Source of the DNA: an uncultured Candidatus Saccharibacteria bacterium
GTDB lineage: Bacteria; Patescibacteriota; Minisyncoccia; Phycocordibacterales; CAIZIN01
Assembly (NCBI GenBank): GCA_964472605.1
Contig: CAYYLG010000001.1
Span: 11,119 to 66,160, forward strand
Length of the DNA stretch: 55,042 bases
Direction of reading: 5' to 3'
Shown here: positions 1 through 55,042 of the stretch, piece after piece
How positions within the stretch are numbered: the stretch's first letter is position 1
How the letters are laid out: each line of letters opens with the position of its first letter
The notes under the pieces: generated by a model
Database searches by the model: none
What the model saw: the letters and a program-made list of their open reading frames with translations, nothing else
What the model was told of the DNA's origin: nothing
Made by a program: the position numbers and the translations under genes

Positions 1-48
1 GAAGATGGATCTGATATTGCTTTTGTTCCAGATAGGGTTGATGAATGA
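1..48 (+). CDS. 3' end of an upstream ORF (partial; ...AFVPDRVDE*)
   Basis: Frame 1 is open from the window edge. Stop TGA at 46-48 overlaps the next ATG (ATGA). Confidence 0.35.
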   Translation, partial: EDGSDIAFVPDRVDE

Positions 49-203
49 GAAATAAATACCCTGGAAAATGTTATGTATGTGGTAAATGGGTGGAAAAGGG
101 TCAGGGTCATTTTGAAAGATATAAAGGTAGTTGGCGAGTGCAATGTGCTTGTCATCCAATCGAAAAAATAAAGAGTATTTCTGAGGAAGAAAAAAATGTA
201 TGA
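45..203 (+). CDS. small Cys-rich (zinc-ribbon-like) protein, 52 aa
   Basis: ATG 45 overlaps the upstream stop. Translation is MRNKYPGKCYVCGKW...RVQCACHP, with a CxxC...CxC pattern. It is below the ORF-track length cutoff. Confidence 0.5.
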   Translation: MRNKYPGKCYVCGKWVEKGQGHFERYKGSWRVQCACHPIEKIKSISEEEKNV

Positions 204-231
204 CTCAATGGACATGGGATAGAAATTTTAG

Positions 232-272
232 TGGCCAATAAGACTTGACTTTCACTTCCTATCGTATAAGAT
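232..272 (+). promoter_or_regulatory. promoter, TGGCCAA-N-TTGAC class
   Basis: TGGCCAA 232-238, TTGACT 245-250, possible -10 TAAGAT 267-272. It lies upstream of the 358 gene and tmRNA. Confidence 0.5.
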
Positions 273-357
273 TTTTACAAGATTGATTGAGGGGGTATGC
301 TCTATGTTGCATCGACAGACAGTCTTCTAAGTTACTTCAACTTAGGAGGCTTGAAAC

Positions 358-720
358 ATGTCCAGAAGTTACAAAAAGTATCCGTGCATTAAGGATTGCT
401 CCAAACACGGAAAACGTTTTGCAAACAAAAGAGTTCGCAGAACAAAAGACCTTCCAGACGGAAAAGCTTACAGAAAAGTCTACAATCCTTGGGATATTTC
501 TGATTGGTCTTTTTCCAAAACATGGAATGAATACTGGAGGGAACAAATACAGGATTGGGGATTGAGGTATCTTCCTTATCGCTGGAGTAACAAACCTCGT
601 GGTTATTGCGCAGCATGGACTTTTAGGAAGCAACCTGAAACTCATTGGTCAAAACAAGATCCAAGGCTTCATGAAAAAAAACATAGAGGACTTTGGAGGC
701 TGATTTACTGTAAGAAATGA
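358..720 (+). CDS. hypothetical basic protein (K/R/W-rich), 120 aa
   Basis: AGGAGG lies about 7 nt upstream of the ATG, and the ORF is uninterrupted. No family recognised. Confidence 0.7.
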   Translation: MSRSYKKYPCIKDCSKHGKRFANKRVRRTKDLPDGKAYRKVYNPWDISDWSFSKTWNEYWREQIQDWGLRYLPYRWSNKPRGYCAAWTFRKQPETHWSKQDPRLHEKKHRGLWRLIYCKK

Positions 721-727
721 AAACTTT

Positions 728-1334
728 GGGGCCGACCGGTTTCGACGGGGGCAACAGAGATTGGAACTGCAAGCGGAGCATGTCGCATCATCTCCTAAAA
801 CTGTGTGGCAACCAATTAAACGGCGCTGACACTTCTCTCGCTGTTGCTGCCTAATTAGGCGGCTTGGGTTCTAGCCGACCTCGAAACAGAATGGCTAGTG
901 ACTGATGGAAAGTCATCGGACTGAGGGAAAGACCTCTGACGCCCTGGAAAGACTGGTGGTGGATCGGGAGAGGTCACACTCTCTGCCCTTGACGGTGGGA
1001 AAGACCACAACCTTGTTAGTGGGTTAAACTAACTAAGCTTGTAGGGGTTCTAATCAACGGGTTCTCGGACAGGGGTTCAATTGTAATGGTTGCTTTACTT
1101 CGAAAGAAGTATTGAAAAACTGGGTGAATTCAGGGAAAGCTAAGTTCTTTTAAGAATATGCCAATCCTGAGCCAAGCTATCAGTACACTGGTAGAAGGTG
1201 CAGAGACTACTGGAGAGATTAAGTCCTCTTAATAACCAGCTAGAGCGCCCAGCGTCCTAACGTAAAGACGAGGATGAAGAGATAGTCCAAGCCAAATTGA
1301 AAAATTTGGATAACTTGTCCCCTCGGCTCCACCA
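728..1334 (+). ncRNA. ssrA: tmRNA (transfer-messenger RNA), intron-interrupted
   Basis: The 5' end is GGGGCCGACCGGTTTCGACGGGGG. Acceptor 728-734 pairs with 1324-1330, including G3:U70, and CCA is encoded at 1332-1334. The tag reading frame 807-854 gives GNQLNGADTSLAVAA followed by TAA. The T stem AGGGG 1071-1075 / CCCCT 1319-1323 is split by 236 nt. Confidence 0.85.
1082..1317 (+). mobile_element. group I intron (ORF-less) in the tmRNA T-loop
   Basis: Removing it restores the 7-nt T-loop TTCAATT. The 5' exon ends in U (CAAT can pair with GTTG 1089-1092, with a U.G wobble at the splice site). The last intron nucleotide is G1317. There are two GAAA-capped hairpins (1096-1111, 1292-1309). P7-like strands are present: CAGAGACTA 1201-1209 and GATAGTCC 1281-1288. 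A CAGGGAAAG element is also present. Confidence 0.7.
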
Positions 1335-1356
1335 AATTTCTAGGGAAATTCCCTAC

Positions 1357-1398
1357 GGCTCCAGAATGTAATAGAAATGCATTCTGGAGCCTTTTATT
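1357..1398 (+). terminator. rho-independent terminator after tmRNA
   Basis: GGCTCCAGAATG...CATTCTGGAGCC forms a 12-bp stem and is followed by TTTTATT. Confidence 0.75.
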
Positions 1399-1911
1399 AT
1401 GGAAGTTAAATGTGAAAATTGCAATAAGTTGTTCAGTAAAAAGAAAGCGGAAATAACAAGATCTAAAAGACATTTTTGTTGTTTAAGCTGCTCTGTTACT
1501 TGGAATAATAGAAACACAAAAAGAGTTGGTGGTCAAAAAACTTTTATAGTAAAATATGCTAGTAATAAAAAAGACGATTACACACACTTTAGATTTTTTA
1601 AGAAATGTAGTAAAAATTCAAATAGAAAAGAAAGTAAAATAACTTTAAAGGATTTGAAAGATTGTTGGAATAAACAAGATGGAATTTGTCCTTATACTGG
1701 AATTAAATTAATTCTTCCTATTAGTACAAAAGGTTTTGATCCAGTAGTTTCAAAAATTTATAGAGCAAGTCTAGATCGAATTGATAGTTCTAAACCATAT
1801 GAAGTGGGTAACATACAATTTGTTTCGACTATGGCTAATTATGCCAAGAATAACTGTAGTCATGAAGAGATGATCAAGTTTTGTAAGGTAATAGCAGGCA
1901 ACTGGAAATAA
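1399..1911 (+). CDS. HNH/His-Me finger homing-endonuclease-like protein
   Basis: N-terminal CxxC...CxxC. The C-terminal motif SLDRIDSSKPYEVGNIQFVSTMANYAKN is paralogous to the C-terminus of ORF 21909-22652. Confidence 0.65.
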   Translation: MEVKCENCNKLFSKKKAEITRSKRHFCCLSCSVTWNNRNTKRVGGQKTFIVKYASNKKDDYTHFRFFKKCSKNSNRKESKITLKDLKDCWNKQDGICPYTGIKLILPISTKGFDPVVSKIYRASLDRIDSSKPYEVGNIQFVSTMANYAKNNCSHEEMIKFCKVIAGNWK

Positions 1912-1952
1912 TGGCCATGTGACTTGACTTACCCTCTTTTAGGTTGTAGTAT
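1912..1952 (+). promoter_or_regulatory. promoter, TGGCCAA-N-TTGAC class
   Basis: TGGCCAT 1912-1918, TTGACT 1924-1929, then a 17-nt spacer and TAGTAT 1947-1952. Confidence 0.55.
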
Positions 1953-1992
1953 TTACCTACTTGAGGGCGATTTCTTTTTTGGATCAATAAAA

Positions 1993-3294
1993 TTGGCTAA
2001 AGATAAAAATCTTGGTATTCCTAAGTCTCAAATTGAGGAAGATTTTCCGGGTATTGAATGTGATTGGATCGAGGAAAGAGATCTTGAAGCTCAGTGGATG
2101 AAAACTTATAATGAAGTATTAGAGTTTGTAAAAGAAAATAAAAAACTTCCGCCAGACGATTCTTCTTATGGGCGTTGGTGTTCCACTCAAAGGACAGTTT
2201 TTAAAGGTAAATCAAGAGGAATATTGAATGAGAGAAGGGTTGATCTTTTAGAAAAACTTCCCTATAATGTTTGGTTTTGGGACTATAACAATAAAGCTTC
2301 TGCTGAACAACATCGTGAATGGATTCAGTTAGAAAAATGTGGGAGAGTTCAGTGGGAGAATGAAATTTGGAAAAAATATAAAAATCAAGGTGCATTATCT
2401 CATGCTTGTTCTAAATTTAATAAAGATTGGAACTGGTTTACTGGCATTCCAGACAAAGCTTCTGCTGAACAACATCGTGAATGGATTCAAAAAGAAAAAT
2501 GTTCTTGTGAAAAATGGAGAAAAAAAATTCATAAAAAATATTTAGATCAAGGTGCTGTTGTAGACCCTAGAAAAACATTTAATCTTCCTGCAAAATGGTT
2601 TATTAGAGAGATTAAATCATTAAAAGAACATGTAGAAAAAATAAGAGAATTGGGATGCGAAACACTCTCTCAATATAGGTTTTTATATAAAAAATTCTCT
2701 TTAAATGAGAATGATTTTATATTAGACGTAAAAAAATATTTCAAAAAAGACGATGAATATTTTACTGGTATTAAAAAAATACAACCAACATTTGAAAAAT
2801 ATATAAACTGGATGGTCGAAGAAAAATGTTATAGATACTATTCTTGGAAAAAATACTGGAAGAAGTACAGAGATCTTGGGGCGACAATTCTCCCTCATCG
2901 ACAATTGAATATTAGTGAGAAAACATTTCAAGATAAGCTAGACAAAGAATTAGGAAATAAACATGCTAGTGTAGATCAACATAGGGAGTGGATTTCAAAA
3001 GAAAGATGCACCATAAATGAATGGAGAACTATTATCTATAAAAAATACTCTCATCTAGGATCTCATTGTATGCCCGAGAAGTTGTATAACAAAAAACCAT
3101 CTTGGTTTACTGGGAACAAGGAGCAATGTAGGAGTAGAATTGTAAACTTGGATACAGGAGAAATTTTTGATTCTGTACCAGAAGCAGCCAACAAAACAGG
3201 GATCGGTAGATCCGGTATAGCTAACGTTTTATGCGGAAGGGCCAAAACCGCAGGTGGATATCGTTGGGAAAAGATCGAGGTCGAAGATGAGTAA
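1993..3294 (+). CDS. helicase-associated (HA) domain protein with ~54-aa internal repeats and a C-terminal NUMOD/IENR-like HTH
   Basis: The ORF is open from 1924, but a promoter overlaps 1924-1952, so the start was set at in-frame TTG 1993 (uncertain). An HA-like segment reads WMKTYNEVLEFVKENKKLP...WCSTQR...LLEKL. The repeated module is ASAEQHREWIQ.EKC...KKY..G. The C-terminus FDSVPEAANKTGIGRSGIANVLCGRAKTAGGYRW resembles DNA-binding tails of phage homing endonucleases. Confidence 0.6.
   Translation: MAKDKNLGIPKSQIEEDFPGIECDWIEERDLEAQWMKTYNEVLEFVKENKKLPPDDSSYGRWCSTQRTVFKGKSRGILNERRVDLLEKLPYNVWFWDYNNKASAEQHREWIQLEKCGRVQWENEIWKKYKNQGALSHACSKFNKDWNWFTGIPDKASAEQHREWIQKEKCSCEKWRKKIHKKYLDQGAVVDPRKTFNLPAKWFIREIKSLKEHVEKIRELGCETLSQYRFLYKKFSLNENDFILDVKKYFKKDDEYFTGIKKIQPTFEKYINWMVEEKCYRYYSWKKYWKKYRDLGATILPHRQLNISEKTFQDKLDKELGNKHASVDQHREWISKERCTINEWRTIIYKKYSHLGSHCMPEKLYNKKPSWFTGNKEQCRSRIVNLDTGEIFDSVPEAANKTGIGRSGIANVLCGRAKTAGGYRWEKIEVEDE
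2293..2502 (+). repeat. in-gene tandem duplication (162-nt period)
   Basis: The 35-nt string AAAGCTTCTGCTGAACAACATCGTGAATGGATTCA is identical at 2293-2327 and 2455-2489. AGAAAAATGT is also shared just downstream. Confidence 0.85.
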
Positions 3295-3988
3295 TCTACA
3301 TTCAGACTACAAACGCCTTCCTTTCTATAAATGCGAACGAAAGTTTGCGGATAGAAAACTTGGAATTATTGACACTTATAGAGAAATATTCAACAGACAA
3401 AGCGTTCCTAAAGATCAACAATATTGGTGTGTTTGTGCTCAGCAATGTGATGAAAACAATCCAAAAAGAGAACCGGGATCTGAATGTATGCAAATGATTG
3501 ATTCTGGTCTTATCACTCCTGAACAATGGCGTGGGGTAGATTGGGAAGAAGATCTGATTGAATTAAATAAGAGTGTATATCCCGAGATTTCTTGGACTTA
3601 TGGTGAATTGAGAGGGGTTATGGCTGAAGCTTGGCGGAATGAATCATTTAATCCCGCAATTATAAATTGTGATCTTCTTACTATGAAGAAAAAAAGTTGT
3701 ACTATTGTAGCCGCTATTATATCAATGCTTTTAGAAAGAGACATTACCAACTGTATGCTGGTAATGAATTCAGTTCTTTCTACTTGGCATCATAGAGAAG
3801 CAGAAGGGAATGCGGGTGGCGAGTTACAGGATCACATACATTTTCTTTCAAAAGATTTAGATTTTGCAATTGCTTTAATAGAAAAAAATTGGACTGTTTT
3901 TCCTAAAGCCTATTCTTATCCCGGAACAAAAGGTTCAGCTTCAACAATGGGTTCAATTGTCATTTACAGAAAAGAAGACCAATGCTAA
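3287..3988 (+). CDS. hypothetical protein (233 aa)
   Basis: ATG 3287 overlaps the upstream stop; the ORF track opens at 3254. No family recognised. Confidence 0.6.
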   Translation: MSNLHSDYKRLPFYKCERKFADRKLGIIDTYREIFNRQSVPKDQQYWCVCAQQCDENNPKREPGSECMQMIDSGLITPEQWRGVDWEEDLIELNKSVYPEISWTYGELRGVMAEAWRNESFNPAIINCDLLTMKKKSCTIVAAIISMLLERDITNCMLVMNSVLSTWHHREAEGNAGGELQDHIHFLSKDLDFAIALIEKNWTVFPKAYSYPGTKGSASTMGSIVIYRKEDQC

Positions 3989-6084
3989 TAAGCAAAAGAA
4001 ATGATTTTACTGGTAGGCGTGGTGTTGTCAGTAGACACAAAGTGTGGACTGATAAAAAAGCTATCCAGGAATTAATCAATAGTTTTTCATCTGAAGTTAA
4101 AGTTCTTCGTCCTTGGCAACAGAAGGCTTATAAAGTATATTCAGAAATGGATTGCAGACATTTTAGAATTCGTGCTTCTACTGGAAGTGGAAAAACTCTT
4201 CTTGCTAAAGCATTAATACTTAAATATTTGGAAGATAATCCGAACTGTATAGCTATTGTATCAGTTCCTCTTCTTGCTGTTTCATTTGGTTTTACAAAAA
4301 AAGAATCATTTAAGCTTGATAAAAATACTATAAATATTAATAGTCTAATCCCGAGAAAAGAACATAATTTTGCAGCAGCAGAAGAATATGTTGGATGCGA
4401 TAGTAAAATGAAAGATTTTGAAAGGGCTATTAAAAGCAGGACCGGTGTGGCTGCTAAGAATAGAACTTTTATTATTAGTCATGCCATTCTTTCAAAATTA
4501 GATCCAAAAAAATTAGAAAATTGTTTACTTATAGTGGATGAAGTTCATCATTCACTTGCTGTAGACAATAATATTTGTAATGGTATTGGAAAAAGAATTT
4601 CTTATTGCTGTGAAAAGGCAGAAGAAAAAAATATTGCAATGATTCATTTGACTGCCACACCAATTAGGGCAGATGGTGGATCTCTTGTCCCTGAAAAATA
4701 TGATAAAGATTTTAAATGTTTTGATCTTTACACCAATGATCACTTATATGAAAATTGTGCTGGAATGAGTTTTACATATGATTATTTTTTTCATGAAGGT
4801 GATTATCTTGGTGAAAACGGAGCCATTTCTAAGTTTTATAGTTATGAAAAACTTCCTCCTACAATTATTATTTTTCCACATACAAGTAGTACAAAATATG
4901 CCCCCTTTATCAAAGATAAAGAAATGTGGGTTAGAAAATCTATTGAAGCTATTGTTGGAAGAAAAATTTCAACAAAGAAAATATATACTAAAAAAGATGG
5001 AAAAGATAACAATCCTGATGTTCATGTGGATGAAGATGGAGTGATGAATATTCACAATGGTAAAAGGAATATTAGAATTGTTGATCTTTTAAACGGAGAA
5101 GGAGAAAATCAAAAACGAAGAAAAAAACTAACATCTTGGGTTTCTGACAGAAAAAATGGAGATACTGTTGATGTTGTTCTTGGCATGATGATTCCAAGGG
5201 AGGGATTTGATTGGGAAAGGGCAAGCAGGCTTATCCTTATTGGATATCAAAGTTCTCTTGTTCAAGTTCTCCAAATTATTGGTAGATTATTTAGGTTTCA
5301 TGAAGAAAAACTAGCAAATGGAAACATTGTTCAAATGTGTCAACTTTTCCCTTTTGTTGATCCTAAAAAATTAAAAGTAAACGAAATGGATTCAAAAGTT
5401 GGAGATTTTATGAATACTATTTTAATGTCAATGGTTATTGAAGCTATTTTTTCACCTCCAAACATTATTTATAAAATGAAAGGAAAGGAGAATAAAAAAA
5501 TACAAAAAAATAATGTTATGACTATTTTTATCAATAAGATTGGTGAAAGTAAAGCAATTTCAATTATCAACAAGTGCTTTTTAGAAGTTCTTATTGTAAA
5601 AAATATGTTTGCTCATAAAACAGAAACAGAAAAAACATCTATTCTTAAAAAAAGATTGTTTCAAATTCTTGGCGATCATAATGTCCCTACTGATTTAAAA
5701 GAACTAATGGTGGACTGTGTTGTTCAAATTGATAAAAATAGATCTTTTAATTCAAAAAAGATTATTTCTCCTAAACCAGGAATGGATGTCTCTGATCTTG
5801 AAGATATAGATACATTAAATAAGGTTATTTCTGGTGAGTGGGTAGAGCACTATTCAAATACGACTGACATAAAACTTCTTGATAGAATTCAAATAAGACT
5901 TACAAAAAGTAGGAATATGTTTAAATATCGTGAAATGAAAAAATGGTTTGATGCACATGGTAAAAGAAGACCCAATTCCAAATCTTCTGATCCAGAAGAG
6001 GCAAAACATGGAAAATTTTATGATTATATTTTAAAAAAGGAAAAGCAATCTCAAAGAAGAGGAGAGGAGTTCATTTTAAGATGA
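3982..6084 (+). CDS. SF2 DEAD/DEAH-box (Res-like) helicase
   Basis: Motif I ASTGSGKT, motif II LIVDEVHH, motif III LTATPIR, motif VI QIIGRLFR. Confidence 0.8.
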   Translation: MLISKRNDFTGRRGVVSRHKVWTDKKAIQELINSFSSEVKVLRPWQQKAYKVYSEMDCRHFRIRASTGSGKTLLAKALILKYLEDNPNCIAIVSVPLLAVSFGFTKKESFKLDKNTININSLIPRKEHNFAAAEEYVGCDSKMKDFERAIKSRTGVAAKNRTFIISHAILSKLDPKKLENCLLIVDEVHHSLAVDNNICNGIGKRISYCCEKAEEKNIAMIHLTATPIRADGGSLVPEKYDKDFKCFDLYTNDHLYENCAGMSFTYDYFFHEGDYLGENGAISKFYSYEKLPPTIIIFPHTSSTKYAPFIKDKEMWVRKSIEAIVGRKISTKKIYTKKDGKDNNPDVHVDEDGVMNIHNGKRNIRIVDLLNGEGENQKRRKKLTSWVSDRKNGDTVDVVLGMMIPREGFDWERASRLILIGYQSSLVQVLQIIGRLFRFHEEKLANGNIVQMCQLFPFVDPKKLKVNEMDSKVGDFMNTILMSMVIEAIFSPPNIIYKMKGKENKKIQKNNVMTIFINKIGESKAISIINKCFLEVLIVKNMFAHKTETEKTSILKKRLFQILGDHNVPTDLKELMVDCVVQIDKNRSFNSKKIISPKPGMDVSDLEDIDTLNKVISGEWVEHYSNTTDIKLLDRIQIRLTKSRNMFKYREMKKWFDAHGKRRPNSKSSDPEEAKHGKFYDYILKKEKQSQRRGEEFILR

Positions 6085-6953
6085 TTACTAAATCTATTAT
6101 TGAAGAGGATTTTCCTTGTATTTCACAAGACTGGCTTTATAGTCTTGATAAAACTTGGTATTTATATTTAGAAAGACTAAAACATATATTAAAACAAAAT
6201 GAAAATAAGATTCCTTCTGTTCATTCAAAAAATGAAGAAGAACGAATAGTAGCAGCATGGTGTAATAATCAAAGACAAAAAAGAAAAAAGGGAATTCTTT
6301 CCCAAGAAAAAATTAATATTCTTAATAATATTGATGCTTGGTATTGGGAAACCGAAGATTTTTATAATAAATGGAAAAAAACTTATGAAGAAGTAAGTAA
6401 TTTTTTGAAATTAAATAAAAGAAATCCATCTATTACTTCTAAGAATCTTGATGAAGTAAGAATTGCAACTTGGTGTCATCGTCAAAGGGCTTTAAAAAAA
6501 AAGTATGATGATATTTCTAGAAAAAATAGAGGGATAATGGATCAAAATAGAATAAATCTTCTTGAAAAATTGCCAGGATGGACTTGGGCATTAGAAGATA
6601 AATGGGATATTAATTTTGAAAAATTTAAAAAAGTAGTTGAAGAAAAAAAGAGACTTCCGATGAAGGGTGAGCACCTTTATAATTGGATGCAAACTCAGAA
6701 AAAAGCTTATGTAGGAAAGGGACAGGGCGCTTATATTGATGAGTATAGAAAGAGTAAGTTAGAGTCAATTAAAGAATGGATTTGGTGTAATAAAAAAATT
6801 GTATGGAAAAACTTAGATACAAATAAAGAATTTATGTCTTCTAAAGATGCTGCTGAATCTGTTGGTATTAAATACCCAAATATAATTCTTGCAGCAAAAA
6901 ATGGTAGAAAAGCAGGTGGTTATCGTTGGGCTCGAATAGAAGTGGCCGAATAA
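6081..6953 (+). CDS. protein with three helicase-associated (HA) repeats and a C-terminal NUMOD/IENR-like HTH
   Basis: Three repeats follow the pattern W..Y..L......P........W...QR....G.L......LL....W.W. The C-terminus FMSSKDAAESVGIKYPNIILAAKNGRKAGGYRW parallels the end of ORF 1993-3294. Confidence 0.65.
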   Translation: MITKSIIEEDFPCISQDWLYSLDKTWYLYLERLKHILKQNENKIPSVHSKNEEERIVAAWCNNQRQKRKKGILSQEKINILNNIDAWYWETEDFYNKWKKTYEEVSNFLKLNKRNPSITSKNLDEVRIATWCHRQRALKKKYDDISRKNRGIMDQNRINLLEKLPGWTWALEDKWDINFEKFKKVVEEKKRLPMKGEHLYNWMQTQKKAYVGKGQGAYIDEYRKSKLESIKEWIWCNKKIVWKNLDTNKEFMSSKDAAESVGIKYPNIILAAKNGRKAGGYRWARIEVAE

Positions 6954-6960
6954 CTTGACA
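6943..6960 (+). promoter_or_regulatory. promoter motif, TGGCCAA-N-TTGAC class
   Basis: TGGCCGA 6943-6949 and TTGACA 6955-6960 overlap the upstream stop codon. The -10 element is unclear. Confidence 0.45.
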
Positions 6961-7009
6961 GTCGTGCAGAATCATAGTCTGATAAAATTATCAGTTAAGG
7001 AAACCTAAA

Positions 7010-7216
7010 ATGAAAGAAAAAACAGCAGGGCAAAAGGCAGCAGAAACAAGACGTAAAAACATTGAAGCCATGACACCAGCACAAAGAGCAGAAGTTACTC
7101 GCAAGCGTCGTGAAGCAGCCAAGAAAGCAGTTGAAACAAAGAAACAAAATGAATTGAAAGCAAAACGTTCTGAAGCAGCCAAGAAAGCTTGGGAAACTAG
7201 AAGAGCAAATGCTTGA
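7010..7216 (+). CDS. small highly basic protein with repeated EAAKKA(V/W)ET(K/R) motif
   Basis: AAGGAAACC lies upstream of the ATG. The 68-aa ORF is locally GC-richer than its neighbours. Confidence 0.6.
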   Translation: MKEKTAGQKAAETRRKNIEAMTPAQRAEVTRKRREAAKKAVETKKQNELKAKRSEAAKKAWETRRANA

Positions 7217-7225
7217 TTGAACTTT

Positions 7226-7375
7226 GGGAGTGATCCACTATTGGTATCGTGGTTGTCGCCAAAAAACGGCACGGTAGGGTAGCAGAAACGAATGATATAC
7301 TAGTCCATTTCATTTGAATCTGTCCGAAATGGGGGACAAGCCTGTTCCTTGTGGGTTCAATTCCCACCACTTCCA
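7226..7375 (+). tRNA. aberrant 150-nt tRNA-like gene (acceptor, D and T arms canonical; anticodon domain unresolved)
   Basis: The acceptor GGGAGTG / CACTTCC has G3:U70 and discriminator A, with no encoded CCA. The D arm is CCAC-TATTGGTATC-GTGG. The T arm is GTGGG-TTCAATT-CCCAC. About 95 nt lie between them and contain hairpins TGTCG/CGGCA (8-nt loop CCAAAAAA), CCATTTC/GAAATGG (14-nt loop) and GGGGACA/TGTTCCT. Confidence 0.5.
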
Positions 7376-7391
7376 ATTTAAAAGATTAAAA

Positions 7392-7691
7392 ATGAAATAT
7401 ACATTAGAAGAAATAAAAAAACTCATAAAAGAATGTGAGCAAAGGGCTGAAAATAAAGAAAAACCTGTTCTTGATTGGGTTGATTATGAAGATCAATATG
7501 ATCACACTCTTGTTGATGGAGGTTGGACAGCAGCAGGTGCTATAGTTGGATATCCTGTAGATCAAACTACATTTTGTTCTGTTCACTATCTTCCTTATGA
7601 AGAGTATTGTATTTCAACAAGAGGAACAATTGCTGCAATGTTACTTGCTGAAGCTTTAATCAAAAGAGAAACTAAAAAATTATTTGAGTAA
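7392..7691 (+). CDS. hypothetical protein (99 aa)
   Basis: ATG 7392 lies just after the tRNA-like gene. The upstream part of the track ORF overlaps that RNA. Confidence 0.6.
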   Translation: MKYTLEEIKKLIKECEQRAENKEKPVLDWVDYEDQYDHTLVDGGWTAAGAIVGYPVDQTTFCSVHYLPYEEYCISTRGTIAAMLLAEALIKRETKKLFE

Positions 7692-7696
7692 TAACT

Positions 7697-7939
7697 ATGA
7701 AAAGAGAACATAAACATAATAAACTCTTTAGAGTTTTAAGGTTTATGAAAGTATGTGGTGACCACATCTCTGATGAAAATACTTGTGTTTATGATATTTA
7801 TTTAAATCCTTACAACCCATTGTCTTGGTTCTTTGCTATTATACAATTTGGAATAGCAGTTTTATTAAATGGAATTATATCAATTCCTGAAGCCTATAAG
7901 GAAACTGTTAATCTATTTAAAAATTACTATAAAACTTAA
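7697..7939 (+). CDS. small membrane protein (1 predicted TM)
   Basis: Contains the hydrophobic segment LSWFFAIIQFGIAVLLNGIISI. Confidence 0.55.
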   Translation: MKREHKHNKLFRVLRFMKVCGDHISDENTCVYDIYLNPYNPLSWFFAIIQFGIAVLLNGIISIPEAYKETVNLFKNYYKT

Positions 7940-7987
7940 ATGTCTTTTTAATTGATTTACCATTTTTTTCTTCTTTTTGGATGATGA

Positions 7988-8521
7988 ATGAAAAATAATT
8001 TTATTTATCAAGTAATCACTGATCCATCAGAAATTACATATGATATGTATCGATCATTTATTAAGCTCTCTTTTAGGGAAAAGGGAACAATGATTGATTC
8101 ATTAAATATGATTCTTGAAGATGCCAAAATTAACTCATTTTATTATAGAAAAAGGGCAGTAAAGTTTGGTTACTATAAAAATAAAAGAAGATTAGTTGTA
8201 ATCGTTCTTGTTAAAGAACGTGAAACCAAGCAAATAGTTGGTTGGACTTTACTTTTTGAAAAGTTAAATTTAAAAGGTGACGTTTACAAATCAAGAATAA
8301 TTTCAGGAAATGTATATGTAAAAGCTAGTTTTAGAAGGATAGGTCTTGGTACAAACTTAATAAAAAAATCTTTAACGTCTTGTAAAGATAAGAAAAAAGT
8401 TGTTCGTTTCTTTTCTCATGATAAACAATCAAGATCATTTCTATGTAGAAATGTATTACCGAAAAGTAATTTCAATATCGAGTATGGTGATTTTGTTTCT
8501 TATGATTTTACAAAATCCTAA
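7988..8521 (+). CDS. GNAT-family N-acetyltransferase-like
   Basis: Motif A-like segment VYVKASFRRIGLGTNLIKKSL. Confidence 0.5.
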   Translation: MKNNFIYQVITDPSEITYDMYRSFIKLSFREKGTMIDSLNMILEDAKINSFYYRKRAVKFGYYKNKRRLVVIVLVKERETKQIVGWTLLFEKLNLKGDVYKSRIISGNVYVKASFRRIGLGTNLIKKSLTSCKDKKKVVRFFSHDKQSRSFLCRNVLPKSNFNIEYGDFVSYDFTKS

Positions 8522-8549
8522 TTCTGCATTTTAATAATTAAGGTGAAAA

Positions 8550-8795
8550 ATGAGAGAAATTTTAGTACTGTATCCAGGATCTTCTTATGAAGAAACTATC
8601 ATGGCAGAAAACATAAGAGATGCTCGCCGTATTCTTAAAGAAAAGAATAATGGCAAGTCTGTTCCTAAAGGAACGGAGTTTCGATATGTAAATACTAATT
8701 ATATCTTTCCACCAAAAGATAAAAAACTTACAGAAAAACAAACTAAAAATACAGAAATAGCAAAGTCTTATCCTGGTTTATTTTCAGTCAAATGA
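8550..8795 (+). CDS. hypothetical protein (81 aa)
   Basis: AAGGTGA lies upstream of the ATG, and the ORF is tightly packed against its neighbours. Confidence 0.55.
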   Translation: MREILVLYPGSSYEETIMAENIRDARRILKEKNNGKSVPKGTEFRYVNTNYIFPPKDKKLTEKQTKNTEIAKSYPGLFSVK

Positions 8796-9268
8796 TAGAC
8801 ATGGAACCAATGTTCGAAAAAGACACTTATTATGATGAATTTCATTATAAAGTTGTTATAGATAATTCTTGTTCTGACGAAATAAAAGAAATCTGTATTA
8901 AATATTGGGATATTAAAGCAACCATGCCATATACCATATGGATTTATCAAATTAAAGAAATATGTTCTGATTATAATATTAATAGAAATAAATTATGGTC
9001 TATAGTAAAAGAAAATTCTTATGCCTATTTAAGGAAATGTAAACAATGCAAAGGTCCAATGGAAAAGTTTTATCTTAGAACACAAATTAATACCATGATG
9101 GAACGTAGAGATAATAGAAGAGTCTGCGATACCTGTAAAAGTTTAAATAAAGTTAAAGATCGTAAAATGGACTTTGTAGAATTTGAAATGATTGATAACT
9201 TTCAAAGAGAAGAAGTAAAATCTTTTGAACCAACATTTGGAAACAGAATAGATAATTTAGAATTATGA
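8792..9268 (+). CDS. hypothetical zinc-ribbon protein; C-terminal ...DNLEL tail
   Basis: ATGA overlap with the upstream gene. Contains CKQC...CDTC. Ends in the D-h-h-E-h tail shared by about 10 proteins. Confidence 0.6.
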   Translation: MIDMEPMFEKDTYYDEFHYKVVIDNSCSDEIKEICIKYWDIKATMPYTIWIYQIKEICSDYNINRNKLWSIVKENSYAYLRKCKQCKGPMEKFYLRTQINTMMERRDNRRVCDTCKSLNKVKDRKMDFVEFEMIDNFQREEVKSFEPTFGNRIDNLEL

Positions 9269-9271
9269 ATA

Positions 9272-9309
9272 TGGCCTAATTGATTGAACTAGTAAGTGTC
9301 GTGTATTAC
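9272..9309 (+). promoter_or_regulatory. promoter, TGGCCAA-N-TTGAC class (variant)
   Basis: TGGCCTA 9272-9278, TTGAAC 9284-9289, TATTAC 9304-9309. Confidence 0.4.
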
Positions 9310-9344
9310 AACGGTTTCATTGAGTTGAACGAAAGGAAATAAAA

Positions 9345-9869
9345 ATGGACATTAAAGGAATCACACTTGGTAAAGCGCTTCGTTTGCGTTCTACTGTAGC
9401 AAATAAGATTGCCACTGCCTCTGCTCGTGCAAGACAAACTGCGATTAGTCTTAGCACTGATCCGAAGCCTGATTTTGATGTAAAAGAACAGCTTAAAATT
9501 TTTACAGACGAACAGAGAAATCTTCGTGAACTTAAAGTCAAGACTACAGCGAAGTCTTTGAATACAAAAGTTCTTATTCCTGAAGACATTCCAGTTGATG
9601 AAGCTGGTAAAGAAGTTCCGGTGTATTGCGCCGTTCTTATTCGAGACGATCTCAAGGCTCGTAAAAAGCTTTTGGATGAACTTATTGCAATGCCAGTAAG
9701 TGTTGATCGTTATGAGTATTATGATACTTCTGAAGGACAGGAGCGTCCAGTAAAGAAAAGAAACTTTAGTTTTGAAGAAGCTATCGCTACTTCAGAATTG
9801 CTTCAGGAATCAATTGATACCATTGACGGTATTATTCAGGGAACTGATGCTACTGTGAAGTTTGAGTAA
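9345..9869 (+). CDS. hypothetical protein (174 aa), GC-richer, possibly highly expressed
   Basis: AAAGGAAA lies upstream of the ATG. Codon composition differs from the neighbours. No family recognised. Confidence 0.65.
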   Translation: MDIKGITLGKALRLRSTVANKIATASARARQTAISLSTDPKPDFDVKEQLKIFTDEQRNLRELKVKTTAKSLNTKVLIPEDIPVDEAGKEVPVYCAVLIRDDLKARKKLLDELIAMPVSVDRYEYYDTSEGQERPVKKRNFSFEEAIATSELLQESIDTIDGIIQGTDATVKFE

Positions 9870-9870
9870 T

Positions 9871-10120
9871 CTCTTCGGAGGTTGCTCAAAGCGGGCGTTG
9901 AAGTTGTGTCTGCCTCTCTAAAAGGCAAGGAATAGCCAGTTAAGCTATGGTCCTATTACAATTCGAAATGGGTGAGAATTATTTAGCACATGGATAAACT
10001 CACCACACGGATGCATAGGGAACTGTGCAAATGGAATCAGGGCACTGGGCACTCATGAACACAATTCAACGTTTCCGTGGGGATGGGAAGGTTGAGCCCT
10101 TGGGTTCCCTTCCCTCCCTA
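9871..10120 (+). ncRNA. structured intergenic RNA of unknown class
   Basis: There is no ORF and the region is visibly GC-richer. A 13-bp long-range helix forms between 9896-9909 and 10059-10071 (one bulged G) and encloses several hairpins: 9911-9927, 9928-9954, 9971-10006. A UUCG hairpin lies at 9871-9880. A 12-bp GC-rich hairpin lies at 10085-10114. Confidence 0.5.
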
Positions 10121-10143
10121 AATCTTCTTGGGAAAGACAGACA

Positions 10144-11181
10144 ATGAATCAAGAGTCATGTCCTACATGTGATTACCCTCTTGAAGGGGGAGTCTGTCTT
10201 CTTTGTGAAGAAGAGTCTCAAAAAAGAAAAGAAATAGATAAGTATTTGACTAATTCTCTAAAGAAGAGAATGGTTTCAGATTATGCTCTTCCAATTACAG
10301 TTTTTGAAGAACCTCATTTCTCATATCAAAGAGGATTGTATTCTCTTCGTTATGGTGTGGATCTAATTATTTCTTGCTTAATTGAAGAAATTAAAAAACA
10401 TGGTGGTGAAGATCAGTTTTTTCAGTGGGAAGCATCCGTAAGAAAAGCAGTTATTGATAAAATTCAAGAAAAAGAATCATATAAAAAGTTTAATTCTCAA
10501 GCTTTACCCCAAATCAAATTTGAAGTCTTTGATAGGCTTTATATTCAGCCAAACCATGATTGTATTTTTGTTTCATTTGACATGGTTAAAGCAAACTTTC
10601 AAGCTTTACGTCATTTTGACCCCGACATCTTTGATAACCAAAATAATTGGCCTGAATATTTAAGTCAATTTAGTACATCAATGTATTTGATGGGGTCTAA
10701 AAGATTTAGACAAATCATATTTGGAAATTTAAATCCAAAAAGACAACAAGCTTATCAAAAGGTATTAATTTCTAAAGTTCTTTCAATTGTAGAAAGATTT
10801 GATTTGGGAGAAGTGTGCTTTACAAGTCCAGATGAATTTGTTGTTAAAGTAAATCCAACTGGATTGGAAGAAAAGCTTTCTCTTATTAAAGAAACCATAG
10901 ACAAAGAAACTGGACTTAAAATTAGAGTTACACAATTTAAATTAAAACAGCTTAAACCATTTTCGTACTTTGTAAAAGTACAAGATACAGATAGTGTAAT
11001 TGATCGTTTAGACATAAAGTGTGTTCCCAGTGTATTTTTTGCACAAGCCTTTAAGAGAGCTTACAGTTTGTATCAACCAGAGTTCCCGGGAATTCCTTTT
11101 GATATAATATACCAAGACTTAGCCTTTTACTTTGAGAAAAGACTAGCTTATTTTGAAAAATCTTTGGAATTCATTAATTAA
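10144..11181 (+). CDS. hypothetical protein with N-terminal zinc ribbon (345 aa)
   Basis: N-terminal CPTCDYPLEGGVCLLC. No family recognised. Confidence 0.65.
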   Translation: MNQESCPTCDYPLEGGVCLLCEEESQKRKEIDKYLTNSLKKRMVSDYALPITVFEEPHFSYQRGLYSLRYGVDLIISCLIEEIKKHGGEDQFFQWEASVRKAVIDKIQEKESYKKFNSQALPQIKFEVFDRLYIQPNHDCIFVSFDMVKANFQALRHFDPDIFDNQNNWPEYLSQFSTSMYLMGSKRFRQIIFGNLNPKRQQAYQKVLISKVLSIVERFDLGEVCFTSPDEFVVKVNPTGLEEKLSLIKETIDKETGLKIRVTQFKLKQLKPFSYFVKVQDTDSVIDRLDIKCVPSVFFAQAFKRAYSLYQPEFPGIPFDIIYQDLAFYFEKRLAYFEKSLEFIN

Positions 11182-11193
11182 TAGGAGAACAAA

Positions 11194-11619
11194 ATGAGCA
11201 GAGAATTGATTTTAGTTTTTATTGGAATATTTATATTTATAGCTGGTATAGTACATTTGTATTTGCAATTTATTAAACGATCTGGCAATCCAGATTTTTC
11301 TGAATTTTCAATATTAAAAGGCAGTCTGCTCGAAGCATTTCTTCTTTGTGTTACTCTTGTATTTTATTATTTTTTATTTTTTGTAAATAATGAAAATAAG
11401 AATATAGTAAGACAAGATCCTCCAGTAGAAAGTTTTTCAACCATTCAACATTTCAATAATGTTTCTGATGAAAAAACAGATGAAGAATTGGCTAAAGATG
11501 CTGAAGCAAAAAAACATTCTTTATTAAAAGATGTTGAACGAGAAGGCGCTGAAAAAGAACGTCAAGAAGCAAATGACTATATTAATAGTGCTCTTAAAAG
11601 AGCAGAATCCTCAAACTAA
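11194..11619 (+). CDS. membrane protein (2 TM) with charged C-terminal tail; possible NfeD-like partner of the SPFH gene
   Basis: TAGGAG lies upstream of the ATG. Two hydrophobic segments are present. It sits immediately upstream of the SPFH gene. Confidence 0.55.
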   Translation: MSRELILVFIGIFIFIAGIVHLYLQFIKRSGNPDFSEFSILKGSLLEAFLLCVTLVFYYFLFFVNNENKNIVRQDPPVESFSTIQHFNNVSDEKTDEELAKDAEAKKHSLLKDVEREGAEKERQEANDYINSALKRAESSN

Positions 11620-11635
11620 TTTAAAGGAAACAAAA

Positions 11636-12547
11636 ATGAAAAAACTACTGCTTTTGCCTATTTTACTTCTGGGAATTTTCTTTCTTTCTGGTTGTAGTGA
11701 ACAGGTTCCTCCCGGTTTTAAGGGAATGGTTATAACCCGTTCTCAAGGTTTGACAGGAGAAATTCTAGAACCTGGTCGCCATGAATGCTGGGGTTTTGAT
11801 AGAATGGTTCTCATGGAAGATAGGGAACTTATTGTATCAGAAGACATGAGTATTTTATGTGCTGATGATTTGAATTTTAAATTTGACTTACAAGTTCGTG
11901 CTAGATTGAAAACTGCAAATGGTGATCAGTTTAAAGAAATTTTAAATAGACAGGGTTCTCAAATTCAATGGGAAGGTAGTGTTGGGACACTTGGCATTAA
12001 AGTTTTTTATGATACATATGTTCAACCATTAGCAAGATCTATTGCTCGTGATATTGTTTCTGGTTATGAAACAACACAAATTAGAGAGAATAGAGATCAG
12101 ATTACAAAAGCTATTCAAGAAGAGTTGCTTAAACTTACAAATGGTCCAGATTGTCCGATGATGATTACAATGGTAGTTACTTCTAATTTTGACTATCCTG
12201 ATATCATTACTGCTGCTGTAGAAAAAAGTAGAGAACGAGAAATTGCAATTAAAGAAGAACAGGCGAAACAAGCAGTTGAATTGCTTAAAGTTGAAAATCG
12301 TTTAAAGATTGCAGAAAAAGAAAAGATTACTCGTGTTGCTGAAGCTGAAGCAGAAGCAGCTTATAATAAAATCTTGGCAAATGGGCTTACACCAGAATAC
12401 CTAGAACTTCGTAGACTTGAAGCATTAGCTACTTTATACGAAAGTGTTGGTGTCGGTGATAAAGTAATTATTACAGATGGAAGTAGTAATACTCCAGTAT
12501 TTCAACTTCCCTTGCCGGAATCAACTCAGTTTAAGCCTGTTGAATAA
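11636..12547 (+). CDS. SPFH/Band-7 (prohibitin-like) lipoprotein
   Basis: Signal peptide MKKLLLLPILLLGIFFLSGC carries a lipobox. An SPFH-like core is followed by an E/A/K-rich coiled coil (AEAEAEAAYNKILA). Confidence 0.7.
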   Translation: MKKLLLLPILLLGIFFLSGCSEQVPPGFKGMVITRSQGLTGEILEPGRHECWGFDRMVLMEDRELIVSEDMSILCADDLNFKFDLQVRARLKTANGDQFKEILNRQGSQIQWEGSVGTLGIKVFYDTYVQPLARSIARDIVSGYETTQIRENRDQITKAIQEELLKLTNGPDCPMMITMVVTSNFDYPDIITAAVEKSREREIAIKEEQAKQAVELLKVENRLKIAEKEKITRVAEAEAEAAYNKILANGLTPEYLELRRLEALATLYESVGVGDKVIITDGSSNTPVFQLPLPESTQFKPVE

Positions 12548-12605
12548 AAGGTAAAAAAGAAAAAGGATAAAATTCCTGTCTTTGGGTAGTGTATAATTAC
12601 ATTGT

Positions 12606-12683
12606 TGCGGGGTGGAGCAGTCCGGTTAGCTCGGGTGGCTCATAACCACCAGGTCGAGGGTTCAAATCCCTCCCCCGCTACCA
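12606..12683 (+). tRNA. tRNA-Met (CAU), initiator-like
   Basis: Aligns almost base-for-base with E. coli tRNA-fMet as I recall it. Features: 1:72 mismatch (U:U), A11:U24, anticodon loop CTCATAA, T-loop TTCAAAT, encoded CCA. Only 2 of the 3 G:C pairs in the anticodon stem are present. Confidence 0.85.
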
Positions 12684-12738
12684 GAGATATCTCCTTAAAA
12701 ACCTCTCAGAGTGATGATTGAAGTTTTTAAGGGTTTAG

Positions 12739-12775
12739 CCCCCGACAGTCACTCCTCTCGGGGGTATATTTATTT
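12739..12775 (+). terminator. rho-independent terminator after tRNA-Met
   Basis: CCCCCGA...TCGGGGG stem followed by TATATTTATTT. An additional 10-bp hairpin CCTTAAAAAC/GTTTTTAAGG lies just upstream. Confidence 0.6.
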
Positions 12776-12776
12776 C

Positions 12777-12819
12777 TGGCCAATATCTATTGATAACAAT
12801 TCTTGTCGTAGACTTTAAT
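12777..12819 (+). promoter_or_regulatory. promoter, TGGCCAA-N-TTGAC class
   Basis: TGGCCAA 12777-12783, TTGATA 12790-12795, TTTAAT 12814-12819. Confidence 0.45.
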
Positions 12820-12856
12820 AGCTTCAGTTGTTTATAAATAGGAGAATTTAAAAATA

Positions 12857-13225
12857 ATGGGTATTAAAATTACACTTCAGCAACTTCTTGACTCTAAACC
12901 AGCATTAGAAAAGATTGCTAAACAAGATATTGATATTGTTCAATCTTTTAAGTTAGCAAGAGTAATAAGAGAATTGAATGACCATTTTAAAGATTATGAT
13001 GAGCAAAGAATAGCGCTTATTAAAAAACTTGGAACGGAGGATAAAGATGGTAATTTCGAAGTAAAGGGAGATGCTAAAGAAGAGTTTGTTAATGAAATGG
13101 AAAAGCTCTTTGGTATCGAAGTTGATCTTTCGTTTGAACCTTTTAAACTTTCTGAATTTAAAGGTATAAAGATCTCTCCCGGTGATGCATTAGGACTTGA
13201 GGTTATATTTGACTTGAATAATTAA
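12857..13225 (+). CDS. hypothetical protein (122 aa)
   Basis: TAGGAGAA lies upstream of the ATG, and two terminators follow the ORF. Confidence 0.65.
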   Translation: MGIKITLQQLLDSKPALEKIAKQDIDIVQSFKLARVIRELNDHFKDYDEQRIALIKKLGTEDKDGNFEVKGDAKEEFVNEMEKLFGIEVDLSFEPFKLSEFKGIKISPGDALGLEVIFDLNN

Positions 13226-13251
13226 TTTTTAGTTTAATTATTATATTAGTC

Positions 13252-13274
13252 AGAAGAGGGCTGTCCTCTTTTTT
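13252..13274 (+). terminator. rho-independent terminator
   Basis: AAGAGG-GCTGT-CCTCTT followed by TTTT. Confidence 0.7.
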
Positions 13275-13294
13275 AATTGTTAGATTAATTTAGT

Positions 13295-13318
13295 AAGAAG
13301 AAGGTCGTCTTCTTTTTT
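13295..13318 (+). terminator. rho-independent terminator (second of tandem pair)
   Basis: AAGAAGA-AGGTCG-TCTTCTT followed by TTTT. Confidence 0.7.
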
Positions 13319-13340
13319 AATTTATTAATTTTTAATTTTA

Positions 13341-13994
13341 ATGAAAATGTCTGTTATGTTACAGGCGAAGGAGTCGTTCCCAATGAATATTAATTTAGAA
13401 AATGAAAATGATAAATGGCATACTATTGAAGATGATTTAATTCCATTTATCGAAATAGAAGGTTTAGAACCAAAATCTTCTAATTTGGTTGACAATAATA
13501 CATTAAGAATAGCTAATAATATTGTATTAGATGAAGAGTTGGGGATTGTTGAAAAAACAAAACGATCTCTAACTCTTCTAATACAAGCTTCTTTAGAAAT
13601 GCAAAGAATTGCTAAAAATTCATCTTCTTTTAGAAGAATAGACAAAACTTTTTTAGATGAATTTTGTACTATTTATTTTAAAGGTTCAAGAAGGATTGGT
13701 CACACAACTAATGTGTTACAGGTATGTTCTCAACAGTTTTCTGGTAGAGAGCAGTATGTACATTATATAACAAAACAAATTGACTGCTATTCTTCTTTTT
13801 TAAGAGAAAAAAAGATACCTAATCATGTTTCTGCGGGTTCTTTTGAAAGTTTAAATACACTTAATAGTAGCTATGTTTGTTTAATAGTTGATCTTCCATT
13901 TTTAATGACAAAAGCACAAAGAATTAAATTAGAAAACTTAGCTTTAAGTTGTGCTCAGAAAAAAGAAGAATTTCTTTTAATTAAAGTGGGTTAG
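13341..13994 (+). CDS. hypothetical protein (217 aa); possible degenerate P-loop (GSRRIGHTT)
   Basis: Uninterrupted ORF. The P-loop resemblance is weak. Confidence 0.55.
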   Translation: MKMSVMLQAKESFPMNINLENENDKWHTIEDDLIPFIEIEGLEPKSSNLVDNNTLRIANNIVLDEELGIVEKTKRSLTLLIQASLEMQRIAKNSSSFRRIDKTFLDEFCTIYFKGSRRIGHTTNVLQVCSQQFSGREQYVHYITKQIDCYSSFLREKKIPNHVSAGSFESLNTLNSSYVCLIVDLPFLMTKAQRIKLENLALSCAQKKEEFLLIKVG

Positions 13995-13995
13995 A

Positions 13996-14013
13996 TGGCC
14001 AATTAGTTTGACT
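13996..14013 (+). promoter_or_regulatory. promoter motif, TGGCCAA-N-TTGAC class
   Basis: TGGCCAA 13996-14002 and TTGACT 14008-14013. The -10 element is unclear. Confidence 0.4.
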
Positions 14014-14143
14014 TGTGAGGCTAGAATGCGCTGTAAAGAAGGCTATAAAAGGGATAAATCAGATAGTCCCCGAATAGGAAAATGGTTAAAATTTTATTTC
14101 CTCAAAAGAACTTGTAGGAAAAAATCATTGAAGGAGAAAGAAT

Positions 14144-14861
14144 ATGAAAAAGAACAAAGATAAATCCTGGAGGTGTCTTTGACACCATTCAAATTTTGAT
14201 CCAACCCGGAGAGGGTGGAAAAGATTCTCAGTTATTTGCTGAAGATCTTTCTAGCATGTATCAAAAACATGCAAAGAGACATGGGCATGAAGCTCGAATA
14301 GTCTCTAGTACGACCAAACAAATTCAATTAGAGGTCGTTGGTAAAAATCCTTGAAGAGCATTCCGGTTTGAAGCCGGACTTCATAGAGTACAAAGAGTTC
14401 CTCCAACTGAAAAGGGTGGTAGAACTCATACTTCTATTATAACCGTAATTGTTCTTAAACAAAAAGAACAAAAGCCAATTGAAATTGATAAAAAAAATGT
14501 CGTAGTAAGTTACTACAAAGATTCCGGCGCTGGTGGCCAGCATAGAAATAAAACAATGTCTGGTGTTCGGTTACAATATTCAGGTATAACTATTGAATGT
14601 TGTGATACAAGAGATCAGAGAAAAAATAAAGAAATAGCCTTCGAGCGTTTGGAAGAAAAACTTAAGCAAAGGGAGCTTGGAATTGAAAGAGAAAAAAAAG
14701 AAAGAGAAATGTCCAAGCAAAATCCCAATTGTGGTAAGCGTGGAAATTTCTTAAGGAACTACAACTACATGAGAGATGAAGTTTCACAAGACGGTAACAA
14801 ATATAAGCTCTCTCAATTTTTGAGAGGAAATCTGGAGAAGCTTTATGGTGAAGCCGTCTAA
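14144..14861 (+). CDS. class-I peptide chain release factor, N-terminally truncated; needs a +1 frameshift at 14177-14183 and decoding/readthrough of in-frame TGA 14352-14354
   Basis: Assembled as join(14144..14179,14181..14861). Motifs: QPGEGGKDSQLFAEDL, GLHRVQRVPPTEKGGRTHTS (RF1-type PxT), SGAGGQHRNKT (GGQ), RDQRKNKE, RNYNY. AAGGAG lies upstream of the ATG. Confidence 0.75.
14169..14183 (+). promoter_or_regulatory. prfB-type programmed +1 frameshift cassette
   Basis: GGAGG-TGT-CTT-TGA-C has the same architecture as the E. coli prfB site AGGGGG-TAT-CTT-TGA-C: an internal SD, a 3-nt spacer, then CUU UGA C. Confidence 0.75.
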
Positions 14862-14936
14862 ATCTAAAAACATTGAAAACAAGTAGGGGTAGTTATACTA
14901 ACTTCCTCTACTAATTTTAAGAGGAGGTTGGTCCCA

Positions 14937-15155
14937 ATGTCTGAATTGACTGGAAGCTACAAACGATTAAAATCACTTACTCATCAAGTGATCACAAAAG
15001 AAACTGATTGCAGAATCGAAGAATCTGAAAGAGGAGAAATTGTAATCTATACTGGACTTGTAAGTAAAGGAACTCGTTATCGAGTTGCTAAACCAGAAGA
15101 ACAAATGGATTATATTCCTCCAGAAGAACTTCAAGAATATTTAGAACAAACGTAA
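14937..15155 (+). CDS. hypothetical protein (72 aa)
   Basis: GAGGAGG lies about 11 nt upstream of ATG 14937. Confidence 0.6.
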   Translation: MSELTGSYKRLKSLTHQVITKETDCRIEESERGEIVIYTGLVSKGTRYRVAKPEEQMDYIPPEELQEYLEQT

Positions 15156-15160
15156 ATTAA

Positions 15161-15178
15161 TGGCCAAATGGGTTGATA
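15161..15178 (+). promoter_or_regulatory. promoter motif, TGGCCAA-N-TTGAC class
   Basis: TGGCCAA 15161-15167 and TTGATA 15173-15178. Confidence 0.4.
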
Positions 15179-15187
15179 CGGTTAAGG

Positions 15188-15222
15188 GGTTGTGTCCTAC
15201 TAAGACACAACCTCTTTCCTTT
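15188..15222 (+). terminator. terminator-like hairpin embedded just downstream of the promoter motif
   Basis: GGTTGTGTC-CTACTAA-GACACAACC (9 bp) followed by TCTTTCCTTTT. Confidence 0.5.
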
Positions 15223-15239
15223 TGAAGGGATCATTAAAG

Positions 15240-15743
15240 ATGAATGAAATAGTCAAAAGTATTCAAGAAGCAAAAACAGAAGAAGAGATTAAATTCATTC
15301 TTGCTGGAGCTATGGTTGCTTCAAAACTTAATGAAGAAAAATTTAATGAAGCCAATGAGTTCTGTGTTGAATATACAAAAAAACTAGAAAAAGCTAAAGA
15401 ACGAGAAGAACGTAGAAAAAGAGAGAAGCCTTGTGTCCCAGCTTACCTTTTGTATTGGGAAGAATCAGAAAGAGGATGGGGAACTAGACCAGATGGGGTT
15501 ACTATTGCTCTAACAAAAGAAGATATTGCTTCTGCAATTAAAAGACACTGGGATAATGAAAAGAAACACAATCCTTCAGGAGAGACTCCTGATGAATATA
15601 CAAGACCTTGTGGAGATCCAAAACTAATTGTGATTTCTCCTGTATTGAAAGAAGAAATAGAAGAAACAAAATTTAAGTCTTTAAGGCTTTGGAATAATGA
15701 GTATTATAAATATAAGAAAAATGGAGAAATAATTGATGAATAA
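15240..15743 (+). CDS. hypothetical protein (167 aa)
   Basis: ATG 15240 chosen; the ORF opens at TTG 15222. No family recognised. Confidence 0.6.
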   Translation: MNEIVKSIQEAKTEEEIKFILAGAMVASKLNEEKFNEANEFCVEYTKKLEKAKEREERRKREKPCVPAYLLYWEESERGWGTRPDGVTIALTKEDIASAIKRHWDNEKKHNPSGETPDEYTRPCGDPKLIVISPVLKEEIEETKFKSLRLWNNEYYKYKKNGEIIDE

Positions 15744-16227
15744 TTACCTGGGACCAAAGGTAGGTGTGGGCGTATTTGTTCTCAATCCAGATATTGAGGA
15801 CACAAGGTTTATTGTTGCTAAAAGAATTAGTAAAGACAATCATGGAAATGGATTATGGAGTCTTCCTGGTGGCGGAGTAGATTATAAAGAAGATCCAATT
15901 GCTTGTGCCAAAAGAGAAGTGAAGGAAGAATTTGGTATTGAAATTGAAGAACCAAAAATCTTAATTCCTGTTCCTTACACCAATGATATAATGCCTTTAT
16001 CTAGAAAAGGCGAGCATTATATTACTTTATTTTTTGTTGCTCATATGATTTCTGGACAAAAACCAGAAATTCAGGAAGAAGATGGCGGAAAAAAACATTC
16101 TGAGTGGAAATGGGTGACCCCTACAGAGTTTCTTTATGAAGATATTGATTTATTTTCTCCACTTGATACTTTATGTAAGAATATACAGGTAATGGGATTT
16201 TTGAAGGGATTCCATGGCCATTGTTAA
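15733..16227 (+). CDS. Nudix hydrolase
   Basis: Nudix box GGGVDYKEDPIACAKREVKEEFGIE. Confidence 0.8.
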   Translation: MMNNYLGPKVGVGVFVLNPDIEDTRFIVAKRISKDNHGNGLWSLPGGGVDYKEDPIACAKREVKEEFGIEIEEPKILIPVPYTNDIMPLSRKGEHYITLFFVAHMISGQKPEIQEEDGGKKHSEWKWVTPTEFLYEDIDLFSPLDTLCKNIQVMGFLKGFHGHC

Positions 16228-16281
16228 ATTTATCGTGATGTTGGTATGCCACGCCAATCTTTATTATAAGAAAGTAAAAAT

Positions 16282-17874
16282 ATGATAAAAGGAAAATCTA
16301 GTTTAGATGGAACTCCAATTGAAAAACTGTCTGATTATAGTAGAAAAAAAATAATAAAAATTTGTGATGATTGTAAAATAGAACTACAAATTTCTTATTG
16401 TGATTTAATTTTATCAAGAAAAAAAAGAAAAAGTGATATTGATAGATGTCATAAATGTGCAATGAAAAATCAAAGTGGAGAAAACAATCCTTCTAAAAAA
16501 CAAAATACTAGAAAAAAAATTAGTGAAAAATTAAAAGGTAAAAGTAAAAGATTTAAAAAAGGTTTTAATCCAAGAATACATACAATCAGAATAAACACAG
16601 CAGGTTATGTACTTGTTCATGATTATAAAAATAACAAAAAAGAATTCGAGCACAAATTAATTATGGAAAAAAATATAAAAAGAAAACTAAAAGGGAAAGA
16701 ACAAATCCATCACATTGATGGTGATAAAAAAAATAATAATATAGAAAACTTACTTTTAGTTAATGATGCTTCAGAGCATATGAAAGTTCATTCTCAAATA
16801 GAAAATTTATTTTTTGAATTATATAAAAAAAATATTGTTTATTTTGATAATGAAAACAAATCGTATAAATTAAATCCTCTTATAGAATTGAGTAGGTTTG
16901 AAGAAAGTCTTGGATTTGAAAATATAGCAATAAAACAAAAAAAGCAAATATGTGTTTCAAGATTAGATGTAAATTTGAAAAGTGAAGTAATAAGGGATGT
17001 CTTTTTAGATGTTCCTATGATGGCTGCAAACATGAGTACGGTAACAAATGCTGAATTCATTATTAAGCTTTCAAAATTAGGTGCAATGGGTGTAATGCAT
17101 CGTGCATGTTCTGATGAAGAAATTTTATCTTCTATAGAAAAAATTTCAAAAGAATGTGAATGGGTTGCAGGCTCTATTGGTGTATCAAACAAAGATATTG
17201 ATTTATTTAAAAATATGATTATTAATGGTTGTAATATCATATTTATAGACATTGCACATGGTTATAGTGAAGCTGTTTTTGATATGGCTAAAAAAATAAA
17301 AAAGTATTCTCCCTTAACCAAAGTTGTTGTTGGAAATACAACAAATATAAATATGCTTTATGAATGTTATGAATTTATTGATGCGATAAAAGTTGGTATA
17401 GCTCAAGGTTTTGCTTGTGAAACAAAAAATACTGCTGGTTGTACTGAAAAACAATTTTCTGCTATTTATAAATTTAAAGAAGTTTCTAAAAAACTAGAAG
17501 TTCCAATTATTTCTGATGGAGGAATCAGAGAACCTTCGGATTTCGTTAAAGCTATTGGGGCTGGAGCGAATTCTATCATGGCGGGAAAAATATTTGCAGA
17601 ATGTCCTGAGAGTGCAGCAGAACTTGGAACAGACAAAAATAATAATCCAATAAAAATTTATGCAGGAATGGCATCACAATATATTCAAGAAGCTTGGAAA
17701 GGCGGTGTTAAAGAAGGAACTTGTACTGAAGGTGGTGTTCGGTATTTGTCACTTGGGTTGCCAATTAATAAAATGCTTGAAAAATACTCTGGTGCATTGA
17801 GATCTGGGATAACTTATGCAGGAGCAAAAGATATTAAATCTTATCAAAATAATGTTGAATTTATTAAAATATAA
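16282..17874 (+). CDS. guaC: fusion protein: N-terminal HNH endonuclease domain + GMP reductase/IMPDH-family TIM barrel
   Basis: Residues ~1-190 carry CxxC...CxxC and HHIDGDKKNNNIENLLLVNDASEHMKVH. Residues ~200-530 are collinear with GuaC from its N-terminus (LGFENIAIK, VPMMAANM, IDIAHGYS, VVGN, catalytic-Cys loop GIAQGFACETK, ISDGGIR, IMAG). Confidence 0.75.
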   Translation: MIKGKSSLDGTPIEKLSDYSRKKIIKICDDCKIELQISYCDLILSRKKRKSDIDRCHKCAMKNQSGENNPSKKQNTRKKISEKLKGKSKRFKKGFNPRIHTIRINTAGYVLVHDYKNNKKEFEHKLIMEKNIKRKLKGKEQIHHIDGDKKNNNIENLLLVNDASEHMKVHSQIENLFFELYKKNIVYFDNENKSYKLNPLIELSRFEESLGFENIAIKQKKQICVSRLDVNLKSEVIRDVFLDVPMMAANMSTVTNAEFIIKLSKLGAMGVMHRACSDEEILSSIEKISKECEWVAGSIGVSNKDIDLFKNMIINGCNIIFIDIAHGYSEAVFDMAKKIKKYSPLTKVVVGNTTNINMLYECYEFIDAIKVGIAQGFACETKNTAGCTEKQFSAIYKFKEVSKKLEVPIISDGGIREPSDFVKAIGAGANSIMAGKIFAECPESAAELGTDKNNNPIKIYAGMASQYIQEAWKGGVKEGTCTEGGVRYLSLGLPINKMLEKYSGALRSGITYAGAKDIKSYQNNVEFIKI

Positions 17875-17903
17875 ATTCATTCTCAAATCTTTTGGTGAAA
17901 GTG

Positions 17904-18668
17904 ATGAGTCAAGGTAAATCAGCCTATTATTCAAATGAAGTTGTTCTAGCTCCGAACAATCAGGTTCTTTTTAGAGGTTCTTCTAAAAAGGTAGATTGGT
18001 ATTTGGACAGGGATCTGGCTGAGATTGTAGAAGAAGGACCACCAAGAACCATTAGACTTCTATTTGAACCTAATGGGCCTGGATCTGGTGAAGACAAATA
18101 TTCTTTGTCTGAAAAAGAATCAAGATGTGTTGTATGTAAGACAGAGGAACAACTAACTCGTCATCATGTTGTTCCTATTTGTTATAGAACACACCTTCCA
18201 GAGGAATATAAGTCATACAATATGCATGATGTTGTTCTTCTTTGTGAAGGTTGTCATACTAGATATGAACATTTTGCAACACAATTAAAAAAAGAATTTG
18301 GAGATATTTATGACGCTCCACTTGAAGGAATTAAATCTGCAACTAGTAGAATTGTTGGTTATTGTAGAACCATACTTAAACATGAAGATAAATTACCAGA
18401 AAATATTAAAAAAGAAATGCTTGATGCTATTAAAGAAGAATTTGGTAATAATGATCTTCAAACGATTCAAGAATGTTCTAAGATTGGTTCAAAAGCCTTA
18501 ATTACTCATGGTGAGCTTGTTGTCTCTAGAATGAATGAAACTCCTCAAGAGTTTGTTGAAATTTGGAGAAAACACTTCATTGAAACAATGAAGCCACAGC
18601 ATCTTCCCAATGGATGGTCTGTAACTCGTAGTATCTATTACAACAAAGAAAGATCAAAAAATGAGTAA
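17904..18668 (+). CDS. HNH-motif protein (254 aa)
   Basis: Motif CVVCKTEEQLTRHHVVP...NMHDVVLLCEGCHTRYEH. Confidence 0.55.
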   Translation: MSQGKSAYYSNEVVLAPNNQVLFRGSSKKVDWYLDRDLAEIVEEGPPRTIRLLFEPNGPGSGEDKYSLSEKESRCVVCKTEEQLTRHHVVPICYRTHLPEEYKSYNMHDVVLLCEGCHTRYEHFATQLKKEFGDIYDAPLEGIKSATSRIVGYCRTILKHEDKLPENIKKEMLDAIKEEFGNNDLQTIQECSKIGSKALITHGELVVSRMNETPQEFVEIWRKHFIETMKPQHLPNGWSVTRSIYYNKERSKNE

Positions 18669-19083
18669 AGATTATATAAAAGCAAAAGAGCTAGGATTAA
18701 CTGATAAAAATCGTTGGGAGGATGGTATTGAACATCATCCAATGAGTGTAAGAGTTGTACGTTTTTTAATGGAACATGATTTCCATGATTATGGTGATCA
18801 TTTTTGTTGGAAGTTTGGAGGCGATGGTGATAATGGTGAAACTCTCGCCTTTCAAATGGATGCTTTTTTTGAAATGCTAGAACAAGAAAAGGATAATAAC
18901 ATGAAATTCTTAGGTAGGATCTTTTCTAAGAAAAAAAGATACATAGTAAAAGATTCTTATGACTCAGTTGTTATTTGGGACACTGTGGAAGATAAAGAAT
19001 ATATTGAAGTTGAAAACTGTTTTCATGGCGGATGGGAAGAAGCAAGAAAAAAAGCACAAAAAATAGCAGATAAAATGAACTGA
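18661..19083 (+). CDS. hypothetical protein (140 aa)
   Basis: Start overlaps the upstream gene; the ORF is uninterrupted. Confidence 0.6.
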   Translation: MSKDYIKAKELGLTDKNRWEDGIEHHPMSVRVVRFLMEHDFHDYGDHFCWKFGGDGDNGETLAFQMDAFFEMLEQEKDNNMKFLGRIFSKKKRYIVKDSYDSVVIWDTVEDKEYIEVENCFHGGWEEARKKAQKIADKMN

Positions 19084-19094
19084 GAGGATTAGAA

Positions 19095-19361
19095 ATGTTT
19101 GGTATTGAGAAGAAAATTAAAGATCTTATAGCTCAAGAAGTATCTAAAGTAATAGATACTCAAATTGAATATAAAATTAGAGAAGTTATTCAAAAAGAAG
19201 TTAAACAAAATTTAAAATTTGAACTTCATGAACTAGAAAAAAATAAGTGGTATATCAGCATTAAATGGAATGGTGATCTACTAGAAAGATTAGAATTGTA
19301 CTCAGTTCTTTTAGATCCAGATGAAATCTGTAAGATAGTGGCAAATAAATTGGCCAAATAA
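19095..19361 (+). CDS. hypothetical protein (88 aa)
   Basis: GAGGA lies upstream of the ATG. Confidence 0.55.
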   Translation: MFGIEKKIKDLIAQEVSKVIDTQIEYKIREVIQKEVKQNLKFELHELEKNKWYISIKWNGDLLERLELYSVLLDPDEICKIVANKLAK

Positions 19362-19390
19362 CTTGACAGCCATCATTAAGTGGATATGAT
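19351..19390 (+). promoter_or_regulatory. promoter, TGGCCAA-N-TTGAC class
   Basis: TGGCCAA 19351-19357, TTGACA 19363-19368, then a 16-nt spacer and TATGAT 19385-19390. Confidence 0.6.
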
Positions 19391-19416
19391 GAGAAAAACA
19401 TCAAAAGGGTAAGGGA

Positions 19417-20187
19417 ATGGATAAGACAACTTTGGGCGATAGAATGAAAAGATATGAGCAAAGTTCTCGTTTCGTTTTAACGAGAAGAATGCCCGTTATT
19501 ATTCGTATTGATGGAAATGCTTTTCATACATATACTAAAGGTTTCAGTCGTCCTTTTGATGATATTATCATTAAGTCAATGGTTGAAGCCGCAAAACAAG
19601 TTTCATTAAAAGTTCAAGGTTTTAAGGCTGCTTATATTCAGTCAGATGAAGCTTCTTTTCTTCTAACTGACTATGACAACATTGATACTGAAGCTTGGTT
19701 TGATTATAATGTTTCTAAAGTTGTTTCAATTTCTGCATCTATTATGACTGCTTATTTTAATGAAACAATTAAAAATAATTTGCAGTCTTATTTTTCTAAT
19801 CATCCTAAATCGAATGATAAAGAATATGAAGAAGTAAAGTCCTATTTTAATAGAAATGCTGGTAAAATAGCATTTTTTGATTCTCGTGTATTTAATATTC
19901 CAAAGGAAGATGTTATTAATTACTTCAAATGGCGTCAGATTGACTGGTTTAGAAATTCTTTATCAATGTATTGTGGAAGTTTTTATTCCAGTAAACAAAT
20001 GCATGGTAAAAATAGGGATGATCAGCATGAAATGTTATATGAAAAAGGTAAAAATTGGACTACGGATTTAGATAGTCAAAAGAAAAACGGAACTTTTTTA
20101 TATAAAAAAGATAGAGAGTTGATCCAAGATTCAGACTACATTGTTGAATTTGATAGTTTTTATGAAAAATTTGAAGGAATAAATTAG
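19417..20187 (+). CDS. Thg1-like protein (tRNA-His guanylyltransferase / 3'-5' polymerase family)
   Basis: Motifs GDRMKRYE, PVIIRIDGNAFHTY and AYIQSDEASFLL. The 256-aa length is full-length for the family. Confidence 0.75.
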   Translation: MDKTTLGDRMKRYEQSSRFVLTRRMPVIIRIDGNAFHTYTKGFSRPFDDIIIKSMVEAAKQVSLKVQGFKAAYIQSDEASFLLTDYDNIDTEAWFDYNVSKVVSISASIMTAYFNETIKNNLQSYFSNHPKSNDKEYEEVKSYFNRNAGKIAFFDSRVFNIPKEDVINYFKWRQIDWFRNSLSMYCGSFYSSKQMHGKNRDDQHEMLYEKGKNWTTDLDSQKKNGTFLYKKDRELIQDSDYIVEFDSFYEKFEGIN

Positions 20188-20192
20188 ACATT

Positions 20193-20237
20193 CTTAGAAT
20201 CTCCAAAGTACAATAGTATTACTTTGGAGGTTCTAAG
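20193..20237 (+). promoter_or_regulatory. RBS-sequestering hairpin upstream of the LAGLIDADG gene
   Basis: CTTAGAATCTCCAAAGT (20193-20209) pairs with ACTTTGGAGGTTCTAAG (20221-20237) over 17 positions with one non-Watson-Crick pair. The 3' arm contains the GGAGG SD and abuts ATG 20238. Confidence 0.6.
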
Positions 20238-21026
20238 ATGAATAAAGATGAAATAAATAAAACGATAGAACTTTATAGTTCTGGTATTGGAACAAACGAA
20301 ATTGCAGAAATATTAGGTTTTCATAGGTCTAGTATTCAATATAACTTAAAAAAACAAGGAATTAAACTAAGGCATAGAAGTCCTGGCAACAAATATAATG
20401 TATTTTATTTTGATAATTACACAGAAGAAAATTGTTATTGGGCAGGATTTATTTATGCTGATGGGAACGTTAGAAAAGATGGTTGCTCAGTAAATATTCA
20501 TCTTTCTTCTGTTGATTTAGAGGCTTTAGAATTTATAGCAAAAGCAACAAAATATAATGGAAATATAGAAAAATGTAAAGATGGTTCTGTCAGAATTTAC
20601 TTTACAGGTAAGTGGTTTCCGAATGCTTTAAAAGAAAATTATGGAATTGGTCCAAATAAATCTAAAGATGGTAGAATTCCAAAAAATTTAGACAAGAAGA
20701 GTTTTAAACATTTCATAAGAGGTCTTTTTGATGGAGATGGTTGCATTACTATTTCAACAGTTCCTACAATAAATTTTACTTTGAATAAAGAAGATTGTTA
20801 CTATCTTTCCAAGTATTTTTATAATAATTTAGATGTTAAATTAAAGCAAAAACATAAATATGCTAAAATAATGGACAAAGGTTCCTATGGTCAGATTCAT
20901 TACAGTGGAAAAAATGCTAAAAAAATATTAGATTGGATGTATTCTGAATCAACAGAAGAAACAAGGCTTAGAAGAAAATATGAATTATACAAAAAGTTAT
21001 GGTTGCAGAGATTGGGCGAGAAATAG
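20238..21026 (+). CDS. LAGLIDADG homing endonuclease with N-terminal HTH
   Basis: Two LAGLIDADG motifs, WAGFIYADGNV and IRGLFDGDGCI. N-terminal HTH GTNEIAEILGFHRSSIQYNLKK. Confidence 0.85.
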   Translation: MNKDEINKTIELYSSGIGTNEIAEILGFHRSSIQYNLKKQGIKLRHRSPGNKYNVFYFDNYTEENCYWAGFIYADGNVRKDGCSVNIHLSSVDLEALEFIAKATKYNGNIEKCKDGSVRIYFTGKWFPNALKENYGIGPNKSKDGRIPKNLDKKSFKHFIRGLFDGDGCITISTVPTINFTLNKEDCYYLSKYFYNNLDVKLKQKHKYAKIMDKGSYGQIHYSGKNAKKILDWMYSESTEETRLRRKYELYKKLWLQRLGEK

Positions 21027-21282
21027 TGTTCAAATGTATTCGAGGGCTTTCTTTTCACAGAAACAATTGCATGGAAAGAAAGTTCCAGATATGCACGAAT
21101 TGCTTTATGGTATTGGAAAAAATTGGGCAACCGATTTGTCTGATCAAAAAAAGAATGGAACTTTCATCATTGGAGATGAAATTAATTGTTCGGTATTACC
21201 GAACTATCAATCAATCTCAGAAGTAATTGATCCCTTGCTGAGGGGAAAAGAGAAAGAAGATGTTACTACAGAAACTTTATGA
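20980..21282 (+). pseudogene. displaced duplicate 3' segment of the Thg1-like gene
   Basis: DWARNSVQMYSRAFFSQKQLHGKKVPDMHELLYGIGKNWATDLSDQKKNGTF parallels residues ~175-230 of ORF 19417 (DWFRNSLSMYCGSFYSSKQMHGKNRDDQHEMLYEKGKNWTTDLDSQKKNGTF). It is in the same reading phase and diverged at the nucleotide level. Confidence 0.7.
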
Positions 21283-21874
21283 AAGAGGGCTTGTTCAGCC
21301 CCCAAAATTTCTTATTAGCAATATTCACTATATGACTATCATGGGTTCTTTAGCCTATGGTGTTTCTAGTGATAATTCAGATTTTGATGTTTATGGTTTT
21401 TGCATTCCTCCAAAGGAATTGATCTTTCCACATATCTCTGGAGAGATTCCAGGTTTTGGAAGGCAAATTCAAAGATTTGAACAGTGGCAACAACATCATA
21501 TTTTTGATCCTTCCGAAAACGCTGGAAAGGGTCGTGAATATGACTTTTCTATTTATGGGATTGTGAAATACTTCCAGCTTTGTATGGAAAACAATCCAAA
21601 CATGATTGACAGTCTTTATACACCCCAAAGGTGTGTACTGCATTCGACTGCTGTGGGTAATCTTGTTAGAGAAAATCGAGATTTATTCTTACATAAAGGT
21701 GCATGGCATAAATTTAAAGGCTATGCATATAGTCAGTTAAATAAAATGAAATCACATAATCGTCAAGGTGCAGATGAAATAAATGATTTTGAAAAAAATC
21801 ACAACATTTCACCAGATACAAGAATAGAAGAAATTGAAGAAGAAATAAAAAGGAGAAAGTTGGATTTGGTTTGA
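21260..21874 (+). CDS. nucleotidyltransferase (RlaP/PF10127-like), N-terminal fragment of a split gene
   Basis: Motif MGSLAYGVSSDNSDFDVYGF (GS...D.D) and KGAWHKFKGYAYSQL. The typical C-terminal half is missing. Confidence 0.65.
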   Translation: MLLQKLYERGLVQPPKFLISNIHYMTIMGSLAYGVSSDNSDFDVYGFCIPPKELIFPHISGEIPGFGRQIQRFEQWQQHHIFDPSENAGKGREYDFSIYGIVKYFQLCMENNPNMIDSLYTPQRCVLHSTAVGNLVRENRDLFLHKGAWHKFKGYAYSQLNKMKSHNRQGADEINDFEKNHNISPDTRIEEIEEEIKRRKLDLV

Positions 21875-21908
21875 ACTGTGTTTTAGATATAAAAGTTGGA
21901 GGTGTAGT

Positions 21909-22652
21909 ATGTCTAAAACAATTGGAAGTAAAAAAAGAATATATAATAAATTTAATCTTTCAAAAGAAATACTTAAAAAAGAATATAAAAAAATTGGTAA
22001 TTGTAAAAAAATAGGAGAAAAATATGGATATTCTGAAACAACAATAAGAAAGTGGATGAGAAAATTCAATATTTCTTTTAGAAAAACTTGGGATAGAGGT
22101 GGACACAATATATTTCCAATTAAAGGAAAACGTTTTGGAAAATTAGTTGTTTTAGAAAAACAAGAAAGAAGAGAGTTTGACAATACGGAAGCAAAATGGA
22201 TTTGTCAATGTGATTGTGGAAATAAAATTATTACAGGAAGTAATAGATTAAGAAAGGGGTTGACTAAAAGTTGTGGATGTTTAAGGTCTGATAGATTGAC
22301 ATATAATTCTGTTGGAGACCTTTCTCATGCATATTGGTCAAGAATAGTTAAAGGTGCAAAAATTAGATCTTTAGATTTTGATATTACACCAGAATACTGT
22401 TGGGATTTATTTGTAAGACAAAATAAAAAATGTGCATTGACAGGAGAAGATATATTTTTATTAAATCCTTATTCATCTCAACAAACAGCATCACTTGATC
22501 GAATTGATTCTTCAAAAGGTTATACAAAGAAAAACATTCAGTGGGTTCACAAAGCAATTAATAGATTAAAAAACAGTTTGTCAGAATCTGAATTAATTGA
22601 TTGGAGTAAAAAAATTCATGAGTTTCAAAACAGTAAAAGATCTAACGGATGA
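21909..22652 (+). CDS. HNH homing endonuclease with N-terminal HTH
   Basis: GGAGG lies upstream of the ATG. Motifs CQCDCGN...SCGC and SLDRIDSSKGYTKKNIQWVHKAINRLKN. Confidence 0.75.
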   Translation: MSKTIGSKKRIYNKFNLSKEILKKEYKKIGNCKKIGEKYGYSETTIRKWMRKFNISFRKTWDRGGHNIFPIKGKRFGKLVVLEKQERREFDNTEAKWICQCDCGNKIITGSNRLRKGLTKSCGCLRSDRLTYNSVGDLSHAYWSRIVKGAKIRSLDFDITPEYCWDLFVRQNKKCALTGEDIFLLNPYSSQQTASLDRIDSSKGYTKKNIQWVHKAINRLKNSLSESELIDWSKKIHEFQNSKRSNG

Positions 22653-23067
22653 AGAGCTTATTCAATATTATAATATTGCAAAAAGATATAAAAGAGCTTT
22701 TGATATTAAATCATTTAAATATGACAGGAAGTTCGCTTATCATGTTGTACGGCTTCTAAACGAAGTTGAACAAATCCTTATTGAAGGTACTCTTGATTTG
22801 GAGAGGAATAGAGAACAACTCAAATCTATTCGTAGAGGAGATTGGACTCTTGAACAGATCACTGAATACTTCGAGAGTAAAGAAAAAACTCTTGAAGATT
22901 TGTATGCAAAGAGTGATTTACCGCATTCTCCAGATGAAGAAAAAATTAAACAACTTCTTTTACAATGTATTGAGATGCATTATGGTAAACTTGATGCAAA
23001 TACTCTAGTAAGAGTTGATGAAGCTTCTCAAAAGCTTAAACGTATTAAAGAAATACTAGAGTCATAA
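22618..23067 (+). CDS. nucleotidyltransferase (RlaP-like), C-terminal fragment of a split gene
   Basis: YDRKFAYHVVRLLNEVEQILIEGTLDLERNREQLKSIRRGDW matches the C-terminal helical half of the family. The start is uncertain (22597 or 22618) and overlaps the end of the HNH gene. Confidence 0.6.
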   Translation: MSFKTVKDLTDEELIQYYNIAKRYKRAFDIKSFKYDRKFAYHVVRLLNEVEQILIEGTLDLERNREQLKSIRRGDWTLEQITEYFESKEKTLEDLYAKSDLPHSPDEEKIKQLLLQCIEMHYGKLDANTLVRVDEASQKLKRIKEILES

Positions 23068-23068
23068 A

Positions 23069-23791
23069 ATGGGTATTAGAGTAAGTAAAAGAATAGGATG
23101 GGGTTTGTGTGATCTTCAAACTGATGAAGATGGTAAAATTATTGATTCAAGAATAAATAAAGAAGGATATATTTTTGATAAGTATGATGAAAGATATTCA
23201 ATAGAAGGCTATTTTCAATTACTTGAAAAAGTATATCAAGATAGTAAAGAAGATCAAAAAAAATTTGATATTATTCTAGACTATTCTATGATGGATGAAA
23301 TGAAGAAAAGTAAAGTGCAATTATATGATTGTATTCGTCATAACTCAGAATTTGGGTTGGCTAATATTCTTCATTTTGTACCTCCTATTCATGTTGGTCG
23401 ATGGACTAGACATGACGATCAAATAGATTATTATGAAGAAACAATTAATCATGAACAACATCCAAGGTTTCAATTATTAAATAGAACAATCTATCCATAT
23501 GATCATTATATAGATATTGAAAGTTTAGATAAAGATGGATTTCCAACAAAAATTCATTTTTGGAATAGACTTCAAATGTTTCAAACTATTTTTGAGAAAG
23601 ATGTAATCAATAATAATGAAATAAAAAAATTAGAAGAAGTTTTTGGATTTGCTACTAGAGAAGAATTCGAACGTCGTATTATTCCAGCGATTCCAAATGG
23701 TTTAATTTTATTTCTTAAATATGCTAAAATTTTTACAGATGATAAATTTATTTTTGATCTTAGACCAATGATTTATGTCTATTGGGGTTGA
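23069..23791 (+). CDS. hypothetical protein (240 aa)
   Basis: TAAAATG junction with the upstream gene; the ORF is uninterrupted. Confidence 0.6.
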   Translation: MGIRVSKRIGWGLCDLQTDEDGKIIDSRINKEGYIFDKYDERYSIEGYFQLLEKVYQDSKEDQKKFDIILDYSMMDEMKKSKVQLYDCIRHNSEFGLANILHFVPPIHVGRWTRHDDQIDYYEETINHEQHPRFQLLNRTIYPYDHYIDIESLDKDGFPTKIHFWNRLQMFQTIFEKDVINNNEIKKLEEVFGFATREEFERRIIPAIPNGLILFLKYAKIFTDDKFIFDLRPMIYVYWG

Positions 23792-23815
23792 AAATAGAAT
23801 GTAGTGTCGTACTAT
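23788..23815 (+). promoter_or_regulatory. possible sigma70-like promoter (no TGGCCAA element)
   Basis: TTGAAA 23788-23793, then a 16-nt spacer and TACTAT 23810-23815. Confidence 0.3.
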
Positions 23816-23846
23816 TATAAAAGTAAATTATTAGATTGGAAGTTAT

Positions 23847-24689
23847 ATGAACGGAAAAGAAGCCTCCGCCATTCGTAAAGGGCGTATTTTAAAACACAAT
23901 CAAAAAGAAAGTCCAAAAATAAGCCAAAAATTTTGGTATGTTTGGTATCGACAGGGTATCTCAACTCGTTCTAATAAAGAAGAACCGAGAATTCTGTTTC
24001 AAACTTGTTGTACAACAAAAGAATCTGCTGAAGAACAAAAGGCCAAGCTGAAAGATTCTGGCCTTTTTAGAGATTGTGAATTAGGTATTTTAAGTTTTGA
24101 TGCAGATATTAGAAATTTTCATTACAGAAAAGAAATAACTTCAAAAGATAAGGCTGGTTTAAAAGTTTTAGAACTTAGAAATTTTATTGTTGCGGATACA
24201 GAAACTACTGGTTTTGCAAAGTGGGATCAAGTTATAGATTTAGCAGCAGTTAAAGTAGTAGATAATAAAATTGTTGATAAGTTTCAAAGATACATTATTC
24301 CTACTTGTAAACTGAAACCAGATTCTATTAAAGTACATGGACTTACACTAGAATTTCTTCAAAAAAATGGTATACCAGCAAAACAAGCTTTTAGTGAATT
24401 TAAAACATTCATTAAAAATGGAGGACCATTTGTTGGTCATAATATTGCCTTTGATAAAAGAATGATAGAAAGTCATTCCAATAAAGTTCGGGTTCCTATT
24501 ATTGTTGATATTGGATTTGATACTCAAAAAATAGCAGAGAAACTTCTTCATTTACCTGATTATAAACTGGCCAATATAGTTGATCTTTTTGATTTAAGAG
24601 GTGAACTTCAAGCTCACAGTGCTTTGGATGATGTTATAGGCACATTCAAAGTAGCAGATATTATGCGTGAGGTATATAAAGGTGCATGA
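23847..24689 (+). CDS. DnaQ-like DEDDh 3'-5' exonuclease with N-terminal extension
   Basis: ExoI VADTETTG, ExoII FVGHNIAFDKRMI, ExoIII HSALDDV. Confidence 0.8.
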   Translation: MNGKEASAIRKGRILKHNQKESPKISQKFWYVWYRQGISTRSNKEEPRILFQTCCTTKESAEEQKAKLKDSGLFRDCELGILSFDADIRNFHYRKEITSKDKAGLKVLELRNFIVADTETTGFAKWDQVIDLAAVKVVDNKIVDKFQRYIIPTCKLKPDSIKVHGLTLEFLQKNGIPAKQAFSEFKTFIKNGGPFVGHNIAFDKRMIESHSNKVRVPIIVDIGFDTQKIAEKLLHLPDYKLANIVDLFDLRGELQAHSALDDVIGTFKVADIMREVYKGA

Positions 24690-24871
24690 ATTGTCCTGAT
24701 AAAATACAAGATTATGGATTACCTATTTTTTATGATATTTATTTGACAGATGGAACAAGTTGTAAGGCTAGATTTGATCCTCACAGAAATGCCTGGATAA
24801 CACAAGGTAAAAATATTAAAATTTCTACTTTGCAGGTAGTTAAGTGGGAGAAATCTGGCCAAGTTACTTGA
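24686..24871 (+). CDS. hypothetical small protein (61 aa), paralog of the next gene
   Basis: ATGA overlap with the upstream gene. GLPIFYDIYLTDGTSCKARF parallels GKPIWYEILLKNGEVRTAF in the next gene. Confidence 0.55.
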   Translation: MNCPDKIQDYGLPIFYDIYLTDGTSCKARFDPHRNAWITQGKNIKISTLQVVKWEKSGQVT

Positions 24872-24895
24872 CTCTAAAATGTAAGCCTCTATAAT
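24856..24895 (+). promoter_or_regulatory. promoter, TGGCCAA-N-TTGAC class (best sigma70 match)
   Basis: TGGCCAA 24856-24862, TTGACT 24868-24873, then a 16-nt spacer and TATAAT 24890-24895. Confidence 0.65.
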
Positions 24896-24920
24896 GTGTC
24901 AAGATCTCTGGAGGCAAACA

Positions 24921-25136
24921 ATGATAGAAGCTGGCTTTATAGAAGGCATTCCTGCTCATTACACAAGAAATGGAAAACCAATTTGGTATGAAATTCTTTT
25001 AAAGAATGGAGAAGTTAGAACGGCTTTTCCTTCTGCTGAAACAAGGAATGAAATACTAATTGATTGGGTAGTAGCATCATCTCGGACTGAAATAATTTCC
25101 GATGAACAAGTCTCTGGTTGGAAAATGATCACTTAG
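24921..25136 (+). CDS. hypothetical small protein (71 aa)
   Basis: GGAGG lies upstream of ATG 24921. The track start at 24894 lies inside the -10 box. Confidence 0.55.
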   Translation: MIEAGFIEGIPAHYTRNGKPIWYEILLKNGEVRTAFPSAETRNEILIDWVVASSRTEIISDEQVSGWKMIT

Positions 25137-25150
25137 GAGTAAAGATCTCA

Positions 25151-26467
25151 ATGTCTTACAAGGCAATCGTTACAAGAATCACGAATATTGAACCGCATCC
25201 AAATGCGGATAGACTTCGTGTAACAAAAATCGCAGGATATAATGTCATTATTGGGTTAAATACTCAAATTAATGATCGTGTAATCCTCTTTCCTCCTGAT
25301 GGTCAGCTTTCTGAGATTTATGCAGAAAAGAACGACCTTGTTGGTTATGTTGATGAAGCAACTGGTGAACGTAAAGGTGGTTACTTCGACAAGAACCGTC
25401 GAGTAAAAGCAACTAGACTTCGTTCAATGAAGTCTGAAGCATATGTTGCTTCTATTGATTCACTTTTCTTTACTGGTGTGGATTTGACTTCACTCAAAGA
25501 TGGTTTTGAATTCGATGAAATTAATGGGTTCAAAATCTGTGAGAAGTATTATACACCTGCCACAAGAAAGGCAATGGCTTCTGGCAAAAAACTTCGGAAA
25601 GATAATGAACATTTCCGTAAGCATATTGACACTAATCAGTATCGCATTCGCAAGGGCGATATTCAGAAAGGTGCGCTGATTTTTATCAGCCAGAAGCTTC
25701 ATGGTACTTCTGCTCGTGGTGGTTTTGTTCTGGATACCAAGAAGATTCCACTTAATCTTTTTGCGAAGATGTGGAATGCAACAGCAGGAAAATTCTTTGG
25801 TTTTTTAAAACCAAAAGAGTTTACGGATTTCGATAGGCTTATCGGAACTCGTAATGTGATTCTTGATAATCCAGATTCAGAAAAGGGTTTCTACAGAAAC
25901 GCTGGATCAACGGAAGAATTTCGCTTTAAGGCTTTTGATTCTTTCAAAGACCTTCTTCGTAAAGGCGAGATTGTTTATTCAGAACTCGTTGGATTTGTGG
26001 ATGAGCGACTTCCAATCATGCCCTTTGTTACTACTTCAAAAAGTAGCAATAAAGAGTTGGTGAAAAAGTACGGAAAAGAAATGCGTTATCTTTATAACTG
26101 TGTTCCTGGTCAGTGTGATCAGTACGTTTACAGAATTACTCAAACTTCTGATGACGGACATCCAACTGAACTTTCTTATTACCAAATGGTAAGAAGAGCA
26201 AAAGAACTCGGTTTGAAGACTCCGCCACTTATGAGAGATCCGTTTGTTTTCGATGGTGATTTCGAAAAGCTTGATGAAATCGTTGAAACACTTACGGAAG
26301 GTCCAGACATCATTGATGATTCTCATATCAGAGAAGGTGTCGTAATTCGTGCCGAAAACCCCGATGGAACGACTGTATTTCTAAAGTCTAAGTCATTCGA
26401 CTTCCTTGTTTTGGAAGGTGTGGCAAAAGACAATGCAGATTACGTCGATCTTGAAGAAGTCTCCTAA
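25151..26467 (+). CDS. ATP-dependent RNA ligase with N-terminal OB/tRNA-binding-like domain (DraRnl/NgrRnl, Rnl5-like)
   Basis: N-terminal ITNIEPHPNADRLRVTKIAGYNVIIG. Motif I QKLHGTS, motif IV-like REGVVIR, motif V FLKSKS. AGGAG lies upstream of ATG 25151. Confidence 0.75.
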   Translation: MSYKAIVTRITNIEPHPNADRLRVTKIAGYNVIIGLNTQINDRVILFPPDGQLSEIYAEKNDLVGYVDEATGERKGGYFDKNRRVKATRLRSMKSEAYVASIDSLFFTGVDLTSLKDGFEFDEINGFKICEKYYTPATRKAMASGKKLRKDNEHFRKHIDTNQYRIRKGDIQKGALIFISQKLHGTSARGGFVLDTKKIPLNLFAKMWNATAGKFFGFLKPKEFTDFDRLIGTRNVILDNPDSEKGFYRNAGSTEEFRFKAFDSFKDLLRKGEIVYSELVGFVDERLPIMPFVTTSKSSNKELVKKYGKEMRYLYNCVPGQCDQYVYRITQTSDDGHPTELSYYQMVRRAKELGLKTPPLMRDPFVFDGDFEKLDEIVETLTEGPDIIDDSHIREGVVIRAENPDGTTVFLKSKSFDFLVLEGVAKDNADYVDLEEVS

Positions 26468-26471
26468 ACAT

Positions 26472-26505
26472 GAGGATGCCCTTTTGGGCATCCTCTAATT
26501 TCTCT
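26472..26505 (+). terminator. rho-independent terminator after the RNA ligase gene
   Basis: GAGGATGCCC-TTTT-GGGCATCCTC (10 bp) followed by TAATTTCTCT. Confidence 0.65.
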
Positions 26506-26517
26506 AAGGAAAAGAAT

Positions 26518-26892
26518 ATGAGAAAAGGAAATTTTAAATTAGGTTATATTCGAGACTATTCTGGTTATGTTGACTTCCTAATGGAAGTTAAGAAAGAATT
26601 TTATAATGACAATGATGACAATGAAGATTTTTATAATCTTTTGGAGCTTAGTCATTCTGAAATAGAATCTGATATGGAACATCAGGATGATGACAATTGG
26701 TTGCCAGATGACGTTTTGAAAAAATGGTTCTTAAAATTTGCTCAAGATGCCAAAGATCAAGCAACTCATGATGACATAAAAGTTTTCCCTGATGATATCT
26801 TTTATCCAGTGTATGTATGTTTTTATTGGGATGAAGATGAAGATACTCATCATATTATTTGGTATAAAGAACAAGAAGTTAAGAAATATTAA
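26518..26892 (+). CDS. acidic hypothetical protein (124 aa)
   Basis: AAGGAAAAG lies upstream of ATG 26518. The track start at 26470 lies inside the terminator hairpin. Confidence 0.55.
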   Translation: MRKGNFKLGYIRDYSGYVDFLMEVKKEFYNDNDDNEDFYNLLELSHSEIESDMEHQDDDNWLPDDVLKKWFLKFAQDAKDQATHDDIKVFPDDIFYPVYVCFYWDEDEDTHHIIWYKEQEVKKY

Positions 26893-26904
26893 AGGATAAA
26901 ATTT

Positions 26905-27951
26905 ATGAGAGAAGACATGGCAGATGAGGTATGGGACAATAAAGCGTTGGCCCATCATCCTCATGATCGTTGGGTAACTTCTGATGGAACTACCTTTTAT
27001 CCATCGGCAATAACTGTAGATAAAGTTCCTCCAGGCATGTATCGTGTACGATTCAACATGTCTATGGGACTGCCTTTTTTTGAAAGGCTTAAAATTAATA
27101 CCGAAGATCTTATTCAATTTCCTGGAACAAATTCAGAAACAATTATAAGAGAAATTCAAGATTTTTGGGAAAGAAAAGAACTTTTTGAGCAATATGAAGT
27201 TGCTTATAAAAGAGGAATCTTTCTTTATGGTCCACCAGGATCTGGTAAGAGTTGTATCATTAGACTTGTTGTTGCAGATCTTGTAAAAAATAGGGGTGGC
27301 GTTTGTCTTATTATGGGCGACCCTGAAACTTTCATGACTGGTCTTCGTAAATTTCGTGAGATACAGCCAGAGACTCCTGTTGTTGTTCTTCTTGAAGATA
27401 TTGATGAAATCTTGAGAAGATACAACGAATCTGAAGTTCTTAATATTTTGGATGGTTTGGAAAATGTAGATAATACTGTTTTCCTCGCAACAACCAACTA
27501 TCCAAAACGTTTGGGGGCTAGAATCATCAATCGTCCAAGTCGTTTTGATAAGAGATTTCTTATTGACTTTCCTACAATTGAAGCAAGAGAGATTTACCTT
27601 AAAAATCTTGCTAAAAGAGGAAATGTTCAAATCAACATTAAGAAATGGGCAAAGGATACTGAAAAATTCACTTTTGCTCATCTTAAGGAACTGTTTGTTG
27701 CAGTTGTTATTCTTGATAACGACTACGAAACATCCCTTGAGAGTCTTAAGAAAATGAGAATCATTCCTGAAGATCCTGAAGAGTTTGATGAAGTTGATTC
27801 TTCTGATCCAGATGATGATTGTGATGAAGATGATGAGGACGAAAACAAAGAAGATCAAGAGATTCCTGAAGCAGTTGTACAAGTCGCTCAGGAACTTCTT
27901 GGAATGATCAAAACCTCTATGAAAAATAGAGAAGTTAAAGATGAAGAATAA
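26905..27951 (+). CDS. AAA+ ATPase (classical AAA) with acidic C-terminal tail
   Basis: Walker A GPPGSGKS, Walker B VVLLEDIDE, second region of homology TTNYPKRLGARIINRPSRFDKR. Confidence 0.85.
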   Translation: MREDMADEVWDNKALAHHPHDRWVTSDGTTFYPSAITVDKVPPGMYRVRFNMSMGLPFFERLKINTEDLIQFPGTNSETIIREIQDFWERKELFEQYEVAYKRGIFLYGPPGSGKSCIIRLVVADLVKNRGGVCLIMGDPETFMTGLRKFREIQPETPVVVLLEDIDEILRRYNESEVLNILDGLENVDNTVFLATTNYPKRLGARIINRPSRFDKRFLIDFPTIEAREIYLKNLAKRGNVQINIKKWAKDTEKFTFAHLKELFVAVVILDNDYETSLESLKKMRIIPEDPEEFDEVDSSDPDDDCDEDDEDENKEDQEIPEAVVQVAQELLGMIKTSMKNREVKDEE

Positions 27952-27956
27952 TTGCG

Positions 27957-28004
27957 GGGCTTTGGAGAGTCCATCCTTTCCAAGCCCTGATAATTTCTTT
28001 TTTT
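27957..28004 (+). terminator. possible terminator
   Basis: Imperfect stem GGGCTT...AAGCCC followed by TTTCTTTTTTT. Confidence 0.35.
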
Positions 28005-28029
28005 ACTTTCAATAATATAGGAGAATGAG

Positions 28030-28557
28030 ATGCAATTTTATATACCATCAATTGGTGATCAAATTAGACTCCTTGAAGGCTGGCGTTTTAGATTATTTGC
28101 AGAATATAGAAACTCTGCTTTTGCTGCTGCCATTTTTGGATATGGAGTAGATGGTGTCGCTCAAAATGAAAAGAAAAGAGATTTTTTAACAGATTTACAG
28201 TCTGCTCAATTCAAACTTGATAAGTTAAAAAGCAAATCTCTTGTTCCAACTGCTCAAGGCTCTCCTCAATTTAGGGATATATGGGGAGCCAACGGAGATT
28301 TTTTAATTGTAACTCTTCCGAAGGGATTGATTCTTACTGTAGATAGAATCTATATCCGAAAAGGTAAAGAAGATTTTGATTCAATTACATTTAATGTTCC
28401 CAAGAAAACATCAAATGTAGAAGGTCTTAATGGAAGGTTTTGGGCAAAACTTTCTGATGTGAATAGATTGCAATTTGAAAAGTTTATTCCAGGCAAACAG
28501 TCTTGGATTAGCTCTGTTGATGAAGAGTATGATGAATTTGATTTAGTTGAAATATGA
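28030..28557 (+). CDS. hypothetical protein (175 aa); C-terminal ...FDLVEI
   Basis: TAGGAGAA lies upstream of the ATG. Ends in the shared C-terminal tail. Confidence 0.65.
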   Translation: MQFYIPSIGDQIRLLEGWRFRLFAEYRNSAFAAAIFGYGVDGVAQNEKKRDFLTDLQSAQFKLDKLKSKSLVPTAQGSPQFRDIWGANGDFLIVTLPKGLILTVDRIYIRKGKEDFDSITFNVPKKTSNVEGLNGRFWAKLSDVNRLQFEKFIPGKQSWISSVDEEYDEFDLVEI

Positions 28558-28796
28558 AAATAAGTTATGGAGATAAGTCCGCAGAAGTCCATCTAATAAA
28601 ATCAGATATTGATATTGGAAATTGGACTGTTAGTTTTGATTTTTCTGTTTTAGCTTCAAACCCTGAAGAGGCAGCAAAACTAATAGATATTCTTAAAATA
28701 GAATATGAAAATTTAATAAATCCTTCTCCAATTTCTGTAAACCAAATAGAACAAGAAATAGAAATTGAAGATTATTTTAAATTTATTGAAATATGA
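28554..28796 (+). CDS. hypothetical protein (80 aa); C-terminal ...FKFIEI
   Basis: ATGA overlap with the upstream gene. Ends in the shared C-terminal tail. Confidence 0.6.
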   Translation: MKISYGDKSAEVHLIKSDIDIGNWTVSFDFSVLASNPEEAAKLIDILKIEYENLINPSPISVNQIEQEIEIEDYFKFIEI

Positions 28797-29323
28797 TTAC
28801 ATTTAATGAAAATCAAAGAGTACATTTTGGATCAGATCTCTTAGATCTAAAGATGACTTATGAAAAGCCTTTGTTTGTTACTCACAAACCAAGAGGGCTT
28901 TGGTATGGATTTGGAGATTCATGGATTTCTTGGTGTTTCCGAGAAGGTTGTAATAGTTTTGTCAATAAAAGAAATAGTATTCATGAATTGAATATTGATT
29001 TAGAACAAATATTAGTAATTGATAGTAAAGAAAAACTTATAGAATTTTCAAACAAGTACGGAACTTCTATTTTAGGAAGAAAAAGTTTCAAAGGATTTAA
29101 AGAAAGTGTTGATTGGGCAGAAGTTATGTCTCAATACAAAGGGATTGAAATCTCACCATATTACCCTTCTTTTGATCTAGGTAATGACTTCTTCTGGTAT
29201 TTTGGATGGGATTGCGCATCTGGATGTTTGTGGGATTTATCTTGTCTAAAAGAGGAACCAAAATTATTATACAGTAAAGCCGATCAAACAGGATGGGATT
29301 ACAATGAAGTTGAAAAAGAGTAG
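28793..29323 (+). CDS. hypothetical protein (176 aa)
   Basis: ATGA overlap with the upstream gene. Contains the W-rich motif FWYFGWDCASGCLWD. Family not recognised. Confidence 0.6.
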   Translation: MITFNENQRVHFGSDLLDLKMTYEKPLFVTHKPRGLWYGFGDSWISWCFREGCNSFVNKRNSIHELNIDLEQILVIDSKEKLIEFSNKYGTSILGRKSFKGFKESVDWAEVMSQYKGIEISPYYPSFDLGNDFFWYFGWDCASGCLWDLSCLKEEPKLLYSKADQTGWDYNEVEKE

Positions 29324-29558
29324 AACCTGGTGTTTAAAAGAGAAGAAAAGGTTTTATACTGAATTTATTCCCAAATATAGTAAAGCAAGATTGGATTTCT
29401 CTTTCTTTGGTGAGATTATTAGACCTTTAAAAAAGTATAAGAGATTTAAAGTCGTAAGATGTCCAGATTGTAATCGTCGTTTAACTGTTTCTTCAGAATA
29501 TGATATGGATGGTTTTGAAATATATTATTATATACCACCGCATAAAAAAAGATCATGA
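29304..29558 (+). CDS. hypothetical basic protein with CxxC (84 aa)
   Basis: Start overlaps the upstream gene. Contains RCPDCNRR. Confidence 0.5.
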   Translation: MKLKKSRTWCLKEKKRFYTEFIPKYSKARLDFSFFGEIIRPLKKYKRFKVVRCPDCNRRLTVSSEYDMDGFEIYYYIPPHKKRS

Positions 29559-29980
29559 AATATAGTGCTTATCATAATTACAGTATGCATAAAAACTTAA
29601 TAATGTTTTTGTTGGAAAAAACTCCAACTAAATATTTTGATAAAAATGGTTATAATATATGTTTTGGTGATACAGTTAAAGTTCCTGTATTGAGGGCTAG
29701 TGAATGTAAGAAAATTAGAAACAAAAATCATGGTCTTTTTTATTTAAATGGTATTGTTGTACCAGAAAATATTGGTACTAAAAATTATGAACCACAAATA
29801 ATGTTTTGGTCAGAGGATGTATCTAAATTAACAAATCCAATTAGACCAGAGATATTCTCTCAACATCTTTTTTATGCTGAAGAATTGTCATGGAAAGAAG
29901 TTGAAATTACAAACAATAAGACGGAATTGTTGAGTAGACAAAATAATTTTGAAGATACTTTAGATTTTATAGAGATTTAA
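29555..29980 (+). CDS. hypothetical protein (141 aa); C-terminal ...LDFIEI
   Basis: ATGA overlap with the upstream gene. Ends in the shared C-terminal tail. Confidence 0.6.
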   Translation: MKYSAYHNYSMHKNLIMFLLEKTPTKYFDKNGYNICFGDTVKVPVLRASECKKIRNKNHGLFYLNGIVVPENIGTKNYEPQIMFWSEDVSKLTNPIRPEIFSQHLFYAEELSWKEVEITNNKTELLSRQNNFEDTLDFIEI

Positions 29981-29981
29981 A

Positions 29982-30500
29982 ATGGAAAGACCAGATTGGC
30001 ACACATATTTTATGTCAATTGCTTTTGTTGTAGCACAACGAAGTATTGATACAAGTACTAAAGTTGGATGTGTAGTTGTTAATAAAGAAAATAGTATATT
30101 GACAACGGGTTATAATGGGCCTCCTAGAGGAATGAAGGATATAAACATTCCAACTACTCGTCCAGAAAAGTATTCCTATATGTCTCATGCCGAAATTAAT
30201 GCGATAGCAAATGCAGCAAGACATGGAATTAGTTTGAGAGATTCTGTATTTTATGTAACAACTCCGCCTTGTGATGTTTGTTTTAGATCAATAATTAACT
30301 GTGGGGCTGAGAAAGTTATATATGGTCCAATTCCAACTGGTCAAGATCATCGTTATAATTTTGATACAACAATCAGGATGATGAAAGAGTCTGGAATCTC
30401 TCTTGTCTCTTTTGAGAGTCTTCATCCAGAGAATCCACTTGGTTTTATAGAAGTTTTAGAATCAATACCTCCATACCTTAAGAAAAAGATCGAAAAATAA
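29982..30500 (+). CDS. dCMP deaminase
   Basis: Motifs SHAEINAI and TPPCDVC (the zinc-binding HAE...PCxxC pattern). Confidence 0.85.
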   Translation: MERPDWHTYFMSIAFVVAQRSIDTSTKVGCVVVNKENSILTTGYNGPPRGMKDINIPTTRPEKYSYMSHAEINAIANAARHGISLRDSVFYVTTPPCDVCFRSIINCGAEKVIYGPIPTGQDHRYNFDTTIRMMKESGISLVSFESLHPENPLGFIEVLESIPPYLKKKIEK

Positions 30501-30502
30501 AC

Positions 30503-30543
30503 TGGCCAATTTGCTTGACAAGTGAATTAGTTTGGCCTAAACT
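30503..30543 (+). promoter_or_regulatory. promoter, TGGCCAA-N-TTGAC class
   Basis: TGGCCAA 30503-30509, TTGACA 30515-30520, then a 17-nt spacer and TAAACT 30538-30543. Confidence 0.55.
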
Positions 30544-30570
30544 GGTTCAAACCAGTGGGAGAGGTATCTT

Positions 30571-31437
30571 ATGCCGAAACAATCTTTGGAAGATATGGTT
30601 GCCTCAAAAATGGGGCGAATGGCTTTAAGTCTCTTCAAAAATGATGAAGAGTTTAAAGCTGCAAAAGATGCAGAAGACATTTGTAATCTTTTGAAGAAAC
30701 GTTCTAATGGTGATGTCCAAACGACACCACAAACAGTTCTTCGTATGATTAACAACTGGATTGCTAGTAATAAATGTAAGGCTTCTGATTTTGCAGAGAT
30801 ATTAAAAGCTTCAAAGAAAGGAACTGGACGTAAAGGTAAAATTAGTTTCCGTGAAGAGTTAGAAACTTATTATAAGAAAGATATTTGGAAAGTATTTGGA
30901 GAGAAACTGAGCGGTTGTAAGGATATCGCACAGGCTTTGTCTGTCTTGTCTCATGATTCAAATGGCAAGATTAAAACCAGTGAACAAACATTTCGCAAGA
31001 CAGTTGAAGCTGGAATTGAAGCAAATGAAATTCCAAAAGATGCTTCCTGGATTTCTATTGTACCAAAAAAACGTCGTAGAAGGACTGCTGAAGAAAAAGC
31101 TAAAGAAAGTTCTTCTGTTGAGTCAGACAATCTAGTCAATGCAAAGGTCCATTGCAAAAAATGTGGATTCACAGGTCAAAAGGTAGTCGCTATATATAAC
31201 AAGCATTGTGGTACTGCGCTTAAAGCACAACGCTGTGCTAAGTGTCAGTCGTGGGCAAGTGGTATTCTTACGTTTGAAGCATATGGCAAAGTTGTCAGTA
31301 AAACATGTACAACAGATCCTGATGGTTGTGTTGGTGAGGATTTCATTGATGAGAATTGGAATATTATTCCAAATCCTTTCATGGAATCTCCATCAAAAGA
31401 ACAATTAGATAAAATGAAAAAGAGGAAGGTTATGTAG
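30571..31437 (+). CDS. hypothetical protein with C-terminal zinc ribbons (288 aa)
   Basis: GGGAGAGG lies upstream of the ATG. Contains CKKCG...CAKC. Confidence 0.65.
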   Translation: MPKQSLEDMVASKMGRMALSLFKNDEEFKAAKDAEDICNLLKKRSNGDVQTTPQTVLRMINNWIASNKCKASDFAEILKASKKGTGRKGKISFREELETYYKKDIWKVFGEKLSGCKDIAQALSVLSHDSNGKIKTSEQTFRKTVEAGIEANEIPKDASWISIVPKKRRRRTAEEKAKESSSVESDNLVNAKVHCKKCGFTGQKVVAIYNKHCGTALKAQRCAKCQSWASGILTFEAYGKVVSKTCTTDPDGCVGEDFIDENWNIIPNPFMESPSKEQLDKMKKRKVM

Positions 31438-32936
31438 TGATAGAGAGAGCGCCTATTTTATTAGAGGATATAACTAGAGCAATAAATAGTTTCGAAGATC
31501 AAAAAAATATTATAGATGCTATTTTTTCAGAAATAGATTTTGTAATGAACTCTATTCCTGAATCTTTAATTAAAGATGATAGAGCATTAACTTTTCTTGC
31601 AGCATACTATTCGAATAAAACAGGCTCTAATACATTCTTAACCATTATCTTAGCTCTTTCATCTTTTTTAGGTGAAGATGAAGTTGATTTGTTATTAAAA
31701 GAGTTAGTTTTTTTAAATAGCGAAGATCTTTTAATAATAGAAGACACTATTAAAAATTTTAGAGATAATAATTTTTTATATAACAAGTTTTGTGAATGTG
31801 TTCAAGATGCAAAAAATTTGTGCTATAAAATTAATTTAAACAATAATAATTTTTCCACTAAAGTAGGTAAAGAGTTTTCTATATTCTACCTATTGTCTAT
31901 TGTATTTGGAAAAGAGAAGTTTGATTCAAATACTAAAATTTTAAAAGATTGTTGTATACTAACAAAATTTAAAGATATAAAAAGAAATTCTGTAAATATT
32001 AATGTTGGTAATTTGGTATTTATGGAAGAAAGATCTGTCTTTAGTGATAGGTCATTGTTTAAACCTTTAATACCAAAATCTTTAATGTTAGAAATTAGTG
32101 ATTTGAGCAAGTTCTCCAAATCAGCAGAAGATGCTGTTTTACTTTATTTTGAAGTATCTATTTCAGAAATAGAAAACTGGGAGATAGAGAATGATTGGAA
32201 GGTTTTGTCATTCAAACAGAGGATAAATATTCAAAATATAAAAAGGATAAAGTATGTTGGAGATCTAAGTTTCAAAACAAAGCATATTGAAAATTTCGAG
32301 AATATAAATCTTCCGTTTGATCTTTCTATCTATGATTTAAGTAATACTAAGATTATTTTTCCTTTTTATAACACTATAGAAAGACTTGAAAAAATTTCAA
32401 CCATCAAGCCCAACATAAAACCTGCTTTAAATACTTTAGATAAGGTTTTAGATATTGAGAGGGAATGTATAGTTAGATTTACAAAAATATCTATTTTAAA
32501 AACGTTCAAAGGTTTTGGTAATATAATTAACATATGTCATCAAGGAACATTTGAACCTTTCTTTTTCTTTGGAGAATTAAACTTACAAAAAATTCCTTCC
32601 GTATTCTCAGTTGGTATTCATGATGGAAGAAATTGGATAAATAATGACTTTAATATAAGTAAATTCTATTTAAAAGAAATGTCTGATTTCTGTTTAGACT
32701 TGATAGTTCAGAAACATGAAATTTCCTTATTTATAAAACCTTTTGATAAAAACAATTTTAATCCTATAATGATTAAAAGTGAAAAATTAAAAACAAATCA
32801 TGACTTTACCAAAAGCACTCTTTACCTTGGTTCGGCCAATAAAAATTATCGTTCATCAATAATGGATGTTGATGAGGTCTTTATGTATCATACCCCTCAA
32901 AATATAGGTGATTATTTAACTTCAGAAGTTTGTTAA
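31437..32936 (+). CDS. hypothetical protein with C-terminal LamG/concanavalin-like module (499 aa)
   Basis: GTG start overlaps the upstream TAG. C-terminal motifs VGIHDGRNW and STLYLGSANKNYRSSIMDVDEVFMY. The gene is very AT-rich. Confidence 0.55.
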   Translation: MIERAPILLEDITRAINSFEDQKNIIDAIFSEIDFVMNSIPESLIKDDRALTFLAAYYSNKTGSNTFLTIILALSSFLGEDEVDLLLKELVFLNSEDLLIIEDTIKNFRDNNFLYNKFCECVQDAKNLCYKINLNNNNFSTKVGKEFSIFYLLSIVFGKEKFDSNTKILKDCCILTKFKDIKRNSVNINVGNLVFMEERSVFSDRSLFKPLIPKSLMLEISDLSKFSKSAEDAVLLYFEVSISEIENWEIENDWKVLSFKQRINIQNIKRIKYVGDLSFKTKHIENFENINLPFDLSIYDLSNTKIIFPFYNTIERLEKISTIKPNIKPALNTLDKVLDIERECIVRFTKISILKTFKGFGNIINICHQGTFEPFFFFGELNLQKIPSVFSVGIHDGRNWINNDFNISKFYLKEMSDFCLDLIVQKHEISLFIKPFDKNNFNPIMIKSEKLKTNHDFTKSTLYLGSANKNYRSSIMDVDEVFMYHTPQNIGDYLTSEVC

Positions 32937-32939
32937 ATT

Positions 32940-34163
32940 ATGATAAATACTTTTTTTAAACTGCAAAAAATTAAAAAACTTTTAACTTCTATAGAATTTG
33001 AAGTAGAAAATCCTAGATTTTCGATCTGTAAAAAAATTCTTTTATTGAGAGAATTTTTGTTATCAGCAAAAGTCACACAGGCCCTTTTATTTGGTGGCTT
33101 TGTGAGAGACTATCTTTATTACAGAAGTTGGTATGTACTTAGAAACCTTTATACAAAAGATAGCGGCGATTTCGATATTAGTATTGATGAAAAAGATTTT
33201 TATAAGTTAAAAGCATATTGCAAGTCTGTTAATACTGATAAAAATTATGGATTTGTAATAAAGTATGAAGATGATTCTAAAATTAGTTTATATTTTTATG
33301 ATTTGGAGATGAAAGTAGATTTTTGTACATTTCATCCTAGTGAAACACATTTTTCTTGTTGTACAATGTCTTATGATATTATAAAATTAAAATTTCCTAT
33401 TTCCATAATTAAAAACAAATGGAATATAGATGCTATTTATAACTTTTGTATAGGAAAAAAGATAGTAGCAAATTTTAATAAGACCAAACCACAAGAAATT
33501 TTTACCTTTGATTATTATTCTGATTTATTATCCTTTTCCGAAAAATATAATTTAAAAATTGAAAAAGAAACATTAGAAGATTTTAAATATCTTGATCATT
33601 TTTTGAGCGAAAAAAAGAACTATGCATATCTACCAAAAGAAGTAAATAGATTACTCTCAAACAAAAGAAAAAGAAATTTTGTAGTTAATAATTTTCAAAA
33701 AATAAAAGATTTCTACAGTCTTATTGGTTGTTACAATATAGTAGATTATTTTTCTGAGATAGAGAATACTTTAAACCTTTCAACTTTAAAGAAGGAAAAA
33801 ATAAAAATATTAGAAGACTCAGTATTAGAATATTCTTTAAATACAAAGTATTGTATTAATGATTATGACGCTTTTAATATTTGTAAAAATGAAGATTTAG
33901 CAAACTCTATTTACTTTTATGTTTCTTTTAGGGGTGTTTTTTCTAACAATTTAGAAATCGGATTTCATGATGGTACTGACTGGAGAACAAAGCATTTTTT
34001 TATTCTGAGATCTGAAGAAATAAAATTCAATATTACCAATAATATTATTAAAGTATTTATAGATGAAAATGAAATATTTTCACATAGCTTATATGTTAAT
34101 TCTTTTCTTGTAAATTATGATATTAAAAGAAACAACGATTATGGGGTTTTGAAATGTTTATAA
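32940..34163 (+). CDS. polyA polymerase/CCA-adding-type nucleotidyltransferase head + LamG-like C-terminal module
   Basis: ALLFGGFVRDYL...SGDFDISID matches the GGxVRD...DxD pattern. C-terminal IGFHDGTDW parallels the corresponding segment of ORF 31437. Confidence 0.55.
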   Translation: MINTFFKLQKIKKLLTSIEFEVENPRFSICKKILLLREFLLSAKVTQALLFGGFVRDYLYYRSWYVLRNLYTKDSGDFDISIDEKDFYKLKAYCKSVNTDKNYGFVIKYEDDSKISLYFYDLEMKVDFCTFHPSETHFSCCTMSYDIIKLKFPISIIKNKWNIDAIYNFCIGKKIVANFNKTKPQEIFTFDYYSDLLSFSEKYNLKIEKETLEDFKYLDHFLSEKKNYAYLPKEVNRLLSNKRKRNFVVNNFQKIKDFYSLIGCYNIVDYFSEIENTLNLSTLKKEKIKILEDSVLEYSLNTKYCINDYDAFNICKNEDLANSIYFYVSFRGVFSNNLEIGFHDGTDWRTKHFFILRSEEIKFNITNNIIKVFIDENEIFSHSLYVNSFLVNYDIKRNNDYGVLKCL

Positions 34164-34996
34164 AGAAAACACATAAAATTTACTACAGTCTAAATGAAGT
34201 AATTGAAAAATTTAGAGAAGTTCAACCAAATAAGTTTACTGACATTGGTTGTGGTGTGTGCTTTATAAAATTTAAGGAAGATCTAGACGTAAGTAAGGTT
34301 GAAAAATTTTTAAAATACTATTGTATAGAGAACTCATGGAGCCCAGACCTTCCTTTAGAAACATTTTTTAAATATTTTAATGGAGATAAAGAGGACATTG
34401 AATTTTCAAACTTTATAGTAGATCAGTATAGTAAGTTTGGTTCTATTTCTGGTGGAAATCATTTTATTGAATATGGTAGAACAAGTGATAATCAAAACTA
34501 TTTCATTATTCATTCTGGAAATAATGGAATATATGAATATCTATATAAAAGATTTGGATCTTCAAAAGCAATCTTTATAAGTAAATTAATTGCCATTGAA
34601 AATAGAAAAGAAATAATGAACAAATTAATATATATCTTTAAAATAAGAAATATAGAAAAAAAATTTGATCAAGTTCATTATAATGCAATTAAAGTTGACA
34701 GTAATAGTGATTATAGACTTTTAAGAGGTGTTAGTAGAGCAGACGAATCTAATGGAAATATATTTTTAAATGGTCCTTGGAAAAAATCACTTTTAATTTA
34801 TCCTAACAAAAATGCCGAATATGTATCACATGGATTCGAAGAAATCGTTTTTGGTGAGGTCAATTATAAGAATAAAAAGAATTATTTCAATAAAAATTAT
34901 TTTAGAGAATATAAAGAAATTCCTATTTATGAAGAAATTAAAAGCTATTTAGAATTAAACCCTCTTGTTATTTCAAGACCTATAGGAATCTTTTAA
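34154..34996 (+). CDS. compact, divergent RtcB-like protein (280 aa)
   Basis: RtcB-like motifs occur in order: FTDIGCGV, SGGNHFIEYG, IIHSGNNG, VHYNAI...LLRGVSRA, VSHG, YKEI. It is about 130 aa shorter than E. coli RtcB, and the HGAGR motif is reduced to HGFEE. Confidence 0.5.
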   Translation: MFIKKTHKIYYSLNEVIEKFREVQPNKFTDIGCGVCFIKFKEDLDVSKVEKFLKYYCIENSWSPDLPLETFFKYFNGDKEDIEFSNFIVDQYSKFGSISGGNHFIEYGRTSDNQNYFIIHSGNNGIYEYLYKRFGSSKAIFISKLIAIENRKEIMNKLIYIFKIRNIEKKFDQVHYNAIKVDSNSDYRLLRGVSRADESNGNIFLNGPWKKSLLIYPNKNAEYVSHGFEEIVFGEVNYKNKKNYFNKNYFREYKEIPIYEEIKSYLELNPLVISRPIGIF

Positions 34997-35395
34997 ATGA
35001 AGACTTTAATTGTTATTTTAGGAATGCCTGGTTCTGGTAAAACAAAATTGATAAACAAATTGTTTGATCAAAATGTAAATCATGAAGGCTTTTTAAATAA
35101 AAGCTTTTTAATGATTGAAACAGAAAAATATACTGTAATAGAACACACTGGATTTAATGCAAAAGCAAGACATTTTATTCAAAGTTATGATGGCCCTGTA
35201 ATTCAAATTTTAGTAGATAAGCCTATTCTAAAATGTTTGTATAGTATTTTTTCTGATCTTTTTAAATTTAAAAGAAGTCTTTCTTCAACACTATCCAGAG
35301 TTAAATGTTTAATTTTTTACAAAATAAATGAAAAATATCTAGAATCTGAACAAAAGGCAATAAGGGTAATCTTTAATGATAATTTTAAACCCTAA
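34997..35395 (+). CDS. small P-loop NTPase/kinase (132 aa)
   Basis: Walker A GMPGSGKT at residues 9-16. Confidence 0.6.
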   Translation: MKTLIVILGMPGSGKTKLINKLFDQNVNHEGFLNKSFLMIETEKYTVIEHTGFNAKARHFIQSYDGPVIQILVDKPILKCLYSIFSDLFKFKRSLSSTLSRVKCLIFYKINEKYLESEQKAIRVIFNDNFKP

Positions 35396-37337
35396 AAAAT
35401 TTAGCTTTGAAATAAATAATTTTACTGATATTCTACACCTTACTGAAGGTGAAGTTATTACCTTTTTTAATTCTAAAAAAGAAGTTATTGCGCACTTGTC
35501 TAAAGTACGAAACGGATGTTATAAAGAATACGCTTATTCATTTAACTTGGGAACAAAGGGTAGATGGAGTAAAAACACTTGCTTCTTTAAAGCAGAGAGT
35601 AATATTGAATTTGAGATATTAGATAAGAATTGTATTTCAATTAATGGAAACAAAATAATATCAAAATTCTTTATAGATAACTTTAAAGAAGAGGTTTATG
35701 TTGTAATTGGAAAAAGAAAAGAATTAGAATTTAAAGGGAACGATCTTAGCATTCATATCGATATCAATAATTTTTTATATGAAAAATTAGAAAATTATGA
35801 AGATTTAGAAAATAAAAAATATCAGTTTGACTTTGGATTTGCGGCAGGAGTTGGAGATATTATTTGGGGATTGTGTAATAAAAAACATAATCTCTTTTTG
35901 TCAAATATGACATCAACAAAAAGAGGTAGAGATGCTGTTTTAGAATTTTATTCAGACATATACCATCTTGATATGGGCTATCTAAAACAACAGTATTATG
36001 ATTTTAAAAGATTTTATACCATTTTAAGTGAAGGCATAGAGTTAGATCCTGATCTAGAAATTAATTTTTGTGGACAAAATGTTAGATTAGAGGCTGGAAT
36101 ACCCTTCACTAATGAAGAAATAAAAAAAATAAGATTTCATTTAGAGTCAAGTAATTTTATAAAAATATTAGATTTTAATCATGATGCTGTTGAAGTAAGA
36201 ACTGGTGGAATCTTAGCAAATGTACTTTCAAATTTAGGTTATAAATCTATTCAAATAGGCGAGTATTCTAATTTTGATACAATCAATAAAGAGAATTATA
36301 TTGATACAAAAGACAACGTTGTTGATGCATATAGGACATTAAATTCAGCAAGATTTGTTTATGGTGAAGCATGTGGTTTCAATATATATGCTAGTCTTCT
36401 TGGAATTGATAATTTTGGTGTTTTGTATAGTGGTTTAGGCGGATTATCACTAACACTAGGGGACTTTAACCACATAAAAGAAGGCAAGACAAAAATTCAT
36501 GTAATAAATTTAGAAAATTCCTATAAAGATTATGGCTTGGAGGATGAAAGATTAAGAACTTCTAAAAGAATGTCCAATTATTTAAGTAATTGGAAAAACT
36601 CATATCATGAAGATGGTAATGTAATTTGTCCTGTTTGTTTCTGTAAGCAAAAAAAAGAAGATCACCTACAATATGAATGTAATTATTGTGGAGTGTTTGT
36701 AACTAAAACAAATAATAAGTTTGAATATAACGATAATTATTTAAAAATATACGATACATATCCATACGAAGAAATGAATAAGATAAGACAAACATTCATA
36801 ACAAATGGAAAAACTATTTTAGATTATGGATGTGGAAAAAGACATTTTGTAAATCATCTTTTAAATAATGGATATAACGCTTATGGATATGATGTAGTCC
36901 CAAATGAAGAGAATTTAAATTGGAGAGAATTGTTTGATAGAACTTATGATTACATTACTTTTTTCGATTCATTAGAACACATTGAAAATATTCATCAAGA
37001 GTTAATTCCACTTTTATGTTTGACAAAAAAAGTTATAATAACTATACCAAATGTAATTGAAGAAGCTACTTTAGACGATATTAAAAAATACAAACACTAT
37101 AAACCTGGAGAACACATACTACACTTTAAAAGAAAAACTTTAGAAATACTTATGTCAATGCACGGTTTCTCTTTAGAAAGTATTAGTTTTATAGAAAATG
37201 ATATTAGAAAATTCTCCTCAATGGGATTTAGTGTAGCTACATATATTTTTAAAGATTCAAGATCGTTTCATGTTCCATTTGAAATAAGACCCAAAATTAT
37301 AAAGGATTACTTTAAATATGAGAAACACTTTGTATGA
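35376..37337 (+). CDS. multidomain protein: N-terminal LamG-like module, central GT9-like (?) region, Cys4 ribbon, C-terminal class I SAM methyltransferase
   Basis: MTase motif I ILDYGCGKRHF, then YDYITFFDSLEHIEN. Cys4 ribbon CPVCFC...CNYCG. AAGVGDIIWG and GEACGFNIYASLLG weakly resemble glycosyltransferase family 9. Confidence 0.55.
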   Translation: MIILNPKKFSFEINNFTDILHLTEGEVITFFNSKKEVIAHLSKVRNGCYKEYAYSFNLGTKGRWSKNTCFFKAESNIEFEILDKNCISINGNKIISKFFIDNFKEEVYVVIGKRKELEFKGNDLSIHIDINNFLYEKLENYEDLENKKYQFDFGFAAGVGDIIWGLCNKKHNLFLSNMTSTKRGRDAVLEFYSDIYHLDMGYLKQQYYDFKRFYTILSEGIELDPDLEINFCGQNVRLEAGIPFTNEEIKKIRFHLESSNFIKILDFNHDAVEVRTGGILANVLSNLGYKSIQIGEYSNFDTINKENYIDTKDNVVDAYRTLNSARFVYGEACGFNIYASLLGIDNFGVLYSGLGGLSLTLGDFNHIKEGKTKIHVINLENSYKDYGLEDERLRTSKRMSNYLSNWKNSYHEDGNVICPVCFCKQKKEDHLQYECNYCGVFVTKTNNKFEYNDNYLKIYDTYPYEEMNKIRQTFITNGKTILDYGCGKRHFVNHLLNNGYNAYGYDVVPNEENLNWRELFDRTYDYITFFDSLEHIENIHQELIPLLCLTKKVIITIPNVIEEATLDDIKKYKHYKPGEHILHFKRKTLEILMSMHGFSLESISFIENDIRKFSSMGFSVATYIFKDSRSFHVPFEIRPKIIKDYFKYEKHFV

Positions 37338-37683
37338 AGAATTGACAAAAGATACAAGTACTTTAGGACTATCAATTAATGAGATAGCTTATATCGTTAA
37401 ATCATGGGGAGAAGACCGACAATTTGATACCCCTACTTCTTTAAAAACAAGAGAAGAAAGGATATTAATGAATGAAAAGCTTATGCTTGTAGTCACAGAA
37501 GTAGCAGAGGCATGTGAGGCTTTAAGAAAACTAGATATTGACGAAATGGAATTTGAGTTGGCCGATGTTGTAATCAGAGTTTTGAATCTGGCAGGATCGC
37601 TAGGCATTGATCTTGACAAGAGAATTGCTGATAAAATGGAAATCAATAGAGGAAGACCTATTAAGCATGGAAAAGACTGCTGA
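37318..37683 (+). CDS. mazG: MazG-like NTP pyrophosphohydrolase
   Basis: Motifs LVVTEVAEACEALRK and EFELADVVIRVLNLAGSLGIDLDKRIADKMEINRGR. Confidence 0.75.
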   Translation: MRNTLYEELTKDTSTLGLSINEIAYIVKSWGEDRQFDTPTSLKTREERILMNEKLMLVVTEVAEACEALRKLDIDEMEFELADVVIRVLNLAGSLGIDLDKRIADKMEINRGRPIKHGKDC

Positions 37684-37858
37684 AATGCCAAATCAATACT
37701 TGTTTGAAATTACTATGGAAACTATTGATGGTAAGAATTTTTGCATTAAAGCAAATCCAGAACAAATTCGTTATTTTCCAGATAAAAAGTTAATTCGGAT
37801 TTCCAATTTTGATGGCGAATATTATTCATCAAAATATAAAATAAAAGTAATTGGTTAA
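37667..37858 (+). CDS. hypothetical small protein (63 aa)
   Basis: ATG 37667 overlaps the end of mazG. The start is uncertain; the track opens at 37607. Confidence 0.45.
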   Translation: MEKTAEMPNQYLFEITMETIDGKNFCIKANPEQIRYFPDKKLIRISNFDGEYYSSKYKIKVIG

Positions 37859-38392
37859 ATGTCTACACCTTTTAAAATTAATCAAAAGGCATATATTATA
37901 TCGACTGCAATAACGATTGCTAGAGACTCTTTAAATCAATACCCAGTTTTAAATGAATATTATAAACAAAATAATGGTTATGAAATGTTTCGATATTTTA
38001 TTGGAATTGATTTAAAGAATAGTCATATATTAAAAGAAAAAATTTTAATCCAACCTACTTGGATTTTAAATATTTTAGAAGACACAAATGGAAAGCAGAA
38101 AGATATTAGAATTCATTTAGACAATAATTTTCCATTTTTAACAGAAAATAAAACAACAATAACACTTCAACAGATATGGGGAATTGTAGATGTTGCTTCA
38201 GTATACTCTCCAATGATAAGCTCTGATTTTATTTATCATTCAAGACTTGATGCAGAGCTTGTTATTTCTAGGTATGAATTAGGAACTGATGTAAATCCGT
38301 TCATTGAACTAAATAAAGAAAAAATAAATTCTACTGAAAATAATACTGGCCTATTGGATCTTGATTACATCAATCACATTGAGATATGTTAG
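37859..38392 (+). CDS. hypothetical protein (177 aa); C-terminal ...INHIEIC
   Basis: TAAATG junction with the upstream gene. Carries a near-terminal version of the shared tail. Confidence 0.6.
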   Translation: MSTPFKINQKAYIISTAITIARDSLNQYPVLNEYYKQNNGYEMFRYFIGIDLKNSHILKEKILIQPTWILNILEDTNGKQKDIRIHLDNNFPFLTENKTTITLQQIWGIVDVASVYSPMISSDFIYHSRLDAELVISRYELGTDVNPFIELNKEKINSTENNTGLLDLDYINHIEIC

Positions 38393-38431
38393 TGGTGAAA
38401 TTTGGCCATAGGCATAATGAAAGGTTCATAA

Positions 38432-39709
38432 ATGATTTTTCAAAAAATAGTTGATCAAAAAGGGACTCGGGGACTACTGGTCTTTATGTGGCAGTGTTTT
38501 ACAACAGTTACAAAGCGTCTTCAATCAAGTAAAGATGCTAGTTTTAAAATTCAAATGAATAAAAAGAACTTTGATGTTCTTTTGAATAACTTTCCTGAGC
38601 ATTTCAGAAGGGCAAACTCTGACTATTATTTTTGGGGTCAGAAAATTGATATTGAAGATATTGAAAGTGGAAATTTAATTCGTTTTTGCAAGAACGATGC
38701 AGTATCTTCACCCTTTATGGTAGTGACACCTGCTTCACCTATTTATGTAGAGTCTTTGGCAGATCTAAATAGTAAACAAGAGACCGCTTTTAGAGCCTTT
38801 CTTAAGCAGCAAGCTCTTAGAGATGTTTCAGATGAAAGATTTAAAACTTTATATGAAAAACTTAAGGAAAAATCAAATTCCAACTCTAATGTTGGAGAAG
38901 AATCTGTTGAACAACTAATGAATGCTTTGCTTGGTATTTTTAATGATATTTCTAGCAATAAGAAAGTAAAAGATCCAGATAAAAACGCTGATTATAAAAC
39001 AGCGAAAGAAATTGCCATTAGTATTTTTCCCAAAAATTTGGTGGATCAACTGGAAGCAAGTGGAAAAAGACTTAAGGACAAACTTCAGAGCACAGGAACT
39101 GATTTACTCAATCAGTTTAAACAAGAAGGAACATCAGTGCTTGAGGAGTTAAAGAAATTAGATATTGATGGCATCTTGGATTATTTGCTAAAAGACTTGG
39201 ATGCTATCCTTGATCAATTTGATGGTGATCTTGATGAATTGATTCGTGTATTAGAAGAAAAGTTTCCTGAACATTTTAAGACAAACAATCAAGATAACCT
39301 TTCTGAGAAAGAGACTTTTGAACAGAAAAACAATAAATCATCTATTAAAGCATATGCTGAAAGTATGATTCCTATTGCAATTAAGCATGTAGTTTATGGT
39401 TTTGATGTTTTAGAACATAAATCAACATTATTAATTACTGTTCAGTCTAGTGAAGATGAACTTTATTTAATTAGTGATGTTAAAGTTGGAGAAGTTAAAT
39501 TTACTTCTCATGGAAGAGACGTTCAAGAACTTGTCAACAACATAAATAAAAATTTAATTTCAAATTATAAAATGCTCTCTATAATAAATGCTTCTAAGGA
39601 TATTCAATCTGTTGGACTCACTGATCCTGTGGCTCAACGAAAGCTTCAACAAGAGATATTTATTAATGAACAATTCCTAAGTCAATTTAAAGTTATTTAT
39701 TTAACATAA
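38432..39709 (+). CDS. hypothetical protein (425 aa), central acidic/coiled region
   Basis: AAAGG lies upstream of the ATG; the ORF is uninterrupted. Confidence 0.65.
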   Translation: MIFQKIVDQKGTRGLLVFMWQCFTTVTKRLQSSKDASFKIQMNKKNFDVLLNNFPEHFRRANSDYYFWGQKIDIEDIESGNLIRFCKNDAVSSPFMVVTPASPIYVESLADLNSKQETAFRAFLKQQALRDVSDERFKTLYEKLKEKSNSNSNVGEESVEQLMNALLGIFNDISSNKKVKDPDKNADYKTAKEIAISIFPKNLVDQLEASGKRLKDKLQSTGTDLLNQFKQEGTSVLEELKKLDIDGILDYLLKDLDAILDQFDGDLDELIRVLEEKFPEHFKTNNQDNLSEKETFEQKNNKSSIKAYAESMIPIAIKHVVYGFDVLEHKSTLLITVQSSEDELYLISDVKVGEVKFTSHGRDVQELVNNINKNLISNYKMLSIINASKDIQSVGLTDPVAQRKLQQEIFINEQFLSQFKVIYLT

Positions 39710-39721
39710 GGACTTTTTATA

Positions 39722-40288
39722 ATGGAAATAACAGAGAACATAATTGTTACTTATGCTAGAAATATAATATATGGTTATACTCCAATGTCCGTACAATCTA
39801 ATTCTTTTTTAGGTTCAGTTATATCTATTAAAAAAGAATTGGATCGTCTTAAAGAATTTAACCTTGAGAGTGGAGACTCTGTTTTACCAAGGAAAAGATC
39901 AGTTGATGAAGCTATAAGAACTGCTGCAAATGTTTCTAGAGAAGATTGGAAACAGGTTACTGAATTTGTAAAAACAGATTTTAATGATTGGATAGTAATA
40001 AAAAAATGTCTTGATACTACTGAAACTTCGAGTATACTTGAATTTTTGAAATGGTGTTTAGACAATCGTTTTCATTTGTCTGACCTTAGAGTAAGAAACT
40101 ATTGTTCTCTTAGGATTAATGCAAAGAAAAAAACTAAAGTTGTAATTGCGGATCTAGATGGATTTCATGTTCAAACAGCATATGGTTCATTTACAACTAG
40201 ATTAATGCCAGATGTATATTCTGTAAAACTAGGAAAAGATGATCCAATTAATATTGAGCTATATAAGGATGTTGTTATAAATGAGTGA
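39722..40288 (+). CDS. hypothetical protein (188 aa)
   Basis: Uninterrupted ORF, tightly packed against its neighbours. Confidence 0.6.
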   Translation: MEITENIIVTYARNIIYGYTPMSVQSNSFLGSVISIKKELDRLKEFNLESGDSVLPRKRSVDEAIRTAANVSREDWKQVTEFVKTDFNDWIVIKKCLDTTETSSILEFLKWCLDNRFHLSDLRVRNYCSLRINAKKKTKVVIADLDGFHVQTAYGSFTTRLMPDVYSVKLGKDDPINIELYKDVVINE

Positions 40289-40649
40289 AATTAAAAAACA
40301 ACTAGCAGAAGCAAAAATAGCAGAAGGCAATAAGGTACGAGAAAGAATACAAAAGACAAGTGGTTTTGTTGAATTACCAAATAGACCCCTAAGAGTGCAT
40401 CCAATTGGAACTGTCAGAAATAGGGAAAAATATTTAGGTTCTGATCCATATAAAGATACTAAAAATCCAGAATGGCTAGAAATATTTTTAACTAGACATT
40501 CAAGTATTTCAATGAACACAGAATCAAATAGAAAATATTTATTTCCAGAAAAAGAAAAGATTGTTATTCAAAAATCTTATAAAAAGTATCCTCCTAAAAA
40601 AAGTAAACTTAGAAAATTTCTAGAGAATTTAATCAAACAAATTCCTTGA
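40281..40649 (+). CDS. hypothetical basic protein (122 aa)
   Basis: Start overlaps the upstream gene. Confidence 0.55.
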   Translation: MSEIKKQLAEAKIAEGNKVRERIQKTSGFVELPNRPLRVHPIGTVRNREKYLGSDPYKDTKNPEWLEIFLTRHSSISMNTESNRKYLFPEKEKIVIQKSYKKYPPKKSKLRKFLENLIKQIP

Positions 40650-40657
40650 GGAAATTA

Positions 40658-41410
40658 ATGAAATATATAATATCATTATTCAAAAATATTGAAGGTCGTG
40701 GATACTTTTTTAGAGATGCAGGAGATCATGTCGAAGAAATATATGATCTTGAAAAAGCAACAATATTCTCATCAAAGAAAGCAGCAGAAGAAGCTGTAAA
40801 GTCCACTAAAATGGAAGAATATTGTAAGATAGAAAAGTATGATGATCTTATAGAAGAATTTCTTAAATGGAAAGAAGCAGGAATGGTTCGTAGAACTATA
40901 CCTAAGATTAATAAAAAAGTTTCAAGACCTTATAATGGAGAGGGACTTGAAGAAGTTATAGAATTTAAAAAGTATCATCATACTCATGAAGCAGAAATTA
41001 CTTATGAACATTGGAAAACCTGGCCTTATTTAAGCAAATTCCTTGATAATTTTTATGATCATGAGTTTTATACAAATAGGAATTATACTGAATCTTATAT
41101 GACTTTCAAGATAAAGATTGAAAGAAATAAATCAAGTTTTGAAAAATTTAAGGAAGAATTTGATAGATTAATTCCTCATGTCACATACAAAATACCTGGC
41201 GAAACAAATGATGGTATACCAGTTGAGTATTTGTGTTTTTCTATTTTTGAACATACTTGTTCAGAACATGGTATTTATAACTTTTACTTCAATACGTTTG
41301 AGGATAAACACAAGATTGTAAAAACAACATATGGTCACACTCGTGACTATTTCCAAGGCACCTTTGAAGAGTGCTACAATGAAATAAAATCCGAACTTTA
41401 CTACGATTAA
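40658..41410 (+). CDS. hypothetical protein (250 aa)
   Basis: GAGGA lies upstream of ATG 40658; the ORF opens at TTG 40646. Confidence 0.6.
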   Translation: MKYIISLFKNIEGRGYFFRDAGDHVEEIYDLEKATIFSSKKAAEEAVKSTKMEEYCKIEKYDDLIEEFLKWKEAGMVRRTIPKINKKVSRPYNGEGLEEVIEFKKYHHTHEAEITYEHWKTWPYLSKFLDNFYDHEFYTNRNYTESYMTFKIKIERNKSSFEKFKEEFDRLIPHVTYKIPGETNDGIPVEYLCFSIFEHTCSEHGIYNFYFNTFEDKHKIVKTTYGHTRDYFQGTFEECYNEIKSELYYD

Positions 41411-41421
41411 GGAAAATTATT

Positions 41422-42198
41422 ATGAAATTAAATCTTAAGTGGCAACATGAAATTTGTGATACTGATTGTTATAATGAGATATTTTTCTCAACTACACATG
41501 AGTATAAAAATGCAACTATATTTGGTAGAATTCTTCCAATTCATGATGAAGAATTTAAATTCTTAGCTCAATTAAATATTGTTGTTGACAACGATGCTCT
41601 TCCAGTCGAAAGAAAGGTTAATACCTTTAAAGAGGGAATGGAGTGGGCAGAAAAGGCGGCAGCAAGAGAACTTCCTAAAATGCTTAATGAACAGCATTAT
41701 GTTCTTGGTTTCATTCCTATTCATGATGAGTCTGAGCCAACAAAAAGAAAAGTCCTTCTTATTAGAAAAAATCATCCTGATTATCAAGCTGGAAAACTAA
41801 ATGGCATTGGTGGAAAAGTAGAACCAGGTGAAGATCCACTAACAGCAATGGTTAGGGAATGTAAAGAAGAAGTTGTACCTAAAGAGTTTAATCCAGAAGT
41901 ATTTCCGTTGGAAACTCTAGAAAATCCAGATAACTGGAATAACTTTTATAATTTTAAATTTAAAAACAAGCAAACTGGAACTACAGGAATTGTCTATTGT
42001 TTTAGAATGACAAATTTAATTCCACAGGATTCTATACAAGAAGCAATTTTAAATCCTCCTACAGAAGAAAAATTAGAAGTTCATTATTTTGATGATATAA
42101 TTCTATCAACAATTAATGTAATGCCTAATCTTCCTCTGATTGTTCAGGCAATGAATTTTTATGGTTTAAATTTACCTGCAATTGAGGCTTGGGACTAA
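41422..42198 (+). CDS. Nudix hydrolase with N-terminal extension
   Basis: Nudix box GIGGKVEPGEDPLTAMVRECKEEV. Confidence 0.7.
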   Translation: MKLNLKWQHEICDTDCYNEIFFSTTHEYKNATIFGRILPIHDEEFKFLAQLNIVVDNDALPVERKVNTFKEGMEWAEKAAARELPKMLNEQHYVLGFIPIHDESEPTKRKVLLIRKNHPDYQAGKLNGIGGKVEPGEDPLTAMVRECKEEVVPKEFNPEVFPLETLENPDNWNNFYNFKFKNKQTGTTGIVYCFRMTNLIPQDSIQEAILNPPTEEKLEVHYFDDIILSTINVMPNLPLIVQAMNFYGLNLPAIEAWD

Positions 42199-42488
42199 TG
42201 AGAGAAGTTAAAGTTATTGAGCCTAAAGATGGTATCCCTGCTTGGATTTGGACAGGAAGTGGATATAGTGCAGGAATAATAGAAATTAAACAAAGTTTTA
42301 TGGGTAGTGGAAGAATGGTTTGGCCAGGTGGTAAAGGTTTATCATGTGATATTGAAAAAACAACTTTTTATTCACATCACCCAGAAACTGGAGTTTCTGC
42401 ACAAGATCAACTTCTTAAAGAATATACAAAATGTAAAAAAGAATATGAATGGTTTTATGATATTTTTGGAGACTTAGAAAGTACATAA
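42198..42488 (+). CDS. hypothetical protein (96 aa)
   Basis: TAATG overlap with the upstream gene; the ORF opens at TTG 42189. Confidence 0.55.
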   Translation: MREVKVIEPKDGIPAWIWTGSGYSAGIIEIKQSFMGSGRMVWPGGKGLSCDIEKTTFYSHHPETGVSAQDQLLKEYTKCKKEYEWFYDIFGDLEST

Positions 42489-42489
42489 A

Positions 42490-42990
42490 ATGCCTCCTGA
42501 AGATAGAAGAGATTCTGAATATTCTATATGGAATGACTCATTTGGTGGTTATGGCTATGGTTTTTCAACAGACTATAGTTTAGATCATTTTGATGTTGTT
42601 CTTCCTGATTTTAGTGAACTACAAACTAGAATAAAAGAAATTGAGGAAGAACGACGCCTAAGAGCGCTTCTTGAAAATAAAAAGAAGTTTGGTGAAATTT
42701 GGATACAAAACACAACGAATAGAGTTTTGCTAGTTCCTATTCTTAATGTTGGGTTGCCAATAGCAGAACCAATTAACTTAATGGAATATACGGATGTTAA
42801 TTTTCTTAAGGAAAATGCTTTAACAATTTTTGACTGGATTCAGCAACAATCTGGAGTAAGTGTTTGGTATCATAAACCAAATGAAAGACCTATTATTGGT
42901 GCTGAAAATATTAAAAATGTTGTAACTGGATTTAATCCTGAAGAAAAAGAAAATAATATTGATGATTTCACAGATTTGATTGAATTATAA
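42490..42990 (+). CDS. hypothetical protein (166 aa); C-terminal ...FTDLIEL
   Basis: TAAAATG junction with the upstream gene. Ends in the shared C-terminal tail. Confidence 0.6.
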   Translation: MPPEDRRDSEYSIWNDSFGGYGYGFSTDYSLDHFDVVLPDFSELQTRIKEIEEERRLRALLENKKKFGEIWIQNTTNRVLLVPILNVGLPIAEPINLMEYTDVNFLKENALTIFDWIQQQSGVSVWYHKPNERPIIGAENIKNVVTGFNPEEKENNIDDFTDLIEL

Positions 42991-43001
42991 AGGACAATTA
43001 T

Positions 43002-43232
43002 ATGGCTACTTTTTCTATTTCACAAGAGATTCATTTGTCGGCATTTTTACCAGACTCAAAGATGGATGCGGTTATTGTTATTAGAAGTAATAATAGAATG
43101 ACTCTTGAGTCGGATTGTATGGATTATGCATTTTCTCCAAGAGATGCAGATATTCTATCAAAAATGTTTAAGAAAGCTTCAAAAATAGCAAGACATACTA
43201 ACTTTCCAGAATATGAAACAATTGAAGTATGA
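43002..43232 (+). CDS. hypothetical protein (76 aa); C-terminal ...YETIEV
   Basis: AAGGA lies upstream of the ATG. Ends in the shared C-terminal tail. Confidence 0.55.
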   Translation: MATFSISQEIHLSAFLPDSKMDAVIVIRSNNRMTLESDCMDYAFSPRDADILSKMFKKASKIARHTNFPEYETIEV

Positions 43233-43489
43233 AAAATTGGATAACAAGAGATGGTAGAACTGTTGGTTTGCAGGATATGGATTCTACCCATTTAAGAAAT
43301 ATACTTAACTTAATGCAGAAAACTTCTCTAAAAAAAAGAATACCAATGAATCGAGTTAGGATTGGCAAGAACTCAGATATAACTTATTTGGATATTCAAG
43401 AAGCATTAAGGTTTGCGAAGCCAGTAAATAATTCTCAAATTAATACAGAAGATTCACCAGATAGTATAATTGATATGTTGGAAATATGA
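43229..43489 (+). CDS. hypothetical protein (86 aa); C-terminal ...IDMLEI
   Basis: ATGA overlap with the upstream gene. Ends in the shared C-terminal tail. Confidence 0.55.
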   Translation: MKNWITRDGRTVGLQDMDSTHLRNILNLMQKTSLKKRIPMNRVRIGKNSDITYLDIQEALRFAKPVNNSQINTEDSPDSIIDMLEI

Positions 43490-43499
43490 TAGAGTAATA

Positions 43500-43535
43500 T
43501 GGCCAACTTACTTGATTTGGTGTGGTCACTATAAG
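43500..43535 (+). promoter_or_regulatory. promoter, TGGCCAA-N-TTGAC class
   Basis: TGGCCAA 43500-43506, TTGATT 43512-43517, TATAAG 43530-43535 (short spacer). Confidence 0.4.
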
Positions 43536-43575
43536 AAAATTTATTTACTGGTGACTGAAAGGAAATCAAAAACCA

Positions 43576-44475
43576 ATGAAAAAAAATTCTAAAAGTTTTG
43601 ATATCTTTAAAAGACTTGGGTATGAGTCTGTAGAAAATCAAAAGGTTAAAACGCTTTTAGCGGGACAGTTGTTGGTTTCTATTCCTTGGTTAATTATTTG
43701 TTTTTTATTTATGTTAATCATTGAATGGTTATCACCAAACTTTTTTAACTATCCATATTTTTACTTAAACATTCAATCAATACTTTACTTCACTCCACTA
43801 TTTGCTTATGCTGCTGTCATGGCAGGATTATCAACATTAAGCATTGTTTCAACAGTTAAAGATGAGGAAAATTTTGCTTTAGGAATAGGAACTTCAGTTC
43901 TTGCTGGAACTTGGGAAGAATTAGGTTTTAGATGGATATTTATTTGTACCTCAATGGCCGGTATTGTAGTTATGAACTGGTTATTAGGTACATTTTTTAT
44001 TTGGTTTCTTGTTGTTTTCTTTTTTGGAATATCGCTTTTCCTACTTCTTGGTGGTGATGGATTTAAGAAGTTAATTTCAATAATACCATTTGGATTTGGG
44101 ATGCTTTTCTTTCATCTTGCAGGAAAAACAGATCCTTTACTTTGGTTATATGATGTTTTCTTTCTTCCAGTAACAAATTTCTTTACTATTGGTTTCTTTG
44201 AGAACATTTTGTATGGCGACTATCCAAAATTATTTATCTTTGGTATGATTGCAGCAAATGCAAAATTTAGGGATGGACATAAGTACCAAGGACCGATTGG
44301 TATTGTAAACTCTTGGTTTGTTGGTTTTATTCTAATGTACTGTATGCTTACCTATGGTTTGTTTACTGCTATTATTCTTCATATTATTTACGATCTAGAG
44401 TTTGATATTATCAGATATGTTGGTCGTAAATTGTATGGAACAAAGGGTTATGAAGTAACTATAGAAAATGCCTAA
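43576..44475 (+). CDS. CPBP-family (CAAX protease/Abi-like) intramembrane metalloprotease
   Basis: Multiple TM segments. Motifs GTWEELGFRW (EExxxR) and AIILHIIYD (HxxxD). Confidence 0.65.
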   Translation: MKKNSKSFDIFKRLGYESVENQKVKTLLAGQLLVSIPWLIICFLFMLIIEWLSPNFFNYPYFYLNIQSILYFTPLFAYAAVMAGLSTLSIVSTVKDEENFALGIGTSVLAGTWEELGFRWIFICTSMAGIVVMNWLLGTFFIWFLVVFFFGISLFLLLGGDGFKKLISIIPFGFGMLFFHLAGKTDPLLWLYDVFFLPVTNFFTIGFFENILYGDYPKLFIFGMIAANAKFRDGHKYQGPIGIVNSWFVGFILMYCMLTYGLFTAIILHIIYDLEFDIIRYVGRKLYGTKGYEVTIENA

Positions 44476-45301
44476 AATAAATGTATATTATAAAGAAGAA
44501 GACAAAAAAACAACTTGGTCAGATGTTAGAGGGAATAGGTATCTTGGATATTCCATTCACTACAAGTTATATAATCTTAAAACACATTGTAGAGCAAGAG
44601 ATAATAATATATTAATTACAACAGGAACTAATGATGAAAAATATTATATATTAAATCAGGTGTCTTGGAATAGTCTTGTAACTACATATGCTTGTCCAAC
44701 TTCTTATTCAAAAGGAAGTTTAGAAAATGTTTTCAAAAAACAATTAAGTCAAATTATTGAAACCTTCTATAATATAAAAGATAACTTTGTAAAAATAAGT
44801 TATCTAAGGAAAGAATACAAGATAAGAATATTTTGTGCAGGGTATCACTTTTATATAGAAAGACAAGGCAAAGAATACATTACTAGTTTCCCTGCTGCTT
44901 TTAACATAGAAACAAAAACATTTCAGAGATTATATTTAGCAAAATATTATGTACTAGCAGTTATTGTCGCTTTTTTAAAGCAAGAAAACTTGTTTAATAC
45001 AGAAGTTAAGTTTTCTTATAAAGAAGGTGATCTACCAGAAAGAAGCTCATATAATATTTCTAATCAAGTTATAGAAGAATTGTATCAAGAACAAATTCAA
45101 TTCAGGGGAATTAATAGAGAAGAATATTTAAAAACAATTGCAGAAGAACGTGCAAAATTAAAATATGAAGAAGAAAGAGAAAGACAAAGAGTTTTGTTTG
45201 AAGAAAAAAAGAAAAAAGAAGAATTAGAAAAGAAAAGAATTAAAATGCAAGAAAAATATAAGGATGTTGATGACTCTGACATTAGGTTTATTGAATTATG
45301 A
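44468..45301 (+). CDS. hypothetical protein (277 aa) with K/E-rich coiled region; C-terminal ...IRFIEL
   Basis: Start overlaps the upstream gene. Ends in the shared C-terminal tail. Confidence 0.6.
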   Translation: MPKINVYYKEEDKKTTWSDVRGNRYLGYSIHYKLYNLKTHCRARDNNILITTGTNDEKYYILNQVSWNSLVTTYACPTSYSKGSLENVFKKQLSQIIETFYNIKDNFVKISYLRKEYKIRIFCAGYHFYIERQGKEYITSFPAAFNIETKTFQRLYLAKYYVLAVIVAFLKQENLFNTEVKFSYKEGDLPERSSYNISNQVIEELYQEQIQFRGINREEYLKTIAEERAKLKYEEERERQRVLFEEKKKKEELEKKRIKMQEKYKDVDDSDIRFIEL

Positions 45302-45501
45302 TAATTAAGGATAGTGAGGTATTTAATGAATTTAGATTTCCAATAACTGAATTAAGAATTCGCATTCTTGATCCCACACCTCGGGTTGCTCATTTTTGGG
45401 TTCCAGCAAATCAGAATGAAAACTTTAATTTAAGAGAATTGGTGCCAAATCATTTAAAGAATCATTTTCCTACAATGAAATACAACAAAAATCAAGAATA
45501 A
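45298..45501 (+). CDS. hypothetical protein (67 aa)
   Basis: ATGA overlap with the upstream gene. Confidence 0.5.
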   Translation: MIIKDSEVFNEFRFPITELRIRILDPTPRVAHFWVPANQNENFNLRELVPNHLKNHFPTMKYNKNQE

Positions 45502-45516
45502 GGCCAATGCTTGATA
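45501..45516 (+). promoter_or_regulatory. promoter motif (variant AGGCCAA-N3-TTGATA)
   Basis: AGGCCAA 45501-45507 and TTGATA 45511-45516. Confidence 0.35.
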
Positions 45517-45533
45517 ATCATCTTAATATATAA

Positions 45534-45564
45534 GATCCTGCATATTGCGGGGTCTTTTTATTTT
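45534..45564 (+). terminator. terminator-like hairpin just downstream of the promoter motif
   Basis: GATCCTGC-ATATT-GCGGGGTC (8 bp including two G.U pairs) followed by TTTTTATTTT. Confidence 0.5.
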
Positions 45565-45574
45565 GGAGGTAAAT

Positions 45575-46447
45575 ATGGCAAAAAGAAGAAATTTTCCTGT
45601 TGAATTTGAATGGGAAAACGAGCAAAGGACTGCTAAATTTACAGATATTGCAGTACAAAGATATGATATTGAAGAAAGATCAATAATGGGCGACTTCAGT
45701 TGGAATCCTAACATACCATGTTATTATATTTATACTAAAAAATTTAATATTCTTGCGCTTACTTATAGTAGATTTAAAACCCCAAGGGTTGTTCAGCATT
45801 CAATTGCAGGATTTGAAAATAGAGTTGGTAATGAACATATTTTTTTACTATTACAAAGCACTGAAAATGAATTGGAAAACAATAAGTATGTAGTTCATGA
45901 TATGTTGAATCCAAAATTATTTTTTGAAAAGAATGATTGGATATTTTCAACCAGATCTAAGTTTTTAATAAATATAGCACAAATACCGGATATAGGCTTT
46001 TCTTCTGTTGATTTTGATACTTGGAGAAAATCTGCATTATTAGATTTTTTAAATGGATATATACATCATAATAATAGGTATCTTGAGCATATCTTTAACA
46101 CAAGAAGAAATAGAACTAGAAATGAAATAGGAACCGTTAGATTATTACATAGAAAAGACGATGATACAGGATATGAGGGTCATGTCTTTGGTTATAAATA
46201 TTATGTTGGAAAAGCAAAAGAATCTTCTGATGCTAGAAGACAATGCCAAGGCTTCTGTTCTTCTTTGGGAATAGAAACCAATCTATTTCATAATTATGCT
46301 GCTGCCGCTATCTCTCTTGAAGAAAAACTGGCCGAATATTGGGCAGAGAACTACAAGAGATTTAGAGTATATTATAGAGACCGGGATATCTTGCGTCCTA
46401 GACTAAAAACAATTCCAGTAAATAGATTAGATCAATTGGAGATTTAA
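45575..46447 (+). CDS. hypothetical protein (290 aa); C-terminal ...LDQLEI
   Basis: GGAGG lies upstream of ATG 45575. Ends in the shared C-terminal tail. Confidence 0.65.
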   Translation: MAKRRNFPVEFEWENEQRTAKFTDIAVQRYDIEERSIMGDFSWNPNIPCYYIYTKKFNILALTYSRFKTPRVVQHSIAGFENRVGNEHIFLLLQSTENELENNKYVVHDMLNPKLFFEKNDWIFSTRSKFLINIAQIPDIGFSSVDFDTWRKSALLDFLNGYIHHNNRYLEHIFNTRRNRTRNEIGTVRLLHRKDDDTGYEGHVFGYKYYVGKAKESSDARRQCQGFCSSLGIETNLFHNYAAAAISLEEKLAEYWAENYKRFRVYYRDRDILRPRLKTIPVNRLDQLEI

Positions 46448-46975
46448 ATGTTTTGTAATTCATATAATTTTTTAGATATGCCTCACTTATTGAAGCGTCG
46501 TCCAATGATGAGACATGTAAGAGGACGTAGATTTGATGAAGTTATGTCAATACAGCAGGAAGAAAGAGAAATTATAAATCAATATAAAGAAAAACTAAAA
46601 AACTTTATTCCTCTTGAAGTTAAAACAGATGCAAGTTGGGGAAACATTCAAAGTAAATGGATGGAAGACCTAAGAAGGCGAGGCCGTGGTCCCAGAATTA
46701 ATCCAAGGGACATTACACGCATTAGACAAGAGCTAGATGCCTATGTGACACTTTATCAATCCAATAAGCTTCTTAAACTCTATATGCTTGCAGAGAAGAT
46801 AGAGAAGAGGCAGTTAGGGTCTTTAGCTCCCTCAGAGCCCTTAAAGCCCCCAAGACGTTCGAGAGGGCTTCAGAATACCCTTCCAAGCCCCAATCCCTTC
46901 GATTCTCAAATCATTTTCTATGAGGATTTTCAAGAGATGACACAATTCTCTCCACCGCCTCCACAGAATTTATGA
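46448..46975 (+). CDS. hypothetical protein with basic middle and Pro-rich C-terminus (175 aa)
   Basis: TAAATG junction with the upstream gene. The 3' half is locally GC-richer. Confidence 0.6.
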   Translation: MFCNSYNFLDMPHLLKRRPMMRHVRGRRFDEVMSIQQEEREIINQYKEKLKNFIPLEVKTDASWGNIQSKWMEDLRRRGRGPRINPRDITRIRQELDAYVTLYQSNKLLKLYMLAEKIEKRQLGSLAPSEPLKPPRRSRGLQNTLPSPNPFDSQIIFYEDFQEMTQFSPPPPQNL

Positions 46976-46996
46976 GGAGATATTGGGAGAAGATAA

Positions 46997-47344
46997 ATGC
47001 ATTCTTTTGATTTTCCAAATCCTAAAAATCATGCTTTCTTCTACTTTGAAGAAATACCAATATACTATGATGAATATCAAGATGATGAGCCTGATGATCC
47101 TTTGGATTTTTTAGTTCATGAAATATTTGATTATAAGTTTTCCATTAGAAAATATGAACAGAAATTATTTTTAGATGATTCTATGGTTAATGGAAAATTA
47201 GTAGAATACTTTGATTGGGCAAGAGAAAAATATCAAGAAATAGTAGATTCAAAACAATATAGTTATGCTCTACATGCAGCAGAACTATTGTTTGACTATA
47301 TCCCAAGTAGTTTTTGGCTTAAAGAAATTGATAAATATAAGTAA
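46997..47344 (+). CDS. WxFP-family member
   Basis: GGGAGAAG lies upstream of the ATG. N-terminus MHSFDFPNPKNH. Confidence 0.65.
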   Translation: MHSFDFPNPKNHAFFYFEEIPIYYDEYQDDEPDDPLDFLVHEIFDYKFSIRKYEQKLFLDDSMVNGKLVEYFDWAREKYQEIVDSKQYSYALHAAELLFDYIPSSFWLKEIDKYK

Positions 47345-47597
47345 ACAATTTGATTTTCCTGATCCTGAAGCTTTAGAAGTAGAAGCTGATGGCGAAATAA
47401 AAAGGGTTTTTGAAGATGGTAGTATTGTTTGGACAAAAGATGGACATAGACATCGAGGATTTGATTTGCCCGCATTTATTTCAAGTGATGGAAGTAAATA
47501 TTGGTATAAAAATGGATGTATAAGTAGAGATTGTGGACCGGCTGTTATTCTTTTTACTGGAGAACAAATTTTTTATAAAAACGGAAAGATAATATAA
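47328..47597 (+). CDS. WxFP-family member with NG..HR..GPA (MORN-like) repeats
   Basis: KQFDFPDPEAL. There is no nearby ATG, so a TTG 47328 start is assumed. Contains WTKDGHRHRG...WYKNGCISRDCGPA...FYKNGKI. Confidence 0.45.
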   Translation: MINISKQFDFPDPEALEVEADGEIKRVFEDGSIVWTKDGHRHRGFDLPAFISSDGSKYWYKNGCISRDCGPAVILFTGEQIFYKNGKII

Positions 47598-47752
47598 TGA
47601 TTATAAAAGAAGAAGATTTAATTTCATATTTTAAATATCCCGAAAATTGCAATAGTAATCTGTTCATTAAGATTTCTAATTTATCACAAAAGGATAGAGA
47701 AAAGTTGCAAAGTTATTGGAATAATTTATGGGGAAATTTTTTTAATGTCTGA
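47597..47752 (+). CDS. small ORF, weak family member (51 aa)
   Basis: TAATG overlap with the upstream gene. Contains SYFKYPENCN. Below the track length cutoff. Confidence 0.4.
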   Translation: MIIKEEDLISYFKYPENCNSNLFIKISNLSQKDREKLQSYWNNLWGNFFNV

Positions 47753-48020
47753 GAATATAAATAATTTTGAATTCCCCAATAGAGCTAATTTTACTACTGA
47801 TATTGATGAGATTGATGTTATGAAATTAATGAATGCTTGGCGAAGAGGAGAAGTCCCAACAGAAACCGTTAAGCTTTGGATTGGTGTATCAAATGAAGAA
47901 GAGTCCAGGCAACTTGAAAGAGAAATAGAAGATGATTATAATCAAGGTTTAATTATTAATTATAGATTAAAAGAAAATTCTCATAGAGATATAAATCTTA
48001 GGTTTTTAGAAGATGAATAA
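47745..48020 (+). CDS. WxFP-family member (subfamily B)
   Basis: NNFEFPNRANF. Confidence 0.6.
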   Translation: MSENINNFEFPNRANFTTDIDEIDVMKLMNAWRRGEVPTETVKLWIGVSNEEESRQLEREIEDDYNQGLIINYRLKENSHRDINLRFLEDE

Positions 48021-48468
48021 GTTTGAATTTCCAAATATATATAATTTTCTTCCTGAAGAATTTGGTTTTCTTAACTATAGATTTATGCTTTCTGAAAATC
48101 TAGAAACAAATGAAGAAAAGATAAATAGGATTAGAGAAATTTTAGATAGACATTGTTTGGATTTAAGGAGAGTACTTAAAGAACATATAAATCTTAATCT
48201 TGAAGAAAAGATACAATGGATTGAAGAAGCATATTATACTGCCGAGATAGGTTATCTTTTAAGCGGAGATCCAAAATATTATAAAAAATCAAAATACTTT
48301 GAGTTACTACTTAAAGTATATAAAAATCCAGAAATGAAAAAAATGGAATTAAGAACAAGGCTAGAAGCTAAAAGACAAAAATCTATTGACAGAAAAACAG
48401 TTCAACAAATTATATCTAATGGGGATAGTTATTTATTAAATGATAATGAACGAATGGGATTTTCCTGA
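48013..48468 (+). CDS. WxFP-family member (subfamily A)
   Basis: MNKFEFPNIYNF. Confidence 0.6.
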   Translation: MNKFEFPNIYNFLPEEFGFLNYRFMLSENLETNEEKINRIREILDRHCLDLRRVLKEHINLNLEEKIQWIEEAYYTAEIGYLLSGDPKYYKKSKYFELLLKVYKNPEMKKMELRTRLEAKRQKSIDRKTVQQIISNGDSYLLNDNERMGFS

Positions 48469-48709
48469 TGCAGAAAATTATTTACATAAAGTTGAACATT
48501 TGATGGGCACTCAATACCAAGACTCAGATTGGATTGAGGGAGTTAGAATTGTTCTAAATAGAAATAAAAAACATAAATCAAAAGAAGAACATCAAGAGTT
48601 TGTTAAAAAAGTACTTATTATAGTTAATAAAGCATATGATAATACAGGAGCAAAAAGATATAGAGATTTTATTAGAGAAATAGAAAATGCATATAATATC
48701 AAAGTTTAA
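48440..48709 (+). CDS. WxFP-family member (subfamily A)
   Basis: MIMNEWDFPDAENY and an internal AYDNTG motif. Confidence 0.6.
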   Translation: MIMNEWDFPDAENYLHKVEHLMGTQYQDSDWIEGVRIVLNRNKKHKSKEEHQEFVKKVLIIVNKAYDNTGAKRYRDFIREIENAYNIKV

Positions 48710-48989
48710 CTTTCCAGATCCACATGACTTTTTACCTGATCATCTTTTTATAAAAGATAAAGATGATATTTTAGTTTCACCATTTGAAGAAAGATGGTGT
48801 AATGTTATGAACTGGGCATTAAAAGTAGAGCCTAAAACCGAAATAAAATATAAATACATAAAAATTCTAAAAGAAGCTTTTGAAATCACAGAATGTGATC
48901 ATATAAGAAATTTCTTATTAAGAAGAGATATAGAATTGCTTGTAGGTAGATTTAAATATTTTGAAGAGTATGGCCCTTATGTTAGATAA
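48687..48989 (+). CDS. WxFP-family member (subfamily A)
   Basis: SKFNFPDPHDF. Confidence 0.6.
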   Translation: MHIISKFNFPDPHDFLPDHLFIKDKDDILVSPFEERWCNVMNWALKVEPKTEIKYKYIKILKEAFEITECDHIRNFLLRRDIELLVGRFKYFEEYGPYVR

Positions 48990-49254
48990 AATAAAAATAG
49001 ATGAGAGCCTTCGATTTCCTGATCCAAAAAACTTTCATTTGGAAGCTTCTACATTTGGGGGTGTAAATTATTTGAATCCAAAATGGGCGGACAAAGCTTT
49101 TCAGTATTTCAAAGAATCTCTCCCAAAAACAAATATGGCTATACTTTTAAAAAGTAATATTTTGAGAGAACTTACTATAGCATATGACAATACTGGTGAT
49201 TTAAAATTAAAAAAAATAATAAAAGAAGTTGAAAATACCAGTGTAGTAATTTAA
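48979..49254 (+). CDS. WxFP-family member (subfamily A)
   Basis: ESLRFPDPKNF and AYDNTG. The start is uncertain; the ORF opens at 48961. Confidence 0.5.
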   Translation: MLDKIKIDESLRFPDPKNFHLEASTFGGVNYLNPKWADKAFQYFKESLPKTNMAILLKSNILRELTIAYDNTGDLKLKKIIKEVENTSVVI

Positions 49255-49264
49255 GGAAAGCAAA

Positions 49265-49858
49265 ATGAAAAACAAATCAAAAAATCTTCTGATTCTAGAA
49301 AATGGTTTTGAAATTCCATATTTCAAAAATCATTATACTTACCCAGCAACAAAGGGTAATAATTGTGAAAAATATATTAAAGAAATATCTAACTTTTCAA
49401 ATGATAGTTTAGAAAAACTTACAAAAGAAAATGTAGAGGAAGCTCAAGAAATAATTACTAAAGCAGAAGAAGCTTTACAAAATTGGAAAGAATTCGAAGA
49501 CTTTGAAAGTAATGAAATTATAGAAGTTAGAGATCTGGAAAAAGAACTTGAAAAATTAGAACATATGACTGTCTTTGATTTACATTTTCAATTATCAAGA
49601 AGCTATAAACAAGTTAGTCGTGTTTTCGATTTGTTTGATGATTTGTTTATAGTGTGCCATACTCATAAAGAATTATTAGATTGTTTTAAAAAAATAGAAA
49701 ATCTTTATAAAGTTTTAAATCAAAAATTAGAAAATGGTTTGGGTAAAAATGTAGGAAATTTAATCGTAAAAAGAAAAGAGGACACAGTTAGAAATACAGG
49801 AGAAACTAATGAATGTACAGGACAATCAACGAGTGTGGGAGAATATCAAACCACATAG
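49265..49858 (+). CDS. WxFP-family member (longer, 197 aa)
   Basis: NGFEIPYFKNH. AAGGAAAG lies upstream of the ATG. Confidence 0.6.
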   Translation: MKNKSKNLLILENGFEIPYFKNHYTYPATKGNNCEKYIKEISNFSNDSLEKLTKENVEEAQEIITKAEEALQNWKEFEDFESNEIIEVRDLEKELEKLEHMTVFDLHFQLSRSYKQVSRVFDLFDDLFIVCHTHKELLDCFKKIENLYKVLNQKLENGLGKNVGNLIVKRKEDTVRNTGETNECTGQSTSVGEYQTT

Positions 49859-49862
49859 AATT

Positions 49863-50156
49863 ATGCTAAACCATTGCTGGGATACTCCAGACCCCTATAA
49901 TTTTTTAGATTCTGAATGGATGTTTAATAGTACAATTGGCATAGATGTTAATGGAGAAAATTTTCATATTCCACTTTATACAACAGAATCACAGACAACA
50001 ACGCCTTCAAGGTGGACAAATGAACCAGTATGGCTAGAAGAAAGACCAGAAATATTATTACCAAGATTTGATTTTGGCCCTTACAATATAAGGGTAAGTA
50101 GTCCTGTAATTGATACAAGATTGACATATGGGATTATAACTTCTGTAGAGGCATAA
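49863..50156 (+). CDS. WxFP-family member
   Basis: MLNHCWDTPDPYNF. ATG 49863 was chosen because it does not overlap the upstream gene. Confidence 0.55.
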   Translation: MLNHCWDTPDPYNFLDSEWMFNSTIGIDVNGENFHIPLYTTESQTTTPSRWTNEPVWLEERPEILLPRFDFGPYNIRVSSPVIDTRLTYGIITSVEA

Positions 50157-50158
50157 AC

Positions 50159-50488
50159 ATGGAATGGGATTTTCCAAATTATGAAAATTATCTGTATCCT
50201 GTTGAATATTGTATATTTAAAACAACTTTGTTTGCAAATACAAGAGAACTAATATTTGATACAGATCATTTTACTAATACAGAAATGTGGATTAAAAGAG
50301 TTAGAATTATGCTACATCAAGATAACTCACACTTGAAGGGCTTTGATAAATTAAAAAGAATTGAAGAACTTAAAAAAATAAAGACAGACTGTACAAATGC
50401 TTTTGAAAACACAAATAATATTAAAATAAAACCTCTTTTAGCAGAGATAGACAGTCAAATGGAAATACTTTATAAGAGCGATAAATGA
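50159..50488 (+). CDS. WxFP-family member (subfamily A)
   Basis: MEWDFPNYENY and an AFENTN motif. Confidence 0.65.
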   Translation: MEWDFPNYENYLYPVEYCIFKTTLFANTRELIFDTDHFTNTEMWIKRVRIMLHQDNSHLKGFDKLKRIEELKKIKTDCTNAFENTNNIKIKPLLAEIDSQMEILYKSDK

Positions 50489-50703
50489 TGATTATATCAA
50501 TAGATAATTGGGCATACCCTTTTTTTAATAATTTTTGTGATTTAAAAGACATTAATTTAAATGAGGATATGTTTAATTTTATAGGAGAAAATTTAGTTTT
50601 AGTTAATAGCAAATACTGGCAAACACCAACAGAAGGAACTGAAGAGTGGAAAATTTTAAATGAATATTTTACGGAAAGAAATATTAGTTACATTTACGTC
50701 TGA
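50485..50703 (+). CDS. WxFP-family member
   Basis: IDNWAYPFFNNF, close to the partial last member IDNWTYPNFNNY. Confidence 0.55.
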   Translation: MMIISIDNWAYPFFNNFCDLKDINLNEDMFNFIGENLVLVNSKYWQTPTEGTEEWKILNEYFTERNISYIYV

Positions 50704-50878
50704 ATGGGAATATCCTAATTATAGGAATTTTCAAGAAAAAAAGTTAGGGATTGTTCCTTTAATTGAGATTGGAGAAGTAAATCTTCAGCCTTTACAAGCA
50801 AGTGCTATGAATTTAGTTAATTATTTGAGGTCAAGACATGGAATGGGAAATACCGAAGAAACAGAATCATTTACCTAA
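50660..50878 (+). CDS. WxFP-family member
   Basis: TSEWEYPNYRNF. The only ATG gives a 44-nt overlap with the upstream gene. Confidence 0.5.
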   Translation: MNILRKEILVTFTSEWEYPNYRNFQEKKLGIVPLIEIGEVNLQPLQASAMNLVNYLRSRHGMGNTEETESFT

Positions 50879-51464
50879 AGTTGAGCACGAACAGACTCTT
50901 ATTGACAATCCCGAATTGTGGGCCAAATCAATGAGAGATACTATTTTCGATATTAGACATGATTTTAAAAGACCAAAAGAAGATGAAAAGATTAATTGGA
51001 TTGCAACAAATATAAAAACAATTGTTGGAATACTTAATAGAATTAAACATGAATGTCAGAAAGCGTATGATGCTATTGGATACAAAGACATTCTTGAAAT
51101 CATAAAAGAATTAGACGAATTCCTAAAGAATCCACAAAACTTCCCTCTCGCAAATACAAATAAAAATAAAATGTATATTCCTGCATTTGAATATGGACTT
51201 TTAGGCCCGAATAATGAAAGAAAAAAGGGTGTAAAAATCCATATAAATGGTCCGTATTCTCAATCTATGGCCGATTTTATTGAAAATATCAGAAGCAACC
51301 CCGATTATTGGTGTGAATTCCATAACCTGGGATTTACTACATTAAAAAATAATGAAAATTATTATGCTTTTTATGACTGGATGCCACGAAAAGAATCAAT
51401 ACCAGCAAGAGAAATGCGAGAAAGAATAGAAGATTTACAGCGCAGAACAAATGGTGAAATTTAA
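50838..51464 (+). CDS. WxFP-family member (208 aa, subfamily A)
   Basis: MEWEIPKKQNH and an AYDAIG motif. Confidence 0.6.
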   Translation: MEWEIPKKQNHLPKVEHEQTLIDNPELWAKSMRDTIFDIRHDFKRPKEDEKINWIATNIKTIVGILNRIKHECQKAYDAIGYKDILEIIKELDEFLKNPQNFPLANTNKNKMYIPAFEYGLLGPNNERKKGVKIHINGPYSQSMADFIENIRSNPDYWCEFHNLGFTTLKNNENYYAFYDWMPRKESIPAREMRERIEDLQRRTNGEI

Positions 51465-51733
51465 TGGATAAAGAAACTAAAATTATATATAGCTTTGGAT
51501 TAATGATTTATCTTGAAGATATTCAAGATCCAATTTCTTTATCAGGACGAGTAAGCATAGATGAACATCTTAGTAATAGTGATAGAATTACTGATATAGA
51601 TAAATTTTATTCAAAGACATATACTGTTGGAGATATTGTAATTGTAGAAAATGCAAATGAAGTTAATAAATATTTTGCTCCAAGTCCCCTGTATATGATA
51701 AATAAATACCTTCATCAAGATGAAGACAACTAA
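51464..51733 (+). CDS. hypothetical small protein (no family motif)
   Basis: TAATG overlap with the upstream gene; 89 aa. Confidence 0.5.
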   Translation: MDKETKIIYSFGLMIYLEDIQDPISLSGRVSIDEHLSNSDRITDIDKFYSKTYTVGDIVIVENANEVNKYFAPSPLYMINKYLHQDEDN

Positions 51734-51953
51734 TTGGGATATCCCAGATAAAAAGAACTACTTTGAGTTCTTTAAAGAAGATAATATAGAATTACTTAAA
51801 AAATGGCGCAAGAAAGAAATTAGTTTAGAAAATTATCTTGACAGTATTCCAAAAGAATATTCCGAAGCTTTGATTAAATACTGTGAAGAAGAAAGAATTA
51901 ATTTAGTATTATACCTAGAGTCAGTATGCTGGGCACTATTTGAAGAAAATTAA
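51720..51953 (+). CDS. WxFP-family member (subfamily B)
   Basis: MKTTNWDIPDKKNYF and LENYLDSIPKE. Confidence 0.6.
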   Translation: MKTTNWDIPDKKNYFEFFKEDNIELLKKWRKKEISLENYLDSIPKEYSEALIKYCEEERINLVLYLESVCWALFEEN

Positions 51954-51964
51954 GGATAAATAAA

Positions 51965-52228
51965 ATGAAAATGTATATCATTGTAGATAATATTACCGGA
52001 CAAGCACTATCCAAATACTCTCCTCATTCAGAAGACCTCTGGGAATGGGATGGAGAATATATTGATGACTTTGGTGAGTATATGACTAATGTCGAAATTT
52101 TCGGCGCAGAAGAGGCAGATAAAGCAATTGAACACCTAATACAAGTCTTCGATCAAACAGATGGTCAAGATACCGACTTTGAGAAAGTAGAAGTTGAAAA
52201 AGCTAAAGTTTATAAATTGGCAGAATAA
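51965..52228 (+). CDS. acidic hypothetical small protein (no family motif)
   Basis: AAGGA lies upstream of the ATG; 87 aa. Confidence 0.5.
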   Translation: MKMYIIVDNITGQALSKYSPHSEDLWEWDGEYIDDFGEYMTNVEIFGAEEADKAIEHLIQVFDQTDGQDTDFEKVEVEKAKVYKLAE

Positions 52229-52458
52229 TGGAATTCGATTTCCCTAAACCAGAAAACCATACAGAATTCTTTCTTTTTAAAAGAAAGCATCACCCAATTC
52301 AATGTTATGAATTGGTTCTACATTCAAAGAAAGATTTAGAAGAATTGATACAAAAAGCTAAATTAAATAGTGAATGGTATGCGTATGTAGATACCCATGA
52401 AGAAATGATAAATTTTTTTGCAAAAGAAGTATGGAGAAATAAATATGCCATTAACTGA
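52228..52458 (+). CDS. WxFP-family member
   Basis: MEFDFPKPENH. Confidence 0.6.
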   Translation: MEFDFPKPENHTEFFLFKRKHHPIQCYELVLHSKKDLEELIQKAKLNSEWYAYVDTHEEMINFFAKEVWRNKYAIN

Positions 52459-52651
52459 AAAGGAAATAGAATTAACAGAAACACTCGGTAGTGTTTGGAA
52501 TGAGTTTCTTAAATTAGAACCAAAACATCCCCTAGATAATCATGAATTCGTTGATGCCATACACAAAGCACAACACCTAATCATGATTCGAGCGGCTAGA
52601 AGAGATCATCCAGATATCTTTTATACGGAAAAGAAAAATGAAAACAACTGA
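52445..52651 (+). CDS. hypothetical small protein (no family motif)
   Basis: GGAG lies upstream of ATG 52445. Confidence 0.45.
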   Translation: MPLTEKEIELTETLGSVWNEFLKLEPKHPLDNHEFVDAIHKAQHLIMIRAARRDHPDIFYTEKKNENN

Positions 52652-53075
52652 TTGGGACTTTCCAAACCCAAATCTACTAAGATCAACCAAAGTACCAAAG
52701 TTCTTTGATACCATACACACAGAACAACCAGAGAAATGGGCCTACCAATTTAAAGGTAGGCTCTATTTTAGTAGAGATACAGAAGCCACACTCTTTACAA
52801 GATTTGATGGCGAAAACTTCAGAGAAGAACAAGAAACTCAATTCAAATTCTATGGAGAAGTCCTCCTAGATCAACTACAAGAAGCCTATAATGATACCGG
52901 CTCGCTCGCAATTAAAAAAGTTATGCAAGATAAGTATTTTTTAGAATTTCTAGAAAAATTAAAAGATGAAAATACTAGAAACAAATTAGCAAAAAAAGCG
53001 CAAGAAGAACAAGAGAATAGGTTCTACTCACCAATAAACAAACCAATTGATTGGCAAATACCAAACGAGGAATAA
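52638..53075 (+). CDS. WxFP-family member (subfamily A); second motif copy at its C-terminus
   Basis: MKTTDWDFPNPN, an AYNDTG motif, and a C-terminal IDWQIPNEE. Confidence 0.6.
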   Translation: MKTTDWDFPNPNLLRSTKVPKFFDTIHTEQPEKWAYQFKGRLYFSRDTEATLFTRFDGENFREEQETQFKFYGEVLLDQLQEAYNDTGSLAIKKVMQDKYFLEFLEKLKDENTRNKLAKKAQEEQENRFYSPINKPIDWQIPNEE

Positions 53076-53078
53076 ATT

Positions 53079-53369
53079 ATGAATTGGCTACTACCTGAAA
53101 GCAAAAACTTTATCAACTCTCCAGAACAATATAGAAATCTACTTGAAGACTTTATGGATAGAAAAATCACAACAGAACAATATATGAATGCTATCCCACA
53201 AGAACAAAAAGATACCATCAATCAAATGGTAGAAGAAAAAGGACTTGAATTAGATCTTACTATTGCTACTATTCATTATGTCGTAACTAAGAATATTAAA
53301 AAATTAGATCAATTTTTGGCCGAAAAAGCTGTAGAGGATCTGGAAAATGAAGATTTGCAAGATTTGTGA
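53079..53369 (+). CDS. WxFP-family member (subfamily B)
   Basis: MNWLLPESKNF and EQYMNAIPQE. Confidence 0.55.
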   Translation: MNWLLPESKNFINSPEQYRNLLEDFMDRKITTEQYMNAIPQEQKDTINQMVEEKGLELDLTIATIHYVVTKNIKKLDQFLAEKAVEDLENEDLQDL

Positions 53370-53679
53370 ATGGGACTTTCCATCAGAAGAACTCTATAAA
53401 GAACAATTTTTTAGTAAATTCACAAACAATTTAGCAGAATCATTACTAAATAGATTAAATACTTCCTCATTTTATTATGAAAAACTTACTGATTCAGAAC
53501 TGTTAGAATGTTATGAACAAGGATATATAACAACAGTTAACTTACTTAACATAATACCAGCCGAAGCAAGAATTGAGGCTGTAAGATCAAATAGAACACA
53601 TGGAAATTTAACTCAAGATGATAGACAAAATATCGCCAATACAATTCGAAGATCAATGGGAATATCCAGAACCCCATAA
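53347..53679 (+). CDS. WxFP-family member (subfamily B)
   Basis: CEWDFPSEELY and NLLNIIPAE. Confidence 0.55.
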   Translation: MKICKICEWDFPSEELYKEQFFSKFTNNLAESLLNRLNTSSFYYEKLTDSELLECYEQGYITTVNLLNIIPAEARIEAVRSNRTHGNLTQDDRQNIANTIRRSMGISRTP

Positions 53680-53851
53680 CTTCTTTAATCGAATTAAATA
53701 CAAAAAAGAAAATGTCTTGGGAATAGGGGATGGAAAACCTGTCTTCTTCGATCTCACACTTAGATATGATGAAAAAGTAGACGAATTCTATATGCATCAA
53801 ATTAGACACCTGGAAAATCAATTAGCTAAGGAATTTGAATACTATGATTAA
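53618..53851 (+). CDS. WxFP-family member
   Basis: EDQWEYPEPHNF. The only ATG gives a 62-nt overlap with the upstream gene. Confidence 0.5.
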   Translation: MIDKISPIQFEDQWEYPEPHNFFNRIKYKKENVLGIGDGKPVFFDLTLRYDEKVDEFYMHQIRHLENQLAKEFEYYD

Positions 53852-54068
53852 AATCGCAGACGAATGGAGCTTACCTAACTTCAAAAACTTCGCTACACCC
53901 GAAGACTACGAAAGAATAGCAGAACTCTACCACACAAAAGAACTCTCAACATATCAAGTCTTTCAACTACTACCTAAAATGGCTGTACATAAACTTAAAA
54001 AAAGCATCCTGTTTAAAACAACGTATACAGGAGCAAGTTACCTCAGCCTCTTACCACAAGAAAAATGA
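53844..54068 (+). CDS. WxFP-family member (subfamily B)
   Basis: ADEWSLPNFKNF and YQVFQLLPK. Confidence 0.55.
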   Translation: MIKIADEWSLPNFKNFATPEDYERIAELYHTKELSTYQVFQLLPKMAVHKLKKSILFKTTYTGASYLSLLPQEK

Positions 54069-54136
54069 GAACTTCTAAACCAATTATATGAAATTAGAAC
54101 CAATAAAATACCTATAGAATTTTTCGGAGAATAAAA

Positions 54137-54538
54137 ATGGATGATAAATTATTTGAAAAACTAAGTTGGGAATACTCCCCCATCACAATAAAAGAAGTCA
54201 AAGAACATACCAAAACAGAAGATGTCTTTCATTGCCTTAAAGCAACATTAGGACTCTTTACACTCATTGTCTTCTATAGAACCGGATACATACCACCAAA
54301 TCACAATCTTAATAAACCATTCAAACCACTACAACCAACATCCAATGTCTTTAAACTAATGCTCTTTGGAGAATTGCCAATCCTAAACAACTACAAAACA
54401 GGCAAAGACCTACACGAAGATGTCACTCAATGCCAAAGAGAACTAGAAGATCTACTCCTAAAACATATAGAAGAATGCAACTCCTGGCCGCAAGAAATAG
54501 AAGATCAAAGAAAACAAGAATGGCTTAACAAAATATAA
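54137..54538 (+). CDS. hypothetical protein, weak family member (133 aa)
   Basis: GGAGAA lies upstream of the ATG. Contains LSWEYSP. Confidence 0.5.
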   Translation: MDDKLFEKLSWEYSPITIKEVKEHTKTEDVFHCLKATLGLFTLIVFYRTGYIPPNHNLNKPFKPLQPTSNVFKLMLFGELPILNNYKTGKDLHEDVTQCQRELEDLLLKHIEECNSWPQEIEDQRKQEWLNKI

Positions 54539-54595
54539 ATAGAATTTATTTTAAATAATTTCTGATTTTTTGCGCAAAAGTAAAAGGTTACTCAA

Positions 54596-54901
54596 ATGCA
54601 ATGGCACCCACCAGAACCACTTAACCACACACCATTCATCATAGCAGAAATAAATGGTATACCATTCGAGCACCCACAATGGCTCGCAACACTAAAAGCA
54701 TACTACGAAAATGCAATCAAACCTACATTAGATGGATTACCAGAACACTCACATAAATACTACCTGGTATCACAACTCACAAAAGCATACCTTGATACCA
54801 ATAGAAAAGATATCAAAGAATTCCTCACACAAGTACTACAAGAATATGATGAATACTTCGCTAAACACTCACATTACGGTAGAAGAGCTATAATAGAATG
54901 A
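54596..54901 (+). CDS. WxFP-family member (subfamily A)
   Basis: MQWHPPEPLNH and an AYLDTN motif. Confidence 0.6.
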   Translation: MQWHPPEPLNHTPFIIAEINGIPFEHPQWLATLKAYYENAIKPTLDGLPEHSHKYYLVSQLTKAYLDTNRKDIKEFLTQVLQEYDEYFAKHSHYGRRAIIE

Positions 54902-55042
54902 TTAAAATAGATAATTGGACATACCCTAACTTTAATAATTATGACGAATTCTATCCAGAAACACTCCCTCAAGAAAGTATCCTATATATCCCACAAAGAA
55001 TACCGGAATCAGAATTGTCTAATTATATTAGGATTAAACCTA
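54898..55042 (+). CDS. WxFP-family member (5' partial, runs off the window)
   Basis: ATGA overlap with the upstream gene. N-terminus MIKIDNWTYPNFNNY. Confidence 0.55.
   Translation, partial: MIKIDNWTYPNFNNYDEFYPETLPQESILYIPQRIPESELSNYIRIKP

What the first reader, a model, noticed from the sequence alone, without database searches (positions are those of the whole stretch)
14144..14861. Truncated release-factor gene combining an RF2-type +1 frameshift site, an extra in-frame UGA and an RF1-type decoding motif
**The frameshift site**
- The gene opens with MKKNKDKSWRCL, followed by GGAGG-TGT-CTT-TGA-C.
- This is a near-exact copy of the prfB autoregulatory +1 frameshift cassette.
- Only the +1 frame continues into release-factor sequence.

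**The protein**
- The product is about 238 aa.
- It lacks domain 1 and keeps the decoding and GGQ domains.
- Its decoding loop is RVQRVPPTE (PxT, RF1-like, expected to read UAA/UAG), not the SPF loop of RF2.

**The second UGA**
- A second TGA at 14352-14354 is in frame.
- It sits at the position occupied by a conserved Tyr in E. coli RF1 and RF2 (G.G.Y..L..E.G.HR).
- The conserved GLHRVQRVP...GGQ sequence lies downstream in the same frame, so this codon must be read through or decoded.

**Interpretation**
- No other gene in the window needs TGA decoding.
- Expression therefore appears gated twice on weak UGA termination: low RF2, a UGA suppressor, or a late-stage code switch as reported for stop-codon-recoded phages.
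- The alternative is a decaying pseudogene.
Basis: partly seen in the sequence, partly recalled or inferred. Interest (0 to 1): 0.85.

Follow-up and report, generated by a model that had tools for sequence, protein, structure and literature searches.

The report
Doubly recoded phage release-factor gene
A huge bacteriophage carries a shortened RF1-type translation-termination factor gene that can be made only if the ribosome shifts frame at a prfB-like site and then reads through one in-frame UGA; both signals are conserved across a phage-specific family, so this is a regulatory design, not a broken gene.

Summary
ATG 14144 opens a 12-codon leader. It ends in GGAGG-TGT-CTT-TGA-C, and only the +1 frame continues, into an RF1-type release factor that lacks domain 1. 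One in-frame TGA lies at 14352-14354.

It is not a pseudogene.
- The same 800 nt occur in three other independent assemblies.
- Relatives that are 72-73% identical keep both signals although synonymous sites are saturated (dN/dS about 0.04-0.1 on both sides of the TGA).

Across 24 related phage lineages:
- 16 have an SD-N3-[C/G]TT-T(AG|GA) cassette, with stop TAG in 10 and TGA in 6; a 17th has two tandem cassettes (TAA, then TGA).
- 15 have in-frame stops inside domain 2. These are always TGA, at 10 or more different codons, and TGG occupies one of those codons in three relatives.
- All four combinations of the two devices occur.

No other gene needs TGA decoding in about 102 kb of this phage, where TGA ends about 30% of the genes. 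A complete 636-kb relative has no UCA tRNA and uses the standard code.

Best reading: a gene-specific double translational gate on a phage RF1. It parallels prfB and the Mimivirus release-factor gene. The trigger and the factor's codon specificity remain untested.

The parts
14130..14137 (+). Shine-Dalgarno sequence (GAAGGAGA) for initiation at ATG 14144
   Evidence: Read directly. It ends 6 nt before the ATG. Equivalent SD-plus-ATG leaders are present in the related loci.
14144..14182 (+). 0-frame leader ORF, MKKNKDKSWRCL followed by UGA
   Evidence: Relatives have leaders of 8-13 codons that end in ...R-[CS]-L/V-stop. In L013 the leader is fused in frame to the body (MQILNLWECLFETLYLQIIPGEGG). 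That fusion shows the leader is translated contiguously with the factor.
14169..14176 (+). Internal SD-like stimulator GGAGG (GGAGGTG is complementary to the 16S 3' end) plus the 3-nt spacer TGT
   Evidence: One search finds one match in the window against 0.02 expected. GGAGG or AGGGGG at exactly 3 nt from the shift codon is conserved in 16 lineages.
14177..14183 (+). +1 frameshift site CTT TGA C: the P-site Leu codon slips from CUU to UUU while the A site holds the slowly decoded UGA-C
   Evidence: The architecture matches the prfB motif described in PMC12421855. Frameshifting itself is inferred, not measured.
14181..14351 (+). +1-frame coding segment (aa 13-69), the N-terminal half of RF domain 2 including PGEGGKDS
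   Evidence: Pfam PCRF match. Against L001 and L004, pN is 0.12-0.13 while pS is 0.66-0.74.
14352..14354 (+). Single in-frame TGA (codon 70), followed by A. It must be decoded, most likely as Trp.
   Evidence: It is conserved as TGA in L001/L002 and L004/L005. Elsewhere in the family the in-frame stop is always TGA, at 10 or more other codon positions. TGG sits at one of those positions in L008, L044 and L045.
14355..14861 (+). Remainder of the factor (aa 71-238): decoding loop HRVQRVPPTE (PPT at 14400-14408), GGQ (14532-14540), long helix, domain 4, and stop TAA at 14859-14861
   Evidence: Against L001 and L004, pN is 0.18-0.20 while pS is 0.70-0.79. The AlphaFold model of family member P0005 superposes on ribosome-bound RF1 with TM 0.85.

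Best explanation
**What it is**
- Positions 14144-14861 hold an intact, selected gene of a huge phage; contigs of 120-349 kb carry neighbouring genes of this phage.
- It encodes a 238-aa class-I release factor of RF1 type, comprising domains 2-4 without domain 1.

**How the protein would be made (inferred from sequence and comparison)**
1. Ribosomes start at ATG 14144 and translate 12 codons.
2. With CUU in the P site and the poorly terminated UGA-C in the A site, they shift +1. An internal SD (GGAGG) 3 nt upstream assists the shift, as in prfB.
3. 57 codons later they must decode one in-frame UGA. The inserted residue is most probably Trp. It could come from near-cognate tRNA-Trp or from a suppressor tRNA I did not find.

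**Regulatory logic (inferred)**
- Ribosomes that terminate at either UGA yield only a 12-aa or a 69-aa dead-end peptide.
- Output is therefore the product of frameshift efficiency and readthrough efficiency. It rises when UGA termination, i.e. RF2 activity, is weak.
- The two devices are independent regulatory modules that recur throughout a phage-specific RF1 clade.
- They keep the factor scarce and couple its synthesis to the termination capacity of the infected cell.
- In most relatives the frameshift stop is UAG. That is cognate to an RF1-type factor, so those genes would be autoregulated in the prfB manner.
- In this window both gates are UGA, so the gene senses RF2 rather than itself.
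- The product would then supply UAA/UAG termination; 51 of 90 selected ORFs in the window end in UAA.

**Status of each step**
- Shown: the sequence features, their conservation, purifying selection, RF1-type motifs and fold, and the restriction of in-frame TGA to this gene.
- Inferred: that frameshifting and readthrough occur, the amino acid inserted, the factor's codon specificity, and the physiological trigger.
For: **Anatomy**
- The features and coordinates were read directly and the full cassette is unique in the window.

**RF1 type**
- NCBIfam scores RF1 at 185 bits against 131 bits for RF2.
- The best PDB sequence match is T. maritima RF1 at 140 bits, against about 92 bits for RF2.
- HRVQRVPPTE and GRTHTS match the RF1 decoding elements.
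- The model of family member P0005 has pLDDT 87.5. It superposes on ribosome-bound RF1 with TM 0.85 and rmsd 2.6 A.

**Not an error and not decay**
- The sequence is identical in three other assemblies.
- Against L001 and L004, pS is 0.66-0.79 and pN is 0.12-0.20 on both sides of the TGA. The cassette and the TGA are nevertheless unchanged.

**The frameshift is required**
- The +1 frame has no usable start codon here or in L001.
- In L044 the +1 frame is closed by TAG up to the shift codon.
- L013 carries an in-frame fusion, CTT TTT GAA.
- The cassette is present in 16 of 24 lineages, and LR756511 appears to have two in tandem.

**Readthrough is a selected device**
- In-frame stops occur in 15 of 24 lineages and are always TGA.
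- They lie at 10 or more different codons, all upstream of the PxT and GGQ motifs, and fall at variable residues.
- TGG replaces TGA at one of those sites in three relatives.
- In the 15 loci scored the +4 base is A (12) or C (3), never T or G; the three further TGAs seen (LR756504, LR756501) are each followed by A.

**Gene-specific**
- No other gene requires TGA decoding in the window.
- None was found in about 47 kb of flanks of the same phage.
- None was found in flanks of six other lineages.
- The complete 636-kb relative LR756504 has no UCA tRNA and gains at most 0.03 coding density with TGA as sense.

**Precedents**
- prfB (PMC12421855).
- The Mimivirus/Megavirus release-factor gene, which needs a frameshift plus a readthrough (PMC3521657).
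Against: - No experiment shows that either recoding event occurs.
- The factor's codon specificity is only inferred from motifs.
- An RF1-type factor cannot feed back on UGA. The benefit of making it when RF2 is weak is therefore conjecture, and it would not help the roughly 30% of this phage's genes that end in UGA.
- The cassette stop switches between TAG and TGA in close relatives (L044 and L045). This fits poorly with a strictly RF1-specific feedback loop.
- One relative, L003, has a tRNA with anticodon UCA 2.2 kb from its release-factor gene. A dedicated suppressor may therefore matter in some lineages.
- The rest of this phage's genome was not seen: at least about 100 kb if the 207-kb contig is the whole genome, more if the 349-kb one is.
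- Activity of a domain-1-less factor on host ribosomes is assumed.
Confidence: 0.68

Rival explanations
1. Code-switch gating. The phage reassigns UGA to Trp late in infection, using a suppressor tRNA-UCA encoded elsewhere in its genome. The in-frame UGA makes RF1 synthesis wait for that switch. The RF1 is part of a code-change module, as proposed for TGA-recoded Jade phages.
For: - The Borges et al. preprint (10.1101/2021.08.26.457843) describes RF1 with a TGA suppressor tRNA and TrpRS in two TGA-recoded phages.
- It proposes that code-change genes are expressed before recoded late genes.
- Relative L003 has a tRNA with anticodon UCA 2.2 kb from its release-factor gene.
- TGG and TGA interchange at one site, which fits UGA = Trp.
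- Only about 102 kb of a genome of at least 207 kb was examined.
Against: - In about 102 kb of this phage, no other gene has an in-frame TGA and about 30% of genes end in TGA. Ten of those in the window are ATGA overlaps. No UCA tRNA was found.
- 40 kb around the L003 gene is also in the standard code.
- The complete 636-kb relative LR756504 has an in-frame TGA in its release-factor gene. It has no UCA tRNA, no tRNA-Trp, and no 50-kb bin that improves by more than 0.03 with TGA as sense.
- An efficient suppressor would also read the UGA of the frameshift site in the 0 frame and so lower the yield.
- The Jade RF1 genes are described as standard-coded.
Confidence: 0.15
2. True double negative autoregulation. 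The phage factor has broadened specificity and also terminates at UGA. Both UGA signals would then be feedback sites for the factor itself, as with the omnipotent Mimivirus factor.
For: - The cassette stop flips between TAG and TGA in closely related genes, as if both were equivalent to the factor (L044 and L045).
- Two lineages with TGA-type cassettes have a non-Pro first residue in the tripeptide: SPT in L016 and GPT in L045. From my recollection of Ito et al. 2000, Ser at that position permits G at the second base of the stop codon.
- The conserved Glu of the GGxE tip is Asp in the family.
- The Mimivirus precedent (PMC3521657).
Against: - The window protein has the canonical RF1 determinants: PPT, the Gln of VQRVP and the Thr of HTS.
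- HMM and structure searches prefer RF1.
- TAG-type lineages also carry in-frame TGA.
- The correlation between tripeptide and cassette type rests on two lineages, and one TAG-type lineage (L015) has GIT.
Confidence: 0.1
3. The host reads UGA as sense (code 4 or 25, no RF2). The in-frame UGA would then be an ordinary codon and only the frameshift would be regulatory.
For: - Public pipelines translated a relative with code 4 (P0001).
- Some relatives come from groundwater and sediment samples where such hosts occur.
Against: - The window has 96 ORFs with no other internal TGA.
- 31 ORFs end in TGA, including 10 ATGA coupling overlaps.
- The same pattern holds in the flanks and in the relatives.
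- A phage of a UGA-sense host would use TGA freely inside its genes.
Confidence: 0.03
4. Decaying pseudogene, sequencing error, or internal initiation that bypasses the frameshift.
For: - Gene callers annotate only a 101-aa C-terminal fragment.
- One family member lacks both signals (L013) and others lack one of them.
Against: - The sequence is identical in four assemblies.
- dN/dS is about 0.04-0.1 on both sides of the TGA, with synonymous saturation.
- Both signals recur in many lineages and no other disruptions are present.
- There is no start codon in the +1 frame before TTG 14196, which has no SD. L001 has none at all.
Confidence: 0.02

Closest known systems
prfB (RF2) autoregulatory +1 programmed frameshift
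   Same: - Short 0-frame leader.
- Internal SD-like element 3 nt upstream of the CUU codon.
- CUU U slippery site, with in-frame UGA followed by C.
- The release-factor body lies in the +1 frame.
- Logic: slow termination favours the shift (PMC12421855; PMC5009743).
   Different: - The encoded factor is RF1-type, not RF2, so in this window the UGA is not cognate to the product.
- The leader is 12 codons and the site sits directly before domain 2, because domain 1 is absent. In prfB it is codon 26, inside domain 1.
- Most relatives use UAG. That stop was never seen in 8,164 prfB motifs, and no programmed frameshift was found in bacterial prfA (PMC12421855).
- Two relatives use GUU U as the slippery site.
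Mimivirus R726 / Megavirus mg280 class-I release-factor gene
   Same: - A virus-encoded class-I release factor.
- Translation needs both a frameshift and a stop-codon readthrough.
- It is the only recoded gene in the genome.
- The authors interpret it as very tight buffering of factor level (PMC3521657).
   Different: - That factor is of the eukaryotic/archaeal eRF1 type and is presumably omnipotent, so both stops can feed back on it.
- Here the factor is bacterial RF1-type, in a phage.
- Here the two devices occur independently across the family.
- The authors called the combination unique to those viruses. This family would be a second, independent case.
RF1 in the 'code change module' of TGA-recoded Jade phages; RF1/RF2 genes of huge phages
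   Same: Phage-encoded RF1 has already been noted in TGA-recoded phages (10.1101/2021.08.26.457843) and in huge phages, alongside tmRNA and many tRNAs (PMC7162821). This phage also carries a tmRNA and tRNAs.
   Different: - Those RF1 genes are described as standard-coded, and neither paper's searched text mentions a frameshift or an internal stop in them.
- Here the release-factor gene is the recoded gene and the rest of the examined genome is not.
- Three of the huge-phage genomes from PMC7162821 do carry the signals: in-frame TGA in LR756504 and LR756501, and tandem cassettes in LR756511.
Programmed or leaky UGA readthrough as Trp in bacteria (Q-beta A1 protein; UGA read as Trp in B. subtilis)
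   Same: A single UGA is read at low efficiency by tRNA-Trp to give a functional longer product. This is from my own knowledge of the literature. PMC13092985 shows experimentally that tRNA-Trp(CCA) variants and overexpression raise UGA readthrough in E. coli.
   Different: - Here the UGA is internal to a conserved domain, so no function can be assigned to the short form.
- Its position moves between lineages while its presence is kept.
- PMC5009743 states that no bacterial release-factor gene with an early in-frame stop read in the same frame was known.

Membership tests
Bacterial class-I release factor RF1 (prfA; NCBIfam NF001859 / TIGR00019) | PCRF and RF-1 domains (structural domains 2-4) with the GGQ motif | tested here: met
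   Pfam PCRF 93 bits and RF-1 75 bits. GGQ is at aa 130-132. The model of family member P0005 superposes on ribosome-bound RF1 with TM 0.85.
Bacterial class-I release factor RF1 (prfA; NCBIfam NF001859 / TIGR00019) | RF1-type decoding elements: the PxT tripeptide, the Gln of (V/I)QR(V/I)P and the Thr of HTS | tested here: met
   HRVQRVPPTEKGGRTHTS aligns with HRVQRVPxTE..GRxHTS of cellular RF1s. The RF1 HMM scores 185 bits against 131 for RF2.
Bacterial class-I release factor RF1 (prfA; NCBIfam NF001859 / TIGR00019) | N-terminal domain 1 (about 105 aa) and a score above the equivalog cut-off | tested here: not met
   The match covers profile positions 106-335 of 347. The score of 185 bits is below the 400-bit cut-off. 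All family members are 220-240 aa. I therefore file it as a phage-specific RF1-like subfamily, not as prfA proper.
Bacterial class-I release factor RF1 (prfA; NCBIfam NF001859 / TIGR00019) | Peptide release at UAA and UAG but not at UGA | not testable with these tools
   This needs in vitro release assays.
RF2 (prfB protein) | SPF tripeptide and best match to RF2 models | tested here: not met
   The tripeptide is PPT, not SPF. RF2 HMM and PDB matches score lower than RF1.
prfB-type programmed +1 frameshift cassette | SD-like element, 3-nt spacer, CUU U slippery codon, in-frame UGA with C at +4, and release-factor homology continuing only in the +1 frame | tested here: met
   GGAGG-TGT-CTT-TGA-C at 14169-14183. 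It is conserved in 16 related lineages.
prfB-type programmed +1 frameshift cassette | The in-frame stop is cognate to the encoded factor, giving autoregulation | tested here: not met
   In the window the stop is UGA and the factor is RF1-type by motif. The criterion is met by inference in the 10 lineages with UAG. The window version works like prfB but would sense RF2, not itself.
prfB-type programmed +1 frameshift cassette | Measured frameshifting that responds to release-factor level | not testable with these tools
   This needs reporter assays.
Programmed stop-codon readthrough | An in-frame stop conserved in relatives, with downstream sequence in the same frame under purifying selection | tested here: met
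   TGA is conserved in L001/L002 and L004/L005. Downstream, pN is 0.18-0.20 against pS 0.70-0.79. The GGQ domain lies downstream.
Stop-codon-recoded phage (TGA to Trp, code 4) with a code-change module | Many genes interrupted by TGA, higher coding density with TGA as sense, and a suppressor tRNA-UCA | tested here: not met
   Not met in about 102 kb of this phage or in the complete relative LR756504. The remainder of this phage's genome was not available.
Selenocysteine insertion at UGA | A conserved SECIS hairpin just 3' of the UGA | tested here: not met
   A local hairpin is present in the window (z = -2.65). No conserved structure appears across the 15 loci scored, and the UGA position varies.
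PrfH and ArfB (other truncated RF homologues) | Match above the family cut-off; PrfH lacks the PxT/SPF motif and pairs with RtcB; ArfB is a GGQ domain plus a C-terminal tail only | tested here: not met
   PrfH scores 50.7 bits against a cut-off of 166.65. ArfB scores 36.7 bits against a cut-off of 100. The decoding domain with PxT is present. The PDB PrfH match is only 32 bits. RtcB pairing was not checked.

The most novel reading that the evidence does not exclude
- Phages have evolved their own class of domain-1-less RF1 factors.
- Their synthesis is computed by the ribosome from the cell's termination status, through two modular sensors.
- The first sensor is a +1 frameshift cassette whose stop (UAG or UGA) selects which host factor is sensed.
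- The second is a single movable UGA read as Trp.
- This would be the first RF1-type gene with programmed frameshifting, including the UAG-based autoregulatory loop that has been looked for and not found in bacteria.
- It would also be the first bacterial-type release-factor gene gated by same-frame readthrough.
- It would have arisen convergently with the Mimivirus factor.
- It might be used to time or protect phage translation when host RF2 or RF1 is depleted or attacked.
Probability: 0.4. Interest if true: 0.9.

Novelty: new variant of a known kind. Interest (0 to 1): 0.8.

Why it matters
**Why it is unexpected**
- Programmed frameshifting in release-factor genes has been regarded as a peculiarity of prfB.
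- A 2025 survey of more than 12,000 bacterial genomes found no TAG in the motif and no programmed frameshift in prfA (PMC12421855).
- A major review states that same-frame readthrough of an early stop in a bacterial release-factor gene is unknown (PMC5009743).
- This phage family shows both, in RF1-type genes, in many combinations.

**What it offers**
- A natural series of variants (UAG or UGA cassette, CUU or GUU slip codon, with or without the in-frame UGA) for testing how ribosomes sense termination capacity.
- A second, independent viral case of the frameshift-plus-readthrough design first seen in Mimivirus. That suggests a general pressure on viruses to keep their own termination factor tightly limited.

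**Practical consequences**
- These genes are systematically mis-annotated, either as 100-170-aa fragments or through a wrong choice of code 4.
- A single in-frame TGA in such a gene should not be taken as evidence for a recoded genome.

Tried and rejected
- **Pseudogene or sequencing error.** Rejected by the identical independent assemblies, dN/dS and conservation across lineages.
- **Internal initiation in the +1 frame.** There is no start codon with an SD, none at all in L001, and L044's +1 frame is closed by TAG up to the shift codon.
- **Genome-wide TGA recoding.**
  - I compared ORF density under codes 11, 4 and 15 in the window, the flanks and relatives. There was no gain.
  - Candidate TGA-split ORFs were translated. 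They proved to be antisense junk or adjacent genes in the same frame.
- **Suppressor tRNA.** ARAGORN and Rfam found none in about 102 kb of this phage. Only a divergent tRNA-like element with anticodon CCA turned up, outside the window.
- **SECIS or a readthrough-stimulating hairpin.** The window has a local hairpin, but nothing is conserved across the family.
- **Close relatives among deposited phages.** blastn found none and tblastn found matches of 36% identity or less.
- **Cellular genomes.** A GTDB scan found no family member, only weak GGQ-domain matches in Lentisphaerota MAGs.
- **Seeing the whole genome.** Walking along the contigs reached about 18 kb to the left and 29 kb to the right of the window. 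The look-up cap then ended it, so structural and lysis genes were not seen.
Full report
**1. The observation**

Every sequence claim checks out. GAAGGAGA (14130-14137) precedes ATG 14144. The 0 frame reads MKKNKDKSWRCL and stops at TGA 14180-14182. The stop lies within GGAGG(14169-14173)-TGT-CTT-TGA-C. This full motif occurs once in the 55-kb window, against 0.02 expected by chance. The bare heptamer CTTTGAC is not unusual on its own.

The +1 frame is open from GAC 14181 to TAA 14859-14861 and contains one TGA, at 14352-14354. It has no ATG, GTG or TTG before TTG 14196, and that codon lacks an SD.

The 238-aa composite product matches Pfam PCRF only over profile positions 103-194, plus the RF-1 domain. 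It scores 185 bits on the RF1 model, aligned to positions 106-335 of 347. RF2 scores 131 bits, PrfH 51 and ArfB 37. It is therefore an RF1-type factor without domain 1. Its decoding loop is HRVQRVPPTE and it carries GGQ. The TGA aligns with the Tyr of cellular RF1s.

**2. Genetic code of the surroundings**

- The window is 31% GC, almost entirely coded on the + strand, and 93% coding under code 11.
- Of the ORFs selected, 51 end in TAA, 31 in TGA and 8 in TAG.
- Ten TGA stops form ATGA stop/start overlaps.
- The release-factor gene is the only place where reading through a TGA adds more than 36 codons; it adds 168.
- The only tRNA in the window is tRNA-Met.

The window is the last 55,042 nt of a 65-kb contig. 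The same phage occurs in contigs of 120.5 and 206.9 kb, and neighbouring genes occur on contigs of up to 349 kb.

I read about 18 kb further left and 29 kb further right.
- Several ordinary tRNAs are present, but none has a UCA anticodon.
- No further TGA-interrupted gene was found.
- Annotated functions are helicase, RNA ligase, AAA ATPase, methyltransferase, NUDIX, IMPDH and homing endonucleases.
- No structural genes were seen.

**3. Not an artefact and not decay**

Positions 14101-14900 are identical in three contigs assembled from other samples.

The nearest relatives are L001/L002 (73% aa identity) and L004/L005 (72%). They carry the same GGAGG-TGT-CTT-TGA cassette after a different leader, and a TGA at the same codon.

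Between the window and these genes, synonymous sites are saturated (pS 0.66-0.79) while pN is 0.12-0.20. This holds both between the shift site and the TGA and after the TGA. That is strong purifying selection on a reading frame that runs through both signals.

The 'W' in the database protein P0001 is simply this TGA translated with code 4 by the source pipeline.

**4. The family**

A protein search found a set of short (about 220-240 aa) RF1-like proteins from metagenomes. I obtained DNA for 24 distinct lineages in total and tabulated their features.

*Frameshift cassette*
- 16 lineages have an 8-13-codon leader followed by SD-like GGAGG or AGGGGG, exactly 3 nt, CTT (GTT in two lineages), and an in-frame stop.
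- The stop is TAG in 10 lineages: L003, L008-L012, L015, L017, L034 and L044.
- It is TGA in 6 lineages: the window, L001, L004, L006, L016 and L045.
- The base after the stop is C in 13 of the 16.
- L044 and L045, two members of one sub-clade with closely similar protein sequences, differ in TAG versus TGA.
- In L044 the +1 frame is closed by a TAG until the shift codon itself.
- In L013 the two frames are fused (CTT TTT GAA) and the leader is colinear with the body.
- L007, L018, L036, LR756504 and LR756501 start directly in frame.
- LR756511 appears to have two tandem +1 sites, CTT TAA C and then CTT TGA C.

*In-frame stop*
- 15 lineages have in-frame stops inside domain 2: one in each of 14 lineages, and two in LR756501.
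- They are always TGA and never TAG or TAA.
- They occupy 10 or more different codon positions, all upstream of the PxT and GGQ motifs and mostly at variable residues.
- At the F-x-(K/R)-E site, seven sequenced loci (six of the tabulated lineages) have TGA and three (L008, L044, L045) have TGG.
- In the 15 loci scored the base after the TGA is A (12) or C (3); the three further TGAs in LR756504 and LR756501 are each followed by A.
- No RNA structure is conserved downstream, which argues against a SECIS element.

*Combinations and phylogeny*
- All four combinations of the two devices exist, so they behave as independent modules.
- A rough NJ tree places the phage proteins as one clade apart from cellular RF1s.
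- On that tree the TAG type occurs in the deepest branch and in most clades. The window's TGA type is therefore probably derived.
- No family member was found in a representative genome of any bacterial or archaeal species.

**5. Structure**

The composite window protein could not be submitted. An unrecoded member, P0005 (52% identical), gave a confident model with pLDDT 87.5. Its best structural matches are ribosome-bound RF1s, with TM 0.85 and rmsd 2.6 A over 228 columns. Matches to the closed crystal forms and to PrfH are worse.

**6. Is the UGA part of a code change?**

The preprint on recoded phages reports RF1 next to a TGA suppressor tRNA and TrpRS in two TGA-recoded phages. It describes those genes as standard-coded.

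Here the situation is the reverse: the release-factor gene is the only recoded gene.
- Relative L003 has a tRNA with anticodon UCA 2.2 kb away. However, 40 kb around it is in the standard code.
- Three complete huge-phage genomes from Al-Shayeb et al. carry short RF1-like genes with the same signals.
- I rebuilt one of them in full, LR756504 (636,363 nt). It has 38 tRNAs, none with UCA and no tRNA-Trp.
- Its code-11 coding density is 0.87-0.94 in 12 of 13 bins. It is never more than 0.03 higher with TGA as sense.

A genome-wide code switch is therefore not needed to explain an in-frame TGA in this gene family. It remains possible for the unseen part of this particular phage.

**7. Mechanism**

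*Shown*
- The anatomy, its conservation, and the selection acting on it.

*Inferred*
- Ribosomes shift +1 at CUU-UGA-C with help from the internal SD, as in prfB. They later read the single UGA, most probably as Trp.
- PMC13092985 shows that tRNA-Trp(CCA) variants and overexpression raise UGA readthrough in E. coli.
- From my own knowledge, UGA is the leakiest bacterial stop codon and is read by tRNA-Trp.
- Yield would be the product of frameshift and readthrough efficiencies. In this window it would rise when RF2 activity on UGA is low.
- In the UAG-type relatives the frameshift would be classic negative feedback for an RF1-type factor.
- The in-frame UGA would add a second, RF2-dependent or simply attenuating gate.

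*Context*
- Overproduction of RF2 is toxic to B. subtilis, and RF1 overproduction reduces fitness to a much lesser extent (PMC12421855).
- The Mimivirus factor is interpreted as being held at a low, constant level by the same pair of devices (PMC3521657).

*Not explained*
- Why an RF1-type factor should be tied to UGA.
- Why the cassette stop alternates between UAG and UGA in close relatives.
- A broadened specificity is a live minority possibility. L016 has SPT and L045 has GPT in place of PPT.

**8. Comparison with what is known**

- prfB has the same cassette, but it encodes RF2, its stop is never UAG, and no programmed frameshift is known in prfA (PMC12421855).
- Same-frame readthrough in a bacterial release-factor gene was 'unknown', and the only frameshift-plus-readthrough release-factor gene was in giant viruses (PMC5009743; PMC3521657).
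- RF1 genes in huge and recoded phages are known, but the searched text of PMC7162821 and the recoded-phage preprint mentions no frameshift or internal stop in them.
- This is therefore a new variant of a known kind of regulation, in a new class of factor and host system.

**9. Verdict**

The finding is real. The trigger and the factor's specificity need experiments.

Noticed in passing
window 735-1330: The phage encodes a tmRNA (Rfam 61.9 bits, 735-1083). Its T-loop is interrupted by a group I intron (Rfam 109 bits, 1068-1309). The 3' exon TCCCCTCGGCTCCACCA follows the intron. Relative L005 has the intron-less version (129.5 bits; tag GNEYAHAA) 3 kb upstream of its release-factor gene. ARAGORN misses the split gene.
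   Followed up: partly
L040 11651-11721 (same phage, about 20 kb beyond the right end of the window): A divergent tRNA-like element scores 32 bits on the Rfam tRNA model (gathering threshold 29). It has anticodon CCA (Trp), an A1-U72 pair, a short D loop without GG and a non-canonical T loop. It lies in a GC-rich 450-nt intergenic gap. It could be an unusual tRNA-Trp that helps read UGA; I did not test this.
   Followed up: partly
L003 7416-7490 and 7793-7864; LR756504 281045-281120: In relative L003, two tRNAs lie next to the release-factor gene. One has anticodon UCA. The other has an 8-nt anticodon loop (UAUUCUAA, which ARAGORN reports as '???'). A similar tRNA with the 4-nt anticodon 'tcta' occurs in the 636-kb phage LR756504.
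   Followed up: no
L034 5480-5554 and neighbours: A more distant phage has a TAG-type cassette and no in-frame TGA. About 3 kb upstream of its release-factor gene it carries a tRNA with anticodon UUA, which looks like an ochre suppressor. It also encodes EF-Ts, two PTH2 peptidyl-tRNA hydrolases and a YqeY-domain protein.
   Followed up: no
L052 (LR756511 413312-415138, reverse strand), around locus positions 500-600: The release-factor gene of this 595-kb phage seems to need two successive +1 shifts. The path would be MKKKVKNQVCL-(CTT TAA C)-NSAANPATTSPLDRL-(CTT TGA C)-DKANEIILEIQFGCGGEDS. The second site has no obvious SD. It is the only TAA cassette I saw.
   Followed up: partly
L053 (LR756501 357871-359724, reverse strand), locus positions 694 and 733: The release-factor gene of the 735-kb phage has two in-frame TGAs 13 codons apart, each followed by A, and no frameshift cassette. 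Its decoding loop reads HCFIRVPPTE, so the RF1-type Gln is replaced.
   Followed up: no
L044 1040-1075 and L045 8380-8415: Two related genes use GTT-T instead of CTT-T as the slippery site, with AGGGGG as the SD-like element. One has TAG and the other TGA as the cassette stop.
   Followed up: partly
window 14556-14861; L046-L048; P0001: Public gene calls for this gene are wrong in two ways. Either only the C-terminal 101 aa (the RF-1 domain) is annotated, or the contig was translated with code 4. The code-4 translation gives a spurious N-terminal extension and turns the TGA into W.
   Followed up: yes
window 16282-17874: The IMPDH-like ORF is 530 aa, against 391 aa in relative L002. The extra roughly 200 N-terminal residues look like a NUMOD/HNH homing-endonuclease module. 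This is either a fusion or an unresolved gene boundary. Several other HNH or NUMOD endonuclease genes are nearby.
   Followed up: no

What the first reader, a model, noticed from the sequence alone, without database searches (positions are those of the whole stretch)
19417..21282. LAGLIDADG endonuclease cassette that supplied a new 3' end to a Thg1-like gene and displaced the old one
**Layout**
- The Thg1-like ORF (19417-20187) is full length.
- It is followed by a LAGLIDADG gene with its own RBS.
- After that comes a second, diverged copy of the last ~55-90 codons of the Thg1-like gene (about 21010-21282).
- The second copy is in the same reading phase as the first.

**Similarity of the two copies**
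- The protein-level similarity is obvious: DW.RNS..MY...F.S.KQ.HGK....HE.LY..GKNW.TDL..QKKNGTF.
- The DNA has diverged.

**Interpretation**
- This is not an intron or intein layout.
- It fits a mobile cassette (replacement 3' gene end plus endonuclease) that integrates into the target gene. The cassette keeps the gene intact and makes it cleavage-resistant, and the original 3' end is left as a remnant.
Basis: partly seen in the sequence, partly recalled or inferred. Interest (0 to 1): 0.65.

Follow-up and report, generated by a model that had tools for sequence, protein, structure and literature searches.

The report
Endonuclease cassette replaced a phage gene's end
In an uncultured large phage, a selfish LAGLIDADG endonuclease gene sits inside a tRNA-repair (Thg1-like) gene together with a foreign replacement 3' end, so the gene stays whole while its original 3' end is left stranded downstream; this layout is known from fungal mitochondria, and I found no described phage case.

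Summary

- **Layout.** The Thg1-like ORF (19417-20187) is full length. A free-standing HTH-LAGLIDADG gene follows at 20238-21026. A second copy of the last about 92 codons follows at 20996-21282, in the same frame (offset 1068 nt).
- **Similarity of the copies.** 33/53 aa identical (E 7e-23) and 62% identical at DNA level.
- **The gene is a mosaic.**
  - Up to 19926 it resembles an uninvaded relative, L002, whose continuous gene carries the downstream-type end.
  - From 19927 to the stop it is 81-93% identical in DNA to a different Thg1-like gene, L001.
  - The breakpoint is 19926|19927 (0 of 2000 permutations), the position where the displaced copy begins.
- **State of each end.** The upstream end is under purifying selection (dN/dS 0.11). 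The displaced end shows no decay yet, and its stop overlaps the start of the next gene.
- **Not an intron or intein.** There is no intron signal at E up to 10, there is a stop codon, and the endonuclease has its own RBS inside a strong hairpin.
- **Closest precedent.** Fungal mitochondrial "mORF" gene hybrids (Allomyces atp6; Glomus atp6, atp9, cox2, nad3). Four literature searches found no phage case.
- **Not shown.** Cleavage specificity, and whether the 3' end plus endonuclease moves repeatedly as one unit. Only one phage lineage carries it.

Verdict: a new member of a known kind.

The parts
19417..19926 (+). Native 5' part of the Thg1-like (TLP) gene, codons 1-170
   Evidence: Informative sites here favour L002 over L001 (64:42). 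DNA identity to L002 is 0.87-0.71 at the 5' end. The best protein match of this part is P0003/L002.
19927..20187 (+). Foreign replacement 3' end (A-type), codons 171-256 plus the stop. It completes the functional chimeric TLP ORF 19417-20187.
   Evidence: 72:8 informative sites are L001-like, and DNA identity to L001 is 81-93%. 71/84 aa are identical to P0002, against at most 42/57 to any other of 120 relatives. dN/dS versus L001 is 0.11. All 21 family-conserved tail residues are kept.
20189..20240 (+). RNA hairpin that sequesters the endonuclease RBS (GGAGG 20226-20230) and reaches the ATG. A sigma-70-like -10 (TACAAT, 20209-20214) lies in its loop.
   Evidence: MFE -26.6 kcal/mol, z -7.0, 0 of 200 shuffles fold as well. 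A 19-nt inverted repeat is 95% complementary. The equivalent hairpin, with a different sequence, precedes the 64%-identical endonuclease in L004 (-24.9 kcal/mol, z -4.5). The promoter-like match is a consensus match only.
20238..21026 (+). Free-standing HTH-LAGLIDADG homing endonuclease gene (262 aa). About 20238-20995 is endonuclease-derived. The last roughly 10 codons and the stop (20996-21026) are read from the displaced Thg1 DNA in another frame.
   Evidence: Pfam LAGLIDADG_3 and phrog_4645. Two intact motifs in alignment A2. Family similarity ends at ...RKYxxYxK(L/Y)F. The three-way junction alignment is A3.
20996..21282 (+). Displaced native 3' end of the TLP gene (B-type remnant). TTATGG is followed by a 2-nt gap relative to L002; the open frame runs from TGC 21004 to the stop at 21280-21282.
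   Evidence: L002 reads TTATGGCGTTGCAGAGATTGGGCAAGAAATAGTGT; the window reads TTATGG--TTGCAGAGATTGGGCGAGAAATAGTGT. The best match is P0003/L002 (53/86 aa). 20 of 21 family-conserved residues are kept, with no stop or frameshift. Its stop overlaps the start of the next gene (21260).
21260..21874 (+). Downstream neighbour: the N-terminal piece of an RlaP-like nucleotidyltransferase gene. It anchors the remnant at the native position.
   Evidence: Pfam RlaP E 2.7e-15. phrog_388 profile positions 35-197 of 351. The homologous gene lies downstream of the uninvaded Thg1 gene in L002 (76% identity over 54 aa).

Best explanation
A free-standing LAGLIDADG homing endonuclease gene entered the Thg1-like (TLP) gene of this phage at codon 170|171, inside the most conserved motif (NYF-LW-RxxDW-RNS). 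It arrived with the last 86 codons of a different phage's TLP gene.

**Inferred sequence of events**
1. During a mixed infection the enzyme cut the endonuclease-free TLP allele at or next to this site.
2. The left end of the break was repaired by copying the donor: the donor-type 3' end, then the hairpin, then the endonuclease gene.
3. The right end was joined imprecisely. The join lies within 20996-20999, possibly at the short TTAT shared by the two sequences, and 2 nt are missing.
4. The recipient's own 3' end was therefore not replaced but pushed 1068 nt downstream.

**Consequences**
- The TLP gene stays complete and selected, now as a chimera.
- The presumed recognition site is destroyed in both copies. 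In the upstream copy the right half of the site is changed; in the remnant the left half is changed.
- The endonuclease now ends in remnant DNA read out of frame.
- The old 3' end is an untranslated leftover that has not yet decayed.
- Endonuclease translation is probably kept low by the hairpin that buries its RBS, as in T4 endonuclease genes.

**Shown:** the mosaic structure, both junctions, the origin of each part, the selection on the new end, the intactness of the endonuclease, and the hairpin.
**Inferred:** cleavage at this site, the repair route, the resistance of both copies, and that the remnant is not expressed.
For: - The duplication is real and unique in the window.
- The breakpoint at 19926|19927 coincides with the first base of the remnant.
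- The A-type end is 85% aa and about 87% nt identical to L001, while the 5' parts are only 57% aa identical.
- The B-type end and the 5' part share the same best relative, L002. Its gene is continuous, has no endonuclease, and is followed by the same RlaP-like gene.
- The stop of B overlaps the RlaP start.
- dN/dS of the A end is 0.11.
- B is undecayed.
- The endonuclease is full length with both catalytic motifs.
- Its closest relatives (64% and 51% identical) are free-standing and intergenic in unrelated contexts, so the enzyme family is mobile.
- The insertion point lies in residues that are 97-100% conserved in 117 TLPs, the usual choice of homing endonucleases.
- No intron signal at E up to 10.
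- The RBS hairpin is conserved in L004. T4-type hairpin control of endonuclease genes is described in PMC2988022.
- The same architecture, with biochemical proof of mobility, is described for fungal mitochondria in PMC3630166.
Against: - No near-identical phage without the cassette was found. The uninvaded comparator L002 is only 62-68% identical in protein, so "native" rests on best-hit congruence, synteny and junction geometry, not on a before-and-after pair.
- The remnant's lead over other relatives is modest (score 295 for P0003 against 273 for the next).
- The cassette occurs in one phage population only.
- The A-type end occurs elsewhere only in L001, where the 52 nt after the stop are unrelated to the hairpin and endonuclease.
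- None of 80 IMG/VR loci with endonucleases of this family shows a target-gene duplication.
- Nothing shows enzyme activity or its site.
- The undecayed remnant could also mean it is still used.
Confidence: 0.8

Rival explanations
1. Reverse polarity. The upstream (A-type) end is native to this phage, and the mobile unit was the endonuclease plus a foreign B-type gene fragment inserted after an intact gene. L001 would then be the recombinant that acquired an A-type end.
For: The sharp identity change between the window and L001 at codon 171 shows a recombination in one of the two lineages but does not say which. L001 carries the A-type end without this endonuclease directly behind it.
Against: - The 5' part and the B end share the same nearest relative, L002, at similar divergence (pN 0.225 and 0.26). 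The A end is more distant from L002 (pN 0.32), and its distal 30 residues do not align with the L002 tail.
- The stop of B overlaps the start of the syntenic RlaP-like gene, as expected of a native gene end.
- This model needs two independent events at the same codon.
Confidence: 0.07
2. The 3' end was duplicated in place, the two copies diverged, and the endonuclease was inserted between them later. No foreign DNA was involved.
For: The two copies are in the same frame, separated by an exact multiple of three (1068 nt).
Against: - The A end is about 87% identical in DNA to L001 but only 62% to B.
- A and B have different distal tails, each matching a different natural TLP subtype.
- The endonuclease's own 3' end is fused directly to the start of B.
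Confidence: 0.03
3. The intervening 1.07 kb is removed, or bypassed, at RNA or protein level (intron, intein, or recoding), so that the 5' part is expressed with the downstream end.
For: The downstream copy is in the same frame as the gene and is undecayed. A true group I intron exists elsewhere in the window.
Against: - No group I or II intron signal even at E up to 10 in 19300-21400.
- An in-frame stop lies at 20185-20187, after a complete and selected C-terminus (dN/dS 0.11).
- The endonuclease is in another frame with its own RBS, and Pfam finds no Hint/intein domain.
Confidence: 0.02
4. This adds to the main model rather than excluding it. The displaced end is retained because it still does something: for example as the 100-codon ORF 20980-21282, or as the translated or structured leader that the overlapping RlaP-like gene start depends on.
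For: 92 codons are open in 31% GC DNA, and 20 of 21 conserved residues are kept. An ATG lies at 20980 in frame. There is a 23-nt overlap with the next gene. In Glomus some displaced C*-termini are transcribed (PMC3630166).
Against: No convincing RBS precedes 20980. Lack of decay is equally explained by a recent insertion: all carriers are 99.9-100% identical. A 90-residue C-terminal fragment of a TLP has no known independent role (my knowledge).
Confidence: 0.1

Closest known systems
Mobile ORF elements (mORFs) that make gene hybrids in fungal mitochondria: Allomyces macrogynus atp6 (Paquin et al. 1994, as cited in PMC3630166); Glomus sp. atp6, atp9, cox2, nad3; Rhizopus oryzae atp9; Mortierella verticillata cox2
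   Same: The order of parts is the same: gene core, inserted foreign C-terminus, endonuclease ORF (LAGLIDADG in most cases), displaced native C*-terminus. The native end resembles the uninvaded relative and the inserted end resembles another lineage (PMC3630166; here).
   Different: The host is a double-stranded DNA phage, not an organelle. The target is an RNA-repair TLP gene. The endonuclease is translated separately from an RBS buried in a hairpin, whereas in Glomus atp6 and nad3 the mORF is in phase with the host gene (in atp9 and cox2 only the inserted C-terminus is listed as in phase). It carries an N-terminal HTH domain (phrog_4645 family). Mobility and cleavage are proven for Allomyces and untested here.
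Intronless homing by free-standing endonucleases of T4-like phages (SegB, SegF, SegG, MobE and others)
   Same: The endonuclease is free-standing and sits next to a conserved gene. Spread would occur by double-strand-break repair with co-conversion of the donor flank. RBS-sequestering hairpin control is shared (PMC2988022; hairpin here).
   Different: In T4-type homing the recipient sequence is replaced, not kept as a displaced duplicate. Those enzymes are GIY-YIG or HNH, not LAGLIDADG (my knowledge, plus PMC2988022, whose text never mentions LAGLIDADG).
Genes in pieces made by endonuclease insertion (Aeromonas phage Aeh1 nrdA split by mobE)
   Same: A free-standing endonuclease gene lies inside a coding sequence with no intron or intein. 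The neighbouring RlaP-like gene of this window is itself split this way by an HNH gene.
   Different: In the Thg1-like gene the coding sequence is not split. It is completed by an imported end, so a single full-length protein is made.
Group I intron-encoded and intein-encoded LAGLIDADG endonucleases
   Same: Same enzyme superfamily, and the same logic: colonise a conserved coding site without destroying the host gene.
   Different: There is no ribozyme and no in-frame protein-splicing domain. Host gene function is preserved by a replacement gene end, not by splicing.

Membership tests
LAGLIDADG homing endonuclease (two-motif, single-chain) | Two LAGLIDADG motifs, each with a conserved acidic residue, in one polypeptide | tested here: met
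   YWAGFIYADGN and FIRGLFDGDGC are present. Y67-G70, A74-G76, R161-G162 and D165-G168 are invariant in 29 homologues. Pfam LAGLIDADG_3 E 1.4e-9; phrog_4645 E 1.6e-42.
LAGLIDADG homing endonuclease (two-motif, single-chain) | Site-specific cleavage of the endonuclease-free allele at or near the insertion site | not testable with these tools
   Needs the enzyme and a substrate. Only the geometry (both junctions at codon 170|171) points to the site.
Thg1/TLP 3'-5' nucleotidyltransferase | Full-length Thg1 fold, including the C-terminal region | tested here: met
   Pfam Thg1 E 4e-29. PDB 4KGK E 2.5e-48, with residues 151-231 aligned to 125-205. All 21 conserved tail residues are present in the A-type end.
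mORF-type gene hybrid (endonuclease with replacement C-terminus) | The host gene is intact but chimeric, and the end upstream of the endonuclease is of foreign type | tested here: met
   Breakpoint 19926|19927, 0 of 2000 permutations. The A end is 81-93% identical in DNA to L001, against 50-80% upstream.
mORF-type gene hybrid (endonuclease with replacement C-terminus) | The native C-terminus is displaced downstream of the endonuclease and matches the uninvaded relative | tested here: met
   The remnant 20996-21282 is best matched by P0003/L002, whose gene is continuous. The comparator is distant (62% aa), unlike the 91-100% seen in the fungal cases.
mORF-type gene hybrid (endonuclease with replacement C-terminus) | The element is mobile as a unit: the same end plus endonuclease occurs in independent genomes, or transfer is demonstrated | tested here: inconclusive
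   All carriers are one population. L001 has the A-type end but not this endonuclease in the 52 nt available. No further copy was found in IMG/VR, JGI metagenomes or GTDB genomes.
Group I or II intron | Ribozyme secondary structure flanking or containing the endonuclease ORF | tested here: not met
   No intron hit in 19300-21400 at E up to 10, although the same search finds a 109-bit group I intron at 1068-1309.
Intein | In-frame insertion without stop codons, with Hint splicing blocks | tested here: not met
   Stop at 20185-20187; the endonuclease is in a different frame with its own RBS; no Hint/intein domain in Pfam.

The most novel reading that the evidence does not exclude
The replacement gene end plus endonuclease is a self-contained class of mobile cassette in phages. 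It would be a third way, besides introns and inteins, for homing endonucleases to colonise conserved coding sequences of viruses, and it would swap C-terminal gene segments between unrelated phages as it moves. The shared A-type end in L001 and the window, on otherwise divergent TLP genes and with the breakpoint at one codon, would then record two independent visits of the cassette. The undecayed remnant might be kept because the downstream RlaP-like gene depends on it.
Probability: 0.25. Interest if true: 0.65.

Novelty: new member of a known kind. Interest (0 to 1): 0.5.

Why it matters
**Endonuclease biology.** It shows that a phage homing endonuclease can settle inside a conserved coding sequence without an intron, an intein or a gene split, by bringing a spare gene end. 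The by-product is a chimeric but selected protein, that is, endonuclease-driven exchange of gene segments between phages.

**Annotation.** Gene callers report the remnant as a 100-aa hypothetical gene, and the chimera hides a horizontal transfer.

**Local contrast.** The next gene is split by an HNH endonuclease, and a guaB/guaC-like gene carries an in-frame HNH at its start. One 7-kb stretch therefore displays three different outcomes of endonuclease invasion, which makes this phage a compact natural system for comparing them.

**Possible use.** The enzyme and its inferred 20-30 bp site in a conserved TLP motif could serve as a new rare-cutting nuclease if it is active.

Tried and rejected
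- **A third protein-database search with the 86-aa A-type end alone** returned nothing, because the query shared too few 5-residue words. That search was wasted.
- **Searches for further A-type ends** all failed to find the distinctive distal tail. They covered IMG/VR, JGI metagenomes and GTDB genomes. The best were generic TLP tails at 61-67% identity.
- **A general scan of 80 IMG/VR loci with endonucleases of this family** looked for similarity between upstream and downstream flanks.
  - L044 looked like a second example: two 200-aa structural genes flank the endonuclease. Endonuclease-free relatives (L118-L120, L122) already carry both paralogues in tandem, so the case was rejected.
  - L104 and L106 are tandem endonuclease genes. 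In L104 they appear to sit inside an interrupted gene. The flank similarity found there is endonuclease to endonuclease.
- **The 64%- and 51%-identical endonucleases (L004, L005, L006)** are intergenic, with no Thg1 gene and no duplication.
- **A search for an endonuclease-free variant of the same phage**, through exact matches to the two neighbouring proteins, found only the invaded layout. Several contigs break inside the Thg1 and endonuclease genes. I attribute this to k-mers shared with other TLP or endonuclease genes, not to a second allele; this attribution is untested.
- **GenBank phages hold no close relative of the region.** Only short Thg1 matches at 67-85% were found.
- **Apparent similarity of the 25 nt upstream of the remnant to the native gene** (GAAGAAAATATGAATTAT against GAAGATGTTGTAAATTAC) was rejected. 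That stretch is nearly identical in the L004 endonuclease gene, so it is endonuclease-derived.
Full report
**What is there**

All long ORFs in the window are on the + strand. The DNA is AT-rich (31% GC) and phage-like. It encodes an RNA ligase, a helicase, a NUDIX protein, an RNase T-like exonuclease, several HNH genes, a tRNA-Met and a tmRNA. The same sequence occurs at 99.9-100% identity in at least 12 metagenomic contigs, up to 206,854 bp long, from ENA and Logan assemblies. It is therefore a real, large, uncultured phage. GenBank phages hold no close relative.

The parts at the finding are:
- **19417-20187:** a 256-aa Thg1-like protein (TLP). Pfam Thg1 E 4e-29; phrog_4717 E 1.5e-73; nearest solved structure is the Bacillus thuringiensis TLP 4KGK, E 2.5e-48.
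- **20238-21026:** a 262-aa protein with an N-terminal helix-turn-helix and two intact LAGLIDADG motifs.
- **Frame of 20980-21282:** a second copy of the TLP C-terminus.

**Check of the observation**

- The two copies share 33/53 residues (E 7e-23).
- This is the only intra-window protein duplication of its kind.
- At DNA level the shared core is 62% identical, with a 77-nt stretch at 71% identity and a spacing of exactly 1068 nt. The copies are therefore in the same frame.
The remnant starts slightly earlier than stated, at 20996-21004.

**Origin of each part**

Among 4094 TLP homologues two are informative.

| Relative | Context | 5' part vs window | Tail |
|---|---|---|---|
| P0003 / L002 | Continuous 247-aa gene, no endonuclease; followed by a small ORF and then the homologue of the window's next gene (RlaP-like, 76% identity) | Best match, 107/157 aa | Best match to the downstream copy, 53/86 aa |
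| P0002 / L001 | 1076-bp contig | 97/170 aa | Upstream-type, 71/84 aa. No other relative exceeds 42/57, and none shares the distal ...DSDYIVEFDSFYEKFEGIN |

In a codon alignment, window-to-L001 DNA identity is 0.5-0.8 through most of the gene. It rises to 0.81-0.93 from codon 171 to the stop. Window-to-L002 identity is highest at the 5' end and falls to 0.5-0.7 in the tail.

Of 186 informative sites, 64:42 favour L002 upstream and 72:8 favour L001 downstream. The maximum chi-square breakpoint lies between 19926 and 19927, and 0 of 2000 permutations reach the observed value.

**The junctions**

- **Left junction.** The window reads GAA GAT GTT ATT AAT TAC TTC | AAA TGG CGT CAG ATT GAC. It is L002-like up to TTC and L001-like afterwards.
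- **Right junction.** The endonuclease gene is alignable to its 64% relative in L004 up to ...TAC AAA AAG TTAT. From TTATG onward the window matches the uninvaded L002 gene (TTATGGCGTTGCAGAGATTGGGCAAGAAATAGTGT) except for a 2-nt gap.

The displaced copy therefore begins at the very codon (L171-W172) where the foreign end begins. This is a clean 1.07-kb insertion at one point of the native gene.

That point lies just before D-W-x-R-N-S, residues that are 97-100% conserved in 117 TLPs.

The endonuclease family's conserved sequence ends at RKYxxYxK(L/Y)F. The last ten codons and the stop of this ORF (LWLQRLGEK*) are Thg1 DNA read in another frame.

**State of the parts**

- **Upstream end.** It has evolved under purifying selection since it diverged from L001 (dN 0.074, dS 0.69, ratio 0.11). 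It keeps all 21 family-conserved tail residues, so it is the working C-terminus.
- **Remnant.** It keeps 20 of 21 conserved residues, has no stop or frameshift in 92 codons, and is as similar to outgroup TLPs as functional tails are. Either the insertion is recent or the remnant is still constrained. Its stop overlaps the start of the RlaP-like gene by 23 nt, as expected for a native gene end.
- **Endonuclease.** It is full length with invariant catalytic motifs.
- **RBS hairpin.** The RBS (GGAGG, 20226-20230) and the ATG lie in the 3' arm of a 19-bp hairpin (-26.6 kcal/mol, z -7.0).
  - The L004 relative has an equivalent hairpin built from a different sequence (z -4.5).
  - This is the arrangement that limits translation of T4 endonuclease genes (PMC2988022).
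  - A sigma-70-like -10 lies in the loop, but that is only a consensus match.

**What it is not**

- No intron is detected in 19300-21400 even at E up to 10. The same library finds a 109-bit group I intron at 1068-1309.
- A stop codon follows a complete, selected C-terminus.
- The endonuclease is in another frame with its own RBS.
- Pfam finds no Hint/intein domain.
- In-place duplication is excluded, because the upstream end is far closer to L001 (about 87% nt) than to the remnant (62%).

**Most likely mechanism**

Steps 1-3 are inferred.
1. The enzyme cut the endonuclease-free TLP allele at or near codon 170|171 during a mixed infection.
2. The left end was repaired from the donor. This copied the donor-type gene end, the hairpin and the endonuclease gene.
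3. The right end was joined without proper homology, so the recipient's own end survived downstream.

The result is a gene that still makes a full TLP, and two copies of the site that are each half-changed and so presumably uncuttable.

Two versions cannot be separated with the data:
- a one-off event, with an L001-like phage as donor;
- homing of a pre-formed cassette, which afterwards has homology on both sides (gene core and remnant).

L001 carries the upstream-type end, but the 52 nt after its stop begin a different ORF (METLGIKPGKY...). This shows that the end can exist without this endonuclease directly behind it.

**Comparison with what is known**

The architecture matches the mobile ORF elements that create gene hybrids in fungal mitochondria: gene core, inserted foreign C-terminus, LAGLIDADG or GIY-YIG ORF, displaced native C*-terminus. 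It was first shown for Allomyces macrogynus atp6 and later for Glomus atp6, atp9, cox2 and nad3, Rhizopus atp9 and Mortierella cox2 (PMC3630166).

Four literature searches found no phage example. The T4 review does not contain the word stem "duplicat". In the ICP1 nuclease survey that stem occurs only for changes within endonuclease genes, not for duplicated target-gene ends.

In 80 IMG/VR loci carrying endonucleases of the same family, none has a duplicated target end (the one candidate was rejected).

I therefore file it as a new member of a known kind: a first or rare phage case, not a new mechanism.

**Limits**

- There is no before-and-after pair of near-identical genomes, and the uninvaded comparator is distant.
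- Only one population carries the cassette.
- Enzyme activity, its site, and expression of the remnant are untested.

Noticed in passing
window 21260-23067: The gene next door is split by another endonuclease. ORF 21260-21874 matches positions 35-197 of the nucleotidyltransferase profile phrog_388 (351 positions; Pfam RlaP), and ORF 22597-23067 matches positions 213-338. An HTH-HNH endonuclease ORF (21909-22652) lies between them. No intron signal at E up to 1. This is a genes-in-pieces layout like Aeh1 nrdA/mobE, directly beside the end-replacement layout.
   Followed up: partly
window 727-1333: A phage-encoded tmRNA gene is interrupted in its T-loop by a group I intron. The tmRNA body (Rfam match 735-1083, 62 bits) stops at GGACAGGGGTTCAATT. 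The intron (109 bits) follows to about 1317. The 3' exon CCCCTCGGCTCCACCA (about 1318-1333) pairs with the 5' GGGGCCG. ARAGORN does not call the gene. The tag appears to end ...SLAVAA.
   Followed up: partly
window 16282-17874: A 530-aa ORF has an HNH_3 endonuclease domain (aa 138-163) fused in frame to the N-terminus of an IMPDH/GMP-reductase domain (aa 210-530). There is no stop and no Met between them. It may be a third outcome of endonuclease invasion, at a gene's 5' end.
   Followed up: partly
window 17892-18668 and 1399-1911: There are more endonuclease-like ORFs. A 258-aa protein has weak HNH matches (C-x2-C ... H-H ... C-x2-C-H). A 170-aa ORF just after the tmRNA intron resembles the C-terminal part of the HNH gene at 21909-22652 (40% identity over 80 aa). 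The window is unusually rich in homing endonuclease genes.
   Followed up: no
window 19417-26467: The invaded genes belong to an apparent RNA-repair cluster: the Thg1-like 3'-5' polymerase, the RlaP-like nucleotidyltransferase, an RNase T-like exonuclease (23847-24689) and an RNA ligase (25118-26467).
   Followed up: no
L104 1325-4440; L106 1439-5136; L044 914-3732: In other viral contigs, endonuclease genes of the same HTH-LAGLIDADG family occur in tandem arrays of two or three. In L104 the pair appears to interrupt a gene: a 99-aa ORF and a 206-aa ORF flank the second endonuclease. I did not test whether these are two halves of one gene, nor what the flanking ORFs encode. In L044 two endonuclease copies are fused into one 499-aa ORF.
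   Followed up: partly
L127, L129, L008, L009 (window about 19662-19664); L128, L130, L133 (window about 20318-20372): Contigs from several samples and both assemblers end or start at the same two places: inside the most conserved part of the Thg1 gene, and in the HTH region of the endonuclease gene. This is probably graph branching caused by related genes in the same samples, but a co-existing variant allele is not excluded.
   Followed up: no

What the first reader, a model, noticed from the sequence alone, without database searches (positions are those of the whole stretch)
31437..37337. Very AT-rich five-gene operon: mini-RtcB, P-loop kinase, CCA/polyA-type nucleotidyltransferase and methyltransferase linked by a shared LamG-like module (candidate novel RNA-modification/repair system)
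**Operon features**
- The block is visibly more AT-rich than its surroundings.
- It is translationally coupled: a GTG/TAG overlap, 10-nt and 20-nt overlaps, and a 0-nt junction.

**Products**
- A 499-aa protein ending in a LamG-like module (VGIHDGRNW ... LYLGS...MDVDEVFMY).
- A GGxVRD...DxD nucleotidyltransferase carrying the same module (IGFHDGTDW).
- A 280-aa protein with the RtcB motif series in order (DIGCG, GGNHFIE, HSG..G, H.NA...R..SRA, HG, YKEI). It is about one third shorter than E. coli RtcB and lacks the AGR of HGAGR.
- A 132-aa Walker-A kinase-like protein.
- A 653-aa protein with a LamG-like N-terminus, a GT9-like centre, a Cys4 ribbon and a C-terminal class I SAM methyltransferase.

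**Interpretation**
- Kinase, 3'-P ligase, nucleotidyltransferase and methyltransferase together echo the healing, sealing and junction-marking logic of Pnkp/Hen1 and RtcB systems.
- Here they appear in a new architecture with a common targeting domain.
- An alternative reading is a glycan or virion-surface modification module.
- MazG follows immediately downstream.
Basis: partly seen in the sequence, partly recalled or inferred. Interest (0 to 1): 0.8.

Follow-up and report, generated by a model that had tools for sequence, protein, structure and literature searches.

The report
Phage mini-RtcB, nucleotidyltransferase, P-loop gene triad
A large uncultured phage carries a compact RtcB-type RNA ligase that is always flanked by a divergent CCA/poly(A)-type nucleotidyltransferase and a tiny P-loop NTPase; this three-gene set recurs in several unrelated phages, fits no existing protein family model, and is most likely a new form of RNA (tRNA) repair kit.

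Summary
The five ORFs, their overlaps and the AT-rich block (25.2% GC against 31.7% elsewhere) are all present as described.

**The 280-aa protein.** It belongs to a small family of "mini-RtcB" proteins of 256-280 aa.
- It keeps every RtcB metal ligand, the GTP-contacting Asn and Glu, and the His nucleophile.
- It lacks the N-terminal ~60 aa, a helical insert, the Arg that binds the 5'-OH strand (Asn here), and the Arg of HGAGR (Glu here).

**The other proteins.**
- The 407-aa protein is probably a divergent class II nucleotidyltransferase (hhalign P ~1e-4; shuffled controls score about half).
- It shares a short C-terminal module with the 499-aa protein, but not with the 653-aa protein.
- The LamG-like, GT9-like and "kinase" labels have no support.

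**Main new result.** The conserved unit is three genes, not five: nucleotidyltransferase, mini-RtcB and P-loop protein.
- They occur in this order in every related metagenomic locus that has enough flanking sequence.
- The 499-aa gene recurs once.
- A methyltransferase gene recurs nearby, but it is not homologous between loci.

**Reading.** RNA end repair as a counter-defence is the best explanation, at moderate confidence. I class it as a new variant of a known kind.

The parts
32940..34163 (+). B: 407-aa divergent class II (CCA/poly(A)-polymerase-like) nucleotidyltransferase, first gene of the conserved triad. Head and neck span about aa 47-265 (nt 33078-33734). Motifs: GGFVRD at aa 52, DFD at aa 77-79, conserved VD at aa 126-127.
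   Evidence: Full-length homologues lie directly upstream of mini-RtcB in L084 (E 3e-24) and L287 (E 7e-18). C-terminal fragments lie in the same position in L290 and L293. hhalign against 80 viral class II NTases gives score 38-40, P 7e-5 to 1.4e-4 and prob 53-63%, colinear over B 47-265. Controls score at most 19. There is no Pfam, PHROG, NCBIfam or PDB sequence hit. The AF2 model is unusable at pLDDT 38.7.
33867..34163 (+). C-terminal beta-rich module of B (aa ~310-407: FNIC..SIYFY..LEIGFHDGTDW...), shared with A
   Evidence: The module is conserved in all B-family members. It resembles A aa 362-416. The low-confidence AF2 model shows only beta strands here. It has no Pfam hit, LamG included.
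34154..34996 (+). C: 280-aa mini-RtcB, second gene of the triad. It keeps D30, C33, N102, H103, E106, H120, H175 and H226, which correspond to PhoRtcB D95, C98, N202, H203, E206, H234, H329 and H404.
   Evidence: PHROG tRNA-splicing ligase, E 7e-9. tblastn to phage RtcB genes covers aa 13-178. A family of 256-280-aa relatives exists. The 30-sequence alignment with ordinary RtcBs gives the invariant columns. An HMM built from the C-terminal half alone finds ordinary RtcBs and aligns the NR, HN and HG motifs. AF2 gives pLDDT 82.9; Foldseek finds only RtcB/RTCB in the PDB (E 1e-7, TMq up to 0.60) and viral RtcB in BFVD (E 2e-11, TMq 0.66). Residue roles come from PMC9745838 and PMC8051266.
34997..35395 (+). 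D: 132-aa minimal P-loop NTPase, third gene of the triad. Walker A GMPGSGKT at aa 9-16, family motif EHTG.N at aa 49-54, Walker-B-like ILVD at aa 71-75.
   Evidence: Homologues directly follow mini-RtcB in L084, L085, L287, L290, L292 and L286/L293, with E between 1e-12 and 0.014. The family alignment is A7. Only Walker-A-level similarity appears in Pfam, NCBIfam, PADLOC and the PDB.
31437..32936 (+). A: 499-aa protein of unknown function, an accessory gene. Its C-terminal part (aa ~362-499, nt 32520-32936) shares a module with the C-terminus of B.
   Evidence: A homologue lies upstream of the triad in L287/L288 (E 1e-21 to 3e-21 over A 263-494) but is absent in L084. It has no Pfam, PHROG, NCBIfam, PDB or phage-genome hit.
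35376..37337 (+). E: 653-aa fusion protein, an accessory gene. Aa 1-410 are unknown. A Cys4 ribbon spans aa 418-438 (nt 36627-36689). A class I SAM methyltransferase domain spans aa 475-602 (nt 36798-37181).
   Evidence: Methyltransf_23, E 3e-14 and 53 bits against a cut-off of 27; PHROG methyltransferase, E 1e-11. Only aa ~440-628 have relatives in phage genomes. There is no homologue in related loci. A non-homologous SAM methyltransferase gene does lie two genes after the triad in L287 and three genes before it in L084.
37318..37683 (+). MazG-like nucleotide pyrophosphohydrolase, a neighbour that overlaps E by 20 nt
   Evidence: Pfam MazG-like and MazG, E 4e-7 to 7e-7; PHROG pyrophosphatase, E 6e-17. 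A MazG-like gene also follows the triad in L085.
25118..26467 (+). Context: full-length ATP-dependent RNA ligase gene about 5 kb upstream (a 5'-P/3'-OH sealing enzyme)
   Evidence: PHROG phrog_968 RNA ligase, E 5e-55; Pfam RNA_ligase PF09414, E 1e-8.

Best explanation
The functional core is a three-gene cassette found in large phages. It comprises B (a divergent class II, CCA/poly(A)-polymerase-like nucleotidyltransferase with a C-terminal beta module), C (a compact RtcB-family enzyme) and D (a ~120-130-aa P-loop NTPase).

**Shown**
- C keeps the complete binuclear-metal site, the GTP-contacting Asn and Glu, and the histidine that RtcB guanylylates. It can therefore very probably form an enzyme-(His)-GMP adduct and activate a nucleic-acid 3'-phosphate.
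- B keeps the GG..R[DE]...DxD...D catalytic set of a template-independent nucleotidyltransferase.
- The three genes are syntenic and overlapping in every related locus that has flanks.

**Inferred**
- The cassette repairs RNA, most likely tRNA, that host defence nucleases have broken.
- B would rebuild lost 3' nucleotides, and C would seal or activate 3'-phosphate ends.
- D would supply an NTP-dependent step: end phosphorylation, or loading and turnover of the complex.
- In this phage the cassette is extended by A, which shares B's C-terminal module and may be an adaptor. It is also extended by E, a zinc-ribbon/SAM-methyltransferase fusion that may mark the repaired RNA.
- The cassette sits among nucleotide-metabolism and counter-defence genes: dCMP deaminase, MazG, NUDIX and an ATP-dependent RNA ligase.
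For: **C is an RtcB relative**
- Sequence, family-profile and fold evidence agree.
- Across all 30 aligned sequences (6 mini-family members, ~30-37% identical to C, plus 24 ordinary RtcBs) these columns are invariant: G101 N102 H103 F104 H120 G122 R151 H175 G201 G207 H226 G227. D30, C33 and E106 are near-invariant.
- These positions are the PhoRtcB residues with established roles: M1 ligands C98/H234/H329, M2 ligands D95/C98/H203, N202, E206 and the H404 nucleophile (PMC9745838, PMC8051266).

**B is probably a class II nucleotidyltransferase**
- The profile-profile match is colinear over motif A, a motif-B-like block and the neck.
- Scores are 38-40, against at most 19 in 40 column shuffles, 12.8 for the reversed alignment and 12.1 for an unrelated family.

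**Synteny**
- D follows C in 7 of 7 lineages with downstream sequence.
- B precedes C in 5 of 5 lineages with enough upstream sequence.
- Loci: window, L084, L085, L287-289, L290, L292, L286/L293.

**Context**
- An RNA ligase gene lies 5 kb upstream in the window.
- In L084 the cassette lies next to Thg1, NUDIX and an NAD-salvage cluster.
- Phage RtcB, CCA-adding enzymes, RlaP nucleotidyltransferases and Thg1 are already read as counter-defence RNA repair (PMC7824862).
- RtcB operons with a Pol-beta nucleotidyltransferase are known (PMC12776372).
Against: - No biochemical data exist for any member.
- C lacks the counterpart of PhoRtcB Arg238 (EcoRtcB Arg189), which holds the 5'-OH strand; it is an invariant Asn here. 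The R189A mutation slows sealing 200-fold (PMC8051266).
- C also lacks the Arg of HGAGR (mostly Glu here), the N-terminal ~60 aa with the MPDxHxGxG motif, and the segment that carries guanine-binding Lys480. True ligation is therefore uncertain.
- B lacks the RRD and EDxxR motifs of CCA-adding enzymes. It reaches only 53-63% hhalign probability, has no Pfam hit, and its AF2 model failed.
- D shows nothing beyond a P-loop.
- The substrate could be RNA or DNA, and host or phage. It is inferred from context only.
- The AF2 model of C was built on an alignment that contained ordinary RtcBs, so the fold match is not fully independent.
Confidence: 0.5

Rival explanations
1. The cassette modifies ends rather than repairing breaks. 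The mini-RtcB would only guanylylate (cap) 3'-phosphate ends, or transfer NMP to another acceptor. B would add a tail and a methyltransferase would add a mark. Together they would protect or tag phage (or host) RNA or DNA ends rather than rejoin them.
For: The residues lost in the mini family are the ones tied to 5'-OH strand binding and sealing. PhoRtcB Arg238 becomes an invariant Asn, and the Arg of HGAGR becomes Glu. EcoRtcB R189A slows sealing 200-fold but slows RNAppG formation only 3-fold (PMC8051266). RtcB can stably cap DNA 3'-phosphate ends as DNAppG (PMC8051266, introduction). The metal/GTP/His centre is fully kept.
Against: Partner proteins (B, A or D) could supply strand binding. 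The surrounding genes (RNA ligase in the window, Thg1 in L084) point to repair. No end-capping pathway with such a gene set is known.
Confidence: 0.2
2. The block belongs to a nucleotide or DNA-base modification pathway. A P-loop kinase, a nucleotidyltransferase and a methyltransferase would act on nucleotides or on phage DNA, alongside dCMP deaminase and MazG. The RtcB-like protein would have been recruited for a non-RNA role.
For: dCMP deaminase, MazG, NUDIX and IMPDH-like genes surround the block. A MazG-like gene follows the triad in L085 as well. E's best NCBIfam hit is a DNA-phosphorothioation-associated methyltransferase, but only weakly: E 1e-5 and 24 bits against a cut-off of 150.
Against: No member matches a known hypermodification enzyme family. 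RtcB chemistry needs a polynucleotide 3'-phosphate. The closest relatives of B are RNA 3'-end nucleotidyltransferases. E and MazG are not conserved partners of the triad.
Confidence: 0.08
3. The genes are fast-evolving AT-rich ORFans with no joint activity. On this view the mini-RtcB is a decaying, catalytically dead remnant, and the gene order simply reflects inheritance from a common phage ancestor.
For: The RtcB core carries large deletions. B and C each have very few relatives among the billions of proteins searched, and A has none in phage genomes. Pfam and NCBIfam scores for C fall far below the curated cut-offs.
Against: At only ~30-37% identity, every catalytic residue of C and the acidic triad of B stay invariant. 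The flanking genes differ completely between loci while B-C-D stays intact and overlapping. That pattern is what selection on a functional cassette produces.
Confidence: 0.1
4. This is a glycan or virion-surface modification module.
Against: No glycosyltransferase or LamG profile hit at E <= 10. There are no structural genes nearby. The conserved core consists of nucleic-acid enzymes.
Confidence: 0.03

Closest known systems
RtcB 3'-phosphate/5'-hydroxyl RNA ligases (Pfam PF01139; E. coli RtcB, P. horikoshii RtcB, phage RtcB genes, PHROG 1075)
   Same: The order of catalytic motifs and the residues are the same: D/C (DIGCG), N-H-F-x-E (GGNHFIE), H (HSG), NR, H(N) and the HG nucleophile. The predicted fold matches only RtcB structures.
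   Different: C is about 30% shorter (256-280 aa against 336-444 aa for the bacterial and phage RtcBs, and 481-530 aa for the archaeal and human chains). It has no N-terminal MPDxHxGxG segment and no helical insert after HSGSR. Arg238(Pho) is replaced by Asn, HGAGR by HGx[DE]E, and the TLDE.P.AYK segment is missing. It scores below the Pfam and NCBIfam cut-offs (14.9 bits against 27). It is always flanked by the B and D genes.
RtcB operons with a Pol-beta nucleotidyltransferase (RlaP, PF10127), and phage RNA-repair sets (RtcB or Rnl plus CCA-adding enzyme, PNK, Thg1)
   Same: The logic is the same: an RNA sealing enzyme is genetically linked to a template-independent nucleotidyltransferase that could restore lost 3' nucleotides (PMC12776372, PMC7824862).
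   Different: The nucleotidyltransferase here is not RlaP; it has no PF10127 hit. It looks like a divergent class II (PolyA_pol-like) enzyme with an extra C-terminal module. A dedicated mini P-loop protein is an obligate third partner. No RtcA, RtcR or archease is present.
Class II nucleotidyltransferases (CCA-adding enzymes and bacterial poly(A) polymerase, Pfam PolyA_pol PF01743)
   Same: B keeps GG-x-x-R-D/E ... DxD (motif A), a downstream conserved Asp, an 'xFTxxS' block where RRDFTINA sits, and a neck helix block. All are colinear with the family profile.
   Different: B has an ~11-residue insert between GGFVRD and DxD. It lacks RRD and the EDxxR nucleotide-selection motif, has no HD or body/tail domains, and has a beta-rich C-terminal module instead. 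Neither Pfam nor PDB sequence search detects it.
Pnkp/Hen1 bacterial RNA repair and T4 Pnkp/Rnl1
   Same: The idea is the same: healing, sealing and possibly methyl-marking of broken RNA, encoded as a cassette.
   Different: There is no homology. The sealing enzyme is of the RtcB type, not an ATP-dependent ligase. E matched other NCBIfam methyltransferase models but no Hen1 model. D has no PNK-specific features. A 5'-kinase would block an RtcB-type reaction.

Membership tests
RtcB (PF01139) | Binuclear metal site: Asp and Cys (DxxCG), His (GNHF), His (HxGS), His (HN) | tested here: met
   D30 and C33 are near-invariant, and H103, H120 and H175 are invariant, in the 30-sequence alignment with ordinary RtcBs. 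They map to PhoRtcB D95, C98, H203, H234 and H329 (PMC9745838).
RtcB (PF01139) | Histidine nucleophile in the HG(AGR) motif | tested here: met
   H226-G227 are invariant. An HMM built from the C-terminal half alone aligns this motif with HGAGR of ordinary RtcBs. The Arg of the motif is not kept; the sequence here is HGFEE.
RtcB (PF01139) | GTP contacts: Asn202, Glu206 and Lys480 (Pho numbering) | tested here: inconclusive
   N102 and E106 are kept. The segment that carries Lys480 (TLDE.P.AYK) has no clear counterpart. The family instead conserves N-Y-x-R at aa 248-251, just downstream of a stretch of low model confidence (pLDDT < 50 at 233-238 and 243-245).
RtcB (PF01139) | Arg that binds the 5'-OH strand (PhoRtcB Arg238 / EcoRtcB Arg189) | tested here: not met
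   This position is an invariant Asn (N124) in the mini family. The role of the Arg is described in PMC8051266.
RtcB (PF01139) | Full-length architecture, including the N-terminal segment with MPDxHxGxG | tested here: not met
   The mini family starts about 25 residues before DIGCG, so the N-terminal ~60 aa of bacterial RtcBs are absent.
RtcB (PF01139) | Curated profile score | tested here: not met
   Pfam RtcB gives 14.9 bits against a cut-off of 27. NCBIfam RtcB models give 17-21 bits against cut-offs of 272-1050. PHROG 1075 gives E 7e-9 but covers only aa 29-133.
RtcB (PF01139) | RtcB fold | tested here: met
   The AF2 model has pLDDT 82.9 and pTM 0.85. Foldseek finds only RtcB/RTCB chains in the PDB (E 1e-7 to 3e-6; the next hit is E 0.08) and viral RtcB in BFVD (E 2e-11, TMq 0.66). 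Caveat: the input alignment contained ordinary RtcBs.
Class II nucleotidyltransferase (PolyA_pol, PF01743) | Motif A, GGxVRD...DxD, plus a third carboxylate | tested here: met
   GGF[VC]R[DE] and D[FI]DI are conserved in all three full-length members. The V-D at aa 126-127 is also conserved.
Class II nucleotidyltransferase (PolyA_pol, PF01743) | Profile-level similarity over head and neck | tested here: inconclusive
   hhalign against 80 viral family members gives score 38-40, P 7e-5 to 1.4e-4 and prob 53-63%, colinear over B 47-265. The 40 shuffled controls reach at most 19. There is no Pfam hit at E <= 10 and no PDB sequence hit.
Class II nucleotidyltransferase (PolyA_pol, PF01743) | Motif B (RRD) and motif D (EDxxR), which select the nucleotide in CCA-adding enzymes | tested here: not met
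   The aligned positions read KLKF / SRKF and FTFDYYSDLL / FRGAEVLHFV. That these motifs define the family is my own knowledge.
Class II nucleotidyltransferase (PolyA_pol, PF01743) | Pol-beta nucleotidyltransferase fold | tested here: inconclusive
   The AF2 model, built from only 2 sequences, has pLDDT 38.7. Its secondary-structure order (helix, strand, GG, helix, strand with DxD, helix, three strands) is compatible with the fold but proves nothing.
P-loop polynucleotide/nucleotide kinases | Walker A plus kinase-specific lid and substrate motifs | tested here: inconclusive
   Walker A and a Walker-B-like hhhh[DE] are present, plus the family-specific motif EHTG.N. All database matches stop at the Walker A helix.
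Class I SAM-dependent methyltransferase | Rossmann methyltransferase domain above the curated score | tested here: met
   E aa 475-602 match Methyltransf_23 at 53.4 bits against a cut-off of 27, E 3e-14. Motif I, LDYGCGK, is at aa 482.
Hen1 RNA 3'-terminal 2'-O-methyltransferase | Match to a Hen1 family model | tested here: not met
   No Hen1 model appears among the NCBIfam hits of E at E <= 1. The best hit is a dnd-related methyltransferase at 24 bits.
LamG / concanavalin-like lectin domain | Profile or fold match | tested here: not met
   There is no Laminin_G-type Pfam hit for A, B, E or the excised modules at E <= 10.
GT9 glycosyltransferase | Profile match in E aa ~140-410 | tested here: not met
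   There is no Glyco_transf_9 hit or any other glycosyltransferase hit at E <= 10, and no PDB sequence hit.

The most novel reading that the evidence does not exclude
The strictly conserved P-loop partner D may be the long-postulated polynucleotide 3'-kinase. Nucleotidyltransferase B would rebuild nucleotides lost from a damaged RNA 3' end and leave a 3'-OH. D would phosphorylate that 3'-OH. The mini-RtcB, which needs a 3'-phosphate, would then activate and seal it. In this reading the triad is a self-contained 'rebuild, 3'-phosphorylate, seal' pathway. It would resolve the nucleotidyltransferase/RtcB end-incompatibility noted for RlaP-RtcB operons (PMC12776372: an RNA 3'-kinase 'is yet to be discovered').
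Probability: 0.12. Interest if true: 0.85.

Novelty: new variant of a known kind. Interest (0 to 1): 0.62.

Why it matters
RtcB is the only known enzyme family that seals 3'-phosphate and 5'-OH ends. A natural version about 30% shorter, with the whole catalytic centre kept but the known strand-binding arginines lost, helps in two ways:
- It defines the minimal RtcB core.
- It suggests that partner proteins can supply substrate binding or even the sealing step.

The obligate linkage to a nucleotidyltransferase and a P-loop NTPase gives a concrete candidate for how ends extended by a nucleotidyltransferase (3'-OH) become RtcB substrates (3'-P). That question is raised openly in the RlaP work (PMC12776372).

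If the cassette counters tRNA-cleaving defence systems, it adds a new, compact tool to the phage counter-defence repertoire. It could also serve as a small RNA ligase or capping enzyme in the laboratory.

Tried and rejected
**Searches that found nothing**
- DNA-level search of the block against GenBank phages.
- tblastn of A and B against phages.
- IMG/VR scans with B and with three mini-RtcB relatives.
- An IMG/VR scan with the mini-RtcB profile, which returned only ordinary RtcBs.
- Both metagenome scans. The B patterns gave no relatives.
- The GTDB genome scan with B.
- PDB sequence searches with A, B, C and E.
- PADLOC, apart from P-loop noise.

**Structure prediction**
- AF2 on B with a two-sequence alignment failed (pLDDT 38.7), so no fold search was run on it. 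No quota was left for A or E.

**Ideas tested and dropped**
- E shares the A/B module: rejected.
- E is a fusion of the two genes downstream of the triad in L287: rejected, with no significant similarity.
- A is a second nucleotidyltransferase: rejected (hhalign P 0.2).

**Uninformative**
- The promoter and terminator scan; site counts did not exceed those in shuffled sequence.

Full report
**1. What is in the sequence**

The window is part of a large, very novel phage genome. Identical copies of the 280-aa gene lie on contigs of up to 206 kb. All genes in the region are on the + strand.

The five ORFs exist exactly as listed:

| Gene | Coordinates | Length |
|---|---|---|
| A | 31437-32936 | 499 aa, GTG start |
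| B | 32940-34163 | 407 aa |
| C | 34154-34996 | 280 aa |
| D | 34997-35395 | 132 aa |
| E | 35376-37337 | 653 aa |

MazG follows at 37318-37683.
- a 1-nt TAG/GTG overlap with the upstream gene
- a 3-nt spacer between A and B
- a 10-nt overlap between B and C
- a 0-nt junction between C and D
- 20-nt overlaps at D/E and at E/MazG

The block has 25.2% GC, against 31.7% for the rest of the window. It is the lowest-GC 5.9-kb stretch of the 55 kb. GC drops from 36.8% to 22.4% at 31.5 kb.

The tight spacing continues into the neighbouring genes, so it does not delimit an operon. The promoter and terminator scan was uninformative.

**2. The 280-aa protein is a real, compact RtcB**

Standard family models barely detect it:
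- Pfam RtcB gives 14.9 bits against a cut-off of 27.
- PHROG 1075 'tRNA splicing ligase' gives E 7e-9, but only over aa 29-133.
- tblastn against GenBank phages hits annotated RtcB genes only over aa ~13-178.

An exhaustive phmmer search of 1.84 billion representative proteins found a small family of full-length relatives. They are 256-272 aa long and 31-37% identical, with E from 1e-23 to 1e-12. Fragments were also found. All other hits were RtcBs of ordinary length that matched only the first ~170 residues.

I aligned 6 family members with 24 ordinary RtcBs. Invariant columns are G101 N102 H103 F104 H120 G122 R151 H175 G201 G207 H226 G227. Near-invariant columns include D30, C33 and E106.

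Published P. horikoshii structures assign roles to the matching residues (PMC9745838, PMC8051266):
- the ligands of metal 1 (Cys98, His234, His329)
- the ligands of metal 2 (Asp95, Cys98, His203)
- Asn202, which contacts the GTP phosphates and the 5'-OH
- Glu206, which reads the guanine
- His404, the guanylylated nucleophile

Three further lines of evidence agree:
- An HMM built from the C-terminal half of the mini family alone (aa 136-280) still retrieves ordinary RtcB ORFs, at E 1e-6 to 5e-4 among 7,259 ORFs. It aligns NR with NR, HN with HN and HG with HGAGR.
- An AlphaFold2 model reached pLDDT 82.9 and pTM 0.85.
- That model matches only RtcB/RTCB chains in the PDB (E 1e-7 to 3e-6, TMq up to 0.60; the next hit is E 0.08). 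In BFVD it matches a 370-aa viral RtcB (E 2e-11, TMq 0.66).

One caveat applies to the fold result: the alignment used for modelling contained ordinary RtcBs.

**3. What the mini-RtcB has lost**

- The N-terminal ~60 residues of bacterial RtcBs, which include the MPDxHxGxG motif.
- A 50-70-residue helical insert after HSGSR.
- The segment that carries guanine-binding Lys480.
- The counterpart of PhoRtcB Arg238 / EcoRtcB Arg189, which is an invariant Asn (N124). That arginine grips the first two phosphodiesters of the 5'-OH strand. Mutating it slows sealing 200-fold but slows RNAppG formation only 3-fold (PMC8051266).
- The Arg of HGAGR, which is replaced mostly by Glu (HGx[DE]E).

The chemistry of histidine nucleotidylation and 3'-phosphate activation therefore looks intact. 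How the 5'-OH strand is held, and whether it is sealed at all, remains open.

**4. The conserved unit is a triad**

I looked up the contigs that encode the other family members. The table shows what lies around the mini-RtcB homologue (C') in each locus.

| Locus | Upstream of C' | Downstream of C' |
|---|---|---|
| L084 (105-kb phage contig) | 401-aa homologue of B (26% identity over the full length, E 3e-24), overlapping C' | 131-aa P-loop protein |
| L287/L288/L289 | partial homologue of A (E 1e-21 to 3e-21), a 46-aa ORF, then a 405-aa B homologue (E 7e-18) | 124-aa D homologue (E 2e-12), a 385-aa unknown, then a 368-aa SAM methyltransferase |
| L290 | C-terminal fragment of a B homologue | D homologue |
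| L293 | C-terminal fragment of a B homologue | D homologue |
| L085 | no upstream sequence (contig starts inside C') | D homologue, then a MazG-like gene |
| L286 | only 91 nt of upstream sequence | D homologue (partial) |
| L292 | no upstream sequence (contig starts inside C') | D homologue |

In summary, D follows C in 7 of 7 lineages with downstream sequence. B precedes C in 5 of 5 lineages with enough upstream sequence. The remaining neighbours differ from locus to locus:
- A recurs in one other lineage and is absent in L084, where a NUDIX gene precedes B.
- E has no detectable homologue in any related locus.
- A SAM methyltransferase gene of a different family lies near the triad in L287 and L084.

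The triad is somewhat more AT-rich than its flanks in the other phages too.

None of these proteins occurs in GenBank phages or IMG/VR. The one NCBI copy is annotated 'hypothetical protein'.

**5. B is probably a class II nucleotidyltransferase**

All three full-length B proteins share GGF[VC]R[DE], then 16-19 residues, then D[FI]DI, and later a conserved V-D. Pfam, PHROG, NCBIfam and PDB sequence searches find nothing.

To test the relationship I collected 80 viral CCA/poly(A)-polymerase-family head and neck domains and compared profiles with hhalign:
- Score 38-40, P 7e-5 to 1.4e-4, probability 53-63%.
- The greedy alignment is colinear over B 47-265. It places GGFVRD on GGAVRD, DFD on DxD, an 'xFTxxS' block on RRDFTINA, and B 186-222 on the neck helix.
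- The best of 40 column-shuffled controls scored 19.0. The reversed alignment scored 12.8, and an unrelated family scored 12.1.

The RRD and EDxxR motifs that select nucleotides in CCA-adding enzymes are not kept. B is therefore unlikely to be an ordinary CCA-adding enzyme.

The AF2 model of B, built from only two sequences, failed at pLDDT 38.7, so the fold is untested.

**6. The shared module, D and E**

*Shared module.* A and the B family share a short C-terminal block (NIC..FF..VG.HDG..W). The evidence is moderate:
- Smith-Waterman z = 6.6 against the L084 B protein, with 0 of 500 shuffles reaching the score. Against B itself z is 2.7.
- hhalign P ~4e-4.
- blastp E 1e-5 against the L293 fragment.

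E does not share the module (z < 0, hhalign P 0.28). No LamG or glycosyltransferase profile matches any of these proteins.

*D.* Seven members were aligned. They share a Walker A motif, a family-specific EHTG.N motif and a Walker-B-like strand. Every database match stops at the Walker A helix, so calling it a kinase is a guess.

*E.* It has a Cys4 ribbon at aa 418-438 and a bona fide class I SAM methyltransferase domain (53 bits against a cut-off of 27). It matched no Hen1 model.

**7. How it most likely works**

*Shown:* an RtcB-type active centre, a probable template-independent nucleotidyltransferase and a P-loop NTPase are inherited as one overlapping cassette in diverse large phages.

*Inferred:* the cassette acts on broken RNA ends, most likely tRNAs cut by host defence nucleases.
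- B would restore lost 3' nucleotides.
- C would activate and seal 3'-phosphate ends.
- D would provide an NTP-dependent step.

The context fits this reading. The window also encodes a full-length ATP-dependent RNA ligase (phrog_968, E 5e-55), plus MazG, NUDIX and dCMP deaminase. In L084 the triad sits beside Thg1 and an NAD-salvage cluster. Comparative work on jumbo phages treats such gene sets as counter-defence and RNA repair (PMC7824862).

A nucleotidyltransferase linked to RtcB has a precedent in the RlaP-RtcB operons. The authors of that work point out a problem: the nucleotidyltransferase leaves a 3'-OH but RtcB needs a 3'-phosphate, and an RNA 3'-kinase 'is yet to be discovered' (PMC12776372). 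A 5'-kinase would work against an RtcB-type enzyme. This makes D an attractive but unproven candidate for that missing activity.

The main rival reading follows from the missing sealing-related arginines. On that view the mini-RtcB caps or tags 3'-phosphate ends rather than joining them.

**8. Verdict**

Correct:
- the mini-RtcB
- the CCA/poly(A)-type nucleotidyltransferase
- the methyltransferase
- co-occurrence of the genes in other genomes

Not supported:
- a five-gene unit
- a common LamG-like domain shared by A, B and E
- a GT9-like centre in E
- a defined kinase

The finding is a new variant of a known kind, namely RtcB-centred RNA repair cassettes. It includes a mini-RtcB family that current family models do not capture and a strictly conserved three-gene architecture. 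Function is inferred only; no experiment exists for any member.

Noticed in passing
window 25118-26467 (+): A full-length ATP-dependent RNA ligase gene (PHROG 968, E 5e-55; Pfam RNA_ligase) lies 5 kb upstream of the triad. The phage therefore carries both a 5'-P/3'-OH sealing enzyme and an RtcB-type enzyme.
   Followed up: partly
window 16282-17874 (+): A 530-aa ORF combines an HNH_3 endonuclease motif (aa 138-163) with an IMP dehydrogenase/GMP reductase domain (aa 210-530, E 7e-62). This could be an HNH insertion or fusion in a purine-metabolism gene.
   Followed up: no
window 11531-12683 (+): An SPFH/Band-7 protein gene (E 7e-10) is followed directly by the only tRNA gene in the window, tRNA-Met (CAT), at 12606-12683.
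   Followed up: no
window 1924-3294 (+): A 456-aa ORF carries a helicase-associated (HA) domain and an I-HmuI-like NUMOD domain. It is a likely homing endonuclease and lies next to a 700-aa ResIII/DEAD helicase gene at 3982-6084.
   Followed up: no
L084 1-8825 (Logan SRR33452760, 105-kb contig): Upstream of the triad in this other phage lie Thg1 (a tRNA 5'-end repair polymerase), NAPRTase, an HD_4 protein, an NMNAT-like CTP_transf_like protein, NAD synthase, a Methyltransf_24 protein, HNH and NUDIX. Together they form an NAD-salvage and RNA-repair island.
   Followed up: partly
L085 1162-3160 (NCBI MAG GCA_030651415.1, contig JAUSFJ010000354.1): A MazG-like gene follows the C-D pair. An IF3-like gene (IF3_N and IF3_C domains) lies on the opposite strand of this phage-like contig, which was binned as 'bacterium'.
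   Followed up: no
L084 8818-11204; L287 731-3060; L085 1-1051: The triad has lower GC than its flanks in other phages too: 39.4% against 43-45% in L084, 25.3% against 31.9% in L287, and 27.7% against 29.7% in L085. This may reflect lateral spread of the cassette or its Asn/Lys/Ile/Phe/Tyr-rich composition.
   Followed up: partly
window 52000-55042: GC skew turns negative after ~53 kb, following 52 kb of uniformly positive skew. No long + strand ORFs occur there. This suggests a switch in gene orientation or replication direction near the window end.
   Followed up: no
window 30571-31437 (+): The 288-aa gene that overlaps the start of A by 1 nt has a Cys-rich C-terminal part with weak double-zinc-ribbon matches (E ~0.1). 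At 36.7% GC it lies just outside the AT-rich block.
   Followed up: no
L287 477-617 and L288 880-1020: A 46-aa ORF between the A homologue and the B homologue resembles A aa 427-457 (E 0.004). It may be a small duplicated or frameshifted piece of the A gene.
   Followed up: no
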